This document shows, in pieces, positions 1 to 64,000 of a DNA stretch of 64,000 nt. Origin of the DNA: a virus. Both the position numbers and the translations under genes were made by a program. Where the stretch lies: the UHGV virus genome UHGV-0084588, one strand, 5' to 3'. The notes below the pieces were generated by a model. It was given only the letters and a program-made list of their open reading frames with translations. It was not told where the DNA came from and searched no databases. The first letter of the stretch is position 1, and the number at the start of each line of letters is the position of its first letter.

Positions 1-32
1 GCGGCTATTCTAATGATTAGGAGAATATAGAG

Positions 33-428
33 ATGACCGCAATATTAGGTATAATGTCAAGAAAAGCTGATGCCATTACGACATTTATTGACCAATATAA
101 CAACTCACCGTATACACGTCTTAGATTGCGTAAACCCCAGAATAGTACAGAATGGGTTCGCTGGTTTAATATTTGGGATAAAACAATAAGTAAAATCAAT
201 CCGTTATTCAGAATTAGGGTTGAGCCTGCTTATTGGATTGTAATGGAAATATCGCTATTACGTATTATCGAAAAACGTCCTATAGACGTAAAGACGATGT
301 TTGGGGTAGATACGTATAAAATGTTGAACAATGGTTTTGTGGGTAATGGGGAACACACGTTGTATCAAGCGATGCTGGAAATGTGTTTGTTCGATTTAGT
401 TACTTACGAATTGGGGATTTCAAAATGA
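33..428 (+). CDS. hypothetical protein
   Basis: 131-aa ORF; AGGAGA Shine-Dalgarno about 7 nt upstream of ATG; stop overlaps next start (ATGA). Confidence 0.6.
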   Translation: MTAILGIMSRKADAITTFIDQYNNSPYTRLRLRKPQNSTEWVRWFNIWDKTISKINPLFRIRVEPAYWIVMEISLLRIIEKRPIDVKTMFGVDTYKMLNNGFVGNGEHTLYQAMLEMCLFDLVTYELGISK

Positions 429-889
429 ATTGCTTCGAATCTAAAGAAATTGTTGAGTTGTTTAAGCAGCGTGAGAAAACCGCTTTCCGTGACCTGTACG
501 ATTCTGATTATCGTCCACTGTTTGCGGTATTAATGCGACTGGATAAAGAACCCGAAGTCGCGTTAGCAGAGGTACAGCACCACCACGTCAGTTTCGTATT
601 AACCGAAAACATGAGCCGGTGGGTAGATGCTATGCTGATCCGTATTGGGCTCTTGGAAACACCACACCGTTGGGAAGTGGTTATTCAGAAATCATTATTC
701 CCACGGGAAGACATTTTCAACAACTATCGTCCGAAACAGTATTACAACCACGACGGGTCGCCGAAACGTGCTTTTCTGGCACCGCAACACTTCGTAACCT
801 ACGTAACGTTGCGTTACAAAGACACCGTGGTGCCGTTTGACACCTACCTGGAAATGCGTGAGATAATTTTAGGGAAGAATCCGTCATGA
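425..889 (+). CDS. hypothetical protein
   Basis: Start moved from 383 to the in-frame ATG at 425, which overlaps the upstream stop (ATGA); translationally coupled chain of small genes. Confidence 0.55.
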   Translation: MNCFESKEIVELFKQREKTAFRDLYDSDYRPLFAVLMRLDKEPEVALAEVQHHHVSFVLTENMSRWVDAMLIRIGLLETPHRWEVVIQKSLFPREDIFNNYRPKQYYNHDGSPKRAFLAPQHFVTYVTLRYKDTVVPFDTYLEMREIILGKNPS

Positions 890-1368
890 TTCAATTTTCC
901 GTTGATGCAGAAAGATTGGCGTCATTTAAAGAGCGTGCTCAGCTTGCAATCAAAAACGGCTATATTGAAAAAGGAGTTCGTGACACCTGTAAGCTAATCA
1001 ACGACCATCCACATTTGGCGACAATGTGGAGTTGTGAAGGCCACGGTATGTATTCTAAGTCACCTGGAAATCTGCATATCGTTTTTGCAACAGACGCTAT
1101 TGGAAGTCAGATTCCAATGCAGATTATGTCTATACTTGCAAAATCGGATTTACCGAATTTCTGGAATCTTAGTTTGTGTCGTCTTTATATACCAGATGCG
1201 TACACGGATTTGGTATATCTTGAACCTGACTACGGATTAAATACCGACGACACTTCTTACTGGTCTTGGAAAATCGGATACATGTGCTTGATTAATCGCC
1301 CTGCGTTAGTTGAGACACGTCAAGCTCTTTATAAAGCATTTCACACAGTATTAGTTGAGAATAAATAA
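886..1368 (+). CDS. hypothetical protein
   Basis: 160-aa ORF; ATGA overlap with upstream gene; TAATG overlap with downstream gene. Confidence 0.6.
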   Translation: MIQFSVDAERLASFKERAQLAIKNGYIEKGVRDTCKLINDHPHLATMWSCEGHGMYSKSPGNLHIVFATDAIGSQIPMQIMSILAKSDLPNFWNLSLCRLYIPDAYTDLVYLEPDYGLNTDDTSYWSWKIGYMCLINRPALVETRQALYKAFHTVLVENK

Positions 1369-2060
1369 TGGCTACCAAACAAAAGAAACCTCGTAACAAA
1401 AAGTATAACCCGAAAGCAGCTGCTAACCGTACCGCGCACACCATCGCTGAAAATGCGTTAAACCGCATTACTTTCGTCGGTAGCTCTATTCGTCCTATCG
1501 GTCCGTACGCAGGTCGTGGTTTCCAGTTTACAACGTCACCGCGTATGCGCATGGCAGCGACTGATATGTTAATCGGTGGTCTGTTTGACGAACCGCGTAA
1601 CTGGAAACTTTGGGTTGCGCATCTCTACGAAACAGATAATGGTGTACAGGCAGAAACCATCGTTGCAACGCTTGACGACTACACGTTAAGTGATTTCTGT
1701 CAGCACGGTGACAAAATCATTAAATCGCTACGTGAGACAGAAGAAAACTACTTCGGTTACGCTTTCGTTGCTGCACCTAACGAACGTTATGATTTTGACC
1801 AGGGAGAAGAACGCTTACTGGAAAACTTCATGCATTCTGGACTGTTAGACAAATCCCTACACTTACCTGAAGAAGAACTGATGGTTACGCGTAAGGATAT
1901 GGTAACGTTGCTGTTAGCCGATCGTGGTCGTTTTGATGTTACCGAATCCCATGTACGTAAAGTACAGAAGCTCGTGGATAAGGTCGACGAAACTGACCTG
2001 GACACTAGTGAAGTCGCAACGCGTATCCAATCGGTAGTCAATCAGGAAGAGGATTACTAA
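1368..2060 (+). CDS. hypothetical protein with basic N-terminus
   Basis: 230-aa ORF; Lys/Arg-rich N-terminus (MATKQKKPRNKKYNPK); start overlaps upstream stop (TAATG). Confidence 0.6.
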   Translation: MATKQKKPRNKKYNPKAAANRTAHTIAENALNRITFVGSSIRPIGPYAGRGFQFTTSPRMRMAATDMLIGGLFDEPRNWKLWVAHLYETDNGVQAETIVATLDDYTLSDFCQHGDKIIKSLRETEENYFGYAFVAAPNERYDFDQGEERLLENFMHSGLLDKSLHLPEEELMVTRKDMVTLLLADRGRFDVTESHVRKVQKLVDKVDETDLDTSEVATRIQSVVNQEEDY

Positions 2061-2062
2061 AC

Positions 2063-2593
2063 GTGATAGCGCGACTTGCGAGTCGGTTTAAGCAACGTCG
2101 GGCAAAGGCGGTCGAATGGCCGCCTATTACGCATGACGAGAAAGTAGTTTCTTTTTTGGAATATAACAAAGACCTGAAAAGATTAGGTGAGTTAATGCAC
2201 TTAACGGAACGTCAGGTTTTTGCTAAGATTTCAAGTAGTGTTTTACGTAAACAGGTAATTCCACACCTATCCTTTTCAGGGCAGGTTTTTGCAATAGCGA
2301 CAGAGGAATTTTTATCGATAGCGGGGAATGAAACCCCACGTATACGGTACTCAGTTACAGGTTCATCAGATGCGGTTGGTACAGTTGATTTCGGACGGTT
2401 GTATCAGAGCATTAAAAGTACGGGCCATATACATGTTAAACGGGTATCAGAAACTTCTGTAGTGATTTATCACCGTACTGAGAATGATTTGTTCGGGCGT
2501 GTTATAAGGCTAACAAACTTACGCAGTTTTTACGTTGATTTGCTTACAGAGTTTTATCCAGAACCATGGTGCTTTATAGATGAAAATAAATGA
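2063..2593 (+). CDS. hypothetical protein
   Basis: 176-aa ORF with GTG start 2 nt after upstream stop; no strong RBS, so the start is uncertain. Confidence 0.45.
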   Translation: MIARLASRFKQRRAKAVEWPPITHDEKVVSFLEYNKDLKRLGELMHLTERQVFAKISSSVLRKQVIPHLSFSGQVFAIATEEFLSIAGNETPRIRYSVTGSSDAVGTVDFGRLYQSIKSTGHIHVKRVSETSVVIYHRTENDLFGRVIRLTNLRSFYVDLLTEFYPEPWCFIDENK

Positions 2594-2792
2594 CGGATAT
2601 ATCATCACGGCAATTGTTTCAACTGCGCTGATTGTAACAATGTTGATGTTCTACGTTAAGACTTCCGACGAATCACGTAAAGAATCTCTTTATCGTGAAT
2701 GTATGGCAGGTACTACGGTAGATAATCCACGCTACGCTGAATTGGTAATGGCGTGTACGGATTACGCTAAACGAATGGGAGGTGGAGGATGA
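2580..2792 (+). CDS. small membrane protein
   Basis: 70-aa ORF with one hydrophobic helix (YIITAIVSTALIVTMLMFYV); conserved Cys pair shared with the next gene. Confidence 0.5.
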   Translation: MKINDGYIITAIVSTALIVTMLMFYVKTSDESRKESLYRECMAGTTVDNPRYAELVMACTDYAKRMGGGG

Positions 2793-2986
2793 AAATTTGG
2801 TTACCGATTCTAGTTTTTATCCTTATCGCAGGAGCACTAGCAAGTGCTGAGTACGATAATCGTGTTCTAGAAACAAAGCGCGAACTGTATCAGGACTGTA
2901 TAAAGGATTACACACCGGGTACAGAGCTTCATGCACAGGCTGTAAAAAGTTGTGCACTGATGGCCGAATCGCAGACTCGTTCCTAA
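2789..2986 (+). CDS. small membrane/secreted protein
   Basis: 65-aa ORF; N-terminal hydrophobic segment (IWLPILVFILIAGALASA); similar layout to 2580..2792, likely a paralog. Confidence 0.5.
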   Translation: MKIWLPILVFILIAGALASAEYDNRVLETKRELYQDCIKDYTPGTELHAQAVKSCALMAESQTRS

Positions 2987-3360
2987 TGCGAATCTGGACG
3001 CTACAACTCGCTAAGTGGCGATTAGCTAAGCAGAAAGGATTTCGCGCAGTGGATATCACTGTGAAGTCAGGGCGAAAGGAACTCGCCCCAGACTGGGATT
3101 TCCTAATGGCGTATAAAAACTCTGCCCAAGACGCCGCCGCTGAGCGTGAATACACGATAAAGTATTTGTACAAACTCGAACGACTGTTAGATACCGATGC
3201 CGAAACGTTGGTCTCGTTGCTTAGACACGAAGATTTGGTTTTGATGTGCTATTGTCCCGCAGGTAAGTTTTGTCATCGTCACCTACTGGCGAACAAACTT
3301 CAAGAAGTGGGAATGACGTTCGGTATCGATGTTGAGTTATGTGGAGAACTAACGGTCTGA
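2986..3360 (+). CDS. hypothetical protein with Cys/His cluster
   Basis: Start set to the ATG at 2986 overlapping the upstream stop (TAATG); C-terminal CYCPAGKFCHRH motif suggests metal binding; followed by a strong terminator. Confidence 0.5.
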   Translation: MRIWTLQLAKWRLAKQKGFRAVDITVKSGRKELAPDWDFLMAYKNSAQDAAAEREYTIKYLYKLERLLDTDAETLVSLLRHEDLVLMCYCPAGKFCHRHLLANKLQEVGMTFGIDVELCGELTV

Positions 3361-3383
3361 TTTGATATTTAGCTGCAAAATGA

Positions 3384-3431
3384 CCGCCTACCGCCCGATT
3401 CTATGGGCGGTAGGTGTTTTTATTTTTTTTT
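3384..3431 (+). terminator. rho-independent terminator
   Basis: GC-rich inverted repeat CCGCCTACCGCCC...GGGCGGTAGGTG followed by a T-tract of about 14 nt. Confidence 0.75.
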
Positions 3432-3447
3432 GATCTGGGAGGTTTTA

Positions 3448-4008
3448 GTGACTGCTTACGTACCTGATTTAAGTTTGTCCTCAGCCGAACTAGTGGTCGC
3501 TTTAATCAACCACGATAACGGTTCACGGTTGTCTCTAAGCGAAATCCGTATTAGCAACACTACGGCAAACCCATCCCCGACCACTTCGCGTCGTAACACA
3601 CTGACAGAGATTACAAAAATCAGGAAACCTGATGGTGCTTCTGTAGTTGTTTATTACGACCGTTTGGATGCGGACGAAGTGTTAGCGTCTGAACCTATTT
3701 TGATTTCGTTAGATGGTACTGAAGACAACCTTCGTGACATTTTAGGTGTTGTAAATGAATTCTGCGGAACGAACTTACAACCCGAGGATTTACGTGCTTC
3801 AGATATCACCTTAGGTAAAGAACCCATTGCTGTCAACGTTGCTGACGATTCCCCTGCGTGGATGAATGCGTTTATGGTGACGTTATTTGATACAACCGAA
3901 CGGGCATTGGCAAACGAAGAAGATGCAATCTTCTGTATTGATGATGAGGCCGTTCTTACCTTTGAGGTTCCAGATGACGGTACGGCTGAAGAAAATCCGG
4001 CTATATGA
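3448..4008 (+). CDS. fibre-associated paralog-family protein (family A, copy 1)
   Basis: GTG start with GGGAGG RBS 5 nt upstream (the ATG at 3403 lies inside the terminator hairpin); paralogous to 10163..10678 (VPDLSL, LINHDNG, CG.NLQP.DL motifs) and more distantly to 18506, 19368, 22511 and 23107. Confidence 0.6.
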   Translation: MTAYVPDLSLSSAELVVALINHDNGSRLSLSEIRISNTTANPSPTTSRRNTLTEITKIRKPDGASVVVYYDRLDADEVLASEPILISLDGTEDNLRDILGVVNEFCGTNLQPEDLRASDITLGKEPIAVNVADDSPAWMNAFMVTLFDTTERALANEEDAIFCIDDEAVLTFEVPDDGTAEENPAI

Positions 4009-4078
4009 GCTTGACGCTTTTACTGGTAATGGAGGCCAAAGTAAACTTTTATCAAGACTTAGTAAACCCAGATCATGA
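3974..4078 (+). pseudogene. truncated remnant of a tail-fibre N-terminal anchor domain
   Basis: 34-codon ORF MTVRLKKIRLYELDAFTGNGGQSKLL... closely resembles the N-termini of the fibre at 4213 (MAKAVKKIRLHDLRPYTGDIGEGVLLF) and of 10678 (MAELVGKVRIHELETLSEDITGVVVLA); overlaps the end of 3448..4008 in another frame, as the intact pair does at 10678. Confidence 0.4.
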
Positions 4079-4157
4079 GAACGCGGAATTGGACATCACT
4101 TTCACGTTAGAAGTTGATGGATTAAAACCAGTATAATAATCCGCTTATAAAAATGTT

Positions 4158-4190
4158 GGGGAGGTGCTTTACCTCCCCAGATCTTTTAGC
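4158..4190 (+). promoter_or_regulatory. stem-loop upstream of the tail-fibre start
   Basis: Perfect 8-bp inverted repeat GGGGAGGT-gcttt-ACCTCCCC followed by a short T-rich stretch, after a TATAAAAA box; terminator or 5' UTR structure. Confidence 0.4.
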
Positions 4191-4212
4191 TCCAGATAGA
4201 GAATTAAATATC

Positions 4213-7200
4213 ATGGCTAAAGCGGTAAAGAAAATACGTTTACACGATTTGCGTCCATACACCGGGGATATCGGTGAAGGCGTTTTACTTTTTTCGAAAG
4301 ACGAAAAAGATTATAAGTTACCCGTCCGCGAAATCGTTGCGGATATTGACACCGTCAGAAACGCGGTTGCTGATGCACAAACAGCTGCAGCCAAATCGCA
4401 GCAGTCTGCAACAGAAGCTACGCAAGCAAAAAATTTAGCGGAAACCGCGAAGCAACAAACTGACACGTTAGCTTCCACAGTCAGTGAGCAAGCGGGAACC
4501 GTTGCCACTAAAACTGCTGAAGTTAACAAAAAACACGCTGAAGTTTTAGCAGCGAAAACTGCCGTAGATACTGTTTCACAATCAGTAAATGAGAAGGCTC
4601 AAGCTGTCGCCACATCCGAACAATCTGTGACGGCTACGGCGGCTGATGTAACTAAGAAAGCAGAAACGGTTACGCAACAGGCCGGACAAGTTCAACAGAC
4701 GGCTACCAGCGTTGAAAATACCGCAGCTTCAGTCGAGGCCAGTAAAGGTGCAGTGGAGAAAATCGCTGCACAGGTCGCGAAAGATAAAGAAAGCTCAGAA
4801 GGGGCAGCTACGCGTTCGGAGTCAGCTGCCCTACGTGCGGAGAAAATCGCTGCCCAAGGATTAGTTGACGCTACTACAACCGGTAAAGGTATTGTTAAAC
4901 TTAACGATACCCTGACAAGCGATTCCGTGACTGAGGCTGCTACACCGTCCACGGTTAAACAGCTGAACGACGATTTACAGTTAAAAGCCAATAAACATTC
5001 GCCGAATTTTACGGGTAACCCGACATCCCCAAAACCGCCGAAGGACTCGAATGACACGAGTATCTCCACAACGTCCTGGGTGCGTGACGCGATTGCGGAA
5101 TTGGTTGGTTCTTCACCCGAGACGCTAAATACCTTAGCGGAATTAGCTGAGGCGTTAGGTAATGACCCTAACTTCGCAACAACGATCACTGAGGAACTTG
5201 CGCAGAAACAACCTCTCAGCCCGTTACTCACCGCTATTGCCGCAGTCACCACAGCGGCAAACAAACTCATGTATTTCACCGGCAGTAATAAAGTCGGATT
5301 AACAGATTTTACAGAAACGGCCAGATCCTTGTTAGCGAAAGGGTCAACTGCGGATATCATTAACTTCCTGGGTTTGAAACCCACCGTTGATAAAGCAAAC
5401 GGCGCATTACAGAAAAACTCTAACGGTGCTGATATCCCAAATAAAGAAACTTTTGCTCGCAACATCGGCCTATCTCCTGATACCTATCTGCGTTTCCGTG
5501 GCGAAATGCCTGTAGATGCTGATATTAACACATTTGCTCCAGATGCTAATTACACAGGAACATGGTCCAAGTCGACATCAACCAATGCGTCGATGGCAAA
5601 ACACTTCCCAGAAGACGGTGCAGTCGGTTATCTGGAAGTGTATAAAGCGGGCAACTACAGTGGAGCGCAACGTTTTACCTGCCGTAATGGTAACGTGTAC
5701 AACCGTATGTTGTCAGGTGCGTGGAACGGAACTAATGGCCCGTGGTCACCGTGGAGAATGGTAACTACCGGTGTACGTCCGTTATCTACATCGATCGATC
5801 TGAACTCCTTAGGCGGCGCTGAGCACATGGGTAACTGGCGTAACTCGTCCAGTTCGTTAGCGGTGTTCGACAGACATTATCCTGAAGAGGGCGGTAATGC
5901 GCAAGGCGTATTAGAAGTCATGGAAGGCGGTCTTTATGGACGGTTGCAACGATACACCACACGACATGGTACGATGTATGTCCGTGGTTTGACTGCGACT
6001 TGGGATTCTTCTAATCCGCAGTGGGAAGATTGGATTCAGGTTGGGTATCAGGTAGACGGTGCCTACTATAAGGGTAGCTTTAACGACTTAACTAAACCGG
6101 GCCGCTTTAGTGTTACCGGTGAGGCTACAGACAGTCCGTTAACAGACTCTGCTGGCGCAACCTTGCTAGGTGTTTGCGAAGTTACCTTACGCTTAGACGG
6201 TTCAGGCGTTGAACAAAATTATACCACATACGGTACAGGCGCAACTTCGAAAGGTCGCAAGTTCCAACGAATTCGTACAGGAAACGCCTGGAGCGAATGG
6301 CGAGAGATTTTCACATCCTATTCACTCCCGTTGACTTTAGGGATCGGTGGGGTTGCTGCTAAGGTCGATCCGTTAGACTGGCAAACATTCGACTTCGTTC
6401 CTGGCCAGATGATAAGTACACCGTTGAATACCATGAAAAATATTCCTGCGGGAATGGATTGGGGTGTTATCGACGGTAACTTGGTCACTATTCTTGTAGG
6501 GGCGTCGGAGGACACCGGTACTGGCCGGAGTATGTTGGTCTGGCGTGGTACAGTGTCTACTGCTAACTATCGCTTCTTTGCTGTTCGCGTCGCTGGTGAA
6601 AAGGGTAAACGTACTATTACTAGCCGCCAGATGCCCGTATTGAATGCAGCGCATACGTGGGCAGAAAAACAGACCTTTGCAAAAGGGTTATCGGGCGAAT
6701 TGACAGGTAATGCGTCAACGGCAACAAAACTGAAAACAGCCCGTTTAATCGGCGGTGTAAGTTTCGACGGTAGCGGCGACATTAGCCTCCCTGGTGTGAA
6801 CCAACAGGGTAATCAAAACACCTCTGGGAACGCGGGAACCGCAACCAAATTACAAACGGCTCGAAACATCAACGGTGTGAAATTTGATGGGTCTAGAGAC
6901 ATCAATATCAACACGTTGGTAGGACGTGGACGTGTTACTGCACTGTCTGGTTCAAACAAAGGTACACCCGGTATTCAGATGTACGAAGTTTACAATAACG
7001 GTTATCCAACCGCTTATGGTAACTTACTGCATTTGGGTGGCGCTACTGCGCTAGGTGAAGGCGAGCTGTTAATCGGATGGCCGGGGACGAGCGGTGCGCA
7101 CGCGCCTGTTTATATTCGTAGTCGACGTGATACGGCTGATGCACCGTGGTCAGATTGGGCACAAGTTTACACTGCCCGTGACAGCATTCCTGGCGTAAAT

Positions 7201-8655
7201 GCCACCGGTAATCAAGATACTACCGGCAACGCCGCTACCGCGACGAAACTGAAAACCGCTCGCAGGATCGGAGGCGTTACCTTTGACGGTACAGGTGATA
7301 TCAATTTACCGGGCGTTAACCAGCAAGGCAACCAGAATACGACAGGTAATGCAGCGACCGCTACTAAGTTACAAACCGCACGTAAGATCGGCGGTGTGCT
7401 TTTCGATGGGACAAAAGACGTTAATCTTCCTGGCGTAAACCAAACCGGTAACCAATCGACTACGGGGAATGCGGCGACAGCGACTAAGCTCCAGACTGCG
7501 CGAAATATAGGTGGTGTAGCTTTTGATGGTACTAAAGACATCAGTTTACCTGGAGTAAACCAAACAGGTAATCAGGCGACTACCGGAAACGCAGCCACGG
7601 CAACAAAGTTGCAAACCGCAAGAACCATTAACGGTATCGCATTTGACGGCACTAGAAATATATCGTTAGGACCTGCCGATATAGGTTGTCCGGCATCGCC
7701 TAGTGGTTGGTTAGAAACTGGCAAAGATGGCGGCGCAATAACTACAGCACAGCTAGTGACGTTATTGAAAAATAACGGCGCATTTACCACAAGATCGTGG
7801 GTTGCTCGCTGTGCATGGGCTTATGCCGCTAGTGCGTCCATACCACACAGCGAGACGGGTTGTGGTGTTATTCCGTTAGCTGGGGCCGTTATAGAAGTGA
7901 TTAGTAACGGTAATAGCACAAACAACTACACGATCCGTATAACGACTGCCACAACGGCGAGCGTCGGTGGCGCACTCACTAATGCGGAGTTTATCTACGT
8001 ATTTAACGGCGATACATACTCACCAGGCTGGCGTCGTGCTTACAATACGAGAAACAAGCCAACTGCTGCAGAAGTGGGTGCACTACCTTCGGGGGGCGGT
8101 ACTATAGGCGGCGATTTAACCGTTAACGGTAAATTGGCCACTAAATACCCTGATTTTCGAATCGCTTACGGTACCTACGGTTTTATTTTACGTAACGACG
8201 GTGCCAATACCTATTTCTTAGTAACCGACGCCGGACAAGCCGCAACGGGTTCCTGGAACGGATTACGCCCGTTGTCTTTTAATAATTCTAACGGCCAAGT
8301 AAACTTTGGACATAACGTTACTGGCAACGGTAACGGTTCGTTTAACGACGTACAGATTCGTTCTGACCGTCGTAACAAACGTAATCTGGTGAAGCTGGAT
8401 AAAGCTTTGGATCGGTTAGAGTTACTAACCGGTTATTTGTACGAAATTCAGCATCCGGATGACGGCTGGCAGACTTCTGTAGGTCTAATTGCTCAGGACG
8501 CATTAGAAGCGTTACCTGAACTTGTGTCTGAGGATGATGATGCCATTTCAGGCGAAAAACGTTTACGTCTAAACTACAATGGCGTTATTGCGCTGTTAGT
8601 AGAGGGTATGAAAGCGTTGCGTCAAGAGGTTAACGAAATTAAAGGAAGATCCTAA
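4213..8655 (+). CDS. long tail fibre protein with C-terminal intramolecular chaperone (S74-like)
   Basis: 1480 aa from the ATG at 4213. N-terminal Ala/Gln/Thr-rich segment; four copies of a W-containing ~70-aa knob-like domain; six 40-aa repeats (GNQNTTGNAATATKLQTAR.IGGV.FDGT.D..LPGVNQ) of the phage tail-fibre repeat type; C-terminal ~97 aa (SDRRNKRNLVKLDKALDRLELLTGYLYE...) resembles the self-cleaving chaperone of T5 pb1 / K1F endosialidase. Confidence 0.85.
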   Translation: MAKAVKKIRLHDLRPYTGDIGEGVLLFSKDEKDYKLPVREIVADIDTVRNAVADAQTAAAKSQQSATEATQAKNLAETAKQQTDTLASTVSEQAGTVATKTAEVNKKHAEVLAAKTAVDTVSQSVNEKAQAVATSEQSVTATAADVTKKAETVTQQAGQVQQTATSVENTAASVEASKGAVEKIAAQVAKDKESSEGAATRSESAALRAEKIAAQGLVDATTTGKGIVKLNDTLTSDSVTEAATPSTVKQLNDDLQLKANKHSPNFTGNPTSPKPPKDSNDTSISTTSWVRDAIAELVGSSPETLNTLAELAEALGNDPNFATTITEELAQKQPLSPLLTAIAAVTTAANKLMYFTGSNKVGLTDFTETARSLLAKGSTADIINFLGLKPTVDKANGALQKNSNGADIPNKETFARNIGLSPDTYLRFRGEMPVDADINTFAPDANYTGTWSKSTSTNASMAKHFPEDGAVGYLEVYKAGNYSGAQRFTCRNGNVYNRMLSGAWNGTNGPWSPWRMVTTGVRPLSTSIDLNSLGGAEHMGNWRNSSSSLAVFDRHYPEEGGNAQGVLEVMEGGLYGRLQRYTTRHGTMYVRGLTATWDSSNPQWEDWIQVGYQVDGAYYKGSFNDLTKPGRFSVTGEATDSPLTDSAGATLLGVCEVTLRLDGSGVEQNYTTYGTGATSKGRKFQRIRTGNAWSEWREIFTSYSLPLTLGIGGVAAKVDPLDWQTFDFVPGQMISTPLNTMKNIPAGMDWGVIDGNLVTILVGASEDTGTGRSMLVWRGTVSTANYRFFAVRVAGEKGKRTITSRQMPVLNAAHTWAEKQTFAKGLSGELTGNASTATKLKTARLIGGVSFDGSGDISLPGVNQQGNQNTSGNAGTATKLQTARNINGVKFDGSRDININTLVGRGRVTALSGSNKGTPGIQMYEVYNNGYPTAYGNLLHLGGATALGEGELLIGWPGTSGAHAPVYIRSRRDTADAPWSDWAQVYTARDSIPGVNATGNQDTTGNAATATKLKTARRIGGVTFDGTGDINLPGVNQQGNQNTTGNAATATKLQTARKIGGVLFDGTKDVNLPGVNQTGNQSTTGNAATATKLQTARNIGGVAFDGTKDISLPGVNQTGNQATTGNAATATKLQTARTINGIAFDGTRNISLGPADIGCPASPSGWLETGKDGGAITTAQLVTLLKNNGAFTTRSWVARCAWAYAASASIPHSETGCGVIPLAGAVIEVISNGNSTNNYTIRITTATTASVGGALTNAEFIYVFNGDTYSPGWRRAYNTRNKPTAAEVGALPSGGGTIGGDLTVNGKLATKYPDFRIAYGTYGFILRNDGANTYFLVTDAGQAATGSWNGLRPLSFNNSNGQVNFGHNVTGNGNGSFNDVQIRSDRRNKRNLVKLDKALDRLELLTGYLYEIQHPDDGWQTSVGLIAQDALEALPELVSEDDDAISGEKRLRLNYNGVIALLVEGMKALRQEVNEIKGRS
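6689..6909 (+). repeat. tandem 120-nt coding repeats (block 1, about 2 units)
   Basis: Repeated nucleotide units encoding ...TGNASTATKLKTAR.IGGV.FDGS.DI.LPGVNQ...; the minus-strand ORF 6567..6782 is a shadow of these. Confidence 0.7.
7189..7669 (+). repeat. tandem 120-nt coding repeats (block 2, 4 units)
   Basis: Units begin at about 7189, 7309, 7429 and 7549 (CCTGGCGTAAAC / CCGGGCGTTAAC ... GGTAA.CA...AC.AC.GG.AA.GC.GC.AC.GC.AC.AA); the minus-strand ORF 7212..7541 is a shadow. Confidence 0.8.
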
Positions 8656-9437
8656 TGGCAGTTGTCGGCGTAGGTGGTTGGATTGGTTCTTCAGCAAAAG
8701 CTGAAGCTGGTAACGAATGGATGTCTGGCGCGATGCGCACACTTGGTGTGCCGGTTCCAGGCTGGATGTCGCAATTGGCGGGAAAATCAAAAGAGGTCCA
8801 TTATTCTATTGGTGCTAACCATAGCTATAATAAGGATACTCTTATTAACTATTTACGTTCTTTAGGCTCTACTGCTGTCGTTGTGACTATTACGGGGGAT
8901 TTAGTGTCCCATAGTAGCACGGTTCCTTGTTTAGAATTCCCTAGCAATCTTCCAAATTCGTATATTACCCTCATCATCAATCCTGGGGTTACAGTATACG
9001 GCAGAGGAGGCAACGGCGGTTCTAACTCACCAGGCGGTGCAGGTGGAACCGCAATACAGAACGGAATAGGAAACAGACTGCGTATAACCAACCGTGGCGC
9101 TATTGCCGGAGGCGGTGGCGGCGGTGGCGGCGGTAACAGGGGTAGACTAACATTTGGTGGTGGCGGTGGTCGCCCATTCGGTGCTGGTGGGTCTTCCTCT
9201 CATATGAGTTCCGGTGCGGCTGCTGGTACTATTTCCGCTCCTGGTAGAGGATCTGTTGGTGAGGGGTCTCTTAGTGCATATACAGGCGGTTCGGGTGGTA
9301 ATGTCGGTGCTGCTGGAGGAAGATGTAATACTCATGGTAACGGTACAGAATATAACGGCGGAGCAGCTGGTAAAGCTGTTACTGGTAATGCGCCAAGATG
9401 GGACGCAGTAGGTGCAATATATGGTTCACGTGTTTAA
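8655..9437 (+). CDS. gp38-like tail-fibre adhesin with glycine-rich motifs
   Basis: N-terminus MAVVGVGGWIGSSAKAEAGNEWMS and the YGRGGNGGSNSPGGAGG / GGGGGGGGG / GGGGGRPFGAGGS segments match, from memory, the T2/T6-type gp38 adhesin; start overlaps the fibre stop (TAATG). Confidence 0.75.
   Translation: MAVVGVGGWIGSSAKAEAGNEWMSGAMRTLGVPVPGWMSQLAGKSKEVHYSIGANHSYNKDTLINYLRSLGSTAVVVTITGDLVSHSSTVPCLEFPSNLPNSYITLIINPGVTVYGRGGNGGSNSPGGAGGTAIQNGIGNRLRITNRGAIAGGGGGGGGGNRGRLTFGGGGGRPFGAGGSSSHMSSGAAAGTISAPGRGSVGEGSLSAYTGGSGGNVGAAGGRCNTHGNGTEYNGGAAGKAVTGNAPRWDAVGAIYGSRV
9108..9170 (+). repeat. GGC/GGT codon run encoding poly-glycine
   Basis: ggaggcggtggcggcggtggcggcggt... low-complexity triplet repeat inside the gp38-like gene. 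Confidence 0.6.
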
Positions 9438-9497
9438 TTTGAAAAAGTATGGGGGTACTCACTCCCCTCCTCGCATCTTTCAAAAGGTGGGGGTAAA

Positions 9498-10010
9498 ATG
9501 GCGGTAGCATCAGGATGGGTCGGATCTTCAGCTAAGAATGAAACTGGCGAACAATGGATGAGCGCTGCGGGTAGTAAATTAGGATTGGGTAGACCATTTA
9601 TGATGAGTCAAATGGTGGGCCGATCTACGGGTTGTAAAATTGCGACCGCTTACTACAAAGGGAATCCTCCTGATAAAGTTGAAAACTGGGGGGCCGTAGG
9701 TTCAGATTGGCCATTGGCTGAAAAGAACAAAGGCACAATTACTGGTGCTTCGAGCTGTGGTTTAGGTCGTTTAGTGGGGATCGTACTTACGCAAGCTCAC
9801 TACATTTCTGGTGTTCCACCCACTGCGGCTTTATACATCGCAGGAGGAAGGGCAAGTAATATTACAGTAACAGTTGGTGGGGTCTCACAAGTTTTCACCT
9901 ATAATAGTGTTATTAACGGTTTTCACTATTACTGGCAAGGAACACCTAGTTCGGCCTTTATAGCAGCAATGAAGAGAACGGGTGTTACACAAGATTTGAA
10001 AATTAGTTAA
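9498..10010 (+). CDS. gp38-like adhesin paralog (no glycine-rich region)
   Basis: N-terminus MAVASGWVGSSAKNETGEQWMSAAG parallels 8655..9437, with a different C-terminal domain; GGGGGTAAAATG RBS. Confidence 0.6.
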   Translation: MAVASGWVGSSAKNETGEQWMSAAGSKLGLGRPFMMSQMVGRSTGCKIATAYYKGNPPDKVENWGAVGSDWPLAEKNKGTITGASSCGLGRLVGIVLTQAHYISGVPPTAALYIAGGRASNITVTVGGVSQVFTYNSVINGFHYYWQGTPSSAFIAAMKRTGVTQDLKIS

Positions 10011-10162
10011 CTAATTGGGGTAAAACGACAACTAATGCTAGTAAAATAAGAGTTAGTGAATTCGTAATTCAATAATTTTTTATAGAAAGGCTGATTTATT
10101 AGAATCGGAGGGGGTAAGATGTTGCTAGAAACATTTCACCCCCTACCATAGGGAGTAAGCTT

Positions 10163-10678
10163 ATGGGGCAATTCGTGCCGGATTTGTCGTTAACTTCACT
10201 TAACATGGTTATTTCACTGGTTAACCATGACCTCCAGCTCGACTTGCAAGAGAACGAGGTTGAAGTCAGCGACGTAAAGACCAGTAACGAAATGGATCGT
10301 GACACCACTGCTGTTGTAAAGATAAAACGTCCGGACAACAGAACGTTGCAGATATATTACAACCGTTTAACCGCAGAGCGGTGGTTAAACCAGCAACCTA
10401 TCCTAGTAAAGGTTTCCGGTAATGGCTTTACCGCACACGATCTAATCGACGGAATTAACGCGGCTTGTGGTTGTAATTTACAACCCGACGATCTTACCGA
10501 CGAATCATTTACCGTAGGGAAAGACGCTGTAACGTTACAGGTTTCACCCAACTCGTTAGGTTATAAAGGCCAATTCTCCGTTCTGGTTTTCGGTAACGAT
10601 GAAGAAGCTGCTGTAGTAAAAGACAACGATTTAATCGTTACCGCAGATAACCGTGTCTTAACATTCGGAGGCCGCTAA
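10163..10678 (+). CDS. fibre-associated paralog-family protein (family A, copy 2)
   Basis: Paralog of 3448..4008; AGGGAG RBS; stop overlaps the next start (TAATG). Confidence 0.6.
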   Translation: MGQFVPDLSLTSLNMVISLVNHDLQLDLQENEVEVSDVKTSNEMDRDTTAVVKIKRPDNRTLQIYYNRLTAERWLNQQPILVKVSGNGFTAHDLIDGINAACGCNLQPDDLTDESFTVGKDAVTLQVSPNSLGYKGQFSVLVFGNDEEAAVVKDNDLIVTADNRVLTFGGR

Positions 10679-11298
10679 TGGCTGAACTGGTAGGAAAGGT
10701 GCGCATTCATGAACTGGAGACACTTTCAGAAGACATCACGGGTGTAGTAGTCTTAGCGTCTAAGGAACAAACTGAATACCAACTCCCGATTGAGAAATTA
10801 GGGGGTACCGAGGTTACAGTGAGTCCGTCAGCGAATAACATCCTTAAGTCTAACAACGATGGGTTGTTTGTTGACGGCACTCATCCGATTATACCAAAAA
10901 TGGATGCAAAAACCTTATCGGGAAATATGGTGGTAGAAAAAACGTTGACAGGTGGTGCGGTAATCTGCAAAACAACAGTTGACGTTAATAATAGACTGGG
11001 GGTTTCGCAATTATCTGGAGTGTCAATTTATAGCCAGTGTCTGTTGGAAAATAAATTGGTTTATCTGGGAGAAGACGGCAGTATTATTGATGCGTACTTC
11101 TACATTAGTAATACAAAGACCACAGCCAGTACAATAACCCACACCATTCGTGTTGTTTTAGCGAAGATACCCTCTAAAGTTATCGATATCACCGATTTGT
11201 CTGAAACCGAAGTACAATACGAGAATAGTAATTTACCTGTTAAGATCGTTATTAAACATCTTGCAGGGACAACACTTTCCCAGAACGGAATGAAATAA
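10678..11298 (+). CDS. short fibre-like protein sharing the N-terminal anchor of the long tail fibre
   Basis: N-terminus MAELVGKVRIHELETLSEDITGVVVLASKEQTEYQLP aligns with the first ~40 aa of 4213..8655; followed by a strong terminator. Confidence 0.6.
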   Translation: MAELVGKVRIHELETLSEDITGVVVLASKEQTEYQLPIEKLGGTEVTVSPSANNILKSNNDGLFVDGTHPIIPKMDAKTLSGNMVVEKTLTGGAVICKTTVDVNNRLGVSQLSGVSIYSQCLLENKLVYLGEDGSIIDAYFYISNTKTTASTITHTIRVVLAKIPSKVIDITDLSETEVQYENSNLPVKIVIKHLAGTTLSQNGMK

Positions 11299-11303
11299 AT
11301 TTT

Positions 11304-11350
11304 AGGTAGTAGGGGCTTAAGCCCCTACTACCTTTTCTTTTTTTTATTTT
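11304..11350 (+). terminator. rho-independent terminator
   Basis: AGGTAGTAGGGGC-ttaa-GCCCCTACTACCT hairpin followed by a T-run. Confidence 0.8.
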
Positions 11351-11353
11351 TTC

Positions 11354-11379
11354 TCAGATATATATTACCTAGGGGAGAG
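11354..11379 (+). promoter_or_regulatory. conserved 26-bp promoter-like motif (copy 1) with downstream hairpin
   Basis: TCAGATATATATTACCTAGGGGAGAG, one of four near-identical copies; followed by a hairpin and about 70 nt upstream of the ATG at 11426. Confidence 0.5.
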
Positions 11380-11425
11380 TGAAATTTACATTCACTCCAT
11401 TAGTTATAGCCGAAAGGAGGATTAG

Positions 11426-12277
11426 ATGTATCACCCGTATTATCTCCCGCGTATTCTAGCAAATAGGGACCCTGGTTATTACTACGAACAAACAAAGGGG
11501 TCTTTTAATCGACTTTACATTCGTGAATTTAATACCGACGAAATGACCGATGACCAGTATCTGGAGTATCTAAAAGACCTTTACAGTTTTTCAAAATCGA
11601 ATAAAGATGGCTTTGGACGTTCCGCAGTCATTAGAGATGGTGAATATCGCCATTTGGCTAAGCCTGTTACGTACCCTATTGTTACGCGAGCTTATACGTC
11701 GGATAGGCAATATATTGCTGAACTAAAATTTCCTTTACGGATAGACGGGCCTCAAATTAGCGCTATAGAAGTAGAAATTCAACCAATTGCTGAAAACTAT
11801 ATTGAGGACTACTTCAAGAAAGCTAAAGACGTACTCGACGAGGGTTTAAGTTACTCTGAAGAAGGCACGATTTGTCTTCTCTCGTTACTCACGAAGACTT
11901 ACGTCACGGCAAATTTCCGTGTCTCTGATTCCAGTAACTACAATACACTTACTCCCTCTAAGACAAAATCGGTTTATTGGGACGATCGGTTAGTCGACAG
12001 ACAACGCTGGCTTACTATCTTAGATAGAGTAAAATTCGAACCCCCTAAACACACCGAAGACAATTTTATTTTATTGCACAACTTCGAACCAATTTATATT
12101 CCAACGCATTTTGATCAAGCCTTACGTCATCGGTTGAAGTATGTGTTGGAATTACGGTACGGAAAGATAAACGGACTAACCTGTTCCGGTGAATTGGGTG
12201 AAGAAGAACGCGAGAAGATAAAAATCGTGTTTGATAAGTTGGTTGAAGATTACATTAAGAAGGAAGGGCAATTATGA
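11426..12277 (+). CDS. hypothetical protein
   Basis: 283-aa ORF; AAAGGAGG RBS. Confidence 0.65.
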   Translation: MYHPYYLPRILANRDPGYYYEQTKGSFNRLYIREFNTDEMTDDQYLEYLKDLYSFSKSNKDGFGRSAVIRDGEYRHLAKPVTYPIVTRAYTSDRQYIAELKFPLRIDGPQISAIEVEIQPIAENYIEDYFKKAKDVLDEGLSYSEEGTICLLSLLTKTYVTANFRVSDSSNYNTLTPSKTKSVYWDDRLVDRQRWLTILDRVKFEPPKHTEDNFILLHNFEPIYIPTHFDQALRHRLKYVLELRYGKINGLTCSGELGEEEREKIKIVFDKLVEDYIKKEGQL

Positions 12278-12717
12278 AACCAAATACTACTAACGGCATT
12301 ATGCTACTTTGTGATTCTGAAACGTTAGCAAATCGCATTCGTGGTTTGATGCAAGTACGTTGGCGGCAGAAAGTTCTCGTGGATTACGATGCACCGTTTG
12401 TTCACATTACCTGGCTGCCAGAAGCTAGTGATTTCAAAGAACGTATAACCACGAGAAGAATTAAAGAATGGTTATCGGCAATCATTAATAAACAGATTAC
12501 CGTTATCAATTTCCAACTTTTCGGTACCGCTGAAGAACATGAAATCTTGAAGCAGTGTTTAAGAGACTTGGGTCTTTCCTCTTCTGTTCGTGGTAGCTGC
12601 TACACGGCTTACTTTATCGGTTCACTTGAACTGTTTAAGAATACACTAATGCTTCAACTAAAAGACGACTACAAACTTTTAGATAAAATCGATTTCGAAT
12701 TCCCAGGCATGATTTAA
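12274..12717 (+). CDS. hypothetical protein
   Basis: 147-aa ORF; ATGA overlap with the upstream gene. Confidence 0.6.
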   Translation: MKPNTTNGIMLLCDSETLANRIRGLMQVRWRQKVLVDYDAPFVHITWLPEASDFKERITTRRIKEWLSAIINKQITVINFQLFGTAEEHEILKQCLRDLGLSSSVRGSCYTAYFIGSLELFKNTLMLQLKDDYKLLDKIDFEFPGMI

Positions 12718-12763
12718 GGAATCATAGCTTAATCACCCCACCATTTACCTAAAGGAGCATTAA

Positions 12764-13279
12764 ATGTCAGTAAATATTAACATGAATCTTTATACTAAAC
12801 GTGAACGTCAGATTCTGGCGAATCAACCTGGTGTTACGACTATCGACGGTAAACCTATTGACCGTTTAAAAGTTATCGTTGCGCGAAATTGTCATGAACA
12901 CGATTGGGACATTACCTACTTCCGTTGTTGTTCGGTCGCAAATGCGCTTACTCAACTCTCTAACTACCACTCAGGACCGCTATTAAAAGACTGGGTTTGG
13001 TTAGTGCCAAGAACACCCACAGCAATTGAGTATCCCGCTGGACTAGTTTATATTCGACCTGTCGCTTATCCAGAGCGTCTGAAAGAATATCTTGAAGTTA
13101 TCTGGAACCGTCCTCGTAAAGAGCTGGTGACGATTATTAATTTACTGCAGCAGATCGAAATCCCCGGCGTTTCGAATTTGAAACTCACGTCTCGCGATAT
13201 TAACCAGGCTTACTGGGAACTGGAGTGGACAGAACCGAAATTCGAAAACACTAACCGTATTTTCTTGCACCGGGGGTAA
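12764..13279 (+). CDS. hypothetical protein
   Basis: 171-aa ORF preceded by the conserved TTTACCTAAAGGAGCATTAAATG initiation context. Confidence 0.65.
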   Translation: MSVNINMNLYTKRERQILANQPGVTTIDGKPIDRLKVIVARNCHEHDWDITYFRCCSVANALTQLSNYHSGPLLKDWVWLVPRTPTAIEYPAGLVYIRPVAYPERLKEYLEVIWNRPRKELVTIINLLQQIEIPGVSNLKLTSRDINQAYWELEWTEPKFENTNRIFLHRG

Positions 13280-13281
13280 AA

Positions 13282-13563
13282 ATGTTAGATTGGTTGTTGG
13301 GTTTAATTAACACACGTCAACAGGAGCTTTATAAAGAAAACACGCGATTACGGCAGGAGCTTAGTAACAATCGTCAGACCAAACGACAATTAATTCGGAT
13401 GGTAAAACAACAGGCGCGTTGTATACGTGATATCGATTATCAGTATCACCGTCTGAATACCTTAGACCCAACAACAAAAGCCCTCGGTGGGACAATCGGA
13501 CACGCACGTAAAGTCAGTCACGATGCGTTAGTTCGATTAGATACAATAGAAGAGAAACTGTGA
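13282..13563 (+). CDS. hypothetical coiled-coil protein
   Basis: 93-aa ORF; GGGGGTAAAA RBS; predicted helical (NTRQQELYKENTRLRQELSNNRQTKRQLIRMVKQQ). Confidence 0.55.
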   Translation: MLDWLLGLINTRQQELYKENTRLRQELSNNRQTKRQLIRMVKQQARCIRDIDYQYHRLNTLDPTTKALGGTIGHARKVSHDALVRLDTIEEKL

Positions 13564-13605
13564 TATAACCCCTCTCAGGAAATCCTGAGAGGGGGGAGTA
13601 ACGAT

Positions 13606-13980
13606 ATGTCATTACTGTTATACAAATTCAGATGTTGGCTAGACACTTCGTTTAAAACCTGGGCTTGCGGCAAGAATGTCACAACGGTAGTTAAATCGGG
13701 TGACTGGTATACGGAAATTATTACATTAGCAAATGGAGGATTGCAAAACGTACAAGTTCGTAACGTAGTTGTTAGAATAGGACGTGAAGGAGGTGCAATC
13801 TTCAACTCTGAATACTATCAAGTTTCTGCCCTGGAGTTAAAAAACGGTCCGATTTTATTTATCGGTACAGCACAACACCTTTACGATACAGTTGTTAAGT
13901 TTGCTGAAAGGGTAAAACGTTTAAATGATTCGCTTAGTAAGTTTATTAAAGAAACTGAACGAACTACGGTGGAGATTTAA
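13606..13980 (+). CDS. hypothetical protein (tandem paralog 1)
   Basis: 124 aa; shares WACGKNVTTVVKSGDWYTE...NG.L.NV.VR.V.V..GR.GG..F.SE and LF..TAQ..YD with 13984..14370. Confidence 0.6.
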   Translation: MSLLLYKFRCWLDTSFKTWACGKNVTTVVKSGDWYTEIITLANGGLQNVQVRNVVVRIGREGGAIFNSEYYQVSALELKNGPILFIGTAQHLYDTVVKFAERVKRLNDSLSKFIKETERTTVEI

Positions 13981-13983
13981 AAG

Positions 13984-14370
13984 ATGCGTTTATTTTACTT
14001 AAAAAGGCGTTTGTCATTAAAAGCCCAACTGTTTGTTAACGAGAAAGTTAAAAACTGGCTGTGCGGTAAAAGGGTACAATATGTCGTTAAAGAAGGAGAC
14101 TGGTATACGGAGGTTGTGACTTCCCCTAACGGTGAACTTATAAACGTTACTATTCGTGACGTTATGGTTAAGGTTGGTAGGGGTGGCGGTCGGTTGTTTG
14201 AATCGGAAACTATAAGAGTCGCTGCTAAACAATTGAAAGATGGTCGAGTTTTATTCAATGTTACCGCCCAGAAATACTACGACAATTTATTCGAGTGTCA
14301 ACGAGCAATGGACAGAATGACCCGTGAGATGCGAAGAATGCACATTACGGAGATCACAATAGGAGTTTAA
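13984..14370 (+). CDS. hypothetical protein (tandem paralog 2)
   Basis: 128 aa; paralog of 13606..13980. Confidence 0.6.
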   Translation: MRLFYLKRRLSLKAQLFVNEKVKNWLCGKRVQYVVKEGDWYTEVVTSPNGELINVTIRDVMVKVGRGGGRLFESETIRVAAKQLKDGRVLFNVTAQKYYDNLFECQRAMDRMTREMRRMHITEITIGV

Positions 14371-14681
14371 TGATGGAAAATAAAATCGCGAACACATCGG
14401 CACCTGAGAACATTGTCAATTATATTCTCAGAGGCGGGTTATTAGAAGACAACAAAGAAACGTGCGATAAACTCGTTTCTCAACTACTGCCTATTCGTTC
14501 AGAATACTGCGAAATCGTTATCTTAGGTTCCGAGTATTGTGTACGCTCTTACTGCCGACGTTTCGAAGCCCTACGTGTACCTCGTACGTTAGGTGGTGTG
14601 ATCTTACTGATCTCATCTTTTCAAGACGCCCATGTGCGTGTGGCGACCTGGATTGCCAGAGGAGGTAACAGTGGTTTTTAA
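14370..14681 (+). CDS. hypothetical protein
   Basis: 103-aa ORF; start overlaps the upstream stop (TAATG). Confidence 0.55.
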   Translation: MMENKIANTSAPENIVNYILRGGLLEDNKETCDKLVSQLLPIRSEYCEIVILGSEYCVRSYCRRFEALRVPRTLGGVILLISSFQDAHVRVATWIARGGNSGF

Positions 14682-14979
14682 ATTGCTAGGTTTCGGAAAA
14701 TGCAAAGAGTGCGCAAAGCACGAAGAATTTATCAAGCTATTAGAAGAAACAGTTGAAACACAACAAGAACTCATTTCTGAATACCGTGCGAAAACTGGTT
14801 CAGTAGAATATCTGACCATCCTTGTTTGTGCTATTGCTGAGTTGGGTTGTGAGGGGGAATTGCCTAAAGAGGAGATATTAAAACTATTAAAAGAAAAAAC
14901 GTCGTTTTACCGTAAAGATATTGAAGCGTGTAAACGTGAGGTTAAAAGAGCTAACTGGGAGGTTATCAATGAAGCGTGA
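14671..14979 (+). CDS. hypothetical protein
   Basis: GTG start with GGAGG RBS 5 nt upstream; the ATG at 14632 has no RBS; Lys/Glu-rich with a CKEC motif. Confidence 0.45.
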   Translation: MVFKLLGFGKCKECAKHEEFIKLLEETVETQQELISEYRAKTGSVEYLTILVCAIAELGCEGELPKEEILKLLKEKTSFYRKDIEACKREVKRANWEVINEA

Positions 14980-15250
14980 AACTATTGTATTTTGTCAAAA
15001 CGGTGATGTAAAACAATACCGGGGCAAGAAGTTAATTCGTACGTTAGATTATCGCGAAGCAAAACGTTTCGTTGAAGAGTGTGCGTGGTTAATGCATTAC
15101 GAAGGGAACTATCGCGCCATCTTAGAAGCACCGCGTTTAGAACGTGCAGTTGCGCAGATGGCAATAGGTAATCCTAAGAACTGTTACCTGGCCCGTAAGC
15201 CCAAATACCTACAGCGTGTCTCGCTAGGCAGTTTTATTGCGGGTTTTTAA
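14969..15250 (+). CDS. hypothetical protein
   Basis: Internal ATG at 14969 with GGGAGG RBS, overlapping the upstream stop, preferred over 14921. Confidence 0.5.
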   Translation: MKRETIVFCQNGDVKQYRGKKLIRTLDYREAKRFVEECAWLMHYEGNYRAILEAPRLERAVAQMAIGNPKNCYLARKPKYLQRVSLGSFIAGF

Positions 15251-15261
15251 TAAAAATATTT

Positions 15262-15287
15262 TCAGATATATATTACCTAGGTGAGAG
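15262..15287 (+). promoter_or_regulatory. conserved 26-bp promoter-like motif (copy 2) with downstream hairpin
   Basis: TCAGATATATATTACCTAGGTGAGAG followed by the perfect hairpin GTGAGAGT-tcagtt-ACTCTCAC; 70 nt upstream of the ATG at 15332. Confidence 0.5.
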
Positions 15288-15331
15288 TTCAGTTACTCTC
15301 ACTTAACGAAACCATTTTAGGAGAATATACC

Positions 15332-15826
15332 ATGAACTTCACTAGACTTGATTACACTAACGAATTAGTCGACAAAGAAAAATACAAATTCACGATTGAC
15401 TTGGGTTACGGGCTGTGGGACGTAGAAAAAGATATTCTACACAAAGAATTCCGTGAGCAATTCGGTGCATTATTCTGCGCAGGATTCCGTAGAAATTCTA
15501 TTGATATCGGTTATGGTGCAACACCGTATAGCGACGAAGAAATGTTTACGCTGATAACACAGATTATCGGAACTCGTGTGGCTAAACGTTTTAATTATTC
15601 TAACGAACTTGTTTCGAAAGAACATTACAAGTTCACTGTTAGACTACCTGTTCCTCTCTTTAAAGAAGATAAGAATAGACTCTATAAAGCCCTACAAACC
15701 GAATTCGGTAAAACGCTCAAAATAGGGTTCCGCAGTCGTAGTATCGATATCGGAATTAGCGTAGACGTGTGCAGTGACGATGACCTTTACGAATTAGTTT
15801 CGGAAGTTATCGGAAAACACCTCTAA
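15332..15826 (+). CDS. hypothetical protein with internal tandem duplication
   Basis: Start at the ATG at 15332 (TAGGAGAATATACC RBS). Two ~85-aa halves repeat (YTNELVDKEKYKFTIDLGYGLW vs YSNELVSKEHYKFTVRLPVPLF; GFRRNSIDIGYG vs GFRSRSIDIGIS). Confidence 0.6.
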   Translation: MNFTRLDYTNELVDKEKYKFTIDLGYGLWDVEKDILHKEFREQFGALFCAGFRRNSIDIGYGATPYSDEEMFTLITQIIGTRVAKRFNYSNELVSKEHYKFTVRLPVPLFKEDKNRLYKALQTEFGKTLKIGFRSRSIDIGISVDVCSDDDLYELVSEVIGKHL

Positions 15827-15870
15827 GCGTAAATTAACGCTTCAGCTTGTAAAACCAAAAGGAAAATAAA

Positions 15871-16647
15871 ATGAAAACTATCGAGTTTAAGAATAGTAGT
15901 CTTTGGGCATACACGCACATCATTACGAGTTTCCTGAGAAACGTTACTCCACATCTTGCTTATCAGATTTATGGGAATGAGCTCACTATCGGTGGTTTTA
16001 ACGAGGATGAATTAAAACGAGCAAAAGAGTTCATTGACGATGTTCTTCGTGGTGAAGCAACGTGTTTAGTTGCAAGTTACGTTGCTAAAGACAAAGGAAG
16101 ATTAAACGTCATGGCAATTTTCAGATCGTTCTCCGAAAAAGTATACGAAGTTGAGAAGATTAGTCATACCGTTTATATTGTTTACTTTAAACGTTCGGCG
16201 GAGAAAAACGCTGATAAAATTCTGGAGTATTTCGACTGTAACCCGGGGGAAGGTATGGATGTCTATACGCTCGGTTACGATGGGGTACCTCACCGGAATA
16301 ACCTTATTCGCATTGACGAACCTTTTTCAGTCAATGACGATTCCTCGCCTATAGAGATGGTTCTGGTACACAAAGATCGTTTCGCGCATTACGACTCTGA
16401 TACTATTCAACGTGTCCTGAACAACGTTAATATACAGTTTTCACAAACCGAGCACTTAGTACGTGCATGTCTTAGGTCTAATGGCACAACATCATTTTTC
16501 TTCGAACGTCAAACCGTTTGGCAAACTTATCTGGCTCTGATGGAAGAACTTGATAGGATCGAGCCAGTTCAGGTTGGTGCAAATTGCTTATATTGGATAA
16601 AAACAAAAGGGTTCATGAATGAAAACGCTCAATTCAGATTTGCGTGA
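15871..16647 (+). CDS. hypothetical protein
   Basis: 258-aa ORF; AAAAGGAAAATAAA-ATG context. Confidence 0.6.
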   Translation: MKTIEFKNSSLWAYTHIITSFLRNVTPHLAYQIYGNELTIGGFNEDELKRAKEFIDDVLRGEATCLVASYVAKDKGRLNVMAIFRSFSEKVYEVEKISHTVYIVYFKRSAEKNADKILEYFDCNPGEGMDVYTLGYDGVPHRNNLIRIDEPFSVNDDSSPIEMVLVHKDRFAHYDSDTIQRVLNNVNIQFSQTEHLVRACLRSNGTTSFFFERQTVWQTYLALMEELDRIEPVQVGANCLYWIKTKGFMNENAQFRFA

Positions 16648-17047
16648 TTACATCCGTCAGTACCCAGCCAGTATTCCTGTACTGGCTTCACTTACGCTTT
16701 CAGGTACTGACGTTAACATCTTAACGGTGGAACAGTTCCACGAGATAATAAAAACCGCCTATAACTCCATTACCGCAACGTCAGTACGTAAACGTTGCGA
16801 TTATCCCGACGGGGATTTCGGCACCGAGATGTTTACCGATTACGCAGTTGCGTTTCTGTTAGGACGACACTGCCTCGATAAACTTAACACTGCAGTAGAA
16901 GGGGAAACAGTGACGGAAATAGTCAACGCTTGGCAGCAACGTATTCTGAGCGACCCTTACTGCCGCCAGGCGTTAAAACGAATGTCCACAACGGCGATTA
17001 CAAACGACCAGCGTGCTTTAGAGTTCTTTAAGCACAACTACAGCTAA
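16619..17047 (+). CDS. hypothetical protein (paralog of 17908..18339)
   Basis: 142 aa; N-terminal LNSDLRDYIRQYP.SIPVLA parallels LNDEIRNYIRNNPIALGVLA of 17908. Confidence 0.55.
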   Translation: MKTLNSDLRDYIRQYPASIPVLASLTLSGTDVNILTVEQFHEIIKTAYNSITATSVRKRCDYPDGDFGTEMFTDYAVAFLLGRHCLDKLNTAVEGETVTEIVNAWQQRILSDPYCRQALKRMSTTAITNDQRALEFFKHNYS

Positions 17048-17069
17048 TTTACCAAAAGGAAAAAATGAC

Positions 17070-17831
17070 ATGTTTAATATCGAAATTACCCCGCTCGTTA
17101 AAACTGAAATCCGTCCGGTTCCTGAAGCACAGTTACTCGATCAACTTTATCGCATATTCCTGGATAAAGGTGTACATTTCCGTGTAGAGCAGGTCAACGA
17201 TGAAAGCATCGTATTCTACTGGACTCACTGCAACGATTATCTTTGCGACACTATTGCGAAAGAAATCGGTGAGTTACTCAACTCAGCAGAAGGTACCACG
17301 AACACTCGGGTGGAAACGACCGAGACTGAACAACCGAAAGTAGAAGAACAGCAGAAAGACGAACCACACGTCCTCTGGTACGAAGGTAAGAAGATTAAGG
17401 AAATTAAAGAAGCGTTAGAGACCCTCTATCCCGACGATTTAGGTATTTATTCGGATAACGATAAGATCGTCGTTCGATTGAAGAAAGACGATCGTAATCT
17501 CATGGAAGAAATTAGTTCCATCGCTGAGCTGATCGATAACGATGCCGTTCGACTTATTTCGATTCATGGTATCGGAAAAGATACCGCTGATGAACTCATG
17601 CGTGTGGCTGTGCACGAACACAAGGAGAAAATTCATCAATCCGTTTACAAAGGTGAAACACTCACCGTTTTGATCGACAACGATGTTGAGGTTTTCAAAT
17701 CATTAACGAACTTTTTGCGAATTGTTTCAACGGATTCTTATATCGAAAAAGCACGTGCCTTGGTTCTCGAAAAGCTTTTTAATATTTACAACAAAGATTG
17801 CGATTGTCCTAATTGTCAAAAACGTCGTTAA
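17070..17831 (+). CDS. hypothetical protein with helix-hairpin-helix-like motif and C-terminal Cys cluster
   Basis: 253 aa; LISIHGIGKDTADELM resembles an HhH DNA-binding motif; C-terminal CDCPNCQKRR. Confidence 0.5.
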   Translation: MFNIEITPLVKTEIRPVPEAQLLDQLYRIFLDKGVHFRVEQVNDESIVFYWTHCNDYLCDTIAKEIGELLNSAEGTTNTRVETTETEQPKVEEQQKDEPHVLWYEGKKIKEIKEALETLYPDDLGIYSDNDKIVVRLKKDDRNLMEEISSIAELIDNDAVRLISIHGIGKDTADELMRVAVHEHKEKIHQSVYKGETLTVLIDNDVEVFKSLTNFLRIVSTDSYIEKARALVLEKLFNIYNKDCDCPNCQKRR

Positions 17832-17854
17832 TTAACGACATTCTAAATTCAACC

Positions 17855-17885
17855 AAGGGGTGGTTTACCGCCCCTCTATTATTGT
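17855..17885 (+). terminator. rho-independent terminator
   Basis: AGGGGTGG-ttta-CCGCCCCT hairpin followed by a T-rich tract. Confidence 0.6.
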
Positions 17886-17907
17886 ATTTACCTAAAGGAG
17901 TATTAAA

Positions 17908-18339
17908 ATGTTTTTCGTATTAAATGATGAAATCCGTAACTACATTCGTAACAATCCGATTGCTCTGGGCGTTTTAGCAGGTTTCTGTCGCCCAAATACT
18001 GACTTCGATTTAGTTAAGTTAGAAGAATATCAGGAAATTGTGAATACTAACTACATGCACATCTGTAGCTGGGGTAAACGTCCTCGTGAAGAGTACCCTG
18101 TAGGTGAGTTAGGTGACACTATGCATCGTGACCAGAATCTGATGCACGAATTCGTTGAATACACACTGGAAAATCTTAACTATCCGCTTCTGGTCGACAC
18201 TGTACCAGAAATGGTTGACGAATGGTTAAGTCGTGTTTACAATGACCCTACTACCAACAAGTTACTGAGTCAGATGTCGCAAACTTCTCGTGATATCGAC
18301 ACTCGCACCCTAATGTACTTAGCACACAACGTTCGCTAA
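17908..18339 (+). CDS. hypothetical protein (paralog of 16619..17047)
   Basis: 143 aa; preceded by the conserved TTTACCTAAAGGAGTATTAAAATG context. Confidence 0.6.
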   Translation: MFFVLNDEIRNYIRNNPIALGVLAGFCRPNTDFDLVKLEEYQEIVNTNYMHICSWGKRPREEYPVGELGDTMHRDQNLMHEFVEYTLENLNYPLLVDTVPEMVDEWLSRVYNDPTTNKLLSQMSQTSRDIDTRTLMYLAHNVR

Positions 18340-18346
18340 CCTCACT

Positions 18347-18400
18347 CCGCTATAGACCGAAGTCTATAGCGGAATTAATTTTCTTTCCCTTTTCTTTTTT
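18347..18400 (+). terminator. rho-independent terminator
   Basis: CCGCTATAGAC-cgaa-GTCTATAGCGG hairpin followed by a long T-rich tract. Confidence 0.75.
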
Positions 18401-18505
18401 GTTATTTTGACGCTACGTTACTTACCTTCTACTCGGCTATTCCTATGCTGGCTGAGGGATGTAAAACGACCTCTTAAACCTTTTTACTTATTGTGAGTTA
18501 ACGCG

Positions 18506-19354
18506 ATGTCTCTTACGTCAAAACAGAAACTGCTAAAACTCATCAACACTGAAAACAATATTGTTCCGCCATTGACCTTCAGTGATGTTGATATCGGCGA
18601 ACCTACTGGTACTGGGGTTGATACCCAGGTGGTTCTGACTTCTAAACTCAAAGGCGATGAGTCTACTACTTTAACGGTGACTTACCATCGTCGTAATTTG
18701 CCAGAATACCTAACAGGCGAGTTGGTATTCGGTAACGACGGTGTTGTAACTGCTGCAGATTTGCTTAATGCAATCAACGCAAAATACGATTTAAATATTC
18801 TGCCGTCAGATATCGTTGATGCGAAAGTTGAAGGTAAAACCCACCAACTTGCCGCTAACGAGAAATCCTACGAGTGGTGTGGCGAAGTGACACTTACGCT
18901 ACGCGATCCTATTGATCTGGCTAAACTGCTACCTGTTACTCAATTAGAAAACCTGGTAGAGTATCCGTCCACCAAGAAAGGTAACGCTGCGGTTTATTCT
19001 TATCCGATTGACTTCACCGCAGAAAAAGATTACCTTGATCCGATTACCATTAACGACACCGTAGACTTAGTAGAGTTAGCTACTAAACTGACTAACGTTG
19101 TTGACGAGAAATGGGTAAGCGTACCTAAGAACGCTGCTAATAACTTGTTCGGTGCTAAGGTTATCTACGATGGCCCTACCGCAGGTTTCGAAGGCGCAAA
19201 TGCGAAGTACACGCGTGTGCTGGTACTCGCCCTAAGCGGTATGTGTTCTAACCTGACCGGTAAACTGTTAATTCACTTTAACGGAACCGATCGTCCGAAG
19301 TCGAAGATTGAATTAGCCAAGACTAATTCGGTCTTACCGGGATTCTTAGATTAA
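18506..19354 (+). CDS. paralog-family protein (family A-related)
   Basis: 282 aa; N-terminus LINTENN...FSDVDIGEPTG...TLTVTYHRRNL...DLLNAINAKYDLNILPSDI aligns with 3448, 10163, 19368, 22511 and 23107. Confidence 0.6.
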   Translation: MSLTSKQKLLKLINTENNIVPPLTFSDVDIGEPTGTGVDTQVVLTSKLKGDESTTLTVTYHRRNLPEYLTGELVFGNDGVVTAADLLNAINAKYDLNILPSDIVDAKVEGKTHQLAANEKSYEWCGEVTLTLRDPIDLAKLLPVTQLENLVEYPSTKKGNAAVYSYPIDFTAEKDYLDPITINDTVDLVELATKLTNVVDEKWVSVPKNAANNLFGAKVIYDGPTAGFEGANAKYTRVLVLALSGMCSNLTGKLLIHFNGTDRPKSKIELAKTNSVLPGFLD

Positions 19355-19367
19355 GAGGATTACAGTA

Positions 19368-19844
19368 ATGACCAGTCAAGAAACTATCTTCGACCTTATT
19401 AAAAAGGCTAACCCAGACGCCGAGCTCGACACCGCCAAAGTCACATTGGGTGAGCCCGTCGTAAGTACCGGTACGTACAACACCGAAATTACGGTTGCGC
19501 CGGTGAAGAATCTCGGTTATGTTAATAAGCAAACGTTCCAGTATAACCGCATTGATGCAGGTTTGTATTTCCTCAACGTATTGCCGAAACTGTTAGTTGA
19601 AACAGCCACCACGACTGCGGACTTGCTGCCTGTAATTAACGAGCAGTATGGCTTAACCCTTACCGAAGACGATGTGTGGGTAGAGCAGGTTGGTGCGTTA
19701 CCGCTAGACGGCAGTGCAATCGAGCACGGTATTTTCTTCCGCCCAGAGTGTCTAACCTGGGTCGGTGGTTTTACAGTGCGTGTTGCGCGTAAACCGTCTG
19801 TCGAGACACCGCCAGCTAAGCCATCGCGCGCTAAGAAGAAATAA
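19368..19844 (+). CDS. paralog-family protein (family A-related)
   Basis: 158 aa; same motif series (DLIKKANPD...VTLGEP...QYNRID...ADLLPVINEQYGLTLTEDDV). Confidence 0.6.
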   Translation: MTSQETIFDLIKKANPDAELDTAKVTLGEPVVSTGTYNTEITVAPVKNLGYVNKQTFQYNRIDAGLYFLNVLPKLLVETATTTADLLPVINEQYGLTLTEDDVWVEQVGALPLDGSAIEHGIFFRPECLTWVGGFTVRVARKPSVETPPAKPSRAKKK

Positions 19845-19848
19845 CTAC

Positions 19849-19882
19849 AGGGTGGGGTAATCCCACCCTCTTTTCTTTTTTT
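19849..19882 (+). terminator. rho-independent terminator
   Basis: AGGGTGGGG-taat-CCCACCCT hairpin followed by a T-run. Confidence 0.8.
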
Positions 19883-19906
19883 GTGTAAAAAGAGGAGTTA
19901 AACAAA

Positions 19907-20497
19907 ATGGCCGAACGTTGGACTAAAGAAGGTATTATTGAATCAAAAACAGATTTAGAGGGTGGGTACGTGAACGACCCTGACGATAAAGGTGGGGAAA
20001 CCTGTCACGGGGTAACACTGACAACTGCACGCGAATACGGGTACAAAGGAAGAATGAAAGATCTGACCCGTGCGCAAGCGTTTGATATTTACGATCGTGG
20101 TTGGTGGAAGAAACTTAAACTCGATGAGATTTTCGCTATCTCGCCGATACTCGCAGACCGGATGTTTGATTTTGGTATTAACTCTGGCCGTGTTAACTGT
20201 GTGAAATCATTACAACGTATTCTCAACGTTTTAAATAACGAAGGGAAACTTTACGCAGATATTGACACCGACGGTGGCATGGGCCCTAAAACGCTAGGTG
20301 CCCTGAATGCTTATCTGAATTACCGTAAAGGCGAGGGATTAGGCATCTTAATCTTTGCGTTAATCTCACACCAGGTAACCTACTACACGGAAATCTCCGA
20401 AAAGCGTAAGAAGAATGAAAAATTCGCTTACGGCTGGTACGGACGCGTGTACAGGGAAATGCCGGATTATGTAGTGAAGGCGGGGTTAGTAAAATGA
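19907..20497 (+). CDS. GH108-type lysozyme with peptidoglycan-binding domain (putative endolysin)
   Basis: N-terminal EGGYVNDPDDKGGETCHGVT matches the GH108 signature; C-terminal part resembles PG_binding_3; AGAGGAG RBS. Confidence 0.7.
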   Translation: MAERWTKEGIIESKTDLEGGYVNDPDDKGGETCHGVTLTTAREYGYKGRMKDLTRAQAFDIYDRGWWKKLKLDEIFAISPILADRMFDFGINSGRVNCVKSLQRILNVLNNEGKLYADIDTDGGMGPKTLGALNAYLNYRKGEGLGILIFALISHQVTYYTEISEKRKKNEKFAYGWYGRVYREMPDYVVKAGLVK

Positions 20498-20598
20498 ATT
20501 GGTTTGCTAAACTCTTAGCACTATTGTGGAAAGCGTTAACGTCTGGACGGAAACGTAAAGACGAAAAGCGTGGGTACGAATTTTTCTGGTTTCTATAA
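20494..20598 (+). CDS. small amphipathic peptide (34 aa), possible lysis accessory
   Basis: ATG overlaps the lysozyme stop (ATGA); MNWFAKLLALLWKALTSGRKRKDEKRGYEFFWFL; absent from the ORF track because it is under 60 aa. Confidence 0.3.
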   Translation: MNWFAKLLALLWKALTSGRKRKDEKRGYEFFWFL

Positions 20599-20613
20599 GG
20601 GAAGGTGTGGGTA

Positions 20614-21279
20614 ATGGAGAAGCTTCAATATAAACGTTTAGACAATAAGTGGTTTGTATTAACGGAGGATTACCATTATCCGTTTACGTTACGCGAGATT
20701 TATCACGACCACGTACACTTAGACCGTGCGGTTTATTTAACGGGTGTATTGCCTGACACGCAACTGTGGTTAACAGCACCGAAAGGGTTCGTTACCGATT
20801 TAGCGTCAATTCCTGATCACCTCCAGGGAATTTTCCATCCTGACGGACCGTGGGCACCTGCGGCCTGTATTCACGACTTACTCTATCAAAAATGCAACAC
20901 AGAGCGTAGCTATCCCATGACACCGGGTGGTAACGTTTCGCGTTTTATCGATAAAGAGTTCTCTGACTTAACTTTCCTGCGTATTATGCAGTCGTTGGAA
21001 ATCTCGCCTTATATCTGCCAAACATTTTATAAGGCTGTTGTTGAATTCGGCTGGGATGCCTACGTAGATCCTAATGCAAAGCCATCCTACAACACTAACG
21101 CGTTTCGTACGTTAGATTACAATCGAAACTATTTATTCGTTCGCGAGTTTAAGGAACCTGCAATCCCTGACCACGAACGTATTGATATCACCACAGATTG
21201 TCCCGTTAATGTCAAATACCTGAACATCAAACGGGCATTTCTGTCTGGGAGGGAAGATGTTTCATCCAAATCCGAGTAA
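20614..21279 (+). CDS. DUF1353-like protein
   Basis: Start at the ATG at 20614 (AGGGAAGG RBS); GFVTDLASIPDHLQGIF...AACIHDLLYQ resembles the DUF1353 motif as recalled. Confidence 0.45.
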   Translation: MEKLQYKRLDNKWFVLTEDYHYPFTLREIYHDHVHLDRAVYLTGVLPDTQLWLTAPKGFVTDLASIPDHLQGIFHPDGPWAPAACIHDLLYQKCNTERSYPMTPGGNVSRFIDKEFSDLTFLRIMQSLEISPYICQTFYKAVVEFGWDAYVDPNAKPSYNTNAFRTLDYNRNYLFVREFKEPAIPDHERIDITTDCPVNVKYLNIKRAFLSGREDVSSKSE

Positions 21280-21772
21280 CTTTAAACTCAGAGAGTTAGT
21301 ACCACAGTCCTATATTGCCAAATACGGTGATTCCGCAATTCGGTTTATGAATCCGTTGTTAATGATTTCCCTACAACAGATTCGTAACCGTTTCGGTAGA
21401 ATGGTGATTAACTCAACTGCCGCACAACAGCGCGGACTAAGAACCTTAGATTTCTTTATTAATCAAGAAAAGCCTAAGGGTGGTAGTTATAAACAACGTG
21501 CGTTGCAGCTTTACGCCGATTCAGGAAGTCAACACAAATTCGGTAACGCTATTGATGCAACGTTGTTGGATAGCACCGTAAAACAGGTTCACGACTATAT
21601 CGCTGCTAACCCTGACGAGTTTCCGTTCATTCACTTTATTGAATGTGATATCAGTTGGTTACACATCGACGTTCGTAACCAACCTAACATTACTTTCTGG
21701 TCACCAAACCGTGGCACTGTGAAGGTTGTTAAGCAAAAGCCAATCGATTGGAGCGCCTTAGTCGAGATTTAA
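21257..21772 (+). CDS. peptidase M15 family (LAS superfamily) peptidoglycan hydrolase
   Basis: GSQHKFGNAIDA fits the S-x-H-x-x-G-x-A-x-D zinc-binding signature, with a downstream WLHIDVR histidine. Confidence 0.6.
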   Translation: MFHPNPSNFKLRELVPQSYIAKYGDSAIRFMNPLLMISLQQIRNRFGRMVINSTAAQQRGLRTLDFFINQEKPKGGSYKQRALQLYADSGSQHKFGNAIDATLLDSTVKQVHDYIAANPDEFPFIHFIECDISWLHIDVRNQPNITFWSPNRGTVKVVKQKPIDWSALVEI

Positions 21773-21855
21773 CTATTTCTAAGGTGTTTATACCTTATTT
21801 TGTATAAAGACGCTTAGAATGCGTTTTACGCACGATTTGGCGGTTAAAATGAATA

Positions 21856-21890
21856 TACCCTACTCCCGTTAAGGAGTAGGGTACTTTTTA
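21856..21890. terminator. bidirectional terminator between convergent genes
   Basis: TACCCTACTCC-cgttaa-GGAGTAGGGTA hairpin flanked by A/T-rich runs, between the plus gene ending at 21772 and the minus gene ending at 21888. Confidence 0.7.
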
Positions 21891-22370
21891 TTGTTCCGCA
21901 GGATGGAGCATTGTTCCAGTGTCAGGCGCTACACCTTCTATACAGCGGAAGAAAGTAATGCCTTTACCATCGCCCGTTTTATATTCTAAAGTAGAATACG
22001 CAAATGTTGGTGTTTTTGAAAGCAAACCATTTACACGGTAGTAACGTTGTCCCGTGATAGGATCAATATTCCCATTAACTTTACCTAATAAATCTTTATA
22101 AAGTTGGGGCGACTCAATCTTACCATTTGGCCAAGTGGCTACCCAATTAGCACCAGTATCGACTACGGTTACTGAGCCTAACATTAGATTAGTCGAGCTG
22201 ACGACAGGTTTGTAATTTGCAAAATCTTGCTCTACACCCATGCAGGTGTAAATAACCATGTCGTGTGGCTCCACCGGCACAGTCGAGAATTGGCCGTTAC
22301 CATTTGGTTGTAAGGCACATCCTGCTAATGAAAAAACACCAAGCATAACGATAAGAAAACGCTTTATCAT
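21888..22370 (-). CDS. lipoprotein
   Basis: Start taken at the ATG at 22370 (AAGGTG RBS); MIKRFLIVMLGVFSLAGC carries a lipobox before the Cys; convergent with the lysis-like block. Confidence 0.6.
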   Translation of the reverse strand: MIKRFLIVMLGVFSLAGCALQPNGNGQFSTVPVEPHDMVIYTCMGVEQDFANYKPVVSSTNLMLGSVTVVDTGANWVATWPNGKIESPQLYKDLLGKVNGNIDPITGQRYYRVNGLLSKTPTFAYSTLEYKTGDGKGITFFRCIEGVAPDTGTMLHPAEQ

Positions 22371-22433
22371 ACTTTTCACCTTTTTTATAAAAAGTTAAAA
22401 AAAATATTTTTACAGACAACCCTTACTGCCGAC

Positions 22434-22463
22434 TGTCATAACAATTAACACCACTTCTATAAT
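22434..22463 (+). promoter_or_regulatory. possible sigma70-type promoter (perfect -10)
   Basis: TATAAT at 22458..22463 about 47 nt upstream of the ATG at 22511; the -35 region matches poorly. Confidence 0.3.
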
Positions 22464-22510
22464 CCGAACAATACTATGCAATCCACCCTGCCAACCACGA
22501 GGTAAATACG

Positions 22511-23041
22511 ATGGCTAAAACCTTCCAACAGCAACTTATTGACGCTGTTAATACCAAAAACAGTACCCTGGACCCCGCACTCACCGTAGCTGATGTTGAC
22601 TTTGGTGCTGTTGCTGAGTTCACCGGAGAAGCTGGCCGCAACACTAAAATTACCCTGACCGCCAAGGAAGAAAGCCAGCACTTCAAGGGCGAGAAAGAAT
22701 TCCACTATACTCGTCTTTCATGCGACATCGTTGGTGAAGTTGAAGTAACTGCACCTGCTACCGATTTCGATTCAGCAGCGAAAATCCTGGCGAAAGTTAA
22801 CGCAGCCATGGCTGAGAAAGGGTACACCGATGACGAGTTCGGTGAAAACGACCTGCAAAGTATTTCTCGTGAAGAAGAAGGCAAAACCATTTACGTAGTA
22901 ACTGTTGTGGCCGGACACCTGAAGTTCCTGCCAGGCACTGTTGCAACGTATAAAGTTACTCCTCCGGCTCCTGAGAAAGTAGCACTGGACGGTCTGGAAG
23001 GTGAACTGGATAGCTTCACTGCACCGCTTCCTAAAGAGTAA
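22511..23041 (+). CDS. paralog-family protein (family A-related)
   Basis: 176 aa; paralog of 23107..23637 and of the 18506/19368/3448/10163 family. Confidence 0.6.
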   Translation: MAKTFQQQLIDAVNTKNSTLDPALTVADVDFGAVAEFTGEAGRNTKITLTAKEESQHFKGEKEFHYTRLSCDIVGEVEVTAPATDFDSAAKILAKVNAAMAEKGYTDDEFGENDLQSISREEEGKTIYVVTVVAGHLKFLPGTVATYKVTPPAPEKVALDGLEGELDSFTAPLPKE

Positions 23042-23046
23042 TTGAA

Positions 23047-23080
23047 CCGGGGGGGGGGTAACCTCCCCCGATATTTCTTT
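23047..23080 (+). terminator. hairpin terminator containing a G10 homopolymer
   Basis: CCGGGGGGGGGG-taa-CCTCCCCCG followed by a T-rich stretch. Confidence 0.5.
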
Positions 23081-23106
23081 AACCCGCATTTTAAGGATTT
23101 AAGATA

Positions 23107-23637
23107 ATGGCCGCTACTAACCAGATGATGTTGGTCGCGCTTTATAATGCTGCTAACACTGAGCTACCACATCAGATTACTGATAAAGAAGTGTCCTTTG
23201 GTCTCCCTACTGCGCTGGAAGGCAAAAGTAAGAATACCAAAGTTACCATGACTGCACTACCGGGTTCTGAGAATTTCAAAGGCGCAATCGAGCTGCATTA
23301 CGATCGTCTGGAGCCGGGTGTTGTAGGACGTATTGAACTAACTGACGATTTGTCTCGTTGGGAAGATCAAAACGAATTGCGCGCATGGTTACAATATTAC
23401 ATCAACAAAGTAAAACCTGACGACGCTATCGCACCTGGTGACGTTGTGTACAGCACCGAAGACCAGAAAGACGAACATGATAACGTCACACTGCGTACGG
23501 TAACGTGCACCGTTACTGAAAAGAACCTCCGTTATAAACCGGGTGTAATGGCAACTTTCGTAATTACGCCGAAAGTTGTTGACAATCGTATTGACCTGGC
23601 CACTACCAACGGCGAGCTGGACGGCTTTACGTCCTAA
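23107..23637 (+). CDS. paralog-family protein (family A-related)
   Basis: 176 aa; TAAGGATTTAAGATAATG context. Confidence 0.6.
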   Translation: MAATNQMMLVALYNAANTELPHQITDKEVSFGLPTALEGKSKNTKVTMTALPGSENFKGAIELHYDRLEPGVVGRIELTDDLSRWEDQNELRAWLQYYINKVKPDDAIAPGDVVYSTEDQKDEHDNVTLRTVTCTVTEKNLRYKPGVMATFVITPKVVDNRIDLATTNGELDGFTS

Positions 23638-23639
23638 GA

Positions 23640-23692
23640 AAAATAAAAAAATACCTACCTCCCGTAATAGGAGGTAGGTATATCTTTTTTTC
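23640..23692. terminator. bidirectional terminator
   Basis: A-run, then ATACCTACCTCC-cgtaata-GGAGGTAGGTAT, then T-run, between convergent genes. Confidence 0.8.
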
Positions 23693-23700
23693 ACTGTCGA

Positions 23701-24372
23701 TTACAGCCCTTGCTCTAACGCAAACGCTTTTATCGAATCGTAATCACGCGCCTCAGCCCAAGCCCTGACTTCTTTTTTCTGCTCAGACATTGCGTGGTGT
23801 AGTCTTTGATCACGCGCAACGATTGCTGCCATCAGCGCTTTGCACTGCTCTAACGAAAAAGGTTCGATGCGGGTGTTAGCCGTGTCCAACCAATAACTCG
23901 GTGCTGTTTCAGACTGGATATACTGGCCCAACATTTGACGAGACGTTTCGTCCGCTTGGAAGTAGCGACCATCGACTTCAATATATCCGTGGCGCTGATC
24001 TTCATAACGGTGTTCCATCTCCAACATGATTTTCTGGATATCGAGATAGATGTAACGCGCCGTCGAACGCATATTCGTTCGAATCTCTTCCAGGTTAATC
24101 TCCAGAACGTCAGTAATGAATTCTTTTGCTTTGTTCAGTGTAAACTTCGACTCGATAGGAGACATTTCGTAAGTTTTCATCTGGGCTAAAGCTTCTTCAT
24201 CACTCATCCCTTCAATCAACTTGTAGTGCAGTAATGCACAGAACCCCGTACGTCCACGGTCTTCGTTACCTACACGTTCCATGTAGTTACCATGGCGGTC
24301 AATTGGTAGATCGTGCGCGAAATAACGTGCGCGAATCTCTTCTTTCGTTAAGCTTTTGTTAGAAGCAGACAT
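23701..24372 (-). CDS. hypothetical protein (last gene of the radical SAM block)
   Basis: 223-aa ORF overlapping the upstream gene by about 25 nt. Confidence 0.55.
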   Translation of the reverse strand: MSASNKSLTKEEIRARYFAHDLPIDRHGNYMERVGNEDRGRTGFCALLHYKLIEGMSDEEALAQMKTYEMSPIESKFTLNKAKEFITDVLEINLEEIRTNMRSTARYIYLDIQKIMLEMEHRYEDQRHGYIEVDGRYFQADETSRQMLGQYIQSETAPSYWLDTANTRIEPFSLEQCKALMAAIVARDQRLHHAMSEQKKEVRAWAEARDYDSIKAFALEQGL

Positions 24373-24914
24373 TCTTCTTCTCCAACCATACCTAATTCTT
24401 GCAGCAAGCCAAAATCAATCAACTGGAAGGTTTCAGAGAGATCGTTTGACCACACCACGTTTGCAATGTCGCGTTCTTCATCGGATAATTGCGGTAACAC
24501 ATTTTCGTTGAACGTCTGATGCTCTACGTAATAAGCATCGTAGATAGACGTAGAACGCAAGCAACGGATTGGCAGTCTTGGGAAAGACACCGCTAATGCA
24601 GCAATAGATGCGCTGCTCGGATTCTCCGCAGAATAGCGAAGCAATTCGATTTTGTGGCGCGGATAGTCCAGTACGCGTTGCTCGAAACCCGGATTACGTT
24701 TTTCGATTTCAACAACGGACTCATGACCTGTTTCTGTACAGTAAACGGGAATCATCACGTTTAGCCCGTACTTAATTAACAGAGGTTTAATCTCATCTGT
24801 AAAGTCTTCGCCAGGGATAATGGCGTGAACGTTATAGAGTTTATGTTTGCGCAGAAAACGCTCAACCAGATGGAGTTTACGCTTCGTAAAATTGTGGATC
24901 AGAATTGATTTCAT
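24348..24914 (-). CDS. hypothetical protein
   Basis: Start taken at the internal ATG at 24914 (GAGG about 9 nt upstream); overlaps the 3' end of the radical SAM gene. Confidence 0.45.
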   Translation of the reverse strand: MKSILIHNFTKRKLHLVERFLRKHKLYNVHAIIPGEDFTDEIKPLLIKYGLNVMIPVYCTETGHESVVEIEKRNPGFEQRVLDYPRHKIELLRYSAENPSSASIAALAVSFPRLPIRCLRSTSIYDAYYVEHQTFNENVLPQLSDEERDIANVVWSNDLSETFQLIDFGLLQELGMVGEEECLLLTKA

Positions 24915-26211
24915 TATTTGCCTCAGTAGGTTGTGCATTTAAAGCACGTTTAGCTTGCTCACGCTCACGCGTACATTTCGGACAGTAACAAACAGACGAA
25001 TCGTGCAGTGACGATGCGTGGACGGTACCCGTACGTTGACGCCAGTATTCTGCTGCCATCAGTTTTGCGGTCGTCCAGCCACATTGACGACGTTCAGCGT
25101 GGTACGCCTTACGGTCTTCCAGTGTCCCTTCACCGTTTTCGTAGGAAGCAGCTGCACAGCTGCCACAACCGTGTTTCATCGGACAGCCTAAGCACGTTTC
25201 AGGGTAGTTAGTATATTGCGTCTGAATCTCTTCCAGCAGCTTCCCGTCATCTAAACTAACGAACTCGCGACCAACTAATTCAAACACCGCAGAACGTGAC
25301 GTTACCGTTGACATAAAACGGTTACAACCGTATACCTTGCGGTCAAAACCTAAACAGGTCATGAACGTTAACGTACCACAGAACGGACGTAGGCGATCTG
25401 GGTTATAACGATGCGTGTCGTCATACAGCAGCTTATCGCGCCAATCTGGGTCCCAAATCTGACGGAAATCCAGACCTTCGGGAATGATATGTGACAACAC
25501 GTTACGTGGATTGGTGTGCAACCCTTTCTCAATCCAATAATCCATCACGTCGATCATCTGCAACGCAATATCCGTTGCCATGCTCCGTGGAAGAATATCT
25601 TCGTACGTAACGTTACCTGAAATCGTACCGCCACCGGCAACATCGATTAGCGATTTCATACTCGCTGCATAATGCGGTAACGTTTCGGTCGTAAAGGTTG
25701 CCTTGATACCCAGTTCAGCAATACCGACTTCTTTTAAGTAGTTATAGCCACGAACAGCGGCTTCGTAAGAACCTTGACGCGTCGTGGTAAAGATACGATA
25801 GCGGTCATGGACTTCTGGTAAACCGTCGATAGAAACACCGATGGAGAGTTTGTCTTTCCAACGCTCAACAATCTCACGGTTTAACGGGCGATCTAACAAC
25901 GTACCGTTAGTTGAGATACTGAACATATACGGGCGATTGTGCTCCTTACACAACTGTTCTGCGGTTTCGAACGCCGCTAACAGCAGTTTCGGTTGCATAA
26001 AAGGCTCACCGCCGATGATATCAATAATGACGTCGATGTTCGGAATATCTTTATCGCGCTCAAAACACGCGTGTAAGAAATCCACGATATCCGCCGCTTT
26101 GTTATTACGCGGATACTTACGTTCGTAACAATACTCACAGTCTAAGTTACAAGACAGATTCGTTACCACCTGGTAAGTACGTTGAGAACGTGGTGCTTCA
26201 TTATTGCTCAT
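24877..26211 (-). CDS. radical SAM enzyme with C-terminal SPASM-like Cys cluster
   Basis: CNLDCEYC (CxxxCxxC) at residues 21-28, GGEPF SAM-binding motif, and C-terminal CLGCPMKHGCGSC plus additional Cys, as in SPASM maturases. Confidence 0.75.
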   Translation of the reverse strand: MSNNEAPRSQRTYQVVTNLSCNLDCEYCYERKYPRNNKAADIVDFLHACFERDKDIPNIDVIIDIIGGEPFMQPKLLLAAFETAEQLCKEHNRPYMFSISTNGTLLDRPLNREIVERWKDKLSIGVSIDGLPEVHDRYRIFTTTRQGSYEAAVRGYNYLKEVGIAELGIKATFTTETLPHYAASMKSLIDVAGGGTISGNVTYEDILPRSMATDIALQMIDVMDYWIEKGLHTNPRNVLSHIIPEGLDFRQIWDPDWRDKLLYDDTHRYNPDRLRPFCGTLTFMTCLGFDRKVYGCNRFMSTVTSRSAVFELVGREFVSLDDGKLLEEIQTQYTNYPETCLGCPMKHGCGSCAAASYENGEGTLEDRKAYHAERRQCGWTTAKLMAAEYWRQRTGTVHASSLHDSSVCYCPKCTREREQAKRALNAQPTEANNEINSDPQFYEA

Positions 26212-27118
26212 CTTTGCTTATCCTTTTACGCTCTGCATAAATCACGCGTTTAATGTACTCGTAAGCACCTACTCCAATAGAGCAAGCGAGCTGATTGCAG
26301 CCACCGTTTAAGATAGCTGGGGCATTCTGAAGCTGATGTTCTGTTCCATCTGCGTTCAAATACAACTCTTCGCTACAAACATTACACTCGTTTTCGAAAA
26401 TCTTGCTGACAGACACGCCGCACGATTCTCCAGTTTGGACGTTCAACCGTTCCATATTCTCCTGAATTTTTAAATAGCCATAAACGAAGTTCATGACGTG
26501 ATCAGGAGACAATGGTTTTGGCATCTGCGCATCAAACATTAGAGAAAACGCACGGGGACGATAGTGGTACATCGCACGATGCAAATCCACAATATCTTCA
26601 TACCAGCGCTTATCCGCTAACTGGTCACGCGTAATCACAGCCCAGGTTTGGAAATTATCGAGTTCGTATAACGCTTCCAATGCTTCGTGGCTATCCTCTT
26701 CAATAAAGCGCATAAAAGGGCGCTCAGAACGCTTGTAGCCATCAATTGATACAAACACATGCTCAAAGTCTTTTAGCAGCGTAAGATGCGATTTACGCAG
26801 TTTTAAGCCGTTGGTATACAAGTGATGCTCAAGGTGCGGATGAGACACTTTCAATTCGTTAACGAAATCCTCAATCTTACGTTGGACGAGTAGCGGCTCG
26901 CCACCGGTCCAATGTATTTCCTTAATAGCCGGATTCTCTTGTAGTAATTCCAGGATACGTTCGCGTTGAAAAGCACGAGACGAATCTTCACGATTCATGT
27001 AGTAGGCTCCACCGCAGAAACTACAATCTAGGTTACACTTAGACGTCGTAACTACGGACAATATAGTGGGTTTATCGTACAACTTCGTCGAGATCCTGGA
27101 TTCCACATTGTCTATCAT
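26201..27118 (-). CDS. radical SAM enzyme (second, shorter)
   Basis: CNLDCSFC (CxxxCxxC) near the N-terminus, GGEPLL motif, and a C-terminal Cys cluster (CNVCSEE...GGCNQLACS); overlaps the downstream gene by 11 nt. Confidence 0.7.
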   Translation of the reverse strand: MIDNVESRISTKLYDKPTILSVVTTSKCNLDCSFCGGAYYMNREDSSRAFQRERILELLQENPAIKEIHWTGGEPLLVQRKIEDFVNELKVSHPHLEHHLYTNGLKLRKSHLTLLKDFEHVFVSIDGYKRSERPFMRFIEEDSHEALEALYELDNFQTWAVITRDQLADKRWYEDIVDLHRAMYHYRPRAFSLMFDAQMPKPLSPDHVMNFVYGYLKIQENMERLNVQTGESCGVSVSKIFENECNVCSEELYLNADGTEHQLQNAPAILNGGCNQLACSIGVGAYEYIKRVIYAERKRISKDEQ

Positions 27119-27138
27119 TGCAGGTTGCTCCAGTATTT

Positions 27139-28026
27139 TTAAATATAATCGATGGCGAATAAAGGATCTTCGTCGAAGTTAACACCTGGTTTTAAAATCA
27201 GTGGTGAATTATACGCTTCCAGTAAACGGTTAAGTTCGTTGTAGCGGCTATTCATCCGTTTGAGGTCTTCTAAGGTTACAACACGGTCCAGCATCGGTTT
27301 AACCGCTGCGGCTTCCTCGTCAGTCAATTTAACTTTCGACAACAGGAAACTGACGAGTTTAGAAATGTCCGCTTCGGTGGCTGGACTCTGACCGAAACGT
27401 ACCTGAACCATGTGCTGCATCCACGGTTTACGAATGCGTTTCGTAATCACGTGTTCGTCAGTAATGGCTTTCCAAACCGAACGCTCACGAATCCATTCAA
27501 ACTTATAGCTGTACGCCATTAAGTCAGCCAGATGCGTAATTCCGAGTTCTTGATAACCTTCAATATCGATATACGGTTCCGTATCAAAATACTCTTTGGT
27601 ATCCTTTTCAACCAAAGCGTAGTAGTTAGGGAACGCACCCAGGTAGTCTGGGCTCCACCAACGACGGGCCATCGGTTTAGCATCGAGTTCTTCAAACGGC
27701 GTGAACATAAGTTCTAAGTCAACTGTATTATTTAACACACCGTCGCTAAAGAAATATTTGCCGTCGATAAGTTTACCGCGTTGTGAGTTATCACCGGTAA
27801 AGACAACAATGCTTTCGCCAACCATATCACGAATTTTAAACGTGTTCTCAACCGTAAAGTTGTCACGATTAGCGATATGACGGCCGCGCACTTTCGGCCA
27901 TTCCCCAGGAATCATGGCAATTAAACGTACGTCGTCGGCAAGATGGTGACGTACCGAATCAGGGGAAGAGATGTGAAGTGGATGATTGAACGTTGTCGTA
28001 TATGCAAGATGTAGATCGTTCTTCAT
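27139..28026 (-). CDS. hypothetical protein
   Basis: 295-aa ORF between the Cys-rich genes and the radical SAM genes. Confidence 0.55.
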   Translation of the reverse strand: MKNDLHLAYTTTFNHPLHISSPDSVRHHLADDVRLIAMIPGEWPKVRGRHIANRDNFTVENTFKIRDMVGESIVVFTGDNSQRGKLIDGKYFFSDGVLNNTVDLELMFTPFEELDAKPMARRWWSPDYLGAFPNYYALVEKDTKEYFDTEPYIDIEGYQELGITHLADLMAYSYKFEWIRERSVWKAITDEHVITKRIRKPWMQHMVQVRFGQSPATEADISKLVSFLLSKVKLTDEEAAAVKPMLDRVVTLEDLKRMNSRYNELNRLLEAYNSPLILKPGVNFDEDPLFAIDYI

Positions 28027-28094
28027 TGATTACTCCAATTATTTCACGGTCAAACGGTCATTCAGGCTATAGAGTCTACCACTGGAGGGTTTAC

Positions 28095-28301
28095 TTACCT
28101 TCCCCCCGCACCTTTACTACAGCTACCACTGCACGCCCAGCTACAACTGCCGTTACAGTTATAGTGGGTTAATGGTAATCCTGCCAAGTTATTCGTCGTG
28201 GACACCGTACCTTGGTTAGCGATGTAGTTATTCGCGTCTGAGGTTTTGATGTAGCCTTCAACCTGACCGATTCTGTCTCGAATATTTTTGAGGGAAATCA
28301 C
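28095..28301 (-). CDS. Cys-rich leader/core small protein 3 (short core)
   Basis: GTG start with AGGAGGTGA RBS; leader MISLKNIRDRIGQVEGYIK..., then HYNCNGSCSWACSGSCSKGAGGR. Confidence 0.6.
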   Translation of the reverse strand: MISLKNIRDRIGQVEGYIKTSDANNYIANQGTVSTTNNLAGLPLTHYNCNGSCSWACSGSCSKGAGGR

Positions 28302-28311
28302 TTCTCACCTC

Positions 28312-28707
28312 CTATCGTCCTGTACACGCTGAGCAACCGCCAGTACAGCTACTGGAACACGATGCTGTGCACCCGCCAGAACAAGTGCCTGAGCACAGGT
28401 TAGCACACCCACCTGAACAACTCCCCGAGCACCCTGAACACGAAGTGGAACACCCTGACGTACAGTTTGCAGAACATGAGGAACCACAACCGCCGGACGC
28501 GTTCCCAGTACACCCACCAGAACAACTCGAACAGGTAAACGAACACGTACCCGCACAGTCGTAATGCGCACGATTCTGACCGCCGAACAGGTCTGCGTTA
28601 TTCGTACCTTTATTGCGGATATAGTTCTGTACACCCGTGGTATTTTTCAGTGCGATACTATCGACGTTATTAAGACGTCTTACTAATTCAGATAAACCGA
28701 CTGCCAT
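28312..28707 (-). CDS. Cys-rich leader/core small protein 2
   Basis: Leader MAVGLSELVRRLNNVDS... then an ~80-aa core of C-[ST]-x-x-C repeats (HYDCAGTCSFTCSSCSGGCTGN...); GGGGGAAG RBS. Confidence 0.65.
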   Translation of the reverse strand: MAVGLSELVRRLNNVDSIALKNTTGVQNYIRNKGTNNADLFGGQNRAHYDCAGTCSFTCSSCSGGCTGNASGGCGSSCSANCTSGCSTSCSGCSGSCSGGCANLCSGTCSGGCTASCSSSCTGGCSACTGR

Positions 28708-28716
28708 TTCTTCCCC

Positions 28717-29109
28717 CTATCGTCCAGAGCATCCGCCGGAGCAAGCACCCGAACAGTTATGCGAACAACGTCCAGTACAACTTCCGGTACAGGTACTTGT
28801 ACAACTGCTAGAACAACCGCCAGAACAGCCAGAGCATCCTGAACAGTTACCCCCACAGGACGAAGAACAGCTACCCACACAAGCGGCTGAACAGTTACCT
28901 GAACAGCTAGAGCAACCGTGACTACATCCGTTAGAACATGTCCACGAACACGTTCCTCCGCAGTCTAAACGTGAAGGTGTCCAACCAGAAAACGAATCTG
29001 CCGCGTTATGCGCTTTCGATGCGACCTGCGCATCGACACGAGGGCCGGTAGCGACTGTATTTTCTACTACGGTTAACCGATCGCGCATTTGTTTAACACT
29101 AATCGCCAT
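28717..29109 (-). CDS. Cys-rich leader/core small protein 1
   Basis: Leader MAISVKQMRDRLTVVEN... then SRLDCGGTCSWTCSNGCSHGCSSCSGNCS... ending GCSGR; AAGGAAG RBS. Confidence 0.65.
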   Translation of the reverse strand: MAISVKQMRDRLTVVENTVATGPRVDAQVASKAHNAADSFSGWTPSRLDCGGTCSWTCSNGCSHGCSSCSGNCSAACVGSCSSSCGGNCSGCSGCSGGCSSSCTSTCTGSCTGRCSHNCSGACSGGCSGR

Positions 29110-29113
29110 TACG

Positions 29114-29164
29114 CTTCCTTAAAATTAAAATAGAGGAGGAACCAGCCATAAGCATAGTTCCTCC
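29114..29164 (-). terminator. hairpin/terminator between the fibre genes and the Cys-rich cluster
   Basis: 8-bp stem GGAGGAAC/GTTCCTCC with a 14-nt loop; on the minus strand it is followed by TCTATTTTAATTTT. Confidence 0.5.
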
Positions 29165-29174
29165 TGTAATAAAA

Positions 29175-30374
29175 TTATCTCGTACCTGCTTCTGCCTGAA
29201 CGTCATCACGGGACGTCAAGTTAGCGTTAACGTGCACTGAAGCCTGAACCACACCGCCGTATTTCTTGTGCAGGTAACCTGTGTGTGGGTTATCCGCCGC
29301 AATATGGTTTTGTAGGTTCTGATTCGCCTGACTGATTGCGTTCGTGTTATTCGCAACCTGTTGTTTAAGCGCATCCAAGTTTTGTTGCAGATTATCAATT
29401 TTCTGATCGGTCTCATTACCCCGCTGTTCTAACGCAGCAATGCGCTGAATCGCTTGGTTGAGCTTGGTGTTCAGATCGTTGATATTTTTCTGTAACTGTA
29501 ACACTAACGAGTTTAGGTTCGCCAGTGCCAGTGCCATTTTCTGGTAGTTTTGTGCAACGACGTTAAGTTGGTCGTTCCACGCTTCCAGAGATTTGACAAC
29601 AGCATCAATACGTTTTCCTAACGCTTCGTCCGCTTTCTTCAATGCGTTGATTTCAGTAATCGTTGCATCAATGGCAGACTGCACGTCGCGGATAAGCGCA
29701 CGGATTTCCGTTTCCGTTAACCCGTTAACCTGATGAATATCCAGATGGTGGACATTACCAGTGGAGTTAATGTGCGCGTTCAGCGCGTCCAGGAAATCGT
29801 TTTTCAGGCTATCGAGAATCGCTTTGATGTTCTCAAGCTGTACAGCATCGCCCGCAGTTATCGCATCTTTAATACCGGCGAGCACTGTAATGATGTATTC
29901 GAAGCCGTAGATATCGCCGACGTCTTTATACGTTGGTGCCGAAGGAAACGTGTCCGGCACATTTCGCAAGTCTTTAAAGCCAACAGTTCGATTATCGAGA
30001 TTCAACTCGGCAATCGCTTGCTCAATCGCGGTCACAACTGCAGACTGTGGACCACCAACTACTTGCGCCGATACCGTGATATCGGTCGGAATCGCGGTGT
30101 TCGTTACAACAACCGCCATTACTACTTCCCGGTTCTTCGTCAATTTCTCGTAAGCCGGGTGTGCAAAAATCAGCTCATAGTCCGTTCCACGCTCATACGT
30201 CGCTCCAGGTCGATTGGCAACCCGCAAGCGGAACGTATCGGCATAAAACGGGCCATCAGGGAAAGCAAACGCACGGTTAACTTTACCTGTACCTAACGTA
30301 ATCTGACGCTCCACGGCGTTAGAGGTTAGGGTTCCCGTTAAATCTAAAGGGTATTGGTATACAATGGAGGCCAT
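29175..30374 (-). CDS. fibre-like protein with N-terminal anchor motif and coiled-coil shaft
   Basis: Start at the ATG at 30374 (AAGGAGAG RBS); N-terminal FAFPDGPFYADTFRLRV...GTDYELIF shared with the three giant tailspikes; long heptad-like region. Confidence 0.6.
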   Translation of the reverse strand: MASIVYQYPLDLTGTLTSNAVERQITLGTGKVNRAFAFPDGPFYADTFRLRVANRPGATYERGTDYELIFAHPAYEKLTKNREVVMAVVVTNTAIPTDITVSAQVVGGPQSAVVTAIEQAIAELNLDNRTVGFKDLRNVPDTFPSAPTYKDVGDIYGFEYIITVLAGIKDAITAGDAVQLENIKAILDSLKNDFLDALNAHINSTGNVHHLDIHQVNGLTETEIRALIRDVQSAIDATITEINALKKADEALGKRIDAVVKSLEAWNDQLNVVAQNYQKMALALANLNSLVLQLQKNINDLNTKLNQAIQRIAALEQRGNETDQKIDNLQQNLDALKQQVANNTNAISQANQNLQNHIAADNPHTGYLHKKYGGVVQASVHVNANLTSRDDVQAEAGTR

Positions 30375-30414
30375 GGCCACTCTCCTTAATCCGAGACGTC
30401 CTTGTCTCGTGGCG

Positions 30415-33400
30415 TTAAGATGTAAACATAAGATTGAACTGGAGCTTATCGATATCGCGAGTTTGTGCTGGGTTAACCGCATCGTACGTGGTTGCCACGT
30501 AGACCGTTAACGTGCCGTCAGAAAACGCGGTTTTCACCGGTGGTGTAGTCCCTGTCTGTCCATCAGTTACAATGACGACAGGTTGAGCCGGGAGTTGACG
30601 AAACTGACTCTTAACCGCTTTATACACCAAACCAGATTGTGCCGCTTGCTCTGTGGCGGTGTACACGATAAACGGTGTGTCGATATCTGTCTGTTTAATG
30701 ACAGTGTTCGTCTCAACGTCAATCAGCTGAACAGCACCAAATTTGGTCCGGTAACTATCGTATTCATTTTTTGGAATGACAAACGTAGCATGAAGGCGGA
30801 CTTCGGCGGCTGGCTTAAATCCCGCGTGTTCTTTTTCCAGGTAACTGTTAGCAGTTAGCGTTACTGTCTGTTCAGTCATCGTACCGCCAGACTGATTTAG
30901 CCCGTAACGAACTTGAGTTATACCTGTCGGGGCCGCAAGCCTGATTTTCAGTCGACGATTAGTAGTACCAGGATCGCCAGGTACTTTAACACGCAGACTC
31001 AATGCCAGATATGCATACTCGCCGGTAGTCGGTTTCGTATACGCACCCAACCACTTCATGTTCGCGGTTGCTGCTTGTTTGTTCTCAGAAGCAGTAGCCG
31101 CTGCAACGTTCGCAGCAACCGCTTTCTGCCAGAACTGGTCAGCGCAGTTCTCATACGCCACCCTGCTGATACTTTTATAACCTGAATAGGTTTCCTGTAC
31201 CGGCAACCTGGGCCGCGTTGCAATCCCGGACAACGTATTCCATTTCTGGCCATCGACATACCCAGCACCCTTGCTCGCAGATGCTGTAATGGCTTTAACG
31301 GGTTTATTAACCACTGTTAATAGTGGACCAGTTTTCCTGTCGAACGCCTGCGCCACATCGTGCTGATCAACAACCGAGGCATGATTTTCCAGCTCTTTTA
31401 CACGACCTAACCGTTTTACTTTATCGATACTGATATCCGTAATACGGTTCGAATCAGTGGTTACTGTCCCAACAAACAGTCTCGACGAGGTATCAGCTAA
31501 CTGCTCTAAACCGATGCGGTATTGGGCAGTAGAACCGACCACTTCAGCATAAACGTAGAATGTCTGGTTAGCGTGATTAGTCGGGAATTCATCGCTTAAA
31601 TCAACGGACCATCTTGGAACGGTATATCTTTTATTTCCAAAACTTAACTCGGTTTCCTCCGTCAGATAGAAATTCCAACCGCTCTGTGTTTGTACGCCGC
31701 CAATAATAATCTTATCGATAACAGTATATTTTTTGTTAAACAAATCAGAGATTCTATACTGTTCGCCACCGAGATACAACTCGTTTAAATCTTCCGAGTT
31801 ACAAGTCAATAGCGCGATGCCCGAGAGATCGGGTATATAGACTTCAGATGTATTATTCAGCGTATACGTATAGCCCCACGCCCGATGAATTTCGCCGGTA
31901 AACCATTCTCCTTTTTTAGTCAAGTTTATCCCAAAAGCAAAAGAAATCTCTGATCCTACAAGATTCCCGCCAACCAGGTTATGTATTGAGAATCTGAACT
32001 TTTGTCCGTCTTGCGAATAAAGGAAAACTTGACCGGAGCGTTGTTTAAGTTCACCATTAAAAGCTGTGGGTGAGAGATTAATGGCGTTACTGGCCACTTT
32101 TTCCCTGAACGTCATCATTCTCGCTTCCGAACTAACGAACCTTATGACCCCGTTGGTTATAGTCGGTTTTACCTGAAAGAAGTAAAAAGCAAACTTATTT
32201 ACCCCGTCAGTGTCTTTATAGATAAGACTCACTATCGCGATACAAAGCGGACCACCAGACATCGTTTGACCAAGCACCCAAAAGGACAAACTGTAGTTGT
32301 TCTTTTTGGTCTTAGCTACGCTAATCCGCTCATAGGCGTTGCCGTTAGAAGCCCCAGAGAACTGGCTGGACTGAACAATATTAGTCAACTTCGCCCATTC
32401 TGCCGCATCGATAGACAACCGATCACTAGCCACCGTAGTGGTACCGTAAACAACTTTACATGGTTTACTTTCAGCACCGATAAAGTAAGCCCCATCTAGT
32501 AGACCTTTCGGTATGTCTGGCGTAACAACCAGCGGTATATTTGTCAATACGCCGTATTCGTTCGCTTTTTTTTCAACACGGCGGGATGTTGGTCCAAACC
32601 CGCCGTATCCAGGATAACCATAAGTCGTATCTTTATCATATTCGGCTTCAATGAAATAAGCCGTTTTTTGATGTTTAAGCCATACTTTGTTTGTTCCTGG
32701 GAAGAACAATGGGAAGGTCATAGACGGTTTCCACACCGAACCCACCACAGGGTTTATCCGATTTTCAAACGTAGATTGCCCCTCATACCCCGCACTCAAC
32801 TTAACATAGTCCAGATAACTAACTCCTTCTGGGAGTTTCTGGTAATGGAGAGATGGTGCAAGTTGTTTTTCTGTCGAACAGCAGCAAGAATAAACCATAT
32901 CACCGACACAGATTCTATTGTCGGCCATATAGCCAGAACTTCGAGTAGCCCATTTCCATTTCAGCTCTATTTTTGTTCCGTCTTTTAAGTAGCAACCTGT
33001 AGTATCGATTTTGATTGGGAAGATGTTAGTTGTCTCTAACCCAACCTCCCCGGTTAATAGGTCGAGACGATAAGCACCATTCCATGGCCCGAATGTGGTA
33101 CCTTTCGTTGAAGAAAAACCAAGACAAACGCCAGACACGCCGACGGTTAACAAGTGACCGTCCTTAACAACGGGCGTTATCCATCTTGACACCCCTCTAG
33201 TTAATTGTAAATTCACTGTCCACAACGCTTTGCCTTCCGCAGTGAAGTAGGCAAGACGCTTCGTATTCGGATTATCTACATCGAACGCGCCAGGTTCAAC
33301 CAAATCGGCACACTTACCGATTTTTCGTGTAGAGCTTAAATCAACCTGTTCAAACCGATCGGTTTTATTAAGCCGCAATAACCCAACACGGAACATAGGT

Positions 33401-35601
33401 TGCGGAGTATCCTTAATGTAGTCCACCAGACTATTGTTTTTCAGATCGGCCATTAGCATCGTACGCAAAACATAAACGCCATTATCGGCTATGACCACAC
33501 GATCCATGAACATATTCGGCACAAATTCCCATGTTGTTTCTGAAACAAATTCTGAGAAAGTTACCAACCTGACATCGGTATGTTTGGTGTAATCCATTGA
33601 ACCGTTCAGTTTAACTAAATAATAATTATCGTCGCTGCCCTTCGCTATAAATGCTTCGGTACCAGTAACGGTAATTTCTTTTAGTTCCACCCCCGGATAA
33701 TTCGTCTCTAACCCTTTCGGCTTATAACGGAAAGTTGTTTTGTAAATTTCACCGAGACTTTTGTCGTTTTTTAACCCAGCAACAGCGTAATAAATACCCT
33801 CAGTTCCCGGAAGGGCAGATTTAGAACTAATTAAAGCATAAAGCTTACCTTGTTGTACCCCTATAACCATCTGGAGCGCATCCATGTTTTTACCATAACC
33901 TTCGTAATTACCCATCGACAAGATCGGCAATATCGAATTGTTGGTATATTTGCTCCCGGCCGTTGTCCATGCGGGCAAGAGGGTATTCAGTTTATCAGAG
34001 ACCTTCTTAATCTCTTTTGCGAACAACCACCCTTGGCGTGATGTGACGGCTTTATCATTCGTGGTATCAATCGCATCCCACAGCTGTAAGATACCGTCCA
34101 CTGTTGCGCTACCGATCGGGACATTATCCAAATCAGCGGTAGTGTGCGTGTGTACCTTCAAACTTTTATTTTTCAGCACGTTCGCTAATGCTTTTGTTAC
34201 CGGTTTAGCGATGGGTGTGGTGTTATTCATCTTATCGATACCGAAATCGGCCTTCGTTAAGGTTAACACCATGTTGTCGCCTGTCTTAACAAACCCTTTA
34301 CCGTTAACCGTGTAGTCGTCGTCAACGTACAAGTCCAACCGGTCTTTTAATTCGGTCACAGCCTTTTGGGAAATAGCAGTGCCTAGCGCTACAGAGGTTG
34401 CGATATTCGTAATCGAAAACACCCCATAAACCGACTCGGTTGCTGTGGGAATATTCGCATTCAACGTTAGTGGGTTAGACTGCTTCGCTGTACCGTACGG
34501 TTTTACGGTGTCAGACGATTTGAAATAGGCGTTCGCTTCAAGTAACGTTACAGACGTCAGGTACATGTTCACCATTTCTGGTGTAACCAAATACACAGAG
34601 TTATAGACCGGTGCTAATACATCCTGTTCTGACCCAGAATGTACCCAAAGCGTATTCAGCCCCGCACTAAACTCAACCGCCAAACCGGATTCGTTGTTGT
34701 CTTGGTCTGCTTTAATCACTAACGGTTGTGGTGAAGTAATTAACCACTTATCACCACGGATGCTGATGATGTGTCCACCCGGTGTTTTAAACGTTAGTTC
34801 ATTACCGTTCGTGGTACCCCAACGACCGTAAACGGTACCGAGGGCTTCGCCCATTAACTGTTCAACGTCTGATTGCTCAATGCCCGCCGAACCCATCAGC
34901 GTAGCCAGTTGGTCAATTGTCAACCCAAACGCTTTTGTAGCGTCAACAGCACGTCCTAAAACCGGAAGGGCCCCAACGTCATTGGTCGTATACTGGTGAG
35001 CGTTAGGATTAAGGTGGTGTTGGTATAGTTCTTCATCGAAAATCTTTTTACCGTTCTCGTAAATCAGGTTAGTGACTTCGGTGAAGGCCGCATCTAACTC
35101 TGTTGAACGCTGAATGATTTTCTTGCGGATATCGTTCAACGCTTTAACGACCTCGTCCCTCAGAATCGCTTCTTCTAAGTTAGCAGGGGGGTCGATTGGT
35201 TGAATAACCGGCGCGTACGCCATTAACTCCGACCAGTCCACGTTACGTGGGTCTTTCAGGTCAGTACGAACTAAGAACTTCCCGATTTCAGATTGCGGTA
35301 CACGGTATTGACGTGCTACCCCTAAAATCTCATATTCGATTTCTGTTGCAGTAAGCAACATAAACCCGCCATAAATCTGATCTTGTTCAGCTTCTGCGAG
35401 TTCTTTAAAGTAATAGCCTAAATAGTAGTCCAACCCCTCAATCAGAGTACGACGTCCGTTAGGCGCGGTATCGTCGGCTACTGTGAGTTTTAATCCGATA
35501 CGATAAAAAGGTCCTTCAGGCGGAATGACCACGTTAAATCGGTTAGGGTACGTCGTTGTGCTTAGCGTACCGTTAAACTGCGCCGCGTCTTCTCTCGGCA
35601 T
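30415..35601 (-). CDS. giant tailspike/tail-fibre protein (1728 aa)
   Basis: N-terminal VIPPEGPFYRIGLKLTV...LIEGLDYYL anchor motif (T7 gp17 / T4 gp10-like as recalled); a tail-fibre-type segment with KVHTHTTADL; AGGAG RBS. Confidence 0.75.
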   Translation of the reverse strand: MPREDAAQFNGTLSTTTYPNRFNVVIPPEGPFYRIGLKLTVADDTAPNGRRTLIEGLDYYLGYYFKELAEAEQDQIYGGFMLLTATEIEYEILGVARQYRVPQSEIGKFLVRTDLKDPRNVDWSELMAYAPVIQPIDPPANLEEAILRDEVVKALNDIRKKIIQRSTELDAAFTEVTNLIYENGKKIFDEELYQHHLNPNAHQYTTNDVGALPVLGRAVDATKAFGLTIDQLATLMGSAGIEQSDVEQLMGEALGTVYGRWGTTNGNELTFKTPGGHIISIRGDKWLITSPQPLVIKADQDNNESGLAVEFSAGLNTLWVHSGSEQDVLAPVYNSVYLVTPEMVNMYLTSVTLLEANAYFKSSDTVKPYGTAKQSNPLTLNANIPTATESVYGVFSITNIATSVALGTAISQKAVTELKDRLDLYVDDDYTVNGKGFVKTGDNMVLTLTKADFGIDKMNNTTPIAKPVTKALANVLKNKSLKVHTHTTADLDNVPIGSATVDGILQLWDAIDTTNDKAVTSRQGWLFAKEIKKVSDKLNTLLPAWTTAGSKYTNNSILPILSMGNYEGYGKNMDALQMVIGVQQGKLYALISSKSALPGTEGIYYAVAGLKNDKSLGEIYKTTFRYKPKGLETNYPGVELKEITVTGTEAFIAKGSDDNYYLVKLNGSMDYTKHTDVRLVTFSEFVSETTWEFVPNMFMDRVVIADNGVYVLRTMLMADLKNNSLVDYIKDTPQPMFRVGLLRLNKTDRFEQVDLSSTRKIGKCADLVEPGAFDVDNPNTKRLAYFTAEGKALWTVNLQLTRGVSRWITPVVKDGHLLTVGVSGVCLGFSSTKGTTFGPWNGAYRLDLLTGEVGLETTNIFPIKIDTTGCYLKDGTKIELKWKWATRSSGYMADNRICVGDMVYSCCCSTEKQLAPSLHYQKLPEGVSYLDYVKLSAGYEGQSTFENRINPVVGSVWKPSMTFPLFFPGTNKVWLKHQKTAYFIEAEYDKDTTYGYPGYGGFGPTSRRVEKKANEYGVLTNIPLVVTPDIPKGLLDGAYFIGAESKPCKVVYGTTTVASDRLSIDAAEWAKLTNIVQSSQFSGASNGNAYERISVAKTKKNNYSLSFWVLGQTMSGGPLCIAIVSLIYKDTDGVNKFAFYFFQVKPTITNGVIRFVSSEARMMTFREKVASNAINLSPTAFNGELKQRSGQVFLYSQDGQKFRFSIHNLVGGNLVGSEISFAFGINLTKKGEWFTGEIHRAWGYTYTLNNTSEVYIPDLSGIALLTCNSEDLNELYLGGEQYRISDLFNKKYTVIDKIIIGGVQTQSGWNFYLTEETELSFGNKRYTVPRWSVDLSDEFPTNHANQTFYVYAEVVGSTAQYRIGLEQLADTSSRLFVGTVTTDSNRITDISIDKVKRLGRVKELENHASVVDQHDVAQAFDRKTGPLLTVVNKPVKAITASASKGAGYVDGQKWNTLSGIATRPRLPVQETYSGYKSISRVAYENCADQFWQKAVAANVAAATASENKQAATANMKWLGAYTKPTTGEYAYLALSLRVKVPGDPGTTNRRLKIRLAAPTGITQVRYGLNQSGGTMTEQTVTLTANSYLEKEHAGFKPAAEVRLHATFVIPKNEYDSYRTKFGAVQLIDVETNTVIKQTDIDTPFIVYTATEQAAQSGLVYKAVKSQFRQLPAQPVVIVTDGQTGTTPPVKTAFSDGTLTVYVATTYDAVNPAQTRDIDKLQFNLMFTS

Positions 35602-35619
35602 CGTAAAGACTCCTACTTT

Positions 35620-35658
35620 TAAATAAAATGGATACCCCTCCCCATTACAGGGAGGGGT
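35620..35658 (-). terminator. hairpin between tailspike genes
   Basis: ACCCCTCC-ccattacag-GGAGGGGT, followed on the minus strand by a U-rich stretch and the RBS of the next gene. Confidence 0.5.
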
Positions 35659-35695
35659 TACCTACGGACACACAACTGCCCGCAGGCAGTCTGTC

Positions 35696-38600
35696 CTAAG
35701 TACGATCCCCTAACTGCTTCCCGTTAAGTTCTCGTTTCAGTACAGCCAGAATCCACTTCCACGCTTTACTCGTGATGTGGTACGGGTTGCGTTTCTCCAT
35801 TAAGAACTGACTTTCGCCGCTACGGAGTTCGAAACTCTGTGCATTGAGTTGATCTTGACGGACGCTTTTCTCGTCAGTGACATCTAACGAACAAGCGAAG
35901 TTAAGTTCATAACCTTCTGGATTATTGCCGGGTGGTTCTAAGACAATATAAATGTCCTGACCTACACGTAAGTCCTTTGGCGTAAGAGTAATCGCTTTAC
36001 CTGTATCAGAGGCGGTCGAAAGCGCAAAAGATACGCTATCAATAGCCGATACATACGGGTCCTTCCCGGCATCACCGATAATCACTTTACCCGGCCAGTT
36101 AGACTTCACCGTCCCGGCCACTTTTGCAACGCGATACTGCTGTTTATCAGCACCTTGTGCAAAGCGTAAAATGAGTTTATGGCGATAACGACTCGCAGCA
36201 GCTTTAGTCGTGCTCCACTCATTATTCCAGGAAGCGTTGAGTTCACCTTTCTTGGCCATCAAGGCACCACGAGACAGCTTACGGTCAAAGAACTGCGCAG
36301 GCAACTGACCGTCATGGGAAACAGCAACACTTCCCTGTCCGGTTGGCAGCGCGATGCTTTCTGTAACGCGGTATTTTTGACTAACCTCATAAGTCGCAGG
36401 GTCAATCACAGACTGACTAAAATCAACGTCTTTGGTATCAGCCAAATACCCAACGGACGAATCCAGATACGATTCGAACAACGAACGTAAGTAATGGTAC
36501 TTATCAATGTCGACGTTACTCGTAGCCGGATCAATCAGCGCGTGACTAATCGTTACACGGCATTTCGCAGACAGTTCTTTAAACGACAATCCCACACCGT
36601 CGCCAGTGAAATAATCCACTAAATCGAACGGGAATTGAATCTCCAGCTGTCGATGTTTAACTGTTGTCGTTCCGAACTGTGAGAACGTCAGTGCTAAACG
36701 TAATACCCGACTGTTTACGTTGTAACGATAGCGAATCATGCCACGAGGTGCATGGTTTGCAGAAATTTTATCTCGACCGGCACCCCAACCTATCAAGTCG
36801 AGCGTCGCCGCGTTGGTTTCCTCACCGTTGAACAACACATCCTTAAACGTTGCGGCCACTGCCGTTTCCCCAGACTCCTCCATCACTAACGGAATATCCG
36901 TAACAGCAGAATCTGAACGGGAACCAATCCCCAACTTACAGGTTTTGGTAGTTAGGTCAATGCGCAGATAGCGACGTTTAACGCTGCTACCTTGCGTTGA
37001 CGTGCATAGAACCAAATCCGGCGCAGCAGCAAGGGCTTGCGTTCCACCAACATCGTCAACATCGAACGCAAACGAGCCTTCGAATGTCGGTGCGTTGTTT
37101 TCTTTCGGGTTAAATGGTGTAAACCAACAATACGGCGTAGCACCTTCAGGTATCACAACGTATTGAAGACTCGACTTCACGTTTTGGTTGTGTGCGTAGG
37201 TATAAAGGCCGCGACTGACAAGATGGAAAACATCCCCTGTAGCGGTTGCTAACGGTTTCCTAAAGATACACGCTCTTGGTTCAGCAATAGCACGGTTTAA
37301 TAACGGCAGCCGTGGGTTATCCGTTAACGCCCAGTCAACAGCGCTGAGTCCGTGTGCCTTACGAGTGCTGATGTGCTCGCTAACTTCCGCACTTTTCCCG
37401 AAATCAAACGTGGTTTCAAACCCCACAGTTTTATTCGCGTAAGACTGACCAGGAACGATATCAACATATCCGATATAACCGCGCTCTGGGTCAACGGCAA
37501 TACTCTGAATCGGTTCAGCACGCGAATACAGAGAGCCTGTGAGCATGTTAACGTATAAATAGTGACGAACCCCTACGTGCGTTGTAACAAACTCCTGGAG
37601 AAGCTCTACGCGCGTTTCAGGACCACTGAAATAAACGGGGTAATCACCATCGTAAACTTCGAACTGTACCGCTGCGGATTTAGTCGTGTCGCTACACTCG
37701 GCTTTAACCGCCACTGTGTAATTTTCAACGTCTGCTGACGTTTCATACACCGCGACGAGTGGAGACTCGCCTGAAGCGGCCTGGATACCGTTAATGTAAA
37801 CCGTAACCTGACCACCCCCAGCAGCATAAACCCAGAGCTTCGGTTGGTATGCTTTTACACGCGTTTTTGCCAATACAGTAATAACTGACTGGTCACCCAT
37901 CTGTGTAGCAGTCTTACCTACCGGGACAGACTGGAACCCCATCAATGGCGGTTCTTCAATACCCGTCCAGTTGATCCCCGTACCGTTACTCACCTTACCC
38001 GTAGCCCAAGTCAGCTCAAGTTGGTTATTCGGTGAGAACCAGTTAAACATCGGGGTGGTTTGCAGGTCAATCGCACCGGTAACGGTACTGTCACCTTTCG
38101 TGCCGTCCAGCAAATAGAAATATTTCAAATCCTGAACGGAGATTGCCGTACCCTGGCTATTAAATCGCCAGTCTGCGCCTTTTACAGCAGCGAAATCCGT
38201 GACTGTTCCTTCTTTCGCATTTGCAATTGCCGCAGCGACCACACTTAAACGTGCCGAAAGCTCTTTTAAGATGTTCGGTACCACTGCACGGTTTTCAACC
38301 AAACCGTTCTGGTTAGTTGCATAACGACCAATACCGTAAACAGATTGAGAAGCTTTATAAATGCCTAACTCCGACCAATCGTGATGATGGCCTACATCTG
38401 CTAGACCGCTAACCGCCTTAGTTAACTCGGTTGACAACGGTTTGTCAAGGTCTGCGGTGTTATCCGCTTGCCCTAACCCCAGGTCAGCTTTCGTGATTGT
38501 CCTGGAGCCGTCATTCATTGGCTTACCGTTAATCATGGTCGTTTTAGCCACATACCCTGATAGGTCGGTCGAATAAGGTGTTAATGACGCTGGCGTTGCT

Positions 38601-39880
38601 GCAACCCCAACCGTTTCTGTACCTTTACCAGTTTTAAGCTTAACAACACCTTTTTCAGCGGTTGTCGCTTTCGTCGGGTCGATAGTACCCACGATAGGAT
38701 CGGTCCGAGAGCCTTTACCGGTGAAGCTAATCCCATTACGGCCTTCGATGTACACCTTCGAGTCATCAGGGTCACCGCCGCCGCTCCCGCCAGCATCAGG
38801 ATCTTGTTGGTATTCCATCAACGCCGTGGTAGTCAGTAACGGGTTACCATTCAGGGTGAGTTTGTTCATCCCTAAAGCATCGCCGGTTGACTCGATACGT
38901 AAGGTGTTTTTACCAGCACGCCAGTTAATGTAACGTCCTGCACCCGTTCCCTCCAGATGCCCTACCGCCAACACCACAGAACCGTTGGATTTTAACGTAA
39001 AGCCATCATTCGCAAAAATGATTTCTGACTCACCGTTTTTTGAGCGGAATTGTGCACGGTTTCCTGACACCGTACAGTTAAACACACCCCGTACTTCTGA
39101 AGAAATCCAGTGGGAGATATACGTGTCAATAACTGACTGTGGTAAACGAAACGCTTTCAGTTCATCCGTCAGTGCTTTCAACTTTAACCCGTACGCCATA
39201 AAGGTGTCGGGTGTTTTCAAGTTAACAGGATGTGCGCTAATCTGTGCAGAAGTAGTTTGGTGCGGGTTGGTTTCCGCGATGTGTGCCGGGTAGTTAAATG
39301 CTTCGATTTCTTTACCCAGAGCGGTGACTAACGCTTTAACTTCGGCTAATTTATCTTTAATTAGTTGGTTAGCGTCGTCGGTTTTCAATTCAACATCGTG
39401 GACCGCTGACGCTAAATATTTTTTGTTCAGCAAATCCGCCCAGGACGTTGCCGCAGGCGTAGCCGGGTATAACGACGGTCTGCCTTCTAATAACAGCCAA
39501 TCAGCGCTGACTGGGTTATTCAAATATTTCACCAGCTCATCGAGAATGTCAACAAACGGGTCGTAGAACGTACCACCGAGCATTTGTCCTTCAAAGGTTA
39601 CGATGCCCTTGATGGATGGGTTGATAAGGTGTACCCCACAATACACGTTGGCTGCTACCGAGTCATCCAGTTCTGTCAGTTGGTATTGCAGTTCGTAGTC
39701 CACCCCACGACTCAGTGGGGTGGTTGAACCTGGTTGTCTGACGACTAAATCTTCAAAGAACGGGCGATGGTCTAAAATCACCACCCGATCGTTGTTGTTT
39801 TCTGACCCGATGATACGCTCCTCTAAGAAGTGATTCTCGGTTTTCGTCCCCCGAGGATCGTAAGGATACGCTTTCATCAA
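35696..39880 (-). CDS. giant tailspike/tail-fibre protein (1394 aa)
   Basis: N-terminal RVVILDHRPFFEDLVVRQPG...GVDYELQY anchor motif; internal tail-fibre-repeat-like segment (ATTAEKGVVKLKT...TKADLGLGQADNTADLDKPLS) with VGHHHDW. Confidence 0.75.
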   Translation of the reverse strand: MMKAYPYDPRGTKTENHFLEERIIGSENNNDRVVILDHRPFFEDLVVRQPGSTTPLSRGVDYELQYQLTELDDSVAANVYCGVHLINPSIKGIVTFEGQMLGGTFYDPFVDILDELVKYLNNPVSADWLLLEGRPSLYPATPAATSWADLLNKKYLASAVHDVELKTDDANQLIKDKLAEVKALVTALGKEIEAFNYPAHIAETNPHQTTSAQISAHPVNLKTPDTFMAYGLKLKALTDELKAFRLPQSVIDTYISHWISSEVRGVFNCTVSGNRAQFRSKNGESEIIFANDGFTLKSNGSVVLAVGHLEGTGAGRYINWRAGKNTLRIESTGDALGMNKLTLNGNPLLTTTALMEYQQDPDAGGSGGGDPDDSKVYIEGRNGISFTGKGSRTDPIVGTIDPTKATTAEKGVVKLKTGKGTETVGVAATPASLTPYSTDLSGYVAKTTMINGKPMNDGSRTITKADLGLGQADNTADLDKPLSTELTKAVSGLADVGHHHDWSELGIYKASQSVYGIGRYATNQNGLVENRAVVPNILKELSARLSVVAAAIANAKEGTVTDFAAVKGADWRFNSQGTAISVQDLKYFYLLDGTKGDSTVTGAIDLQTTPMFNWFSPNNQLELTWATGKVSNGTGINWTGIEEPPLMGFQSVPVGKTATQMGDQSVITVLAKTRVKAYQPKLWVYAAGGGQVTVYINGIQAASGESPLVAVYETSADVENYTVAVKAECSDTTKSAAVQFEVYDGDYPVYFSGPETRVELLQEFVTTHVGVRHYLYVNMLTGSLYSRAEPIQSIAVDPERGYIGYVDIVPGQSYANKTVGFETTFDFGKSAEVSEHISTRKAHGLSAVDWALTDNPRLPLLNRAIAEPRACIFRKPLATATGDVFHLVSRGLYTYAHNQNVKSSLQYVVIPEGATPYCWFTPFNPKENNAPTFEGSFAFDVDDVGGTQALAAAPDLVLCTSTQGSSVKRRYLRIDLTTKTCKLGIGSRSDSAVTDIPLVMEESGETAVAATFKDVLFNGEETNAATLDLIGWGAGRDKISANHAPRGMIRYRYNVNSRVLRLALTFSQFGTTTVKHRQLEIQFPFDLVDYFTGDGVGLSFKELSAKCRVTISHALIDPATSNVDIDKYHYLRSLFESYLDSSVGYLADTKDVDFSQSVIDPATYEVSQKYRVTESIALPTGQGSVAVSHDGQLPAQFFDRKLSRGALMAKKGELNASWNNEWSTTKAAASRYRHKLILRFAQGADKQQYRVAKVAGTVKSNWPGKVIIGDAGKDPYVSAIDSVSFALSTASDTGKAITLTPKDLRVGQDIYIVLEPPGNNPEGYELNFACSLDVTDEKSVRQDQLNAQSFELRSGESQFLMEKRNPYHITSKAWKWILAVLKRELNGKQLGDRT

Positions 39881-39890
39881 AAAATTCTCC

Positions 39891-42800
39891 TTAATCGCGA
39901 ATGATTACCGCCTGCACTTTATTGTTGGTGTCGATAAACGACATTACGCGCTCCTTGTTAAGATAAGGAGGTATCGGTAACGCAGCGTAATCCGCCAGGC
40001 TGTTATTAAATTCAGTTGCCACTAACGCATTAAGCGTTTCGGGGTCTGAGCTGACACCGGCCAATTCCATGACGCGTACTCGATTTAATGAGGAATAGTT
40101 GCTAATATAGTCCAACAACGTACCGTAGACTTTATTCGCAGTTGCGCTGTCTGCTGTAGAGCGGATGTTGGCACGAACCTCATCCTCATAAAGTCCCCCT
40201 AAACCGTAGTAAATAGGGGTATACGGATCATTAACAATAGGTTCGATATTGAACCCGGTTAAACGGTCGACTAATGGGATTTTCTGCGTAGTTCCCCCTG
40301 CTGCCGTACAGCTTACGTATTTATCTGTCGTGGATAAAAACACCACGATAGTATACACAGTGCCAGCTAAAGTCAGCGATGCATTAAACGTTATTGCGTT
40401 GTTTGCACCACGGGTGTGGGTAAACGTTACGTCAGGTTGTAATGAACTCCACGGTGCAGCTGTAACACGCTTCGTTGGTGTGAAACCTACCACTACCGAT
40501 TTCCCGCTACCGAAGTTCAAACCGAACCCTGCGTAACAATATTCACCGTTACTGTCAGTTAAACGATAACCGCGAGTGATGAGTAATGACAACCGCATAA
40601 ACTCGCCGTCGGTGTTCTTCCAACAACCTAAAACAGTTTCTAACACTGTTCCGGTTTTTGCGTTGCTTTCTGTTTCCCAACTTACCCGCATTCCTGCGTT
40701 TTTGAAAGTCGGGAATAAGTTGTGAATAAAACCATGAAGGTTATCACTTACCCCTTTCGCATCGAAAACCCACTTTGATGCGAGCTGGTCGTATTTCACC
40801 CCGTCTAAGGCTCTATACTGTCCACCGACGACATAACGCCAATCTGCTTCACCACGTACTACTGCCTGGAGTCCCGAAGCCCAGCAGGGCGCACCTACCG
40901 TTAAGTTAGCTAACCCAAGCACTGCACGTGTCGTGGAGCGGTGAATATGCGCGTTATCGTCAGCAGCGTGATCTTTCAGTTCACGGAAATCGTCCAGCCG
41001 TGTGACGTTACGCATCTCTGTAACGAACACTTCAGAAAGGTCATTGACGCCGATTAATCCCACACGCGTCATGGTATCCGTTTCAGCCTGACTGTAGCTG
41101 TCGTGAATAATGTACTTCGCTTTGTTGTCAACAATATCAACAAAAATCCCCGCGTAGATTTCTGTATTCAACTTCGGAAAACGTTCACTGACGTTAATCG
41201 TCGTCAACGGCACGGTGTATGTTTCGCCACCGATAAAATACGTTGATGCTGGAAGTGTAACCAGTATTTTGTCTTTGACCGTAACATCAATTAAGTCGTT
41301 ACCAGACTTACCAAAACGTATAATGTCGAGACGTGCCTCCGAGTCAACACCCCCGACAGCACTTTCCAATTTTTCAATCTGGGTAGTCTGCGCCATTACC
41401 ACACTGCCATCGAGTGCTAAAGTCGCGTCGTCCACATCCAGACCAAATTTAATCAAGCCACGTTTCGCGGTGGTTGCGTTCCCGGTACCAAATGCGGTAA
41501 ATGGGTGGTGGTGTACTTTAGGCGAATATTTATCTAACTCCGCCTGCTGTGCTGTGGAGATCGGCAAATCGACATCGGGTGTATTCGCAACGTTACCCAA
41601 ACCAAAGGTAATTTTGTCGATAGTAACTGAGCTGGTAAGTTGCATGTCGTTAATGTACGATTTAGCTGCAACTAGTTTACCGGTAAACTCAGCGTCCAGT
41701 TTTTCAATCAATGCGGGGGTTGCTGCGAGATTTTCAGCCGTACCGAATTCGTCCGTTAACTGCCAACACGCTAACGTAGTAACGTCTTCGGCAACCGGAA
41801 GAATAAACGTTGCTACGAATGGCGATGCTTTAATCCCACTACCGGTAAGTTCCACCGTAGCTGTAGATGCACCGTAGAATAATCCCGTACCACCTGCAGT
41901 ATTGCCCGGCAAATACGGCGCTACCGTGGTGGGGTCTAAGAGCTTCTTACCACGCCACAGTAATCCTCGGTCATCGGGATATAGCACAAGCTGGTTGTCG
42001 CCCGCTTGCAACGTTACCGGGTTGTTACCCACGTTAACATCAGTAGAACCTTGGCCGATGAACTTAATGGATTTCGGGTCAACGACAAACTGGGCACCTA
42101 AACGGGTCCCGTCAACGACATCGGGCGCTTTCTTAATGGTAACCGTGTTACCTTTATTCCCCGAGCTAATAGTGACGTTGTCAGCAACATTACCGATCAA
42201 TGATTTAAAGTGGTGGCTATTCTCCAATGCTTCTAGTGCAGCGTCCATGTTAGTGAAGTTAACACGTGCACTATATGTCTTGCCGTTTATGGTAATAACG
42301 ACATCAAACACGTTCCCTGTGCGTTTCAGTTGAAAACGCAGCGTAAAATCCCCATCCGGTATTGCTGGATTAGGAGCTTGGGAAAGATACTGAACTTCCG
42401 GTGTGGGATTCGAAAAACCGTTCAGTTCCAACTTAACGCCGACTTTACCCGCAGAAATTTCACCTGTAAGCTGGATAAATTTTCCAGAGTTAGTACCAGG
42501 TTTCTGATAGAAACGTAGGCTAACCGTACCGACGGCTTCATTACCAGACGCTGTTTTACGTCCGGTAACAATAAAGTCAATATCTTGCAGGTTAGCAGGT
42601 ACCGCATTAAAAGAAGTGGTGAATCCACTCTTCGTTCCTGTGTAACGAAGCGCACCGTGATACCTGTGACCATTACTAACGTAGCTTTCGCTAAAACGAG
42701 GACTCACGTATTTCGACATTGACACCGGGTCAACTTCCGTCGTGAACGAAGTAAAACCGGGCAGCGTTCCAATAGTTCCGTTAGCCGTTTTCGTAGCTGA

Positions 42801-44213
42801 CGTGCGTAATAGTTTCTTTTGTGCTGTCAACGTCGCTTGTGTTGGATACTTAGCATTAACATAGTCCGTTAACTGCGGCTTCGTTTTTCCGTAAGCTAAT
42901 GCTGCATCCGACGCAATGCCGTTCAACTCTAACGCACGGATCGGACCCCACGTATCTGTGTGTGGGTTGTCCTTACGTGTAACGTGTTCGTGCGCAGGCG
43001 CATTACGATACAGCTGCTCAACTAACTGATGATACTTAACTATTAACTGGTAAACATCGTTATCGACGTCGGGCTCCGGCGCACCGGGTAAAGAACGAAT
43101 TTGAACATAATCGTTTTCAGCCGCATACCAGTTCAGGTTAATGTTCGTTTTAGACTTCAACCATTTGGCTACATTCGTTTTCGAATACCCTGCCGAGAAC
43201 TCATCAGGCGGCGTATCGACGTTGAATGTATAATCCATGGTCTGTTTATTTGTTTTTACTACGATTACGTAAACGCCGTTTCCGGGCTGACGGGTTACAC
43301 TAAAATCGATATCGTTTTTTAACTCATCGTCAGTTAAACCGTTGATTAAAGTATAATCGTAGTTTGTTGAACCACTGCCAATAGCGACAGTTAAGACCAG
43401 TGAGATTTTGCGCTGTTTTAGCTGTAACCGTAGAATGCTTGCACCGCCGTTGGCATAACAGAGCATCCAATCGATCTGCTCGTTCGGATTCAACTTTGTC
43501 ATGTCTGGCAGAATAGCAGGAATTCTGTGTTTCACCGACAGGGAATAGTCGTTAAAGGTTGTCGCGTTATAACTCAGGCTATAACGGTGGCGAGCTGTGT
43601 TGTAGGTGAAACCGCCTTTATTATCGTACGCGGCATACTGCTCGGAAGTGATAACCTTGCTATTAGCACGATATTCCAAATCCAGTGTGTTGCGTGCGAT
43701 TGGGTTAAGCCGACTCACGACTTCCCCTAACGAATCGCCTACCCCAGCAATGGCCTGCATTAGCTCCAGTTCACCTTTCCAATTCTCCCAATCGAACTGG
43801 ATATCGACCGGTGGAAAGTAAACGTCTCCGATAACGGTGTCCCACTGACACGCGGAAGGGTATTTACCTTTATTAAGCTCGCGCTCTGCGGTAATCTGCT
43901 CTTGGGTTGCTTCACCGCAACCAACGGCATGGTAATCTACAGTAAAGTTCGATTTGTATTTGTCATTAACAATCCAAATCATCCCGTGAATGAGATAGGC
44001 TGTGCGCAACATACCAGTCTCGTACGGGTGTGTAATAACGTAATCGTCGCCTAAGGTCAGTATTTTGCCGCCGCTCTTGACCACCAGGGATGTGGTGAAA
44101 AAAGGGGCGTGGGCAGGTACCAACATTCGGTATTTCGTACCAATGACGGCGACCGCTTCACCGGTTATTTTATTCCCCGGTTTTTTGAAGTGTGGGTCTA
44201 AGACGACAGCCAT
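39891..44213 (-). CDS. giant tailspike/tail-fibre protein (1440 aa)
   Basis: N-terminal YRMLVPAHAPFFTTSLVVKSGGKILTLGDDYVITHPY anchor motif; FGLGNVANTPDVDLPIS and KVHHHPF segments. Confidence 0.75.
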   Translation of the reverse strand: MAVVLDPHFKKPGNKITGEAVAVIGTKYRMLVPAHAPFFTTSLVVKSGGKILTLGDDYVITHPYETGMLRTAYLIHGMIWIVNDKYKSNFTVDYHAVGCGEATQEQITAERELNKGKYPSACQWDTVIGDVYFPPVDIQFDWENWKGELELMQAIAGVGDSLGEVVSRLNPIARNTLDLEYRANSKVITSEQYAAYDNKGGFTYNTARHRYSLSYNATTFNDYSLSVKHRIPAILPDMTKLNPNEQIDWMLCYANGGASILRLQLKQRKISLVLTVAIGSGSTNYDYTLINGLTDDELKNDIDFSVTRQPGNGVYVIVVKTNKQTMDYTFNVDTPPDEFSAGYSKTNVAKWLKSKTNINLNWYAAENDYVQIRSLPGAPEPDVDNDVYQLIVKYHQLVEQLYRNAPAHEHVTRKDNPHTDTWGPIRALELNGIASDAALAYGKTKPQLTDYVNAKYPTQATLTAQKKLLRTSATKTANGTIGTLPGFTSFTTEVDPVSMSKYVSPRFSESYVSNGHRYHGALRYTGTKSGFTTSFNAVPANLQDIDFIVTGRKTASGNEAVGTVSLRFYQKPGTNSGKFIQLTGEISAGKVGVKLELNGFSNPTPEVQYLSQAPNPAIPDGDFTLRFQLKRTGNVFDVVITINGKTYSARVNFTNMDAALEALENSHHFKSLIGNVADNVTISSGNKGNTVTIKKAPDVVDGTRLGAQFVVDPKSIKFIGQGSTDVNVGNNPVTLQAGDNQLVLYPDDRGLLWRGKKLLDPTTVAPYLPGNTAGGTGLFYGASTATVELTGSGIKASPFVATFILPVAEDVTTLACWQLTDEFGTAENLAATPALIEKLDAEFTGKLVAAKSYINDMQLTSSVTIDKITFGLGNVANTPDVDLPISTAQQAELDKYSPKVHHHPFTAFGTGNATTAKRGLIKFGLDVDDATLALDGSVVMAQTTQIEKLESAVGGVDSEARLDIIRFGKSGNDLIDVTVKDKILVTLPASTYFIGGETYTVPLTTINVSERFPKLNTEIYAGIFVDIVDNKAKYIIHDSYSQAETDTMTRVGLIGVNDLSEVFVTEMRNVTRLDDFRELKDHAADDNAHIHRSTTRAVLGLANLTVGAPCWASGLQAVVRGEADWRYVVGGQYRALDGVKYDQLASKWVFDAKGVSDNLHGFIHNLFPTFKNAGMRVSWETESNAKTGTVLETVLGCWKNTDGEFMRLSLLITRGYRLTDSNGEYCYAGFGLNFGSGKSVVVGFTPTKRVTAAPWSSLQPDVTFTHTRGANNAITFNASLTLAGTVYTIVVFLSTTDKYVSCTAAGGTTQKIPLVDRLTGFNIEPIVNDPYTPIYYGLGGLYEDEVRANIRSTADSATANKVYGTLLDYISNYSSLNRVRVMELAGVSSDPETLNALVATEFNNSLADYAALPIPPYLNKERVMSFIDTNNKVQAVIIRD

Positions 44214-44282
44214 TATCTACTCCTATAGTCCGTGGGCGTCGAAGTTCATACTATGACTTGAATCTATAGAGGAAAAAGAGCT

Positions 44283-45545
44283 GTGACTACTGCTTATCAA
44301 GTGCGGCCCGACAGCGCTTTTGGCTTCTCTCGAGAGTCCCGTACCTGGGGAGCCATCGATGTCACGCAACCCTTAACTACGTTGTGTTCAGACTACCACA
44401 CCTTTGAGATCGGTTTAAGTGCACTTGGTAAAGACTATACGTTAATCAGTCAATACCATCTTGCTGAACTACAAAACCGAACAGACACTTTACAAGATTG
44501 GTTAAATGAAAAGGCCGGAAACGTCATTCCCACTCTAAAAGCCGGATTGCCGAAACTGGAATTCAGTTGGGCACATTACCAATCAATTAATGCCGATGTA
44601 CCTGTCGAAACATATCTGTGTCCACCAGGGTACCACCACAGTCAAGATTTCAGCCTAGACGATGCTGATGACGTTGTCGTCGTTTGTGAGGACAAGTGGA
44701 AAGACAAATACCGTAATAGTGTGCTGTACAACATTAACGGTCAATGGGTACCGCACCAGACGGATACCGTAGGTGTGCGATTGCCTGGGGCCGGTAAAAT
44801 CGTACGGAGAGCATGTACGCCAGATATTGGCTGTATGGTTTTTGGTCAGCTAGGGAATGTTAAAACCTATCCAATCGCCAACCTTACGCTAAACAAGCTC
44901 GACACTACACGCGACTATTACTCCACGTTAATGATATCGCTGCCTGAGTCTATTACGGGGAAAACCGTGGGTTTCGTCATAGGCGGATTGTTACGTTGGT
45001 TGCCCCCGGACGGTTATTTCTCTGACCGTGCGATCATGATTTCTTTACCGAATTTTGATCTTGCACGGACCGTTCTGGAAACCCGCCGTTATTACGACTG
45101 GGATAGCATCGGTGTAGGGGATTTATCATCGCCTACCAACGTTCAACGTATTCGTAACCCTGAAACACTGAAGGCGCTTTTACTCCACGAATCCTCTTTT
45201 ATCTTTACGGTAGATAATCCGTATTTAGAAGAAGAAGTTGTGGGTGTTTCGCATAACGCCGTTTGGGGACGCTGTTACCTCAAGGACCCCAACGATCCTG
45301 ATTCTGAAAAACCATTAGGGTACTTAAATAATCGATTTGGTAAGACGGTAGGTTATTGGCCTACGTGGGAGGAAGGTGAGTGGGTATTTAACACTACCGA
45401 ATTCGACAGTCAAAACTACGTCTTTCGTGAAGCCCGGTGGTATAATCAGAAGAAGATTAACGATGCTCAAGCAATCGTTGGTCCATTCGGTCCCTGGGAA
45501 AAAGTGTATTTAGAAATGCATCGCTTTAAAGCACGAAAAAAATAA
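44283..45545 (+). CDS. hypothetical protein
   Basis: 420-aa ORF with GTG start (GAGGAAAAAGAG upstream); divergent from the tailspike block; followed by a strong terminator. Confidence 0.5.
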   Translation: MTTAYQVRPDSAFGFSRESRTWGAIDVTQPLTTLCSDYHTFEIGLSALGKDYTLISQYHLAELQNRTDTLQDWLNEKAGNVIPTLKAGLPKLEFSWAHYQSINADVPVETYLCPPGYHHSQDFSLDDADDVVVVCEDKWKDKYRNSVLYNINGQWVPHQTDTVGVRLPGAGKIVRRACTPDIGCMVFGQLGNVKTYPIANLTLNKLDTTRDYYSTLMISLPESITGKTVGFVIGGLLRWLPPDGYFSDRAIMISLPNFDLARTVLETRRYYDWDSIGVGDLSSPTNVQRIRNPETLKALLLHESSFIFTVDNPYLEEEVVGVSHNAVWGRCYLKDPNDPDSEKPLGYLNNRFGKTVGYWPTWEEGEWVFNTTEFDSQNYVFREARWYNQKKINDAQAIVGPFGPWEKVYLEMHRFKARKK

Positions 45546-45550
45546 AGTAA

Positions 45551-45593
45551 CCTCCTACCCTCTAAGAGGGTAGGAGTAGCACGTTTTTTTTTT
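45551..45593 (+). terminator. rho-independent terminator
   Basis: CTCCTACCCTC-taag-AGGGTAGGAG hairpin followed by a T-run of about 11 nt. Confidence 0.8.
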
Positions 45594-45597
45594 TCGC

Positions 45598-45807
45598 TTA
45601 GTCTTTTTTGTAGACAATCGCGTTACCGTGCAGTTTGTTGTTGCCGGAAATACCGATAACTTTGAATGCGTCGCCGCCAATTTTTTCGGCTTCAGCAGCC
45701 AGTTTACCAGTTACATGATCAACGGTATCGCCGAAAGCGCTGACGTTACCGATTTTCTTAAACTCTTCTGGAATATGCTCAGCAGAAGAGAACTCTTTAA
45801 TAGACAT
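45598..45807 (-). CDS. DUF1471 (BhsA/McbA/YdgH-like) domain protein lacking a signal peptide
   Basis: Start at the ATG at 45807 (GGAGAG RBS); C-terminal ...GDAFKVIGISGNNKLHGNAIVYKKD parallels the BhsA C-terminus (...SFRITSVTGPNTLHGTAVIYK) as recalled. Confidence 0.55.
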   Translation of the reverse strand: MSIKEFSSAEHIPEEFKKIGNVSAFGDTVDHVTGKLAAEAEKIGGDAFKVIGISGNNKLHGNAIVYKKD

Positions 45808-46013
45808 AACAGCTCTCCATTTCAAAAGGTTAGTGGTCTAAGACCGACGTGTGTTACAACCGAAGCATAAGATAGCTCCTCCCCGTAGGGAGGAGTAGAG
45901 TGCGCGAAAAAAGTGGCCTGCTTAACTAAACGATGGGTTTAAGAAAAGTGTTGATAAAAAGTTTTACCAACGTCAGGTCACAATATATAAAAACAACGTA
46001 AGAAAAAGGGGAA

Positions 46014-46979
46014 TTATTGCGGAGGTGATGTCGGGCCATGTTTACCTTGGTGAATGTGAACGCTAAAGGTAATACCAGAAATAACGGCATCTTTAACCGT
46101 AAAGACACCGACGCCTTTGCCAGTACCGCCGTATTTGAAGTTCTTAGCGATTTCCAGATTACCGGTGAACATCGCTTCATTCCCTTCTTGTTTAAAGTTC
46201 GGCGTTTTAAATGTTGTCGAACTCCCTGCTTCCGTTAACCAGGTTTGTGTTTTAAACGTAACGGATTTCGCTGCTTCCGTATTGCGAACTTCGCATTTTT
46301 CATTAATTGTTTTCGTTTCCAGGTTAATAGAACGCTTTGAATAAATGAACGCATCTTCTTTGTTGATGTTCACTTTTGAAAGCATCGCATTCTCAAAACC
46401 TAAATCGTCTTCCACCGAGTTAATGTAATACTTATTCCCTTTGTGGTCAACACACTGCCACGTGCCATTTGCATTATCAAACTGAAATAACCACGCCGCT
46501 TTCTCGCCGTTCACCATACTTGTTCTTAGCGTGATATGTTTGTCAATCGTCGAGATATTCAACACATACGCATTGGACAGGTCATCCGCCATCTGGTTTT
46601 CAGGGTCAGCAGACCACGCGTAAACCGCATCCTCTAATCGCTTAACGTTAGCGAAGTTCAGATCAATCCAAAAATAAATATCGGTTTTCCCCAAACGTAA
46701 CAAGATAACGTAATCTTCTCGTTTAACGTCAGGGGAATTAATTCGGTTGGAGTTAAACTTCCACCACTTTGCTGTTATCGTGTTACCCGTCTTAATGGTT
46801 AGGTTATCTGTTGCACCAGACGTTTCATGCGTCTTTTCAGTTGCTGAAGAAACAGATTGCACCACGGTAGGGTTAGCAAAGTTGGTTTCAATTGGTATCA
46901 CTTTTACCCGATCTGTACCACGGGGTTTGTCTTCCGCGACGATACCAATTGAGAAAAAATCAACACTGGATTTCTCCAT
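46014..46979 (-). CDS. possible baseplate central spike protein (gpV/gp138-like)
   Basis: 321 aa; N-terminal GIVAEDKPRGTDRVKVIPIE resembles the OB-fold start of spike proteins; C-terminal SVHIHQGKHG His cluster as at spike tips. Confidence 0.4.
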   Translation of the reverse strand: MEKSSVDFFSIGIVAEDKPRGTDRVKVIPIETNFANPTVVQSVSSATEKTHETSGATDNLTIKTGNTITAKWWKFNSNRINSPDVKREDYVILLRLGKTDIYFWIDLNFANVKRLEDAVYAWSADPENQMADDLSNAYVLNISTIDKHITLRTSMVNGEKAAWLFQFDNANGTWQCVDHKGNKYYINSVEDDLGFENAMLSKVNINKEDAFIYSKRSINLETKTINEKCEVRNTEAAKSVTFKTQTWLTEAGSSTTFKTPNFKQEGNEAMFTGNLEIAKNFKYGGTGKGVGVFTVKDAVISGITFSVHIHQGKHGPTSPPQ

Positions 46980-47007
46980 CGGGACGTTCCTTAGATCGGA
47001 ATTGAAT

Positions 47008-47033
47008 TCAGATATATATTACTTAAGTGAATA
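47008..47033 (+). promoter_or_regulatory. conserved 26-bp promoter-like motif (copy 3) with downstream hairpin
   Basis: TCAGATATATATTACTTAAGTGAATA followed by an 11-bp stem (TAGGGACTGAA/TTCAGTCCCTA); unlike the other copies it lies about 390 nt upstream of the next ATG. Confidence 0.45.
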
Positions 47034-47398
47034 GGGACTGAAGTACCAGTTCAGTCCCTACGGACACGTTTCATTCGAAACGGATTGATTAAACCATTTG
47101 GGGAGACAGATCATGTCTACTAAAAAAAGAAAGTCTCAATGAGCTGCTCAAACGTCTTAAAGACTACACTCCATTTAGTACCTTCCGATAACAGGTACTA
47201 AAATTTTACAGTCTGCCCCTTTATTCTGCTACTCGGGATACCGGTAGGGGGTAGGGGGCATTATGTATACGGATATAAATAGCGGAGGTATACGTAGTAT
47301 ACCGACATACTCTTCCCAGAGGAACGTAGTGACTTCCTTATTCCTCTTCTGCAATCCATAATAATAGACTCCCCTTTATTGAGATTAGCGAGTAAATC

Positions 47399-48136
47399 AT
47401 GAGAGAATTATTAGACGATATCTTTACTAACACCAGTTTAGAACTTTCTTCTACCGTTGTTAACGAACTATTAAAACAATCGCAACCTGCTAAGTTAATC
47501 GATGCTGGAACAATTAAACCTGAAGATTATCCAGACAGTGACGTTATCGACTGTATGATTGACGAATACGTGATAGGCAGTTACGCCAACCGCGTCTTCT
47601 TCGTTATTAATACCGAAACCAGTGTCATGTTAATCTATAAGTTGATCAGTGATGCCGAACTTGAAGTTGTGGCTGACCACATTCGTCTTCTTGCGAACAC
47701 GCCTACTAGTATCGATGATGTGCTTATTGGGAACGGTTGGGCTTTACCACCACTATTCTCTTACTTCCCTCTGTTTAGAAATGGGATAGGGTTACTCCGA
47801 AATGCAGAAAAGCTTCCCGATAACGTCGAGTTATCACTGCTTGGACCCGGCATCGATCTTTGTCCATTAGAAGACGAGGGCACGCTATATGGTTTGCGCA
47901 TCTATGTTTCTGTGTTAAAGGGTTACCGCGTTATTGAACTGATTGCATCCGACTTAGCAAAACAGATCCCAGATGTGGAAACGATTTCTAAAGCCACCCA
48001 CCTGGTTGAGATTAACTCAGACGATCCCTTATTGAAATATCACGAGAAAATTGATCTTCGTAAAATCGCCACGATGAGAGGGTGGAGTTGTGCTGAGATT
48101 ACGAAGGACTATCTGCTGTTAATTAAAACCGCGTAA
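47399..48136 (+). CDS. hypothetical protein (paralog array member 1)
   Basis: 245 aa; C-terminal ...RGWSCAEITKDYLLLIKTA is related to the GW...QLLF.AD ends of the next three genes. Confidence 0.55.
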   Translation: MRELLDDIFTNTSLELSSTVVNELLKQSQPAKLIDAGTIKPEDYPDSDVIDCMIDEYVIGSYANRVFFVINTETSVMLIYKLISDAELEVVADHIRLLANTPTSIDDVLIGNGWALPPLFSYFPLFRNGIGLLRNAEKLPDNVELSLLGPGIDLCPLEDEGTLYGLRIYVSVLKGYRVIELIASDLAKQIPDVETISKATHLVEINSDDPLLKYHEKIDLRKIATMRGWSCAEITKDYLLLIKTA

Positions 48137-48166
48137 TTAAGAAAACCGAAAAAAGGAGAATATACC

Positions 48167-48721
48167 ATGTTTCAAACTGAACTGAAAAATGAAATTATCC
48201 AAACCCTTGAAAAAGGCGTAGGCGAACATTTCTTTGTCCGTCCTTATACCGTACTGACCAATACCATTATCCAGCCAGGTGCGATGATAGTAGGGGTAAG
48301 TGTACAAGCTGTAGAGGAAGCCCCGCTGCGTCGTAACATCACACGTAAAAACCATATTCCATTTAGAACGGGTTTTACAAATTACTTTCAGAGCTTACTG
48401 AAAGATAGCGTTTGGAAAACAGGCAGCTTCTTCCACGAAGGGAAGACTTCCACGCTGGTTTATAAAGAGAACACCAAGTATCTGGTTGATTTTCTCTTAG
48501 CGCGTCAATACGATTTCTTTCCTTCACCCACCGGTCTCACCCCAGACAATCCGAGTAAGCTGTTAAACCAAGACGAAGCTGAAGCACTGCGTGCACAACT
48601 GAGAAAAGAAGGTTGTGATGTCGATGACCATGAAACCTTAATCGGGGTTGCTAAAGCACACGGTTGGTATACCGTGCGTGTATTTGGGCGTCAGATGTTG
48701 TTCTTAGCTTATAACGTTTAA
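48167..48721 (+). CDS. hypothetical protein (paralog array member 2)
   Basis: 184 aa; AAAAGGAGAATATACC-ATG; C-terminal AHGWYTVRVFGRQMLFLAYNV. Confidence 0.6.
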   Translation: MFQTELKNEIIQTLEKGVGEHFFVRPYTVLTNTIIQPGAMIVGVSVQAVEEAPLRRNITRKNHIPFRTGFTNYFQSLLKDSVWKTGSFFHEGKTSTLVYKENTKYLVDFLLARQYDFFPSPTGLTPDNPSKLLNQDEAEALRAQLRKEGCDVDDHETLIGVAKAHGWYTVRVFGRQMLFLAYNV

Positions 48722-48732
48722 AGGATGGTATC

Positions 48733-49860
48733 ATGCATATCTGTCATAACGCACCGTCGCACAAACTTTATCTTGAATTGCTTTTCGAGGACTACAAGAA
48801 AGGGGTGCCGAAAATATTACTTAGCATCCCGCCTGATACGCAAACTGAATTGTTCGGTCGCGTTTTTGGTTGTACCGTTAACGCTTTGCCAGAACCAATC
48901 TGTGCGCCTGTGGATAATTGTGTTTTCGACGAACGAATTGAGGATTTTCAATTCACCTTTTACGTAAACGATTCTTTACTGTACGATAAACTCTATGTTC
49001 GTGAGTTGAAATCAAATCAGCGGTTAATGTACCGCGTCTATCCGCCCCACAGAGGGTCGATACTAGAGTATAAAATCAGACGGCTACCTTACGAGGGTGT
49101 GAATTTACTCGACCAGCAGGATATGGCTTTTCTGGAAGAACTCTGTGGATTTGAAATTGAGAAGATTCACGTAACCCAGGAAATATCCCGAAACGTACCT
49201 AGTCGTCATACCCCTTACGGTGGGTTTCCGTACGAGTTCACCGACACAGGACTAAGGCTCGTAACCGAATTTAACGACGTAATGTATTACGCAGTGTGTA
49301 TTGAACGTAAAGTAGTGGAGAAAGAAATGACAAGTACATTGAAAGAAGAATTAGCCCAATTCATTCGTGATGTTGAAGAGAAAAGCAAGAGCGATCACAT
49401 TTTCTCACAACGTTATCCTGAACTTATTGACGAAACCACCGATAGTGTCGTCGATGGTATACGCATTTTCCCAAGTGGTCTTGCAATTTACCGACTGCCT
49501 AGTGTTAATCAGCTTAAAGTCATGGAAATGCTAAAAGACGTTTTAGCAGAAGCAGGTTGGGAATATCGTTTCGATTGCAATTTCGAAGGGATGGCGTTAT
49601 TCGTTACAAAGAAAAATTATACGTTGTCAATCGATCTGCCCAAAAGTCAATATTACAGTTTCTTCCCGAAAGCGGATGACCGCACTGAAAAAGAACCTGC
49701 GATGTTACTTGATGCGGCAGAGTCCAATACGCTAATGATACATCTGCGGACGATTGATAAAGAGTTAACTACCAGTCATTTAACGACGATCGGTAAAGAT
49801 TACGGTTGGAAATCTGTCGAACCGTATGGCAGTCAGCTACTGTTTGTTGCTGACCTCTAA
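48733..49860 (+). CDS. hypothetical protein (paralog array member 3)
   Basis: 375 aa; C-terminal DYGWKSVEPYGSQLLFVADL. Confidence 0.6.
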   Translation: MHICHNAPSHKLYLELLFEDYKKGVPKILLSIPPDTQTELFGRVFGCTVNALPEPICAPVDNCVFDERIEDFQFTFYVNDSLLYDKLYVRELKSNQRLMYRVYPPHRGSILEYKIRRLPYEGVNLLDQQDMAFLEELCGFEIEKIHVTQEISRNVPSRHTPYGGFPYEFTDTGLRLVTEFNDVMYYAVCIERKVVEKEMTSTLKEELAQFIRDVEEKSKSDHIFSQRYPELIDETTDSVVDGIRIFPSGLAIYRLPSVNQLKVMEMLKDVLAEAGWEYRFDCNFEGMALFVTKKNYTLSIDLPKSQYYSFFPKADDRTEKEPAMLLDAAESNTLMIHLRTIDKELTTSHLTTIGKDYGWKSVEPYGSQLLFVADL

Positions 49861-49886
49861 TAAGTGAAACTACACTTTCTCTAACT

Positions 49887-49910
49887 GCCGCGCTTTAGTC
49901 GCGGCTTTTG
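49887..49910 (+). terminator. weak hairpin terminator
   Basis: GCCGCG-cttta-gtCGCGGC followed by TTTTGTT. Confidence 0.4.
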
Positions 49911-49928
49911 TTAAGAAGGAAAAAAGAA

Positions 49929-50708
49929 ATGAAAATCCATTTAGACGACCTCTTTAAAACTGAACCGTACATGGTTAAAGGTTCGCTGGCTTCATTGTTG
50001 CTAGACGATAGATACCATCGAACGCTACAATTACAATCGGTAGAAACCGCGCCAACGGGAATTGAAGACGTGGGTCTTTACCAACGTATCACTCACACAC
50101 GTGGAGAATATCGTCGATATAAACCCGATACACTGACCGTTAAGCTTTGGCAAGTGGGCACAGGCAAGGTATTAAGTTATCGCGCCGTTGGTCTGTACCA
50201 CGTTGAACGTGCTTACACATGGTTAGAAGAAGTTAAAGAAATGGATTACGACCAGCTAAGCAAAAGACTTCGTGACCATAACGCCAGTTTACCGTTACGT
50301 AATTATTTCTCCACAGTTGAAAATAGTCGTTGTTTCGTTTCTCGCGAATCCATGATATTACCTGGAACTGACGTTCAGACGACGCTAAAAGACGTGGTTG
50401 TAAAGAAAGTCTTTCATGAGTCTGAACACGTTGGGTTTCGTATCTATTTAACCCACAAGAGACCATTTACCGTGATTCATGTTGTTACCGTACCCGAAGG
50501 ATCAGCAGTCTCTCGGGAACTTCCTGATGCTCGCGACCGTTGCCCTAATGAGCCGCTCTACTTAATGTCAGGAACAAAATCAACCGCGTTGATGTCTCGT
50601 TACAGCATGATAGATGTTGTTGACGCTGCTATGAAGCTAGGTTGGAAAGAAGTGCAGCAACACGGTAAACAGTTGCTGTTTATTGCCGATGTAAAACTTA
50701 ATTATTAG
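49929..50708 (+). CDS. hypothetical protein (paralog array member 4)
   Basis: Start at the ATG at 49929 (AAGGA RBS); C-terminal KLGWKEVQQHGKQLLFIADV. Confidence 0.55.
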   Translation: MKIHLDDLFKTEPYMVKGSLASLLLDDRYHRTLQLQSVETAPTGIEDVGLYQRITHTRGEYRRYKPDTLTVKLWQVGTGKVLSYRAVGLYHVERAYTWLEEVKEMDYDQLSKRLRDHNASLPLRNYFSTVENSRCFVSRESMILPGTDVQTTLKDVVVKKVFHESEHVGFRIYLTHKRPFTVIHVVTVPEGSAVSRELPDARDRCPNEPLYLMSGTKSTALMSRYSMIDVVDAAMKLGWKEVQQHGKQLLFIADVKLNY

Positions 50709-50720
50709 TGAGGTGGAACC

Positions 50721-51299
50721 GTGTACCGATTAATAGAAATGCGAAAAGACGTTTGGTTGGAAAATCTCGTCGATGGGGAGCTTGAGGGAGTTGGGCTTTC
50801 CTTACCAGAAAGGGCGGACACGGTATTAGCCTTTCTGATAAAGCGGGCAGCGAATGAACCTGTGGGGATTTTCGACGTGGATTACAAAGAACCGCGCGGA
50901 ATTCGTTTACGTAACATCTGTTGTGGTTTAGAGAACTTGACGGCAAGTCCTTTCGTAAACTACGCAAAACGTAAACTCCAGCCAGGGCAACATCTCTGGG
51001 TAGTTCTAGCGCCAGATATTCGCATTATGCGAGACGACCTGACTGCGTTTGTGCAAGCAACGAAAGTCAGTTTGTACAATCCTAATGCGGAACGTACCGA
51101 TATGCCGTTTACAATCACCTTAGAAGACGATGGAACGCAAGAGGGCATTGAGGCGATTACGGAATTAGTAAACTCTTATCCGGTTGCATCTATCGAGTTA
51201 GAAAACCCAAACCGATTACCGTTGGGGGATTTACTCGAATGGATTGAGCTGAATACTGAGTTCCTCATTAACTCCCGACAATATCGGTTCGATGTATAA
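50721..51299 (+). CDS. hypothetical protein
   Basis: 192-aa ORF with GTG start (GAGGTGG RBS). Confidence 0.5.
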   Translation: MYRLIEMRKDVWLENLVDGELEGVGLSLPERADTVLAFLIKRAANEPVGIFDVDYKEPRGIRLRNICCGLENLTASPFVNYAKRKLQPGQHLWVVLAPDIRIMRDDLTAFVQATKVSLYNPNAERTDMPFTITLEDDGTQEGIEAITELVNSYPVASIELENPNRLPLGDLLEWIELNTEFLINSRQYRFDV

Positions 51300-51303
51300 C
51301 GTC

Positions 51304-51336
51304 GGTGGGGGTAAACCCCCACCTTTTATTTTTTGT
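51304..51336 (+). terminator. rho-independent terminator
   Basis: GGTGGGGG-taaa-CCCCCACC followed by TTTTATTTTTTG. Confidence 0.8.
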
Positions 51337-51357
51337 TCGTCAACATTAAAAATAATT

Positions 51358-51383
51358 TCAGATATATATTACTTAGGTGAGAG
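51358..51383 (+). promoter_or_regulatory. conserved 26-bp promoter-like motif (copy 4) with downstream hairpin
   Basis: TCAGATATATATTACTTAGGTGAGAG followed by GAGTTA-tgat-TAACTC; 72 nt upstream of the ATG at 51430. Confidence 0.5.
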
Positions 51384-51429
51384 TTATGATTAACTCATTT
51401 ATACATTAACGCCTTAAAGGAGCAAAACA

Positions 51430-51891
51430 ATGAAATTTTTTACTTCCTTTTTAACCATCCTCTTAACGCTGGGTCTCAATACTGCACACGCAGCAATCAA
51501 TAGCTGGGAACAAATCCAGTCTCCAGACCAAGCCATCTACGAAATCGAAGACACTGAAGGCAACAGCCTCTCTATCAATTGCAGTACAGAAACCGCCAAT
51601 CGTAAATTTTACGGGCACAATGTTTGGTATTACGGAGAACCTGCAGGGGCAACAAACGCTGAGGATAACGCGCTCGATATTGTCGTAAATGGTAAAAAAT
51701 ACCGTATCCCTACCATCGACGGTAGCGACCGTTCAGAACAAGCCTGGGCGGATTTCATTAAAGCGGTCGGTGGGGCAAACCATTTTAGCTTGCTTATTAA
51801 CGATAACGTGGCAGCAGGGTTTACCGTAGAAGGCGAACGCCTTAACGAAACGTTTTTCCAGAACTGTGGACACAGCCGTCCTAACAAATAA
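51430..51891 (+). CDS. secreted protein (signal peptide)
   Basis: MKFFTSFLTILLTLGLNTAHA-AINSW is a typical Sec signal peptide with an AHA cleavage site; AAAGGAG RBS. Confidence 0.65.
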   Translation: MKFFTSFLTILLTLGLNTAHAAINSWEQIQSPDQAIYEIEDTEGNSLSINCSTETANRKFYGHNVWYYGEPAGATNAEDNALDIVVNGKKYRIPTIDGSDRSEQAWADFIKAVGGANHFSLLINDNVAAGFTVEGERLNETFFQNCGHSRPNK

Positions 51892-51919
51892 ATATTAATC
51901 TTTTTTAGAGTGCGTGAAA

Positions 51920-52306
51920 ATGAATATCAGAACTATACTTTATACTATCATTATTTTCTGTGCGGTCGGAATTACTGGCACTTATGCTTTCGGTGATTCG
52001 GATGTCCGCTATTACGAACCGGCTCCTGACTCACCCATTATCAACCCGGATGAGTCCCCTACGTTAATGCGCAGTTTCGGTAAACTGCAAGTTTATCGTT
52101 TAGTGCGTGGTGAAACGTGTACGGGATTACTCATTGCTGACACCCGTGCACAAGTCTACCAACGTCTAACCGATATTGCTTGCGAACAACCGAAAGTAAT
52201 GTCAGTTAGTATCCATCCGCTATCAGTTGGTAACTATACCGCTGTGGACTTCTTTCATAACGCCGAATTAATTGGCCGTGTTACTTTAAATCGTCCTGCT
52301 GAATAA
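51920..52306 (+). CDS. secreted/membrane-anchored small protein
   Basis: MNIRTILYTIIIFCAVGITGTYAFG N-terminal hydrophobic segment; an alternative GTG start exists at 51914. Confidence 0.5.
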   Translation: MNIRTILYTIIIFCAVGITGTYAFGDSDVRYYEPAPDSPIINPDESPTLMRSFGKLQVYRLVRGETCTGLLIADTRAQVYQRLTDIACEQPKVMSVSIHPLSVGNYTAVDFFHNAELIGRVTLNRPAE

Positions 52307-52324
52307 TCTAAAGGAGTAGTTGCA

Positions 52325-52810
52325 ATGAAACGTTTACATACGCTGATGTTCTTTCTGGTTTTCTTGTTTATCGGTGCCACACCAACTGTAGATGCGGCCT
52401 CCGTAGACGAATTACTTACCTGTGATGGAAACGCTTGGGAAGGTCAGCCAAATGCGTGCCCGAACATCAACGACTTGTACGATACCGATAAGTCATTTAA
52501 AGCTGTTGTTGATAAAACACTAGACCCGGTGGGACTGGATGGTATGTTCGGCTCTAAAGGTTACATGGATGGTCCTGGCGGTAACATGTATCCGGTAAAC
52601 ATCAACAACAAAATCTGGATTGAAAGTGGTGGTTGTAAAGCTAATGCTTGTGGCTGGGAATACATCGTAACGCTATACAACCCACACACCAAGAAACTCG
52701 TCGGTTATTACTACAACATCGACCCCGGTTATCTGATTTGGTTCGGTGATATCGGTGTTGCTGAATTCGCTTACCTGGTTAAGAAATACGCGGAACAATC
52801 TAAATACTAA
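52325..52810 (+). CDS. secreted protein (signal peptide)
   Basis: MKRLHTLMFFLVFLFIGATPTVDA-ASV; AAGGAG RBS; several Cys in the mature part. Confidence 0.65.
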   Translation: MKRLHTLMFFLVFLFIGATPTVDAASVDELLTCDGNAWEGQPNACPNINDLYDTDKSFKAVVDKTLDPVGLDGMFGSKGYMDGPGGNMYPVNINNKIWIESGGCKANACGWEYIVTLYNPHTKKLVGYYYNIDPGYLIWFGDIGVAEFAYLVKKYAEQSKY

Positions 52811-52821
52811 GGACTTTTATC

Positions 52822-53232
52822 ATGAAAACTATCATCAACACTCTTCTCATTGCAATTGCTATTCTGTTCTCTGTTAACGTATCAGCAAAAACAATACAGT
52901 TGCCAGACGGTATTAAGTACGTCAATAGCACCGACGATTTCTACTGTACGGAAATTGACGGTCTGTACTGCCAGGCGAAGAACCTGTTTAAATACAAAGG
53001 TAGCAGATACGTGTTCATCGTTGAGCAAGGTGGTGCCTGGTGCTACGACAGCCCAATGTCTGTACTCAACCTCGAAACGTGGAAGGCACAACGTCTTGAA
53101 TACAACGACAAACATTTGTGCTCAGGCAACAACAAACCATTCTTCAAAGTCGTAGATGGTGTACCGATGGTAGGGATATTAGACACTTCGGAAAAACCTA
53201 TCGTTGTAGCTATGGATAAACTTAAAATTTAA
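52822..53232 (+). CDS. secreted protein (signal peptide)
   Basis: MKTIINTLLIAIAILFSVNVSA-KTIQ; Cys-containing mature part. Confidence 0.65.
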   Translation: MKTIINTLLIAIAILFSVNVSAKTIQLPDGIKYVNSTDDFYCTEIDGLYCQAKNLFKYKGSRYVFIVEQGGAWCYDSPMSVLNLETWKAQRLEYNDKHLCSGNNKPFFKVVDGVPMVGILDTSEKPIVVAMDKLKI

Positions 53233-53242
53233 GGAGTAACTC

Positions 53243-53632
53243 ATGCGTCTCATCTGCGCTTTAGCATTCTTCTTCTCCCTGGGTGTAGCGGCATCTACTC
53301 AAGTTAACGATTTACTGCTAACCCCAAACAACAATACCGATTACCAGTACAATCCTCCGGGGTTTGAAGTTTGTGAAGTCGGTGAAACAATCTGCCAAGA
53401 AGTCGGCGCAGACGGGCGCTATATTCTGGTAAAAGCTGATGGTGGCACAATGTGTCCCGCAGGTTATTACTTTCTTCTCGATTCCGTTGCAAGAGAGGTT
53501 CTTCCTATCACCACGAAAACGTGCGACCCTACTGTTGTCTTAACTCTCGCTAAAAGCAAATCTCGCGACCGTTATCTGATCGTTATCGAAGAACGGGGCA
53601 AGATGGCTGGCGCTATCGAATTAGATCATTGA
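53243..53632 (+). CDS. secreted protein (signal peptide)
   Basis: MRLICALAFFFSLGVAAS-TQV; AAGGAG RBS; followed by a terminator. Confidence 0.65.
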   Translation: MRLICALAFFFSLGVAASTQVNDLLLTPNNNTDYQYNPPGFEVCEVGETICQEVGADGRYILVKADGGTMCPAGYYFLLDSVAREVLPITTKTCDPTVVLTLAKSKSRDRYLIVIEERGKMAGAIELDH

Positions 53633-53642
53633 GTGTAGTCTT

Positions 53643-53670
53643 GGCCCCGGAATGTCCGGGGTCCTTTTTT
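53643..53670 (+). terminator. rho-independent terminator
   Basis: GCCCCGG-aatgt-CCGGGGT followed by CCTTTTTT. Confidence 0.75.
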
Positions 53671-53700
53671 ACGACATGTTTTACCTAAAGGAGTATTAAA

Positions 53701-54177
53701 ATGCAATTATCTAACGTCTATCAAGCTGCGCAATTTCATCATGACCTGTCGGCTAAACCTGAACAAATTCGCCACAACTTAACGGTGGCCTGGAAACTGC
53801 TGCGCATCGCAGAAGCCGCACGCCTTAACGATCAGTCAACGATTATCGACACTGTGCGCACATTACATCCAGTTGACCTGGAAACAATCTGGACATTTGA
53901 TTTAACCCGAATTTATCATCGCCGTTTTAATGCGGCGGTTGACGCAATCCGGCCTTACTTTCACCACCTGCGGACAACACGCGAAAATGACACCGCGCTC
54001 GAATGGGTATTGGTACAAAGCGTATGGAGCGACTACATTTATCTCCTTTCTTTAGAGACGGGTGAATGTATCGTTGCTAACGAAGTTTTTTCAAGTAACG
54101 CAGAAATGTATCGTTCCTTCGCGACGATTAAAGGTGAAACACAGCCTATTTTATCACTCACGCACTTAGGGCTATAA
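53701..54177 (+). CDS. hypothetical protein
   Basis: 158-aa ORF preceded by the conserved TTTTACCTAAAGGAGTATTAAAATG context. Confidence 0.6.
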   Translation: MQLSNVYQAAQFHHDLSAKPEQIRHNLTVAWKLLRIAEAARLNDQSTIIDTVRTLHPVDLETIWTFDLTRIYHRRFNAAVDAIRPYFHHLRTTRENDTALEWVLVQSVWSDYIYLLSLETGECIVANEVFSSNAEMYRSFATIKGETQPILSLTHLGL

Positions 54178-54180
54178 TTA

Positions 54181-54213
54181 GCCCGGCCCCGTTTATTCGG
54201 GGCTTCTTTTTTT
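54181..54213 (+). terminator. rho-independent terminator
   Basis: GCCCCG-tttattc-GGGGC followed by a T-run. Confidence 0.75.
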
Positions 54214-54233
54214 GATCTAAAAGGAAAGACCAG

Positions 54234-54842
54234 ATGAACGAAATTACCTTAGTTCGTTTTCTTGAAGCGATGCAAAATGCAGAGCGTTTTTCGCATACGC
54301 CTTTATTCATCGACTTAATGGAAGAGGAAGTAGAGGGCTTCCTGGCGTATCCACGCTTACGGGAGTATTTTAAACGTAAAACGCCGAATGCTTACGAAAA
54401 ATTGGTTTACGCACTTGAGAACAGTTCAACATTGTTAACGACGCCTTTCAAGGCGTTGGAGGCTTTAGACCCGGCTGGTACCACAAGTATCCCACAACGT
54501 GTTGTGTTCTACTATATCGACCACGATCGAATTAAAGCCGATGTTGTTAACTGGATCTCTGAAAACGCAGTTCCAGAAACACGCACTTTTAATCTCTGTC
54601 CTGTAGAAGAAGGGTGGAAGGTCGGCAATCACTATTCTTATCCATACCAATCCATTAAATCACCGTTTTTATACCCGGTTTATCTGGACGACGTTACGCC
54701 AGGAAATTGCATTCCGGTAACAAACCTGATCTGTGCACTGACAATGGAAGTCTTAGCCACAAAGGCGGGACAGGTTTGGGTAGAAAACGCGAAGAACATC
54801 GATTATTGGACTTCAATGGGTTATCACCCATATACCAAATAA
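54234..54842 (+). CDS. hypothetical protein
   Basis: 202-aa ORF; AAAGGAAAGACCAG-ATG. Confidence 0.6.
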   Translation: MNEITLVRFLEAMQNAERFSHTPLFIDLMEEEVEGFLAYPRLREYFKRKTPNAYEKLVYALENSSTLLTTPFKALEALDPAGTTSIPQRVVFYYIDHDRIKADVVNWISENAVPETRTFNLCPVEEGWKVGNHYSYPYQSIKSPFLYPVYLDDVTPGNCIPVTNLICALTMEVLATKAGQVWVENAKNIDYWTSMGYHPYTK

Positions 54843-54847
54843 CGTTT

Positions 54848-54890
54848 GGGAGAACCTTCGGGTTCTCCCTTCTCTGTTTTTTTTTCTTTT
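54848..54890 (+). terminator. rho-independent terminator
   Basis: GGGAGAACC-ttcg-GGTTCTCCC followed by a long T-tract. Confidence 0.8.
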
Positions 54891-54921
54891 TACACCACAC
54901 TCCGTCTTTATGGAGGTGGGT

Positions 54922-57426
54922 ATGCTAAAAGTTGAACGCATTATACTCAAAGGTTTTACGGGGATGGGATTACATGAAATTGAAACTTTCGATTTCACTA
55001 TCCAGTCTCCAACAACAATTATCCTGGGTGGGAACGGTTGCGGGAAAACCAGTCTACTGTCTGTATTCTTACCCTTAGCACCGGCTAAAACTGAATTCAG
55101 AGACGGCGGTTCTTACACGAACTACTGTTTAGTTGGTGATCAACGGTATCGATTCAAAGTTGCCCGTAAAGGTAACTCTTTGGTTTGCGATATTGAAAAT
55201 CTGACCACGGGAGCAAAGATCGTCGAGCAAGGTAATGCGAAGGTCTACAACTCCCGTGTTGAAGAAATCACGGGTATTACGAAAGAAATTAAAGAACTAT
55301 TAAATGGTGATGTTTTGTTAACCGATGCGGGAACCGAATTACGCCGTAAATGGTTTTACCGTTTAAGTACCTCTGATCTCACATACGCGTTAGGGTTTTA
55401 TCAACGTTTGCGTAAAAACCTTACCGCCTTAAATGGGGGTATTGAAATCACCAGTCGCAAGATTGCCGAATTACGGACGCGTGTTATTGAGAACGAGGAA
55501 GAACGACAACAATTAGCAACGAGATTAAAAGGTCTGGAATCGGATTTACGTGAACTGAACCGAGAAATCGAACAGTTGCCAGGATTAAATCGTGCTGTCA
55601 CGATCGAAACAATCCAAGCGTTATTAAACGGTTTGGGTCCAACCATCGACGCAATATTACAACATCGTGGTGGGTTGCCTACTGATGAACAGATACTGGT
55701 CGCCCGACAAAATGAAGCGACAGCCCGCGAAGCCGTCGTTTCTACCGAAACAGAGGTATCGATGTTGAATAAAGATTTATCGCTATTGATGGATGAGTCA
55801 ACACGACAAGACTACCTGATGCGGAATCACGAAGGTCTCAAGAATACACTGGCACGTTTACGTGAGTTACTTACCAAGTGGGACACCGAACATCTCTTTC
55901 CAGGTTTATTTAACGATAACGTTAATTTAGACCAACTTCGTGCGGCTACCGATGCGCGTGTTTGGGGACAACGGTTGGGGACAACACTGGACGCTATTCA
56001 TTCAACCGAGAAACTCAATGTTTTGGAAGAACGTCTTCTGGTGATGGATCAAAAAACCGCAGGATTACGGGATAGACTCCAGCGAGTGGAGAACGTTTTA
56101 CAGAATTTAAATCACGAGCGTAACCACTACTTAGAAACGGCAGAAGTGGATTGTCCGCAGTGTCGGTTTAAGTTTCGGCCAGGTGTTACGCGTTCTTTAC
56201 CTGAACTCGAGTCATCGATTCGTGGACAACAACAGCAGCGGACGGAACTGCAAACGCAGTTAGAGACTTTATTACGCGATCGTGTTGAATTAGAATCTGA
56301 TGTAACTTATATGCGGCAGGTTCGTGAGATTGTACTGACGTATTCAAAAGACCCTGTATTGAGCATGTTCTTTAAGCGTTTGCAAGAACGTAACGTTTTC
56401 ACAGAGTCTCGCGAGCAGTTCGGGAGTCTATGCGCAGCGTTTGACGGTGAGTTGTACTCTGCTATTGAGTACCATGAAACCCGACAACGGTTAGTGAAAG
56501 CGGAAAAAGAATGGCAGGATGCCGTGGCGGCCGTTGGTAACGTCGATGGTGCTTTACAACAAAAGATCGCCTTCCAACAGTCACGGTTAGGTAAAGCCAC
56601 AGAGATGCTCTCAATGCGTCGTAGAGAGCACGAACTGGCTAACACGACACTTACCTATCTAGTGAATGTTAAACGTGCTGTAGATGATTTCAGTGCGTTA
56701 TTCGAACGGTTAGAGAGTGATGTTAAGGTTACTTTGACAAATACGGTCGTCGAGGAGCTCTTACGAGTGCGGGAAGGGAAGCTGGATGCTTTTACAACTG
56801 CACGCGAACGTTATCGTCAGATGGAAAACGAATTGAATCAGCTCAACAGTTTGGAGCGCGAACTTACAGACTTACAAGCCCAACAGTTCAATAACAAACT
56901 GATGATTCAAGCCTTCTCGCCAGAAAAGGGTGTACTTAGAAAGTATTTTTACAACGCTATCGTTAGAATCACAGAGTTAATGACGCGTTATATCGAACAG
57001 GTCTGGACGTACCCCATGCGCGTTATGCCCTGTGATCTCACTGACGGTGATTTGGATTATACTTTTCCTGTCCAGCTAAAAACGCACCCTGAGCCTGTTC
57101 CTGACGTGCGTAAAGGGTCTAAGGCACAGCGTGCTATATTTAATCTGATGTTCAGACTGACTGCGTACAAAGCGTTGAAGTTGCATCAGTTTCCGTTGCT
57201 TTTGGATGAGCCTTCGGAAGGCATGGACGAGGAGCACCGTAATAACCTGGTCGGCTTTATTAAAACGTTAGCAAACTCGGGAGAATTTTCACAGCTGTTG
57301 GTAGTCTCCCACGAAGCCGAGGTTCATTCTAAACTTAATGAAGCATCGTACTGTGTCATCGAACCGGAAGGAGTGACATTGCCTGCGGTGTATAACGAAG
57401 GAGTAAAAATTGTTTATGCAAACTGA
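54922..57426 (+). CDS. SMC/Rad50/RecN-like ABC-type ATPase with long coiled-coil
   Basis: Start at the ATG at 54922 (GGAGGTGGG RBS). N-terminal Walker A ILGGNGCGKTSLLSVF; about 550 aa of Glu/Leu/Arg/Gln-rich coiled-coil with a central CPQC hook-like motif; C-terminal Walker B LLLDEPSEGMD and VVSHEAEV. Confidence 0.65.
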   Translation: MLKVERIILKGFTGMGLHEIETFDFTIQSPTTIILGGNGCGKTSLLSVFLPLAPAKTEFRDGGSYTNYCLVGDQRYRFKVARKGNSLVCDIENLTTGAKIVEQGNAKVYNSRVEEITGITKEIKELLNGDVLLTDAGTELRRKWFYRLSTSDLTYALGFYQRLRKNLTALNGGIEITSRKIAELRTRVIENEEERQQLATRLKGLESDLRELNREIEQLPGLNRAVTIETIQALLNGLGPTIDAILQHRGGLPTDEQILVARQNEATAREAVVSTETEVSMLNKDLSLLMDESTRQDYLMRNHEGLKNTLARLRELLTKWDTEHLFPGLFNDNVNLDQLRAATDARVWGQRLGTTLDAIHSTEKLNVLEERLLVMDQKTAGLRDRLQRVENVLQNLNHERNHYLETAEVDCPQCRFKFRPGVTRSLPELESSIRGQQQQRTELQTQLETLLRDRVELESDVTYMRQVREIVLTYSKDPVLSMFFKRLQERNVFTESREQFGSLCAAFDGELYSAIEYHETRQRLVKAEKEWQDAVAAVGNVDGALQQKIAFQQSRLGKATEMLSMRRREHELANTTLTYLVNVKRAVDDFSALFERLESDVKVTLTNTVVEELLRVREGKLDAFTTARERYRQMENELNQLNSLERELTDLQAQQFNNKLMIQAFSPEKGVLRKYFYNAIVRITELMTRYIEQVWTYPMRVMPCDLTDGDLDYTFPVQLKTHPEPVPDVRKGSKAQRAIFNLMFRLTAYKALKLHQFPLLLDEPSEGMDEEHRNNLVGFIKTLANSGEFSQLLVVSHEAEVHSKLNEASYCVIEPEGVTLPAVYNEGVKIVYAN

Positions 57427-57595
57427 TTGGTTCCGTCGTTTTATGGACGCGGCGGGGTTTGGTTTCATGTCCATTCTAGCGGTTCTTTATGTCATGTTTT
57501 GCGTGGTGATGATTTTATGGGTAGTTTCATCTTATCTGATTAAACTATCGTGGGGTTCAATTTGGCGTCAACGTGAATGCGAATGGCGGAATTAG
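57410..57595 (+). CDS. small membrane protein
   Basis: 61 aa with a hydrophobic core (FGFMSILAVLYVMFCVVMILWVVSSYLI); TTG at 57410 or ATG at 57416 as start; overlaps the end of the ATPase gene. Confidence 0.45.
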   Translation: MFMQTDWFRRFMDAAGFGFMSILAVLYVMFCVVMILWVVSSYLIKLSWGSIWRQRECEWRN

Positions 57596-57606
57596 GAGAA
57601 GGGAAT

Positions 57607-57705
57607 ATGGTTGAAGGGGTTCTGTTAACACTTGGTGCGATGTGGTTAATCGGTAAAGGTTTAAACTTGCTGGTTAAACAACACAGATGGGCGTTTGAAG
57701 ATTAA
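57607..57705 (+). CDS. small membrane peptide (32 aa)
   Basis: AGGAGAAGGG RBS then ATG; MVEGVLLTLGAMWLIGKGLNLLVKQHRWAFED; under 60 aa, so not in the ORF track. Confidence 0.35.
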   Translation: MVEGVLLTLGAMWLIGKGLNLLVKQHRWAFED

Positions 57706-57762
57706 ACGCCCAAATAATCCGGAAAATACCCTCCGGCGTGAGGGTATTACTAGGAGCAGAAA

Positions 57763-57891
57763 ATGACCTCGATAAACACTACGAATGTAGCGATATCCGC
57801 ATTATACGATGCGGAACTTTCATGGGGTGGATTAATAATCACCACGGCCATATTAGCCGCAGCGGCATTCGTCATCGCGCGTTGGTTTTAA
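57763..57891 (+). CDS. small membrane peptide (42 aa)
   Basis: TAGGAGCAG RBS then ATG; MTSINTTNVAISALYDAELSWGGLIITTAILAAAAFVIARWF; preferred over the overlapping 57738..57941 track ORF, which has no RBS. Confidence 0.35.
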   Translation: MTSINTTNVAISALYDAELSWGGLIITTAILAAAAFVIARWF

Positions 57892-57922
57892 TTTTACTTT
57901 TTTGCGTCTCTAAGGTTTGCAA

Positions 57923-58366
57923 ATGGAAATTTATTTGTTGAACGCATCTTCTAAAGTCGGCGAACGACAAGCTGCCGATTTACTCAAACTACACTACCGT
58001 TACTTGGACCACCAGGCTACATTACTAAAAATCAAAACGTCGGTACCGAAATTAAAAGCTCGACAACTGATCGAAGGTAACTGCATAGTTCTGGTGTATC
58101 AGGATGATGTCGCGGTAGGATACTGTAGTTATCGGAATCGTAACGGTTCACTTAAGATACGTTCGGTATACGTGCTCCCAGACTATCGTCAGCGGGGTGT
58201 AATGAAAGAGATTTTCAAAGCAATTGCCGCCGATGAAGTTTTCGGTGAAATTGTTACTGGCATGTATGCGAAATGTAAAGAAGCAAAAGAGTATTTCATC
58301 CGACGCGGTTATCAGGCGGTTTACTCACACGATCGTGAGTGGGTCGATTTTAGCAAAACATTCTAA
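57923..58366 (+). CDS. GNAT-family acetyltransferase-like protein
   Basis: SVYVLPDYRQRGVMKEIFKAI resembles GNAT motif A (acetyl-CoA binding, Q/R-x-x-G-x-G/A); 148 aa from the ATG at 57923. Confidence 0.45.
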   Translation: MEIYLLNASSKVGERQAADLLKLHYRYLDHQATLLKIKTSVPKLKARQLIEGNCIVLVYQDDVAVGYCSYRNRNGSLKIRSVYVLPDYRQRGVMKEIFKAIAADEVFGEIVTGMYAKCKEAKEYFIRRGYQAVYSHDREWVDFSKTF

Positions 58367-58432
58367 AACAATAAAAGCTCTCTTGGCGTACCTCACTATG
58401 AGTGTGAGAAATTTACGTCAGGAGAGCTAATT

Positions 58433-58678
58433 ATGTTAAAATCGTACGGAGTGGGTGGTTTGGATACGAGTATTTGTTGGAAAGAATACGAACGTGCAAA
58501 AGCGTTCTTACAACATCCCAATGTAGGGACAATAGGTAAGGTCTGTTTCGGCAAACCTACGTTGACAGCTTGTATCCAAGGGGCTTTAGGAACGTTGCCA
58601 CCCGAAACACATTTCGAGCCTGAGGAGAATACGAATGTTCACAGAGAACCCATCAATTTACGGCATACCGTTGAATGA
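58433..58678 (+). CDS. hypothetical protein
   Basis: 81-aa ORF; GGAGAG RBS. Confidence 0.5.
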   Translation: MLKSYGVGGLDTSICWKEYERAKAFLQHPNVGTIGKVCFGKPTLTACIQGALGTLPPETHFEPEENTNVHREPINLRHTVE

Positions 58679-59003
58679 AATTGACATTCTACAAATTTGT
58701 TATCAGTGCGACGACTTTGGTAACACGCAGGTAACAGAGCTAGTTAAGCTTTTAGGTTACTTACCTGAAATCGAGCTACCTTTTGTTAAACCCAGCTTGG
58801 TTCGTCGTGCATCGTGTCGCGAAGCTTATTTGTTGTGGAAACACAATATTTCAGTAGAGAAGGTCTGGGACCGCATGAACGATCATCAGTTCCGTGAACA
58901 GGTTGTGCACACGCTCAATTTGGCACTGACTATGCAACGGCTGGGCTTACAACACGAAGGTTTAGAAGCGGCGGTCAAACAATGGATTACAAAAAATCGC
59001 TAA
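58635..59003 (+). CDS. hypothetical protein
   Basis: 122-aa ORF; GAGGAG RBS; overlaps the upstream gene. Confidence 0.55.
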   Translation: MFTENPSIYGIPLNEIDILQICYQCDDFGNTQVTELVKLLGYLPEIELPFVKPSLVRRASCREAYLLWKHNISVEKVWDRMNDHQFREQVVHTLNLALTMQRLGLQHEGLEAAVKQWITKNR

Positions 59004-59090
59004 TGGGTAAAACATATATCGCTATACTTGTCGAGCTATCAATCGGCGGTACACGTTTTAATACTACACATCAACTACGGCCGATTCGTT

Positions 59091-59588
59091 ATGTTAACGG
59101 TACGTAAAGAATCTGAAATTGGTAACGATCTTTTTAATGCGCCCGAAGACTATAAAGTCGTTACCATTAACTGTGTAGGAGCAATGGGTCGCGGTATTGC
59201 GCTGGCGTGCCGTGAACGCTACCCCAACCTTTATCAAGATTACCGTAAGCGGTGTCGCGAAGACGAAATTAAGATTGGAAGTGTTTACGTTTACCCTGAT
59301 GAAAAGTGCATCTTGCTCCCCACGAAAACACATTGGCGTTTAAAGTCCCAGGTTTCTTATGTTACTGCGGGCATTACCGCATTAGCAGATTGTATTGAAG
59401 AACTGGATACCAGCGTTGCTATCCCTCCACTGGGAATGGCAAATGGGTGGTTAGATTCCTGGGAAAGACAAGAAATCTTCTTGTGGCTTTACAAAAAACT
59501 TGAACCGAGGAGGCAACGCTACACGTTATACTTACCCGATAAGCTGTACCGAGAAGCAGAGTCATTAATTCCAAACTCTTTTAAATAG
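59091..59588 (+). CDS. macrodomain protein (TARG1/OARD1-like ADP-ribose hydrolase)
   Basis: From the ATG at 59091: GNDLFNAPEDYKVVTINCVGAMGRGIALACRERY...AIPPLGMANGWLDSWERQ parallels human TARG1 ([34 protein letters not shown]...SMPRIGCGLDRLQWENV) as recalled; no clear RBS, so the start is uncertain. Confidence 0.55.
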   Translation: MLTVRKESEIGNDLFNAPEDYKVVTINCVGAMGRGIALACRERYPNLYQDYRKRCREDEIKIGSVYVYPDEKCILLPTKTHWRLKSQVSYVTAGITALADCIEELDTSVAIPPLGMANGWLDSWERQEIFLWLYKKLEPRRQRYTLYLPDKLYREAESLIPNSFK

Positions 59589-59688
59589 ATATTATCATTA
59601 GGGCACACAACAAAGGAGTATTAGCTGTCCGCGCCGTCATTTCGTCTTACGGAATACGGAAATGTATAAATCCAACTGGAGAAACAAA

Positions 59689-60387
59689 ATGTTTCGTATC
59701 TTCTTTCTTTTACTGGTAACACTTTTCGCGTTTAACGCACAGGCGTCAACGTCAACGCCGCAAACTAAACATCAGCGTGAATTTACACAAATCCAACATC
59801 GGTTCGAAAAGGTCAGTCCGTTAATTGTGGAAATCTCACGAAAGCAAGGCGTTGATCCTAAGCTGATGATTACGCTGATTTATCGCGAATCGCGTTTTGA
59901 TCCCAAGGCTTACAACAAAAGCACACGAGCGCACAGCCTAGTACAGATGCTTCCAAGTACCAAGCGCAATCTGCTAAAGCTTTATGGAAAAGAATTAGGT
60001 CTTAGTCAGAACGCTGATTTGTATAATCCGCGTAACGCTGTTTTGCTGGCTACCGCGTATGTTAAACATCTTGAGAAGGGGTTAACCAAACGACTCAAAC
60101 GCAAGCCCACCATGGCTGAAGTTGCGTTAGCTTACCACTGGGGTGAAAGTGGCGCTCACACGCGAATCAAAAGCAAATCTCGAGCAGCACAACGAGAAAT
60201 GGCAGGCTTTATGAAAGACGCCGCGTTCTATAGCGCGAAAATCGATGTGCCTGTTGTTGTGGGCTCGGCCCCACGTCAGCTTGCGTTTGCGAAGAAAACA
60301 CCACGTCAGATTCAATTGGCGGAAGTTAGTAAAATTTGGGATACGATAAACACGAGTTTTCCAATCAATAGAGGAGTTACCCTTTGA
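59689..60387 (+). CDS. secreted lytic transglycosylase (SLT domain)
   Basis: Start at the ATG at 59689: signal peptide MFRIFFLLLVTLFAFNAQA, then ESRFDPKAYNKSTRAHSLVQMLPST matching the SLT catalytic motif (E-S...GLMQ-x-MP-x-T). Confidence 0.65.
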   Translation: MFRIFFLLLVTLFAFNAQASTSTPQTKHQREFTQIQHRFEKVSPLIVEISRKQGVDPKLMITLIYRESRFDPKAYNKSTRAHSLVQMLPSTKRNLLKLYGKELGLSQNADLYNPRNAVLLATAYVKHLEKGLTKRLKRKPTMAEVALAYHWGESGAHTRIKSKSRAAQREMAGFMKDAAFYSAKIDVPVVVGSAPRQLAFAKKTPRQIQLAEVSKIWDTINTSFPINRGVTL

Positions 60388-60893
60388 GCATCGTTGTAAC
60401 CGATTGGTATAAAGGCATTACAAAAGCCGCACAACTAACCGCGAAAGATATTTACGGTATCGTCCGAAGCAGCATCGAAGACGAGATTAAATCGGATGAA
60501 GAATTCGCAGAGAAACACGAATTTTACGATGCTTTACCTACAGCATTCGGTGATGACGAAGAAGAAGGTTTAGAGTTTGACTGGAATGTCAACCTTGCCT
60601 TGCTGTGGATTTGTGGTTTACGTCCAACGGTAAAAGAAACCGAAGAAGGGAAAGTCTTGCTTTGGAATTTTACCGGACAGTATAACCGTAGCCTAGTCTT
60701 TAAACAGGCGTATATGGACGCTACTGTAGAACTTCAGAAACTGCTACTTGGCGAAAACACATACTGCCAGCGTAGTTTTCTAACGATTCTGGAAAAACTT
60801 GTGTTAACACACAAAGTCTGGCGTAAAGAAGACGCCCCAGAGCACATGTTCATTTTAGAGTACGCTGTCATTCCAAATCAGCCGTTCTTCTAA
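60384..60893 (+). CDS. hypothetical acidic protein
   Basis: 169-aa ORF with TTG start (AGAGGAG upstream); overlaps the upstream stop. Confidence 0.45.
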   Translation: MSIVVTDWYKGITKAAQLTAKDIYGIVRSSIEDEIKSDEEFAEKHEFYDALPTAFGDDEEEGLEFDWNVNLALLWICGLRPTVKETEEGKVLLWNFTGQYNRSLVFKQAYMDATVELQKLLLGENTYCQRSFLTILEKLVLTHKVWRKEDAPEHMFILEYAVIPNQPFF

Positions 60894-60898
60894 TCTCT

Positions 60899-60937
60899 AC
60901 CCCTTACCCTTTACGGAGTAAGGGGTAATTTTATTTT
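60899..60937 (+). terminator. rho-independent terminator
   Basis: CCCCTTAC-cctttacgga-GTAAGGGG followed by TAATTTTATTTT. Confidence 0.7.
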
Positions 60938-60959
60938 CATTCCCTAAAGGAACAGAGAT

Positions 60960-61439
60960 ATGATAAAATTCATTTGGCGTTACCCAACACGTTTTTGGTT
61001 TGTGGTGCTTGAACTGTGTATGGTTCTTGTAGCGGTTACTTTTATCGATGCACCTGCCTCACAGTTGACCATTTTCTGTCTTTTCGTGGCAGTTCCTGTA
61101 TGGGTTATTGCGAAGGCTATTAAGTTCGCCATGGTGAGTTGGGCGAATTATACGTGTCCGTATAAACCTAGACAAATCATGAACTGGTTAATGTTTATTG
61201 AAGAACGTTTACCGGCGCAACGTAAATTACTGGGCTGGTCGTCAATGTTAGATATTGCGCTAGAAACCAATGCAAAGTTCCCCGGCGCGAAAAACCCGTA
61301 TTTGCTGTTGGCGGTAATTGTTGCGCAACAAAAACTGGTAGGCGATCGTTGGTTGCCAGAAGAAGCGAAAGCGTATATCCGTAAACATCCAAAAGCTTTT
61401 TACTCGGTAGGTCAATGGCGTAACTTACCACTATTTTAA
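60960..61439 (+). CDS. membrane protein
   Basis: 159 aa; two N-terminal hydrophobic helices (FWFVVLELCMVLVAVTFI; IFCLFVAVPVWVIAKAI). Confidence 0.6.
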   Translation: MIKFIWRYPTRFWFVVLELCMVLVAVTFIDAPASQLTIFCLFVAVPVWVIAKAIKFAMVSWANYTCPYKPRQIMNWLMFIEERLPAQRKLLGWSSMLDIALETNAKFPGAKNPYLLLAVIVAQQKLVGDRWLPEEAKAYIRKHPKAFYSVGQWRNLPLF

Positions 61440-61492
61440 CTTTTTACATAACCCTTAGTTGATTTGAACAAACCTAAAAGAGGACTATTAAA

Positions 61493-62425
61493 ATGACTTT
61501 TCCATCTGAAGTAATTTACGAACTGGCTAACACTCTACGTCGTCGTTATAGCTACCATATGCTGCAAACCAGCGTAGGTCCAACCGCTGCTTTTCTGCGT
61601 AACCATTTCCTAGGCAGCAATCAGTCTTCAATTACGCAGGAAACGATTTTCTCTATCGATCGTACCACCGATATTCTTCCGATTGACTGTGCAATTGCGG
61701 TTCAAAATGGGGATACGTTCAACTTCGCCATGGGAATGCGCCATACAACCGTTACTGTTGACCCAAGCGTGGGGATCGAACATTCTTTCATGCGTAATCC
61801 GTATCCACTGTCGGATAACTGGTTCGTTGTTGTAGAACAAGGCGTGAATAAGTACGAAGTTGTTGCGGCGCACGACGAATCTTTCTTTGGTTTGGGGGAG
61901 ATTTCACGTCCCCTGGAAATTGCTCTCGAACTTCGACAGGGTAATATCGGATTAAATGGGGGTGTTGTCTACTTCATCCTGAGCAACTGGGCGCATGTGA
62001 GCCACGTCCTGAGAAAAGCTGACGCAACGTTCCATGCAACAAAAGTAAGTTACTTCTCCGCTGAGAATAAAGTTCAAGACGAAGAAGAAACAGTACCTGG
62101 CACAGAAGTCGCCGTTTGTGAAAACTACGACGATCTGAAATCTGTACTCGTTAAGCGTGATGTTTTCGAATCGTTAAACCTGGATTTCCCTGGTGACGAA
62201 AATGAAATATCCGTAGCTGATCTGGTAGAAGCATTGTGTCAGAAAGACCAAGCTAACGAAATTAGCGACGAAGAAGCGGAACTCTTCCAAGTTCAACAAC
62301 TCGTCAGCAAGGTTATCGGTGGCCAGGAAATCGTTGACACCCTTATGGCTTTACCGCCGAAGAAACGTACTCAAAAGTACATTCGTGAACTGGTTCTTGA
62401 CAAGCTGGGCCAAACCAAAAAATAA
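61493..62425 (+). CDS. hypothetical protein (paralog of 62487..63035)
   Basis: 310 aa; N-terminal FPSEVIYELANTLRRR...FLRNHFLG parallels the next gene; acidic C-terminal tail. Confidence 0.6.
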   Translation: MTFPSEVIYELANTLRRRYSYHMLQTSVGPTAAFLRNHFLGSNQSSITQETIFSIDRTTDILPIDCAIAVQNGDTFNFAMGMRHTTVTVDPSVGIEHSFMRNPYPLSDNWFVVVEQGVNKYEVVAAHDESFFGLGEISRPLEIALELRQGNIGLNGGVVYFILSNWAHVSHVLRKADATFHATKVSYFSAENKVQDEEETVPGTEVAVCENYDDLKSVLVKRDVFESLNLDFPGDENEISVADLVEALCQKDQANEISDEEAELFQVQQLVSKVIGGQEIVDTLMALPPKKRTQKYIRELVLDKLGQTKK

Positions 62426-62431
62426 TCTAAG

Positions 62432-62468
62432 ACCCCTACTCCTCCGGGAGTAGGGTTAATTCTTTTTC
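62432..62468 (+). terminator. rho-independent terminator
   Basis: CCCTACTC-ctccgg-GAGTAGGG followed by TTAATTCTTTTT. Confidence 0.8.
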
Positions 62469-62486
62469 CATCTTAGGAGTATTAAA

Positions 62487-63035
62487 ATGTTTCCATCGTC
62501 TGAATATTTAACTCATCTGGCTTACGGTATTCGCCGTGGTTCTGTTTTCCGCACACGTTTAAAGGATATAAATTTCCTGGCTAATTTCTTATATAACCAT
62601 TTTGGTGATGGAACTAACGTTTACAAAAAGATCACCTCAACACAACTTTATTCCCTTATAGCGGCGTCTGAAATCGTACCTACAGATATTTGGCGATTCA
62701 AACGTTATAACGGAGATATTACAATCAGTTTTCTTGATCATTCCCCTATTACCGTTGAAATCGCCGATCGTATTGACATTAATAGTGAAATGTCTGGTTG
62801 GAAGATTCTGTTTGATTGTGGCAATCGTTATGCGGTACTTGGCTCCTCTGATGAACGTGACTTCCCATTCGACAGGCCCTACTATTACCTTAGCGAAGAT
62901 GATTTCCCGGATAAAGAATCCAATATCTATTTAAACGGGGATACCGTTTACTTCATTTTTCGTACTTGGAACGACGTTGCTGCTATGATTGCTCAAGGCG
63001 TCATCGATTACCGTAAGCTAGAAGTCGACATTTAA
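62487..63035 (+). CDS. hypothetical protein (paralog of 61493..62425)
   Basis: 182 aa; TAGGAGTATTAAAATG context. Confidence 0.6.
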   Translation: MFPSSEYLTHLAYGIRRGSVFRTRLKDINFLANFLYNHFGDGTNVYKKITSTQLYSLIAASEIVPTDIWRFKRYNGDITISFLDHSPITVEIADRIDINSEMSGWKILFDCGNRYAVLGSSDERDFPFDRPYYYLSEDDFPDKESNIYLNGDTVYFIFRTWNDVAAMIAQGVIDYRKLEVDI

Positions 63036-63078
63036 AATAAAAGCTACCCTACTCCTTCTGGAGTAGGGTAATCTTTTT
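63036..63078. terminator. bidirectional terminator between convergent genes
   Basis: A-run, then TACCCTACTCC-ttct-GGAGTAGGGTA, then T-run; same stem sequence as the hairpin at 21856. Confidence 0.8.
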
Positions 63079-63700
63079 AGTTAACTAACCCGTTAGCTTT
63101 AAGAATCTCTAACATTTGGTTGTTTAACTCTTTTAATTTTTTGTTTTCTTCTGTCAACGCAGCAACTTTCTCGCCTAACGGAATAGACTCACGAATTTTA
63201 TTTTTTCGTGCCGCTTCCATCTGCAAGTGTTGTTCCTCCGTTACCTTCCCCTCATACTCGAGAGTTGTAATTTCAACTTTCGGTTCAATCCCCAGAGTAT
63301 GCGTGAGAATATCTGAAACGTCTTTTGTTATAGACGACACTTTCACGTAATCCGGTACTAGTGCCAAATCTACCACTAACACATTTCGTTGATACGTGAT
63401 CCCGGATAAACCTGGGTACGATTCCAGGTAGGTGTCAGGTATGTATACAACTTGACCATCACGAGATTTAAATGTCAAAATCGACGCACTAACATTCGCA
63501 TCTGCTAAATATTCTTCACGCCCTAGCCCTGCTGGCTGGTAATACGAATTATAAACGTCGATATTCTGACGTACTAAATCTGGGAAGGTACGCGATGCCT
63601 CTACCGTATAAATGACTGTCTCGGCTAAAGTAAATGGTGTTTTTACTTTAAACAGACCCGTGGTGTTGACTGGTACCTGTAGTGGTAAACGCGTAGCCAT
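63077..63700 (-). CDS. hypothetical protein
   Basis: 207-aa ORF with a C-terminal coiled-coil-like tail (EKVAALTEENKKLKELNNQMLEILK). Confidence 0.6.
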   Translation of the reverse strand: MATRLPLQVPVNTTGLFKVKTPFTLAETVIYTVEASRTFPDLVRQNIDVYNSYYQPAGLGREEYLADANVSASILTFKSRDGQVVYIPDTYLESYPGLSGITYQRNVLVVDLALVPDYVKVSSITKDVSDILTHTLGIEPKVEITTLEYEGKVTEEQHLQMEAARKNKIRESIPLGEKVAALTEENKKLKELNNQMLEILKANGLVN

Positions 63701-63703
63701 TCA

Positions 63704-63916
63704 TTACTCCTCGTCTAACTCGCTGTACCATTTCGCTTTCCGAGACAGGATTCGATATTCCACATTATCGTACTCAAATACCCAGAAATAGTTATCGGGG
63801 TCTGCCTCATCGACCAGTTTTACAATGTCTAAGCTGGTTTGATACGGGTGGTATTCTTCCGCAGCAATAAGTGCCTGGAAGAATAACGCCAACCATTCGG
63901 TCGTTGTTTTCGACAT
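63704..63916 (-). CDS. hypothetical small acidic protein
   Basis: 70-aa ORF immediately upstream of 63077..63700 on the minus strand. Confidence 0.5.
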   Translation of the reverse strand: MSKTTTEWLALFFQALIAAEEYHPYQTSLDIVKLVDEADPDNYFWVFEYDNVEYRILSRKAKWYSELDEE

Positions 63917-64000
63917 ACGTGCAATATCAGGGTTAGTCGTCGCAATTAACGCATAATCCGGGATAGTTTCGTGTAAGGTCGCTTTCCGCGTATCATTTTC

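Follow-up and report, generated by a model that had tools for sequence, protein, structure and literature searches.

Results

Locus and genome setting

The window analysed here, a 64,000-nucleotide stretch of the virus genome UHGV-0084588, belongs to a jumbo phage whose relatives include Erwinia phage Asesino and Salmonella phage SPN3US. Three small open reading frames of 61, 32 and 42 codons (ORF1, ORF2 and ORF3), all on the + strand, lie directly 3' of an SbcC-like DNA-repair gene. A sequence-only reading had proposed these three ORFs and assigned each its own Shine-Dalgarno sequence. Both proposals hold; the frames occupy the positions listed below and AGGAG precedes each start by 6–8 nt. 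The features discussed in the text are the following.

54910..57426, + strand, SbcC/SMC-like ATPase gene, 838 aa, Pfam SMC_N
57398..57403, + strand, Shine-Dalgarno AAGGAG of ORF1, 6 nt before the TTG
57410 (TTG)..57595, + strand, ORF1, 61 aa, family A; RBS-led, hydrophobic, constrained
57594..57598, + strand, Shine-Dalgarno AGGAG of ORF2, overlapping the ORF1 TAG stop, 8 nt before the ATG
57607..57705, + strand, ORF2, 32 aa, family B; RBS-led, constrained
57688..57712, + strand, hairpin 1, 9-bp stem TGGGCGTTT/AAACGCCCA, spanning the ORF2 stop codon; window-specific
57725..57748, + strand, hairpin 2, AATACCCTC-CGGCGT-GAGGGTATT, directly upstream of the ORF3 Shine-Dalgarno
57752..57756, + strand, Shine-Dalgarno AGGAG of ORF3, 6 nt before the ATG
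57763..57891, + strand, ORF3, 42 aa, family D; RBS-led, hydrophobic, constrained
57923..58366, + strand, GNAT acetyltransferase gene, Pfam Acetyltransf_1/7/10
59662..60387, + strand, protein with an SLT domain and a Sec-type or SAR-like N-terminus, encoded by the only nearby muralytic gene
60960..61439, 159-aa protein encoded two genes past the SLT gene, with a cytoplasmic domain and two transmembrane domains (TMDs)

The SbcC-like protein is 70% identical in amino acid sequence to Asesino gp207 and 58% identical to SPN3US gp186, which is essential (PMC5105663). The last 17 nt of its gene overlap ORF1, and the ORF1 Shine-Dalgarno sits within the conserved C-terminal SbcC codons N-E-G-V (AAC GAA GGA GTA). 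ORF2 begins 11 nt after ORF1. The GNAT gene starts at ATG 57923, not at TTG 57917, and the MEIYLLNA... start appears in L003/L004 and in the L022–L029 gene calls. An early-promoter-like motif is located at 51362; the three ORFs lie in a co-directional block downstream of it, with several terminator-like hairpins in between. The middle and late promoters of such phages are not recognisable from sequence (PMC7598289).

Coding evidence

Analysis of coding constraint, the lack of which would by the sequence-only reading have refuted these frames, revealed purifying selection in all three (pN/pS 0.26–0.37). Computed over 7–8 haplotypes of the window's own clade, pN/pS is 0.37 for ORF1 and 0.28 for ORF2 (8 haplotypes each) and 0.26 for ORF3 (7 haplotypes), with zero stops in each frame. 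The non-coding frames at the same sites yield values of about 0.6–4.4 and many stops. Pairwise omega for the trio ranges from 0.08 to 0.38, at saturating dS. The indels observed in the three ORFs are in frame, including a 10-codon insertion in the ORF3 ortholog of L028/L029. A chance scan of the whole 64-kb window in six frames selected ORFs of 28–75 codons with a strong Shine-Dalgarno and a stretch of 19 residues whose summed Hessa dG was <= 3 kcal/mol. Four ORFs passed, three of them being the trio, compared with a mean of 0.4 in twenty shuffles.

ORF1, ORF2 and ORF3 are almost certainly real protein-coding genes. The alternative, that the frames are open by chance within an intergenic spacer or that ORF1 alone is real, draws on their very short length, which places ORF2 and ORF3 under the usual gene-calling thresholds, and on the missing annotation of ORF2 in the SPN3US and Asesino GenBank records. 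It is for practical purposes refuted by the comparative data: the purifying selection is frame-specific, the frames are stop-free in all haplotypes, the Shine-Dalgarno sequences are conserved, homologues occur in at least five genera and many assemblies contain independent gene calls.

A longer ORF of 67 aa (57738..57941, + strand, frame 2 relative to ORF3) was rejected as a gene. Its pN/pS is about 2.0, and in L003-type haplotypes stops break it into 28–32-aa pieces. The sequence-only reading had rated it less plausible than the 42-aa ORF, a preference confirmed both by the comparison with ORF3 (0.26, no stops) and by the homology of ORF3 to the annotated SPN3US gp189. A 60-aa cut-off would list only the 61-aa ORF1 and this 67-aa ORF, which fits the remark of the sequence-only reading that two of the three small ORFs are missing from the ORF track.

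The three protein families

ORF1 is homologous, by position and by sequence, to SPN3US gp187, Asesino gp208 and phiEaH2 gp111. Thomas et al. 2016 listed gp187 as a TMHMM-predicted membrane protein (PMC5105663). The alignment with PHROG 16515 spans residues 1–61 of ORF1 and profile positions 1–61 of 62 (hmmscan E 2.6e-4), and tblastn to phiEaH2 and Stratton yields E 0.02 at the syntenic site. The three named homologues and ORF1 share the overlap with the SbcC end, a length of 61–66 aa, one long hydrophobic helix, an LY-x-x-FC core and a C-terminal R-x-CEWR. However, identity to homologues outside the window clade is only 23–33%, and the window protein starts with TTG. An alternative in-frame ATG at 57416 would give a 59-aa product; the TTG is retained where relatives show ACG at this ATG. 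The ORF1 Shine-Dalgarno is kept in L003/L004, phiEaH2 and SPAsTU, and in six other loci the ORF1-type gene lies between a 17-nt overlap and a 3-nt gap (-17 to +3 nt) relative to the SbcC stop. The predicted transmembrane (TM) helix of ORF1, at about residues 17–43, is followed by a basic C-terminal tail that carries the conserved R-x-C-E-W-R.

In ORF2 the N-terminus is acidic, the helix is marginally hydrophobic and carries a conserved Lys/Arg at its middle, and the basic juxtamembrane tail, K-x-x-(G/R)-W-A-F, is conserved. In L008 a longer 40/42-aa extension is thrown out of frame by a 1-nt deletion, which places the start at ATG 57607. Residues 1–31 align with positions 6–38 of 43 of PHROG 13448 (E 1.4e-8), and BLASTP against an unannotated SPN3US ORF gives E 2e-7. 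PHROG 13448 includes Parshik gp200, ChrisDB gp081, SPFM17_00186 and unannotated ORFs of SPN3US and Asesino. Together with ORF2 they have 32–46 aa, occupy the second position after SbcC and share the motif G-K/R-x-x-x-W-(I/V/L)-(I/V/L)-K...(G)WAF/KKGA. The window clade has the shortest version, 32 aa, and has lost the overlap with a downstream family-C gene. The ORF2 family forms 17 clusters in 5.8 billion proteins, and each one bearing an organism name belongs to this phage lineage or to an enterobacterial assembly.

The N-terminal 20 residues of ORF3 are polar, acidic, rich in T/N/S/A and free of Lys and Arg; the predicted C-terminal TM helix extends to the final residues (...ARWF). ORF3 has no PHROG match. 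BLASTP aligns it with SPN3US gp189 at 39% identity across 42/43 residues (E 1e-4), and both genes are placed between the SbcC and GNAT genes. Over 11 sequences of the family the invariant positions are M1, T2, N5, N8, A13, Y15, W21, I26, A35 and F42. SPN3US gp189, SPAsTU MLDJOKPK_00250 and ORF3 have in common a length of 42–43 aa, a polar N-terminus of the form MT-x-(I/V)-N-x-x-N...Y...W and a C-terminal TM helix ending in W(L)F. The SPN3US gene is the fourth of its series and overlaps its neighbours, whereas ORF3 is the third and is preceded by a hairpin. No relation between family D and family E (...ALTQGWF) was detected by hhalign (probability 1%).

Hairpins between ORF2 and ORF3

Hairpins 1 and 2 together have a z score of -4.6. 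The stem of hairpin 1 is degraded in L008 and in L003/L004, and this hairpin is therefore probably not a conserved element. For hairpin 2, a CCCTC...GAGGG-type stem is kept in every clade haplotype, with differing loops and stem extensions. The same type occurs at the gene ends at 35636 and 45558 (three found compared with 0.13 expected), and similar elements of a hairpin and a T-run are present in most neighbouring intergenic gaps. Hairpin 2 is, judging by its sequence, a conserved terminator-like or RNA-stabilising stem-loop that divides ORF2 from ORF3.

A lineage-specific cassette

In Asesino, phiEaH2, SPN3US, SPAsTU, Parshik, the ChrisDB- and Caitlin-type loci and IMG/VR contigs, the SbcC gene is followed by families A and B, by further small genes (C, D, E and F in varying combinations) and then by the GNAT gene. 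By its gene content the trio (families A-B-D) is a reduced or minimal version of this cassette of up to six small genes, most of them predicted to encode membrane proteins. Stop/start overlaps (-1 to -23 nt) link the cassette genes in a chain. The window clade lacks families C, E and F, and Erskinevirus lacks family D; family A occurs in every checked genus with an SbcC at least 52% identical. The GNAT gene closes the cassette in all examined genera with recognisable A/B homologues.

The cassette is confined to SPN3US-like jumbo phages (Seoulvirus, Erskinevirus, Machinavirus and allies), always between the SbcC-like and GNAT genes, and all three families of the trio are restricted to this lineage: among 5.8 billion proteins they form 17, 33 and 16 clusters, and a set of 1.84 billion contains 8 representatives. 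Every SPN3US-like genus checked has a small TM ORF that adjoins or overlaps the SbcC stop (+3 to -17 nt). Unrelated small TM ORFs occupy the same place in Derbicusvirus, where that of Phobos likewise overlaps the SbcC stop. Among other Chimalliviridae with SbcC, no such ORF follows the gene in Goslar, phiKZ-like OMKO1, Ea35-70 and Eowyn. The trio proteins share 50–67% identity with relatives whose SbcC is 87% identical, compared with 84–87% for SbcC and GNAT. For SPN3US-like phages the cassette is nothing unusual, although its annotation is poor. The lineage-wide cassette, the ORF1/SbcC overlap and the mention of SPN3US gp187 in the literature (PMC5105663) go beyond the sequence-only reading.

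Membrane character and proposed mechanism

A single TM helix had been predicted for each peptide; the prediction holds firmly for ORF1 and ORF3, with ORF2 a borderline case. The best 19-residue segments by summed Hessa dG are strongly hydrophobic in ORF1 (-3.4 kcal/mol, residues 21–39) and clear in ORF3 (-0.65, residues 21–39). The ORF2 segment reaches only +2.7, contains Lys17 and Asn20 and, being marginally hydrophobic, could be an interfacial helix. The AlphaFold2 model of ORF1 is one continuous helix over residues 3–57 (pLDDT 84) and the AlphaFold model of ORF3 a single helix over residues 2–41 (pLDDT 86), so that both proteins have a single-helix architecture in the models. ORF1 and ORF3 are very probably membrane-inserted, and ORF2 is fairly likely to be.

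Searches of Pfam, PHROGs, NCBIfam, PADLOC and the PDB for a family of known function, including defence, toxin and small-protein families and solved structures, gave no match for ORF1–ORF3: Pfam and PADLOC yielded no hits, and those from NCBIfam and the PDB were noise far below threshold. The earlier interpretation as genuine RBS-led hydrophobic small genes stands; of the functions it offered (holin or antiholin, superinfection exclusion, inhibition of host membrane proteins), none finds support in a match to a family of known function.

In the mechanism we propose, ribosomes ending SbcC would re-initiate at the ORF1 TTG and ORF2 would follow 11 nt on, so that both would share a transcript with the subunit of the recombination nuclease. 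The terminator-like hairpin ahead of ORF3 would be leaky, and ORF3 would be co-transcribed with the GNAT gene. The three peptides would enter the host inner membrane as bitopic helices. A simple count of charges, with acidic or uncharged N-termini and basic C-terminal sides, suggests an N-out/C-in orientation, in which the short conserved cytoplasmic tails, RxCEWR in ORF1 and KxxG/RWAF in ORF2, may dock a partner.

Discussion

Our best guess, made with low confidence, is that the trio encodes accessory factors of the inner membrane, expressed together with SbcC. The argument for a functional class comes, again with little confidence, from context and evolutionary behaviour: the low identity of the trio relative to SbcC and GNAT, the gain and loss of families, the replacement in Derbicusvirus and the confinement to one lineage all point to accessory proteins. 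That these are fast-evolving membrane factors of the replicative phase, acting on the host envelope to exclude superinfecting phages or to modulate host membrane proteins and not belonging to the lysis machinery, is a tentative assignment, appreciably below an even chance; the overall explanation, which combines the genes, the mechanism and an accessory membrane role, comes somewhat closer to one but still falls short of it. Family A is never lost where A/B are recognisable (SbcC at least 52% identical), which speaks for a more fixed role than "accessory" for ORF1 at least. Holins and antiholins, too, typically evolve fast and show gene turnover.

An unlikely alternative is that ORF1, perhaps with ORF2, serves the phage SbcC/SbcD nuclease as a small subunit or as a tether to the membrane, held at a fixed ratio to SbcC by translational coupling, with the RxCEWR tail binding the ATPase and keeping the complex at the inner membrane. 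This idea was raised for SPN3US gp187 by Thomas et al. 2016 by analogy with T4 gp47.1 (PMC5105663). It is consistent with the ORF1 start 17 nt inside the SbcC gene and its Shine-Dalgarno in the NEGV codons, with the small TM ORF at the SbcC stop throughout the SPN3US-like genera checked and the unrelated one in Phobos, and with the presence of family A in all checked genera at or above the SbcC identity given. T4 also has a 46-aa predicted membrane ORF (47.1) that overlaps gene 47 (SbcD) by 4 nt. However, overlapping starts are the rule across the cassette (B-C, C-D, D-E), so the coupling is not specific to SbcC; Goslar, OMKO1, Ea35-70 and Eowyn carry SbcC without a following ORF of this kind; gp47.1 has no sequence relation to ORF1 (hhalign probability 0.4%) and its anchor role in T4 is itself a mere suggestion. 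A tether also fits poorly with DNA replication inside a protein-shelled nucleus in SPN3US and Asesino (PMC13282480). A bolder form of the idea, improbable in our estimate, is that in SPN3US-like nucleus-forming phages ORF1, as a single-pass membrane protein with ORF2 as partner, made by ribosomes leaving the essential SbcC-like gene, physically couples an SbcCD-type nuclease to a lipid membrane, which would be the inner membrane or the inner-membrane-derived EPI vesicle. If true, it would imply a membrane-anchored station for DNA-end processing, for example in host-DNA destruction or in handling of the injected genome before the protein nucleus forms, and the T4 47.1-47 pair would be a convergent arrangement.

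Among the functions offered by the sequence-only reading, holin or antiholin is the one least favoured by context. It is quite doubtful that ORF1–ORF3 are lysis-timing proteins (holin, antiholin or pinholin-like) serving the signal-peptide-bearing SLT transglycosylase 1.8 kb downstream. The peptides are small with a TM helix, the C-terminal tail of ORF1 is charged, holins are diverse and rapidly evolving, and an exported endolysin such as the SLT protein on the same strand would require only a membrane-depolarising partner. The holin feature of one or more TMDs followed by a short, highly charged C-terminal tail is non-specific; ORF1, whose tail has 4 K/R and 2 E, fits it loosely, ORF2 is marginal in this respect, and ORF3 is essentially tail-less. 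The SLT gene, moreover, is not adjacent but lies four genes downstream, beyond the GNAT gene, two unknown genes and a macro-domain gene; the 159-aa protein with two TMDs at 60960..61439 is a better holin candidate; and the gene to which ORF1 and ORF2 are chained is one of DNA metabolism and does not encode an endolysin. Pinholins have two TMDs, of which the first can leave the membrane, whereas ORF1–ORF3 have one hydrophobic segment each, modelled as uninterrupted single helices in ORF1 and ORF3. There were no matches to lysis PHROGs, the cassette gene content differs between genera, and the position of the block behind the early-promoter-like motif at 51362 also speaks against a lysis cassette. 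The lack of a lipobox rules out o- and u-spanins: ORF3 has no Cys, and the Cys residues of ORF1 are confined to its tail and to the middle of the TM helix, where VMFC does not form a lipobox. An i-spanin identity, which would call for an N-terminal TMD and a long periplasmic coiled coil, was rejected, as all three proteins are under 62 aa and have no soluble domain.

Very improbably, the peptides are phage-made parts of the EPI vesicle, a lipid compartment, or take part in its hand-over to the protein nucleus: experiments show that SPN3US and Asesino form a nucleus, the vesicles derive from the inner membrane, anchored early phage proteins are sensed by the host JukA (PMC13282480) and the cassette follows an early-promoter-like motif in its co-directional block, but the vesicle forms at injection, ahead of any phage gene expression, and the absence of the cassette from the other Chimalliviridae examined means that it cannot be a core part of EPI biology.

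The function of small genes in jumbo phages is treated as an open question in a 2026 review (PMC13282480), and such genes are the least understood part of these genomes. The locus does not overturn current understanding. It does show that the GenBank records of the type phages SPN3US and Asesino omit a 32-aa gene family that is clearly under purifying selection, that the longer overlapping ORF given at ORF3 by simple ORF tracks is spurious, and that the small membrane genes behind SbcC make up a coherent cassette, specific to the lineage and variable in gene content. The practical value lies in improved annotation and in a delimited group of tiny genes, three to six in number, that are open to deletion or expression in genetically tractable phages, for instance SPN3US; such tests could address superinfection exclusion, lysis timing and SbcCD localisation.

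Comparison with known systems

The functional class tentatively favoured for the trio is that of T4 Imm and Sp, small inner-membrane superinfection-exclusion proteins that are non-essential and expressed before the late genes. The likeness is that of small phage inner-membrane proteins. Imm and Sp are larger than ORF1–ORF3 (83 and 97 aa), Imm has two TMDs, and PHROG and Pfam searches gave no match that would relate either protein to the trio.

The related nucleus-forming phage phiKZ has a lysis cassette that combines membrane proteins with an SLT-type muralytic enzyme and is contiguous, comprising spanins 141/141.1, holin 142, regulator 143 and endolysin 144 (PMC12894885). Its class III holin gp142 has a large cytoplasmic domain and its spanins have a lipobox or a coiled coil, features that ORF1–ORF3 lack.

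T4 gp47.1, a proposed membrane anchor of gp46/47 (as cited in PMC5105663), resembles ORF1 as a tiny hydrophobic ORF translationally coupled to an SbcCD-type nuclease gene, which is an analogy of arrangement only. The T4 ORF lies upstream of SbcD and has two hydrophobic stretches, whereas ORF1 lies downstream of SbcC and has one.

The small ORFs and their relatives

Three consecutive small ORFs span 57398-57891 on the + strand of the window, downstream of an 838-aa SMC/SbcC-like gene (54910-57426; Pfam SMC_N).

Small ORFs between the SbcC-like and GNAT acetyltransferase genes.
57410 (TTG)-57595, +, ORF1, 61 aa; AAGGAG at 57398-57403, 6 nt upstream
57607-57705, +, ORF2, 32 aa; AGGAG at 57594-57598, 8 nt upstream, overlapping the TAG of ORF1
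57763-57891, +, ORF3, 42 aa; AGGAG at 57752-57756, 6 nt upstream

ORF1 starts 17 nt before the stop of the SbcC-like gene, and ORF3 is separated from the GNAT acetyltransferase gene by 31 nt. The mechanical ORF of the GNAT gene begins at TTG 57917; relatives and independent gene calls begin at the ATG equivalent to 57923 (MEIYLLNA...), which on this comparison is the conserved start. When all six frames of the window were scanned for ORFs that span 28-75 codons, follow a strong Shine-Dalgarno sequence (SD) and contain a hydrophobic 19-mer, four ORFs were returned, three of which are the trio, against a mean of 0.4 in shuffled sequence. The three tiny, hydrophobic, RBS-led ORFs recognized at these positions in the sequence-only reading are therefore real and far beyond chance. 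Besides the trio, the window has just one small, hydrophobic, RBS-led ORF, at 2789-2986 (+); it encodes 65 aa, has a strong SD and starts with a signal-peptide-like segment (MKIWLPILVFILIAGALASA...).

No near-identical DNA was found among GenBank phages, and relatives were reached through the SbcC-like protein instead. This protein is 70% identical to that of Erwinia phage Asesino/phiEaH2 (Erskinevirus), 58% to that of Salmonella phage SPN3US (Seoulvirus), 44-54% to those of further Erwinia jumbo phages and ~22-25% to those of phiKZ, Goslar and other nucleus-forming phages. Look-ups of IMG/VR and assemblies yielded close relatives, with SbcC 99% identical at locus L008 and 87% at loci L003 and L004. 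Gut or sewage-type metagenomes and sequencing runs supplied the further haplotypes L022-L029. The small proteins also recur, unchanged or nearly so, in assemblies that bear the labels Shigella flexneri, Escherichia coli and Salmonella enterica, which points to an enterobacterial host.

L003 and L004 carry ACG at the position of the window's ATG 57416 and retain the TTG; TTG 57410 is thus the conserved start of ORF1, and the Asesino annotation likewise has a TTG start for the ORF1 homologue. A longer ORF2 of 40 or 42 aa (from ATG 57577 or 57583) is ruled out by a 1-nt deletion in L008 that puts it out of frame and by the SD preceding ATG 57607, which is therefore the ORF2 start. The NCBI pipeline called the 40-aa form in a Shigella assembly (protein P0009).

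Coding constraint

The window's own clade supplied 7-8 distinct haplotypes, and pN/pS was summed over all their pairs. None of the three frames is interrupted in these haplotypes, with a stop codon in no alignment cell, and the ratios are 0.37 for ORF1, 0.28 for ORF2 and 0.26 for ORF3, whereas the same nucleotides read in the two alternative frames yield 0.58-4.4 and 11-185 stop-codon cells. ORF1, ORF2 and ORF3 are real genes, and the conservation analysis named beforehand as a possible refutation of the trio left it standing. A 67-aa ORF at 57738-57941, in frame 2 relative to ORF3, was discarded as spurious on its pN/pS of 2.0 and its interruption by stops in L003-type phages; the initial preference for the overlapping 42-aa ORF was sound.

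The trio evolves rapidly. Relative to L003 and L004, synonymous sites are saturated and dN is 0.24-0.32, and the small proteins are 50-67% identical versus 84-87% for SbcC and GNAT. The sole length change within any of the three ORFs is an in-frame 10-codon duplication of the polar N-terminal segment in the ORF3 orthologues of L028 (3656-3814) and L029 (1346-1504), which are 52 aa long. In 100-nt bins along 54910-59500, identity to L008, the closest relative, is patchy at 85-100% (ORF1 100%; lowest bin, 85%, in ORF2), which suggests recombination mosaicism within the cassette.

A lineage-restricted cassette

A chain of small genes lies between the SbcC-like and GNAT genes in the examined relatives down to 52% SbcC identity, and its neighbours overlap by 1-23 nt almost throughout.

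Gene families of the cassette.
Family A (ORF1), 49-66 aa: SPN3US gp187, Asesino gp208, phiEaH2 gp111
Family B (ORF2), 32-46 aa: Parshik gp200, ChrisDB gp081; unannotated in the SPN3US and Asesino records
Family C, about 65-71 aa from the aligned start, two hydrophobic stretches: gp188, gp209
Family D (ORF3), 42-43 aa: SPN3US gp189
Family E, 33-35 aa, ending ALTQGWF: Asesino gp210
Family F, 76-92 aa: basic, soluble

The window clade retains A, B and D only; families C, E and F are absent from all 64 kb of the window, and no paralogues of families A-F were found elsewhere in it. Families D and E, which both end in ...W(L)F, were considered as paralogues and show no detectable relation (hhalign probability 1%). 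Two Derbicusvirus phages carry unrelated small hydrophobic ORFs at the same position. The cassette is not a general feature of the Chimalliviridae, since Goslar, OMKO1 (phiKZ-like), Ea35-70 and Eowyn carry other, ordinary genes after SbcC.

ORF1 matches PHROG 16515 (E 2.6e-4) and ORF2 matches PHROG 13448 (E 1.4e-8), both families without known function; ORF3 has no PHROG match. ORF3 is 39% identical to SPN3US gp189 over its full length, a homology visible only through synteny and pairwise or profile comparison; tblastn with ORF3 alone gave no match. Profile searches of 5.8 billion proteins returned only 33 (A), 17 (B) and 16 (D) clusters, and an exhaustive HMM search of 1.84 billion representatives returned 8 for family A; the named matches from both searches all belong to the SPN3US-like phage lineage. 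Pfam, NCBIfam, PADLOC, PDB sequence and Rfam searches produced no meaningful match, either to the three ORFs or to the region. The unannotated family B gene is present and conserved in SPN3US (JN641803; locus L002, 5698-5802) and Asesino (KX397364; locus L001, 5695-5805). The 67-aa protein P0047 of Salmonella phage SPFM12 (SPFM12_00092) is composed of pieces of gp187 in a shuffled order, which probably reflects an artefact of assembly or annotation in that record.

Peptide anatomy

Hydropathy on the Hessa scale was calculated with a purpose-written script, not a trained predictor. ORF1 has one long hydrophobic stretch (best 19-mer -3.4 kcal/mol) with two Arg on its N-side and a basic C-tail containing R-x-C-E-W-R, which is conserved in Seoulvirus, phiEaH2 and the window clade but not in Asesino. 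An N-out/C-in orientation is indicated by the more distant family A members, in which just 3-8 N-terminal residues, all uncharged, are paired with a tail that is strongly basic (net +3 to +7). The AlphaFold2 model computed with the family alignment is one helix over residues 3-57 (pLDDT 84), hence not a hairpin. ORF3 begins with twenty polar, acidic T/N/S/A-rich residues lacking Lys and Arg, where its invariant residues are concentrated, followed by a C-terminal transmembrane (TM) segment that runs to the end (...ARWF); it too is modelled as one helix. ORF2 combines an acidic N-terminus with a 19-residue segment and a conserved tail, K-x-x-(G/R)-W-A-F. A conserved Lys/Arg at position 16-17 leaves this segment marginal in hydrophobicity (+2.7 kcal/mol); it would be an interfacial helix or else a TM helix whose lysine snorkels. 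The single TM helix predicted for each peptide in the sequence-only reading thus agrees with the models of ORF1 and ORF3 and is marginal in ORF2.

Translation and transcription signals

The SD of ORF1 lies inside the conserved ...NEGV... codons of SbcC and the stop of ORF1 inside the SD of ORF2, an arrangement suited to translational coupling of SbcC, ORF1 and ORF2. Between ORF2 and ORF3 stand two hairpins (joint z = -4.6). Hairpin 1 (57688-57712) is restricted to the window; relatives have degraded forms of it, and it was rejected as a conserved element. Hairpin 2 (57725-57748, AATACCCTC/GAGGGTATT) occurs in every haplotype of the clade with differing loops and stem extensions, as judged by eye per haplotype, the L003-type hairpins being out of register in the automatic alignment and covariation counts unreliable. 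A U-rich stretch, UAUUAC or, in L003, UGUUUUAC, lies on its 3' side. Hairpin 2 is only three nucleotides from the SD of ORF3 and 14 from its ATG, so that transcription of ORF3 must come by read-through from upstream; the hairpin may act as a leaky terminator, or as a stem-loop for RNA stabilisation or processing.

Hairpins of the form CCCTC...GAGGG also occur at two other gene ends, 35636-35656 and 45558-45570 (three found versus 0.13 expected). GC-hairpin and T-run elements are present in most intergenic gaps of the co-directional block from 51.3 to 62.5 kb, and the 51-63 kb block contains a dense series of such terminator-like elements between single genes.

GC-rich hairpins with T-runs in the 51-63 kb block, in addition to those at the two other gene ends.
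51304-51334, 53643-53672, 54185-54213, 54848-54885, 60898-60935 and 62434-62470

The extended motif TCAGATATATATTACYTAGGTGAGAG is perfectly repeated on the + strand (n=4; 11358-11368, 15266-15276, 47012-47022 and 51362-51372), each copy in an intergenic gap upstream of a + strand gene block. The motif fits the AT-rich early-promoter motifs reported from jumbo phages that carry virion RNA polymerases (PMC7598289), and its copies are likely early promoters for such an enzyme. The cassette is 6 kb downstream of the last copy (51362), which would place it in the early or middle temporal class.

Possible functions

The analysis shows the genes to be real, their products to be hydrophobic (ORF1 and ORF3 each modelled as one helix), and the trio to be co-oriented, tightly linked to SbcC, lineage-restricted and fast-evolving. 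Beyond this we tentatively infer, as the favoured reading, that the peptides could be accessory inner-membrane factors, the group to which superinfection-exclusion proteins and modulators of host membrane proteins belong. Their target would be the host envelope, and their time of action the replicative phase. This assignment is suggested because cassette members are gained and lost between genera, because the cassette evolves quickly, and because its neighbours (SbcC, GNAT, macro domain) are DNA-metabolism and host-modification genes rather than lysis genes.

The main rival, an unlikely one, is that ORF1 (family A) would hold SbcCD at the membrane, on the analogy of T4 gp47.1. Thomas et al. 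(2016) raised the idea for SPN3US gp187, which the literature mentions as a predicted membrane protein (PMC5105663). In its favour, T4 has a 46-aa hydrophobic ORF overlapping gene 47, and family A is retained wherever SbcC identity is 52% or more. However, homology between family A and T4 gp47.1 was rejected on profile comparison (hhalign), overlap is the rule for every cassette gene, the other Chimalliviridae examined have no such ORF, and SPN3US and Asesino replicate inside a protein nucleus (PMC13282480).

A lysis-timing role is possible but poorly placed, and unlikely. An SLT-domain transglycosylase of 241 aa, encoded four genes from the trio at 59662-60387 (+), begins with a Sec-type signal peptide or a SAR-like segment (MYKSNWRNKMFRIFFLLLVTLFAFNAQA followed by ST) and is a candidate exported endolysin. 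Two genes further on, 60960-61439 (+) encodes a 159-aa protein with two N-terminal TM segments and a C-terminal domain of ~100 aa; it weakly matches PHROG 20030 (a family without known function), has no Pfam match, and, as a candidate holin, is preferable to the trio, no member of which has two TM domains or a lipobox. The characterised phiKZ lysis cassette is contiguous and differently built (PMC12894885). That ORF1 links a nuclease of the SbcCD type to a membrane in a nucleus-forming phage, be it the inner membrane or the EPI vesicle, is distinctly unlikely.

The gain for annotation lies in a 32-aa family B that is under selection yet missing from the type-phage records, in the removal of the spurious 67-aa ORF, and in the recognition of the small genes as one cassette of variable content. 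The trio would not surprise a specialist; by sequence comparison, its members are homologues of hypothetical proteins already deposited, and two of the families are already in PHROGs.

What the first reader, a model, noticed from the sequence alone, without database searches (positions are those of the whole stretch)
54922..57426. Stand-alone 834-aa SMC/Rad50-like ATPase without an adjacent Mre11/SbcD-type nuclease
It has Walker A and Walker B motifs, a long coiled-coil and a central CPQC motif that could be a zinc hook. T4 gp46 (Rad50-like) is paired with the gp47 nuclease, but neither neighbour here is a phosphoesterase. It could be a recombination ATPase with a distant partner, or a decoy or inhibitor of host SMC-like defence (Wadjet, Lamassu, RecBCD-type).
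Basis: partly seen in the sequence, partly recalled or inferred. Interest (0 to 1): 0.5.

Follow-up and report, generated by a model that had tools for sequence, protein, structure and literature searches.

The report
Jumbo-phage Rad50/SbcC repair ATPase gene
This is the already-described Rad50/SbcC-type DNA-end-processing ATPase of a nucleus-forming jumbo phage; it only looks "stand-alone" because in this phage family its Mre11/SbcD nuclease partner is encoded about 90-150 kb away rather than next to it.

Summary
The ORF is real: 54922-57426 (+), 834 aa. It has Walker A, signature, Walker B, D-loop and H-loop motifs, two roughly 250-residue helical arms, and a central CPQC. No phosphoesterase gene lies next to it or anywhere in the window.

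It belongs to the phage SbcC-like family (PHROG_77, E=7e-90). Its best sequence and fold matches in the PDB are Rad50. The catalytic residues and both hook cysteines are invariant across nucleus-forming jumbo phages down to about 20% identity.

The window comes from a roughly 221-225 kb SPN3US/Asesino-like ("Seoul-like") phage. In a 225-kb relative (95% nt identity over this gene) an SbcD-like gene lies about 87 kb downstream of the SbcC-like gene. A near-identical homologue of that protein (93% identity) models as an Mre11 fold, and all metal-binding motifs are conserved across the family. The two genes are also far apart in Asesino and SPN3US.

The literature already covers this. SPN3US gp186 is an essential SbcC subunit whose SbcD (gp27) is "drastically separated" in the genome. 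The phiKZ orthologue orf165 is a core gene that tolerates no transposon insertions.

Verdict: an ordinary, already known recombination and repair gene. The decoy/anti-defence idea is not supported.

The parts
54922..57426 (+). Rad50/SbcC-like ABC ATPase gene (834 aa), orthologue of SPN3US gp186, Asesino gp207 and phiKZ orf165
   Evidence: ORF. PHROG_77 'SbcC-like' E=7e-90. 70.9% aa identity to Asesino gp207 and 58% to SPN3US. Best PDB sequence and fold matches are Rad50.
54912..54916 (+). Shine-Dalgarno-like GGAGG, 5 nt upstream of the ATG at 54922
   Evidence: Read directly from the sequence. It supports the 834-aa start over the ATG at 54910.
55027..55050 (+). Walker A / P-loop codons (GGNGCGKT, residues 36-43)
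   Evidence: N38, G39, G41 and K42 are invariant in 10 homologues down to 20% identity.
55381..56136 (+). Ascending helical (coiled-coil) arm, residues 154-405
   Evidence: Secondary structure of the AlphaFold2 model.
56152..56163 (+). CPQC (residues 411-414), putative zinc hook at the apex of the coiled coil
   Evidence: C411 and C414 are invariant and P412 is at least 90% conserved across the family. The motif lies in the 406-425 hairpin between the two arms.
56197..56916 (+). Descending helical (coiled-coil) arm, residues 426-665
   Evidence: Secondary structure of the AlphaFold2 model.
57118..57312 (+). C-terminal ATPase motifs: signature S733-K-A-Q736, Walker B L759-LLDE763, D-loop D769, H-loop H797
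   Evidence: S733, D762, E763 and H797 are invariant, and D769 is at least 90% conserved.
54848..54869 (+). Terminator-like GC hairpin followed by a T-run, between the upstream 202-aa ORF and the SbcC-like gene
   Evidence: Consensus scan. This is a pattern match only; function has not been shown.
57416..57595 (+). 59-aa ORF with one strongly hydrophobic segment. Its ATG overlaps the end of the SbcC-like gene (ATGCAAACTGA). It may be an accessory or membrane-anchor protein.
   Evidence: overlap; 19-aa Kyte-Doolittle maximum 2.8. phrog_16515, E=2e-4. The same overlapping small gene is present in Asesino (gp208) and SPN3US. It was noted for SPN3US gp187 in PMC5105663.

Best explanation
The gene encodes the Rad50/SbcC subunit of a phage Mre11-Rad50 (SbcCD, T4 gp46/gp47-type) DNA-end-processing complex in a nucleus-forming jumbo phage of the SPN3US/Asesino-like group.

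Shown here: it has a complete bipartite ABC-ATPase head, two long helical arms and an invariant CPxC hook. Rad50 is its closest solved relative. An Mre11-fold, SbcD-like metallophosphoesterase is encoded elsewhere in the genomes of its relatives.

Taken from the literature: the orthologue is essential in SPN3US, and the phiKZ orthologue tolerates no transposon insertions.

Inferred from established Mre11-Rad50 biology: two ATPase subunits join through a Zn2+-bridged hook and through ATP-dependent head engagement. They bind an SbcD dimer at the base of the coiled coil and use ATP to drive nucleolytic processing of DNA ends and hairpins. As with T4 gp46/gp47, this would feed recombination-dependent replication and repair of the phage genome. 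The distance between the two genes reflects the scrambled gene order typical of phiKZ-related genomes, not a separate function.
For: - Family: PHROG_77 'SbcC-like subunit', E=7e-90, covering the whole protein.
- Sequence matches to solved structures: a single-sequence search gives Rad50 as the best hits. With a family profile, the top 14 PDB sequences are all Rad50, down to E=1e-12, and both head halves match.
- Fold: the AF2 model (pLDDT 81) has a head / coiled coil / hairpin / coiled coil / head layout. The best Foldseek hit is C. thermophilum Rad50, 7zr1, E=1e-18.
- Conservation: N38, G39, G41, K42, C411, C414, S733, D762, E763 and H797 are invariant down to about 20% identity, in phiKZ-like phages, RAY, PCH45, EL and RSL2.
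- Selection: dN/dS is 0.025 against a relative with 95% nt identity.
- Partner location: on the IMG/VR contig 3300029126_000001 (225 kb), an SbcC 99% aa identical to the window's lies at 53.7-56.2 kb and an SbcD-like gene at 143.1-144.3 kb, on the same strand. Asesino has gp44 and gp207, and SPN3US has genes at 21.0 kb and 168.9 kb.
- Partner identity: PHROG_100 'SbcD-like', E=1e-59. Pfam Metallophos is the top hit in 6 of 6 members. The motifs D-x-H, GD-x-x-D, SHD, H and H-x-H are invariant in 27 sequences. The AF2 model has pLDDT 90, and its best folds are human and M. jannaschii Mre11, E=6e-11 and TM 0.69.
- Co-occurrence: the SbcC and SbcD queries each hit 290 phage records with near-identical host breakdowns. 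Both proteins also occur in one Salmonella Braenderup assembly, with locus tags E1L24_22495 and E1L24_21185.
- Literature: PMC5105663 (SPN3US gp186 is an essential SbcC subunit, its phiKZ homologue is ORF165, and SbcD is gp27, 'drastically separated'). PMC12676376 (phiKZ orf165 has no Tn insertions). PMC12571901 (phiKZ 165 is listed in the core genome as 'SbcC-like nuclease', with a weak knock-down phenotype). PMC7824862 (SbcC and SbcD are practically universal in jumbo phages).
Against: - No biochemical data exist for any jumbo-phage SbcCD. Complex formation, zinc binding and nuclease activity are all inferred.
- The SbcD gene of the window's own genome lies outside the window and could not be retrieved. 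Its presence is extrapolated from a relative with 95% nt identity over this gene.
- The Pfam SMC_N hit is below the gathering threshold (33.8 against 40 bits).
- Profile comparisons with single T4 gp46 and E. coli SbcC sequences are weak and cover only head motifs (probabilities 69% and 33%).
- The signature motif is S-K-A-Q rather than S-G-G, and I did not identify an invariant Q-loop glutamine.
- Motif III of the partner is G-T-P-S-H-D rather than G-N-H-D, and its Pfam Metallophos score is sub-threshold.
- Knock-down of the phiKZ orthologue gave only a weak phenotype (PMC12571901).
- Other SMC-like families (Smc5/6, condensin, MukB, Lamassu LmuB, JetC) also match the fold, with weaker E-values.
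Confidence: 0.9

Rival explanations
1. It is a decoy or inhibitor of host SMC-like defence systems (Wadjet, Lamassu, RecBCD-type). It would mimic an SMC/Rad50 protein in order to poison or titrate them, and would act without a nuclease partner.
For: There is no adjacent nuclease gene. The model also resembles Lamassu LmuB and Wadjet JetC chains, at E=1e-8 to 1e-12.
Against: A decoy would not need a fully intact ATPase, yet all catalytic residues and the hook are invariant down to about 20% identity, and dN/dS is 0.025. The gene co-occurs with an Mre11-fold SbcD in the same phage group. The orthologue is essential in SPN3US on ordinary laboratory hosts, and phiKZ orf165 tolerates no Tn insertions (PMC5105663, PMC12676376); anti-defence genes are usually dispensable under such conditions. 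Rad50 matches are better than Lamassu or Wadjet matches.
Confidence: 0.02
2. It is an SMC-type DNA organiser (condensin-like) that compacts or tethers phage DNA inside the phage nucleus or for packaging, and works independently of the SbcD nuclease.
For: Database records call it an 'SMC domain-containing protein'. Its arms are much longer than those of T4 gp46 (834 against 560 aa, PMC5105663). Smc5/6, condensin and MukB are strong fold matches. The gene is not linked to SbcD.
Against: There is no hinge domain. The two arms are joined by a 20-residue hairpin carrying an invariant CPxC, which is the Rad50 hallmark. The best sequence and fold matches are Rad50. I looked for kleisin-type partner genes only by Pfam/PHROG scans of the flanking ORFs, and these gave no such hit. 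The gene co-occurs closely with SbcD.
Confidence: 0.04
3. It is a Rad50-like ATPase that has been re-used with a different effector, as in RloC, or a Lamassu/Gabija-like ATPase-nuclease pair used for competition between phages. It would not work with the distant SbcD.
For: Retron and PtuA-type ATPases give weak N-terminal hits, E about 5e-4 to 5e-3. The downstream overlapping 59-aa membrane ORF could be an alternative partner.
Against: Those hits cover only the P-loop region. No effector domain is fused to the protein, and none was found in the flanking ORFs scanned. The gene is a core gene across all nucleus-forming phages, not an accessory one (PMC12571901).
Confidence: 0.02

Closest known systems
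SPN3US gp186 (SbcC subunit) with gp27 (SbcD); orthologues Asesino gp207/gp44 and phiKZ orf165
   Same: These are direct orthologues: 58% aa identity to SPN3US and 70.9% to Asesino, over the full length. Flanking gene order is conserved, including the overlapping small membrane ORF, the acetyltransferase, the macro-domain protein and the transglycosylase. The SbcD gene is far away in the same way. The essentiality and gene separation are published (PMC5105663).
   Different: There is no functional difference in kind. The window's phage is a distinct species-level lineage, with no megablast hit among GenBank phage records. It is known only from metagenome and isolate-assembly contigs.
T4 gp46/gp47 (phage Rad50/Mre11, recombination and host-DNA degradation)
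   Same: Both are in the same PHROG families (77 for SbcC-like, 100 for SbcD-like). Head motifs align. The SbcD motifs I, II, III and V align with gp47. A small membrane protein gene is associated with both (gp47.1 in T4).
   Different: In T4 the two genes are clustered, separated by only two small ORFs, whereas here they are about 87-148 kb apart. gp46 is 560 aa against 834 aa here, so the arms are much longer. Sequence similarity is barely detectable (hhalign probability 69%, N-terminal 114 columns only).
E. coli SbcCD
   Same: The architecture is the same, an ABC ATPase with a coiled coil plus a calcineurin-like phosphoesterase. Walker B, D-loop and H-loop regions align. The SbcCD head structure 7yzp is among the fold hits.
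   Different: sbcD and sbcC overlap in one operon. SbcC is 1048 aa. Similarity is very low.
Archaeal and eukaryotic Rad50-Mre11
   Same: These are the best sequence and structure matches in the PDB for both subunits: P. furiosus, M. jannaschii and C. thermophilum Rad50, and human and M. jannaschii Mre11. The hook has the same CPxC form.
   Different: Identity is only about 12-14%. There is no Nbs1/Xrs2. The signature motif is S-K-A-Q. Motif III of the partner is SHD rather than NHD.
SMC proper, MukB, Smc5/6, Wadjet JetC, Lamassu LmuB
   Same: They share the ABC head plus long antiparallel coiled-coil fold.
   Different: These are weaker matches than Rad50. The window protein has no hinge domain. 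No kleisin, JetABD or LmuA hit was found among the flanking ORFs scanned.

Membership tests
Rad50/SbcC (ATPase subunit of Mre11-Rad50/SbcCD) | Bipartite ABC-ATPase head: N-terminal Walker A, and C-terminal signature motif, Walker B, D-loop and H-loop | tested here: met
   GGNGCGKT 36-43, S733-K-A-Q736, LLLDE 759-763, D769 and H797 are present. The key residues are invariant across the family. The signature motif is atypical (SKAQ), and no Q-loop glutamine was identified.
Rad50/SbcC (ATPase subunit of Mre11-Rad50/SbcCD) | Long antiparallel coiled coil inserted between the two head halves | tested here: met
   The AF2 model (pLDDT 81) has helices at 154-405 and 426-665 that fold back so the N- and C-terminal lobes form one head.
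Rad50/SbcC (ATPase subunit of Mre11-Rad50/SbcCD) | CxxC zinc hook at the coiled-coil apex, instead of an SMC hinge | tested here: met
   CPQC at 411-414 lies in the 20-residue hairpin between the arms. C411 and C414 are invariant and P412 is at least 90% conserved, down to 20% identity. Zinc binding itself cannot be tested here.
Rad50/SbcC (ATPase subunit of Mre11-Rad50/SbcCD) | Closer to Rad50/SbcC than to SMC, RecN, RecF or ABC transporters by sequence profile and by fold | tested here: met
   PHROG_77, E=7e-90. The top 14 profile hits in the PDB are all Rad50. The best Foldseek hit is Rad50 7zr1, E=1e-18. Pfam has only SMC_N, below threshold.
Rad50/SbcC (ATPase subunit of Mre11-Rad50/SbcCD) | A cognate Mre11/SbcD metallophosphoesterase is encoded in the same genome | tested here: met
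   This is met in the relative with 95% nt identity over this gene (same 225-kb contig), in Asesino and in SPN3US. The partner is in PHROG_100 at E=1e-59, has invariant motifs and an Mre11 fold. It was not seen directly in the window's own scaffold, because it lies outside the 64-kb window.
Rad50/SbcC (ATPase subunit of Mre11-Rad50/SbcCD) | Adjacent or operonic arrangement with the nuclease gene (typical of bacteria and T4, but not defining) | tested here: not met
   No SbcD homologue is present in the window. The genes are about 87 kb apart in the 225-kb relative, and 147-148 kb apart in the linear records of SPN3US and Asesino. This is the published norm for phiKZ-related phages (PMC5105663).
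Rad50/SbcC (ATPase subunit of Mre11-Rad50/SbcCD) | Physical complex with Mre11/SbcD and ATP-dependent nuclease activity | not testable with these tools
   This needs co-purification and nuclease assays, or at least a multimer structure prediction.
SMC proper (condensin, cohesin, MukB-like) | Globular hinge dimerisation domain at the coiled-coil apex, with kleisin or kite partners | tested here: not met
   Only a 20-residue CPxC hairpin joins the arms. The flanking ORFs scanned have no kleisin-type Pfam or PHROG hit.
Wadjet JetC / Lamassu LmuB-type defence ATPases, or mimics of them | Encoded in a cassette with JetA/B/D or LmuA/C, with an accessory and patchy distribution | tested here: not met
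   The flanking genes are a PHROG of unknown function, a small membrane ORF, a GNAT, a macro-domain protein and an SLT. The gene is conserved in 290 phiKZ-like phage records and is listed in the Chimalliviridae core genome (PMC12571901).
Chimalliviridae core gene set (SPN3US gp186 / phiKZ orf165 orthologous group) | Full-length orthology and conserved synteny with the SbcC-like gene of nucleus-forming jumbo phages | tested here: met
   There are full-length alignments at 58-71% identity to SPN3US, Asesino and phiEaH2, and at 20-25% to phiKZ-like phages, RAY, PCH45, EL and RSL2. Flanking gene order matches Asesino, SPLA5c and SPN3US.

The most novel reading that the evidence does not exclude
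The Rad50-like ATPase of nucleus-forming jumbo phages has an extra, Mre11-independent role. Three features prompt this idea: arms about 250 residues long (the protein is about 50% larger than T4 gp46), a gene always unlinked from SbcD, and, in this clade, translational coupling to a conserved 59-aa membrane protein. The extra role could be tethering or organising phage DNA at the nuclear shell or at the early-infection vesicle, or processing genome ends for packaging. My evidence does not exclude this and does not point to it either.
Probability: 0.07. Interest if true: 0.45.

Novelty: already known. Interest (0 to 1): 0.07.

Why it matters
It matters little as a discovery. The gene is a routine member of the SbcC/SbcD pair, which is almost universal in jumbo phages, and both its essentiality and its separation from SbcD are published.

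The useful outcomes are practical:
- The "SMC domain-containing" or "hypothetical" label of this orthologous group can be replaced by "Rad50/SbcC-like subunit, partner SbcD encoded distally".
- The absence of an adjacent nuclease should not be read as evidence of a new function in phiKZ-related genomes, whose functional modules are scattered.
- The biochemistry of this divergent Mre11-Rad50 pair is still untested. That includes its long arms, its SKAQ signature, the SHD motif III of the partner, and where the complex acts relative to the phage nucleus.

Tried and rejected
- A megablast search of the region against GenBank phages, complete E. coli genomes and PLSDB plasmids found nothing. The phage is known only from metagenome and draft isolate assemblies.
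- The first SbcD scan of IMG/VR used Asesino-derived peptide patterns and missed the closest relative. An alignment-derived query found it.
- Pfam at E<=0.01 did not recognise the SbcD-like protein, and a six-sequence profile found no Mre11 in the PDB by sequence. A relaxed Pfam scan, PHROGs, motif conservation and a fold search resolved it.
- hhalign of the family profiles against single T4 and E. coli reference sequences gave only weak, partial matches. I do not rely on them.
- I could not show SbcD on the window's own ENA scaffold. Look-ups and modelling are restricted to window proteins and cluster representatives.
- The Chimalliviridae core-genome paper (PMC10299810) has no text on this gene.
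- The decoy, SMC-condensin and alternative-effector readings were considered and rejected, as set out under the rival explanations.
Full report
**1. Observation**

The six-frame ORF list shows one long ORF, 54910-57426 (+), with an internal ATG at 54922. GGAGG at 54912-54916 lies 5 nt before the 54922 ATG, and homologues align from residue 1 of that form.

The protein has Walker A (GGNGCGKT, 36-43), Walker B (LLLDE, 759-763) and a single CxxC (CPQC, 411-414) next to the midpoint of the protein. Alignment to Rad50 chains also identifies a signature-type S733-K-A-Q736 and the H-loop region; family alignments add D-loop D769 and H-loop H797.

Neither flanking gene is a phosphoesterase. The 158-aa and 202-aa upstream ORFs and the 59-aa downstream ORF have no Pfam hit and belong to PHROGs of unknown function. 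Further downstream come a GNAT acetyltransferase, a macro-domain protein and an SLT transglycosylase.

**2. What genome this is**

Megablast against GenBank phages finds nothing. tblastn finds homologues in 290 phage records, all of them jumbo phages of the phiKZ-related, nucleus-forming group. The best are Erwinia phages Asesino, Stratton and phiEaH2 (about 71% aa) and Salmonella phage SPN3US and its relatives (58%). Pseudomonas phiKZ-like phages, RAY, PCH45, EL and RSL2 match at 20-25%.

Gene order around the ORF is the same as in Asesino, SPLA5c and SPN3US. The rest of the window encodes a tail fibre, a family of very large paralogous virion proteins and a baseplate assembly protein.

The exact 834-aa protein lies on a 220,786-bp ENA metagenome scaffold at 150922-153426, so the window corresponds to about 96001-160000 of that scaffold. 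A 225-kb IMG/VR contig carries a copy that is 99% identical in protein and 95% in DNA. Between the two copies dN/dS is 0.025, which indicates strong purifying selection.

**3. Family assignment**

- PHROGs places the whole protein in phrog_77, 'SbcC-like subunit of palindrome specific endonuclease', at E=7e-90.
- Pfam gives only a sub-threshold SMC_N hit.
- Against PDB sequences, the best single-sequence hits are Rad50. With a 10-sequence family profile, the top 14 hits are all Rad50, down to E=1e-12, and both the N- and C-terminal head halves match. These rank ahead of any SMC protein or ABC transporter; no RecN or RecF chain is listed.
- An AlphaFold2 model built on 20 homologues (mean pLDDT 81) shows an N-terminal ABC lobe, helices 154-405, a short hairpin at 406-425 carrying CPQC, helices 426-665 and a C-terminal ABC lobe.
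- The best Foldseek match to that model is C. thermophilum Rad50 (7zr1, E=1e-18). Smc5/6, condensin, MukB, Lamassu and Wadjet chains follow at weaker E-values, as expected for a shared fold.
- In an alignment reaching phiKZ-like phages, RAY, PCH45, EL and RSL2 (20-22% identity), only 24 columns are invariant. They include N38/G39/G41/K42, C411, C414, S733, D762/E763 and H797.

The CPxC is therefore a conserved hook and not a chance motif, and the ATPase is under selection to remain catalytically competent.

**4. The missing nuclease**

A tblastn search with the annotated SbcD-like protein of SPN3US finds nothing in the window (best E=0.26). No ORF of 80 aa or more contains a GNH[DE] motif. The partner is not in these 64 kb.

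It is present in every related genome I examined, always far from the SbcC-like gene:

| Genome | SbcD-like gene | SbcC-like gene |
|---|---|---|
| SPN3US | 21020-22168 | 168900-171410 |
| Asesino | gp44, 21690-22910 | gp207, 170896-173406 |
| IMG/VR 225-kb contig | about 143.1-144.3 kb | 53.7-56.2 kb |

On the IMG/VR contig the two genes are on the same strand and about 87 kb apart. A tblastn search with SbcD also hits exactly 290 phage records, with almost the same host breakdown as the SbcC search. I did not verify that the two sets are identical. Members of both 90%-identity protein clusters occur in the same Salmonella Braenderup draft assembly, with locus tags E1L24_22495 and E1L24_21185.

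**5. Is the partner really an Mre11/SbcD?**

- PHROGs says yes: phrog_100, E=1e-59.
- Pfam Metallophos is the top hit for 6 of 6 members, but below threshold at E about 1e-3.
- In 27 homologues down to 26% identity, the metal-binding motifs are invariant: D22-x-H24, G57-D58-x-x-D61, G97-T-P-S100-H101-D102, H180 and H212-x-H214. Motif III is a family-specific SHD in place of NHD.
- An AlphaFold2 model of P0050, which is 93% identical to the relative's SbcD, has pLDDT 90 and pTM 0.81. It shows a phosphoesterase core, a second alpha/beta domain, a low-confidence linker and two C-terminal helices, which is the Mre11 layout by inference.
- The best Foldseek matches to that model are human Mre11 (E=6e-11) and M. 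jannaschii Mre11 (TM 0.69). These are about four orders of magnitude ahead of purple acid phosphatase, LpxH and other metallophosphoesterases.

**6. What is already published**

- Thomas et al. 2016 (PMC5105663) isolated amber mutants of SPN3US. [quoted passage not shown] They also noted the longer inter-domain region relative to T4 gp46 and the small transmembrane protein encoded immediately downstream.
- Iyer et al. [quoted passage not shown] - An antisense screen lists phiKZ 165 in the core genome as 'SbcC-like nuclease', with a weak knock-down phenotype (PMC12571901).

**7. Mechanism**

Shown here: membership of the Rad50/SbcC family by motifs, architecture, hook and best matches; the presence of an Mre11-fold partner in the genomes of relatives; and strong purifying selection. 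Essentiality of the orthologue in SPN3US, and intolerance of transposon insertion in phiKZ, come from the literature.

Inferred from established Mre11-Rad50, SbcCD and T4 gp46/gp47 biology: the protein dimerises through a Zn-bridged hook and ATP-engaged heads, and binds an SbcD dimer at the base of its coiled coil. ATP binding and hydrolysis then drive resection of DNA ends and cleavage of hairpins. This would supply substrates for the phage recombinase and for recombination-dependent replication and repair. Where this happens relative to the phage nucleus is unknown.

**8. Rivals**

- Decoy or anti-defence protein. This is contradicted by the invariance of every catalytic residue, by core-gene status, by co-occurrence with SbcD and by essentiality on ordinary hosts.
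- SMC-condensin-like organiser. This is contradicted by the hook in place of a hinge, by Rad50 being the best match and by the absence of kleisin-type hits among the flanking ORFs scanned.
- Pairing with some other effector. Nothing supports this beyond P-loop-only hits to retron and PtuA ATPases.

**9. Caveats**

- I could not retrieve the SbcD of the window's own scaffold. The extrapolation rests on a relative with 95% nt identity over this gene and on the conserved arrangement in three genera.
- No biochemistry exists for this divergent pair.
- The signature motif (SKAQ) and the partner's motif III (SHD) are atypical.
- Comparisons with single T4 and E. coli sequences are weak.

**10. Verdict**

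The finding is an ordinary, previously described gene. Novelty: already known. Interest: low.

Noticed in passing
window 54922-57426 and its protein cluster; the SbcD cluster P0050: Both 90%-identity protein clusters (285 and 248 members) include proteins from draft assemblies labelled Salmonella enterica (several serovars), E. coli and Shigella flexneri, on contigs of about 220-228 kb. This lytic-type jumbo phage therefore turns up as near-complete contigs in many bacterial isolate assemblies. It is absent from complete E. coli RefSeq genomes and from PLSDB. This matches the published 'persistent Seoul-like jumbo phages' (bioRxiv 10.1101/2024.12.31.630880; also PMC12768965).
   Followed up: partly
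window 57416-57595 (+): A 59-aa ORF with one strongly hydrophobic segment (ILAVLYVMFCVVMILWVVS). Its ATG overlaps the last codons of the SbcC-like gene (ATGCAAACTGA), which suggests translational coupling. The arrangement is conserved in Asesino (gp208) and SPN3US. The ORF hits phrog_16515. The equivalent SPN3US protein was compared with T4 gp47.1 in PMC5105663.
   Followed up: partly
window 51430-53632 (+): Five consecutive small ORFs (129-161 aa) each start with a signal-peptide-like hydrophobic N-terminus. The first hits Pfam PF27224 (YfjT) in the precomputed annotation of the source scaffold. Together they form a cluster of putative secreted or periplasmic proteins of unknown role in a jumbo phage.
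   Followed up: no
window about 45598-45807 (-), equivalent to L039 677-886: A 69-aa gene with a Pfam PF07338 (YdgH/BhsA-like) hit sits next to the baseplate assembly gene. This is a family of bacterial small periplasmic stress proteins, here carried by the phage.
   Followed up: no
window 46014-54921, compared with L034, L035 and L037: In phiKZ-like phages, RAY and EL, the SbcC-like gene lies immediately next to a divergently transcribed baseplate assembly gene. In the window the baseplate gene (46014-46979, -, phrog_3216) is about 8 kb upstream. The gap is filled by about 13 small + strand genes of unknown function, which looks like a clade-specific insertion or expansion.
   Followed up: no
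window 54848-54869 (+) and 54185-54204 (+): Two GC-rich hairpins followed by T-runs (terminator-like) lie after the ORFs ending at 54177 and 54842. The second leaves only about 50 nt before the SbcC start, and that stretch contains TTTATGG just upstream of the SD. The gene may therefore have its own very compact promoter.
   Followed up: no
window 29175-44213 (-): Four adjacent genes (434, 1727, 1393 and 1439 aa) hit overlapping sets of 'virion structural protein' PHROGs (2163, 7449, 8078, 7557), so they form a tandem paralogue family of giant virion proteins. This is probably the SPN3US gp168-type baseplate/fibre paralogue family mentioned in PMC5105663.
   Followed up: no
window 24877-26211 (-): A 443-aa radical SAM domain protein (phrog_1802, E=4e-114) lies within the structural region.
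   Followed up: no
SbcD-like family (A5; L025 2992-4140): Phosphoesterase motif III is invariantly G-T-P-S-H-D instead of the canonical G-N-H-D/E. This probably explains why Pfam Metallophos scores stay below threshold. The metal-ligand asparagine appears to be replaced by serine, with a one-residue insertion.
   Followed up: partly
L040 1716-2708: In one Logan contig, a 330-aa ORF with faint NUMOD1 / I-HmuI-like hits (a candidate homing endonuclease) sits about 2.3 kb upstream of the SbcD-like gene. No ORF of 100 aa or more other than the annotated neighbours occupies the corresponding stretch of the IMG/VR relative.
   Followed up: no

Follow-up and report, generated by a model that had tools for sequence, protein, structure and literature searches.

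The locus considered here raises a simple question: what does a small acetyltransferase-like protein do for a jumbo phage, and which of the genes around it belongs with it? The window, by which we mean the whole 64,000-nucleotide stretch of virus genome UHGV-0084588 that was analysed, carries an open reading frame that a preliminary description had taken for a GNAT-like acetyltransferase within a host-interaction island. Here we describe the gene, its relatives and its neighbours, and weigh what its product may act on.

The GNAT gene and its conservation

The reading frame runs on the + strand from the ATG at 57923 to the TAA at 58364-58366, exactly where it had been placed, and holds 147 codons, one fewer than the ~148 residues first given. 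A TTG at 57917, which would add 2 aa, was considered as the start and rejected, the ATG being favoured by the orthologs. The gene and its ribosome-binding site are as follows:

57912-57915, + strand: Shine-Dalgarno sequence AAGG of the GNAT gene, 7 nt 5′ of the ATG, read directly from the sequence
57923-58366, + strand: coding sequence of the GNAT-fold N-acetyltransferase, 147 aa plus stop, ortholog of SPN3US gp191, SEGD1 gp196 and Caitlin gp201

The gene is real and under strong purifying selection, with a dN/dS of 0.05 against an 86%-identical relative (L008) and, for codons 1-103, of 0.04 when compared with a second relative of 98% identity (L003). In the latter (L003:8001-8474; ENA ERZ27287186 contig k141_659670, 224,967 bp, metagenomic) the gene has a 34-bp deletion, equivalent to ~58231-58264 of the window, which shifts the frame past residue ~103 and leaves a 157-aa product lacking beta5-beta7; this is either a natural inactivation or an assembly error. 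Since one natural relative carries such a frameshifting deletion, the gene appears dispensable at least in some settings. The SPN3US literature searched, including PMC5105663, makes no mention of gp191 or gp192 as virion or essential proteins, and we regard GNAT as probably a non-structural accessory gene. A search of the 64-kb window found no other GNAT paralog.

When the 3-kb region was compared with INPHARED by megablast, no match was obtained among 50,697 phage records; because the phage lacks a close cultured relative, only protein-level searches were productive. These found full-length GNAT orthologs, at 28-40% identity, in 49 jumbo-phage records (phages of Salmonella, Erwinia, Escherichia and Proteus), which represent the genera Seoulvirus (SPN3US), Erskinevirus, Machinavirus and Wellingtonvirus. 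A word-indexed homolog search retrieved close relatives only. An exhaustive search of 1.84 billion sequences gave 16 representatives at E≤1e-3, essentially all on jumbo-phage contigs, and the representative search of the same 1.84 billion contained no bacterial relatives closer than ~30% identity. Judged by sequence, the protein is shown to belong to a small subfamily found only in jumbo phages of enterobacteria. The NCBI proteins ECD1607172.1, EDU0148450.1, EFW7964734.1 and EFY2245167.1 match it at 100% identity; they are PGAP-named "GNAT family N-acetyltransferase [Salmonella enterica ...]" and lie on 112 contigs, the largest of 227 kb. Given these names in NCBI and the citation of the family by Iyer et al. 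2021, the GNAT identification is correct but not new.

The window appears to come from an SPN3US-like member of the Chimalliviridae, a "Bapsvirus"-type jumbo phage of ~225 kb. The genomes of the proposed genus "Bapsvirus", ~220-226 kb in size, come from assemblies of Salmonella, E. coli and Shigella isolates and are syntenic with Seoulvirus yet distant from it (Nat Microbiol 2025, PMC12768965). Gene order is likewise conserved between the window's clade and the four genera above, and runs from an SbcC/SMC ATPase through tiny ORFs, GNAT, an EF-Tu-like gene and others to a macrodomain and an SLT transglycosylase. The orthologs SPN3US gp191 (SPN3US_0191, AEP84024 / YP_009153485), SEGD1 gp196, Caitlin gp201 and Stratton gp213 are full-length, share 34-40% identity with the window protein and fall with it in PHROG 3810. 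Their invariant residues, their place between SbcC and the macrodomain/SLT genes, and the EF-Tu-like gene and hairpin downstream of them are shared with the window, but they are 159-163 aa long whereas the window protein, at 147 aa, lacks their C-terminal tail. In distant relatives two or three GNATs stand in tandem at this locus (L010:6983-8522, L011:1736-3275, L012:7614-8483, L013:2393-3262 and L019:995-1938); the extra copies are remote paralogs, matching the family profile at E 1e-15 to 1e-19, with a canonical RxxGxA/G motif A.

A GNAT fold with a non-canonical motif A

The window protein scored above the gathering cutoffs of three Pfam GNAT models: Acetyltransf_1 (PF00583; 33.2 bits, cutoff 20.7), Acetyltransf_7 (PF13508; 32.9 bits, cutoff 27) and Acetyltransf_10 (PF13673; 27.0 bits, cutoff 23.6). 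It also matched PHROG 3810 "acetyltransferase" end to end (E 1e-25), its residues 2-145 covering positions 3-151 of the 155-position profile. A single-sequence AF2 model was poor (pLDDT 46.8) and was set aside in favour of an alignment-based one, in which the protein is predicted to have the superfamily topology beta1-alpha1-alpha2-beta2-beta3-beta4-alpha3-beta5-alpha4-beta6-beta7. The GNAT-like identity proposed at the outset, which a profile search was to check and a prediction lacking the GNAT fold would have overturned, is therefore borne out by both profile and fold.

The stretch YRQRGVMKEIF, put forward earlier as an acetyl-CoA-binding motif, does sit where motif A of a GNAT belongs:

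58184-58216, + strand: residues 88-98 (YRQRGVMKEIF), the motif A region, where beta4 meets alpha3

The motif is nevertheless non-canonical, reading R89-Q-R-G92-V-M94 against the canonical Q/R-x-x-G-x-G/A. Across 24 family members R89 is invariant, and the last G/A position is Met (M94) in 23. Position 92 is Gly in 16 of the 24, the window protein among them, and is replaced in the other 8 by Lys (Seoulvirus; RRRKTM in SPN3US) or Tyr (RRKYVM in Wellingtonvirus-like members). With Met at 94 and Lys or Tyr at 92 in a third of the members, acetyl-CoA binding is not assured in all lineages.

Twelve positions are invariant or nearly so among the same 24 members: L23, H24, P42, N53, G66, Y67, R71, R80, R89, M94, F125 and W140. 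Among these, Phe125 falls at the position of the motif-B tyrosine in HMMER alignments to SSAT2, Ard1 and YjcF and in an hhalign alignment to RimI. The motif-B tyrosine is the general acid in many GNATs.

Comparison with characterised GNAT subfamilies

The window protein scored below every characterised-subfamily threshold tested. The RimI equivalog TIGR01575 gave 17.4 bits against a cutoff of 86.4. In hhalign and HMMER alignments Gly113 and Phe125 fell opposite RimI Glu103 and Tyr115, which we take, from the Salmonella RimI structural study, to be the catalytic residues. RimI is the bS18-alanine N-alpha-acetyltransferase, which also acetylates the N-terminus of EF-Tu, and the window protein differs from it further in that its motif A ends in Met. 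A RimI identity was rejected on the score and on the family-wide absence of the RimI catalytic residues. Orthologs in the Erwinia records KX397373, KX397366, KX397368, KX397371 and KX397370 are named "putative ribosomal-protein-alanine acetyltransferase"; since the window protein falls so far below the RimI cutoff and the catalytic residues are missing throughout the family, we consider this name an over-annotation. Identities to Naa50, Naa30, Naa60, NatD/Naa40 and Ard1/Naa10 were 9-18%; the window protein lacks auxiliary subunits, and the catalytic residues of the Naa type are not demonstrably conserved in it.

The best NCBIfam match was ArsN2 (NF040501), at 28.7 bits against a cutoff of 125, while AAC(6′) (NF000140) reached 13.7 bits against 270 and covered only 24 residues of motif A; membership of AAC(6′) and ArsN was rejected on these scores below the curated cutoffs. 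SpeG models were absent from the NCBIfam matches. Identity with the spermidine acetyltransferase of Li et al. 2023 (PMC9992855) was also rejected, as accessions and loci differ: the present family corresponds to Caitlin YP_009292274 and SPN3US YP_009153485, and the phage spermidine acetyltransferases assayed are phiEaH2 YP_007237670 and Caitlin YP_009292176. In that study candidate enzymes of phiEaH2, Caitlin and SPN3US were assayed, and SPN3US YP_009153389 was inactive (Li et al. 2023, PMC9992855). These SpeG-like proteins are also GNATs of the same jumbo-phage group, and the only ones of it to have been assayed, but they are encoded by another gene at another locus and have bacterial homologs of ~73% identity, unlike the window family. 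As to toxins and defence, PADLOC returned no hit for GNAT and no antitoxin-type gene adjoins it, and on these grounds identity as a defence system or TA toxin was rejected; for the type II GNAT toxins (TacT/AtaT/KacT) in particular, no DUF1778/RHH gene was found next door and no TacT/AtaT chains were among the top structural hits.

Structural neighbours do not discriminate between acceptors. Protein acetyltransferases stood at the top of the Foldseek list. Across 60 structural hits Z fell only from 14.7 to 11.4, with polyamine, antibiotic and metabolite GNATs interspersed. Because such scores fail to separate protein from small-molecule GNATs, we keep the alternatives considered below open.

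Phage GNATs with known targets include Rac of LUZ19/phiKMV (RNA polymerase alpha), AcrVA5 (Cas12a) and Mom of Mu (DNA). Like the window protein these are small phage members of the GNAT superfamily, and they modify macromolecules of the host or its defences. Modification of this kind is the general model of Iyer et al. for jumbo-phage GNATs; they cite AMR59843.1, the SEGD1 ortholog, as RimI-like and closest to ribosomal-protein GNATs, and propose that it might hijack the translation apparatus (Iyer et al. 2021, PMC7824862).

An EF-Tu-like gene follows GNAT across a structured spacer

What is new here is the gene that follows. In every jumbo-phage locus where it was found, a gene resembling the N-terminus of EF-Tu stands just downstream of GNAT, with a structured spacer between the two:

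58376-58428, + strand: RNA stem-loop in the spacer between GNAT and the EF-Tu-like gene, MFE -30.8 kcal/mol, z -7.5
58376-58390, + strand: 5′ arm of the stem-loop, AGCUCUCUUGGCGUA
58392-58408, + strand: apical hairpin of the stem-loop
58414-58428, + strand: 3′ arm of the stem-loop, UACGUCAGGAGAGCU, which includes the Shine-Dalgarno sequence AGGAG of the EF-Tu-like gene at 58420-58424
58433-58678, + strand: putative EF-Tu N-terminus mimic or derivative, 81 aa, SPN3US gp192 ortholog, with beta1, a degenerate P-loop and alpha1

The segment HPNVGTIGKVCFGKPTLTACI of the 81-aa protein resembles residues 11-31 of E. coli EF-Tu (NVGTIG-x-V...TLTA-x-I), and in both EF-Tu and the phage proteins the matching segment is preceded by [F/Y]-E-R-x-K. 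When a profile of nine phage sequences was searched against the PDB, 59 of the 60 top matches were EF-Tu chains, at E 1e-7 to 6e-5 and over EF-Tu residues ~8-36; the profile also reached EF-Tu fragments in a database of 5.8e9 proteins. The orthologs are 69-112 aa long and their P-loop is degenerate. By these comparisons the product of 58433-58678 is a mimic or derivative of the EF-Tu N-terminus and is not predicted to be a GTPase. In a few database records its orthologs bear the label "putative GTPase" or "elongation factor"; the literature search found no paper that discusses the gene. Similarity to E. coli genomes was not found at the DNA level, so any capture of tuf would be ancient.

Linkage to GNAT was examined from both sides. 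Starting from GNAT, the mimic lies directly 3′ in 17 of the 19 loci found, the exceptions being two contigs of one distant lineage; starting from the mimic, GNAT lies directly 5′ in all 10 jumbo-phage loci found. As far as its matches go, the mimic family is restricted to SPN3US-like jumbo phages. Every ortholog starts with Met-Leu or Met-Phe. N-termini of these two kinds belong to the class taken by Naa30, Naa50 and Naa60, which speaks indirectly for a protein-amine acceptor of GNAT; the conserved dipeptide may instead reflect a constraint at the nucleotide level. In three Wellingtonvirus-like loci (L012:8564-8975, L013:3343-3754 and L019:2017-2452) the mimic profile matches two overlapping frames, with the N-terminal part in one and the NVGTIG part in another, which could mean that the frame is shifted, that translation starts internally or that the 5′ part has decayed.

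The spacer between the two genes is 66-70 nt long, and up to ~80 nt in two Wellingtonvirus-like loci. The same stem-loop architecture was predicted independently in 11 other loci from 5 genera, with z from -4.9 to -8.4. In the alignment of 12 sequences the base stem has 13 pairs and is 95% paired, compared with 38-53% in slid-partner controls, and 4 of the pairs are changed on both sides, as seen from AGCUCUCUU/AGGAGAGCU in the window, AGCACUCCU/AGGAGUGCU in SPN3US and AGCUUCCCU/AGGGGAAGCU in L012. The element matched no Rfam family. Possible roles are translational coupling, RNase III processing and attenuation, the first of which seems marginal given that the stem begins 4-11 nt past the GNAT stop. 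A repeated promoter or terminator element was considered and rejected, as a search of the 64-kb window found no second copy of the sequence and the element has no T-run.

The surrounding block

The macrodomain gene and the small hydrophobic ORFs that had been reported near GNAT are present where they were described:

54910-57426, + strand: SbcC/SMC-like ATPase, the upstream core-gene anchor
57410-57595, 57577-57705 and 57763-57891, + strand: three small hydrophobic ORFs of 61, 42 and 42 aa, between SbcC and GNAT
58635-59003, + strand: 122-aa protein, phrog_11720, conserved in relatives
59091-59588, + strand: stand-alone DarG-like macrodomain, 165 aa, probable ADP-ribosyl glycohydrolase
59662-60387, + strand: SLT-domain transglycosylase, the downstream anchor

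The SbcC ortholog of SPN3US, gp186, is essential (PMC5105663). In all relatives the small ORFs trail SbcC, forming a variable set of tiny genes. Past the second of them stand two strong adjacent hairpins on the + strand, at 57688-57712 (GGGCGTTT...AAACGCCC) and 57725-57750 (ATACCCTC...GAGGGTAT); the 77 nt from 57681 to 57757 fold at -31.2 kcal/mol, among the most stable stretches in the 64 kb, and contain no T-run on the + strand. Downstream of GNAT the 81-aa and 122-aa ORFs overlap by 44 nt (58635-58678) in different frames, and the same overlap was called in L003.

The macrodomain scored 26.8 bits with Pfam Macro (cutoff 22), and matched NCBIfam antitoxin_DarG (NF048014) at 2.7e-36, over the macro part only, and DarG of PADLOC at 1.8e-37. 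Lacking the C-terminal half that binds DarT, it stays under the DarG equivalog cutoff. In a lytic phage, a stand-alone DarG-type macrodomain could plausibly serve as an anti-DarT counter-defence factor. To this extent the idea of a host-interaction island holds up; it does not extend to the grouping of genes, as 2-7 variable small genes separate the macrodomain from GNAT in relatives and the small ORFs go with SbcC. The gene tightly and invariably linked to GNAT is the 81-aa EF-Tu-like gene, not the macrodomain. Since the number of tiny ORFs varies by genus and distant relatives carry tandem GNATs, the stretch from SbcC to SLT looks accessory and conflict-related.

Proposed function and alternatives

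The reading that we favour, with moderate confidence, is that GNAT is a functional, non-structural accessory enzyme, a minimal single-domain GNAT-fold acyltransferase that most likely acts on a translation-linked protein amine. As in other GNATs, the beta4-alpha3 loop and the splay between beta4 and beta5 would hold acetyl-CoA (or a different acyl-CoA), and the acyl group would pass directly to a primary amine lodged in the cleft that alpha1-alpha2, beta4/beta5 and the beta6-beta7 loop enclose. Catalysis would proceed without the RimI residues, and the invariant His24, Tyr67, Arg71, Arg80 and Trp140 are, by conservation, candidate substrate-binding or catalytic residues. More speculatively, the acceptor would be an N-terminal or lysine amine of a protein tied to the translation machinery. 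Three points favour such an acceptor: protein N-acetyltransferases abound among the nearest structural neighbours, Iyer et al. place the family beside ribosomal-protein GNATs, and GNAT forms a fixed unit with the EF-Tu mimic, whose ribosome-binding site lies in the conserved hairpin just past the GNAT stop codon. EF-Tu is acetylated by RimI in E. coli (PMC9079301). That the role is translation-related we infer from gene adjacency and from the weak similarity to RimI (17.4 bits on TIGR01575 against 86.4). None of the roles first suggested for the protein, namely aminoglycoside acetylation, toxin inactivation or host-protein modification, can be assigned to it.

The acceptor might instead be a small molecule (a polyamine, an aminoglycoside or other antibiotic, a toxic amino-acid analogue or a nucleotide-derived signal) that is detoxified or depleted during infection, a reading that we find rather unlikely. 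GNATs of this size commonly use small molecules, ArsN2 is the best NCBIfam hit with AAC(6′) and ArsN1 also appearing, and the hits by sequence and structure include PaiA, SSAT2 and the tabtoxin-resistance and phosphinothricin acetyltransferases; a carboxylate or phosphate could find a partner in three invariant arginines, and an active spermidine acetyltransferase is known from related jumbo phages (PMC9992855). However, the ArsN2 and AAC(6′) scores lie far under their cutoffs, the phage spermidine acetyltransferases tested are products of a different gene, and the search of 1.84 billion sequences gave the family no bacterial relative closer than ~30% identity. Quite unlikely, in our estimate, is a protein that is catalytically dead or binds CoA only, serving as a binding module or scaffold, for example as partner of the EF-Tu-like protein. 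Such loss of activity would fit the replacement of both motif A glycines within the family (G92 by K or Y; Met at 94), the Phe in place of the general-acid Tyr and the absence of Glu at the RimI base position, and has a parallel in chimallin of the same phage family, which contains an inactive GNAT-like domain (PMC9365700). Against it, R89 is invariant, the window's clade keeps R-x-x-G, and pyrophosphate is bound by backbone amides, so that side-chain changes need not abolish binding. Nor is Phe125 alone a sign of a dead enzyme, because the adjacent paralogs with the canonical RxxGxA/G loop likewise have Phe there. The strong purifying selection on the gene fits active and dead readings alike.

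Two further proposals take the neighbouring gene as their starting point. In one, which we consider very improbable, the substrate is aminoacyl-tRNA, the protein acetylating the aminoacyl amine in the manner of TacT/AtaT or else working as an aminoacyl-tRNA-dependent transferase, and the EF-Tu-like neighbour reflecting that link; it would suit a neighbour that imitates EF-Tu, the carrier of aminoacyl-tRNA, as well as invariant arginines (Arg71, Arg80 and Arg89) that could touch RNA phosphates and a weak sequence match in the PDB, to an aminoacyl-tRNA-dependent peptide synthase (E 0.25). The other goes beyond the favoured reading, that of an acyltransferase acting on a translation-linked protein amine, and holds that GNAT and the mimic form a dedicated two-gene module with hairpin-linked expression. 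The link would come from the hairpin sequestering the downstream Shine-Dalgarno sequence; GNAT would acetylate host EF-Tu or the mimic itself, or the mimic would be a decoy or specificity factor, with the result that translation is reprogrammed or an EF-Tu-directed defence blunted. We put this forward tentatively and regard it as doubtful in this full form. The literature searched describes no phage module of GNAT and EF-Tu mimic.

Significance

The GNAT call is in itself ordinary: the identical protein is already named in NCBI, and many jumbo-phage genomes carry an annotation of the family, which has also been noted in print. GNAT is nonetheless a conserved, strongly selected putative enzyme. 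The jumbo phages that encode it form a nucleus and infect Salmonella, Erwinia and E. coli; some are candidates for phage therapy, and they persist unnoticed in isolate assemblies. The DarG-like macrodomain of the same block is a separate, easily testable candidate anti-DarT factor. For GNAT, the pairing with a putative imitation of the first ~45 residues of EF-Tu and with a covarying, switch-like hairpin leads to the testable idea that these phages may touch host EF-Tu.
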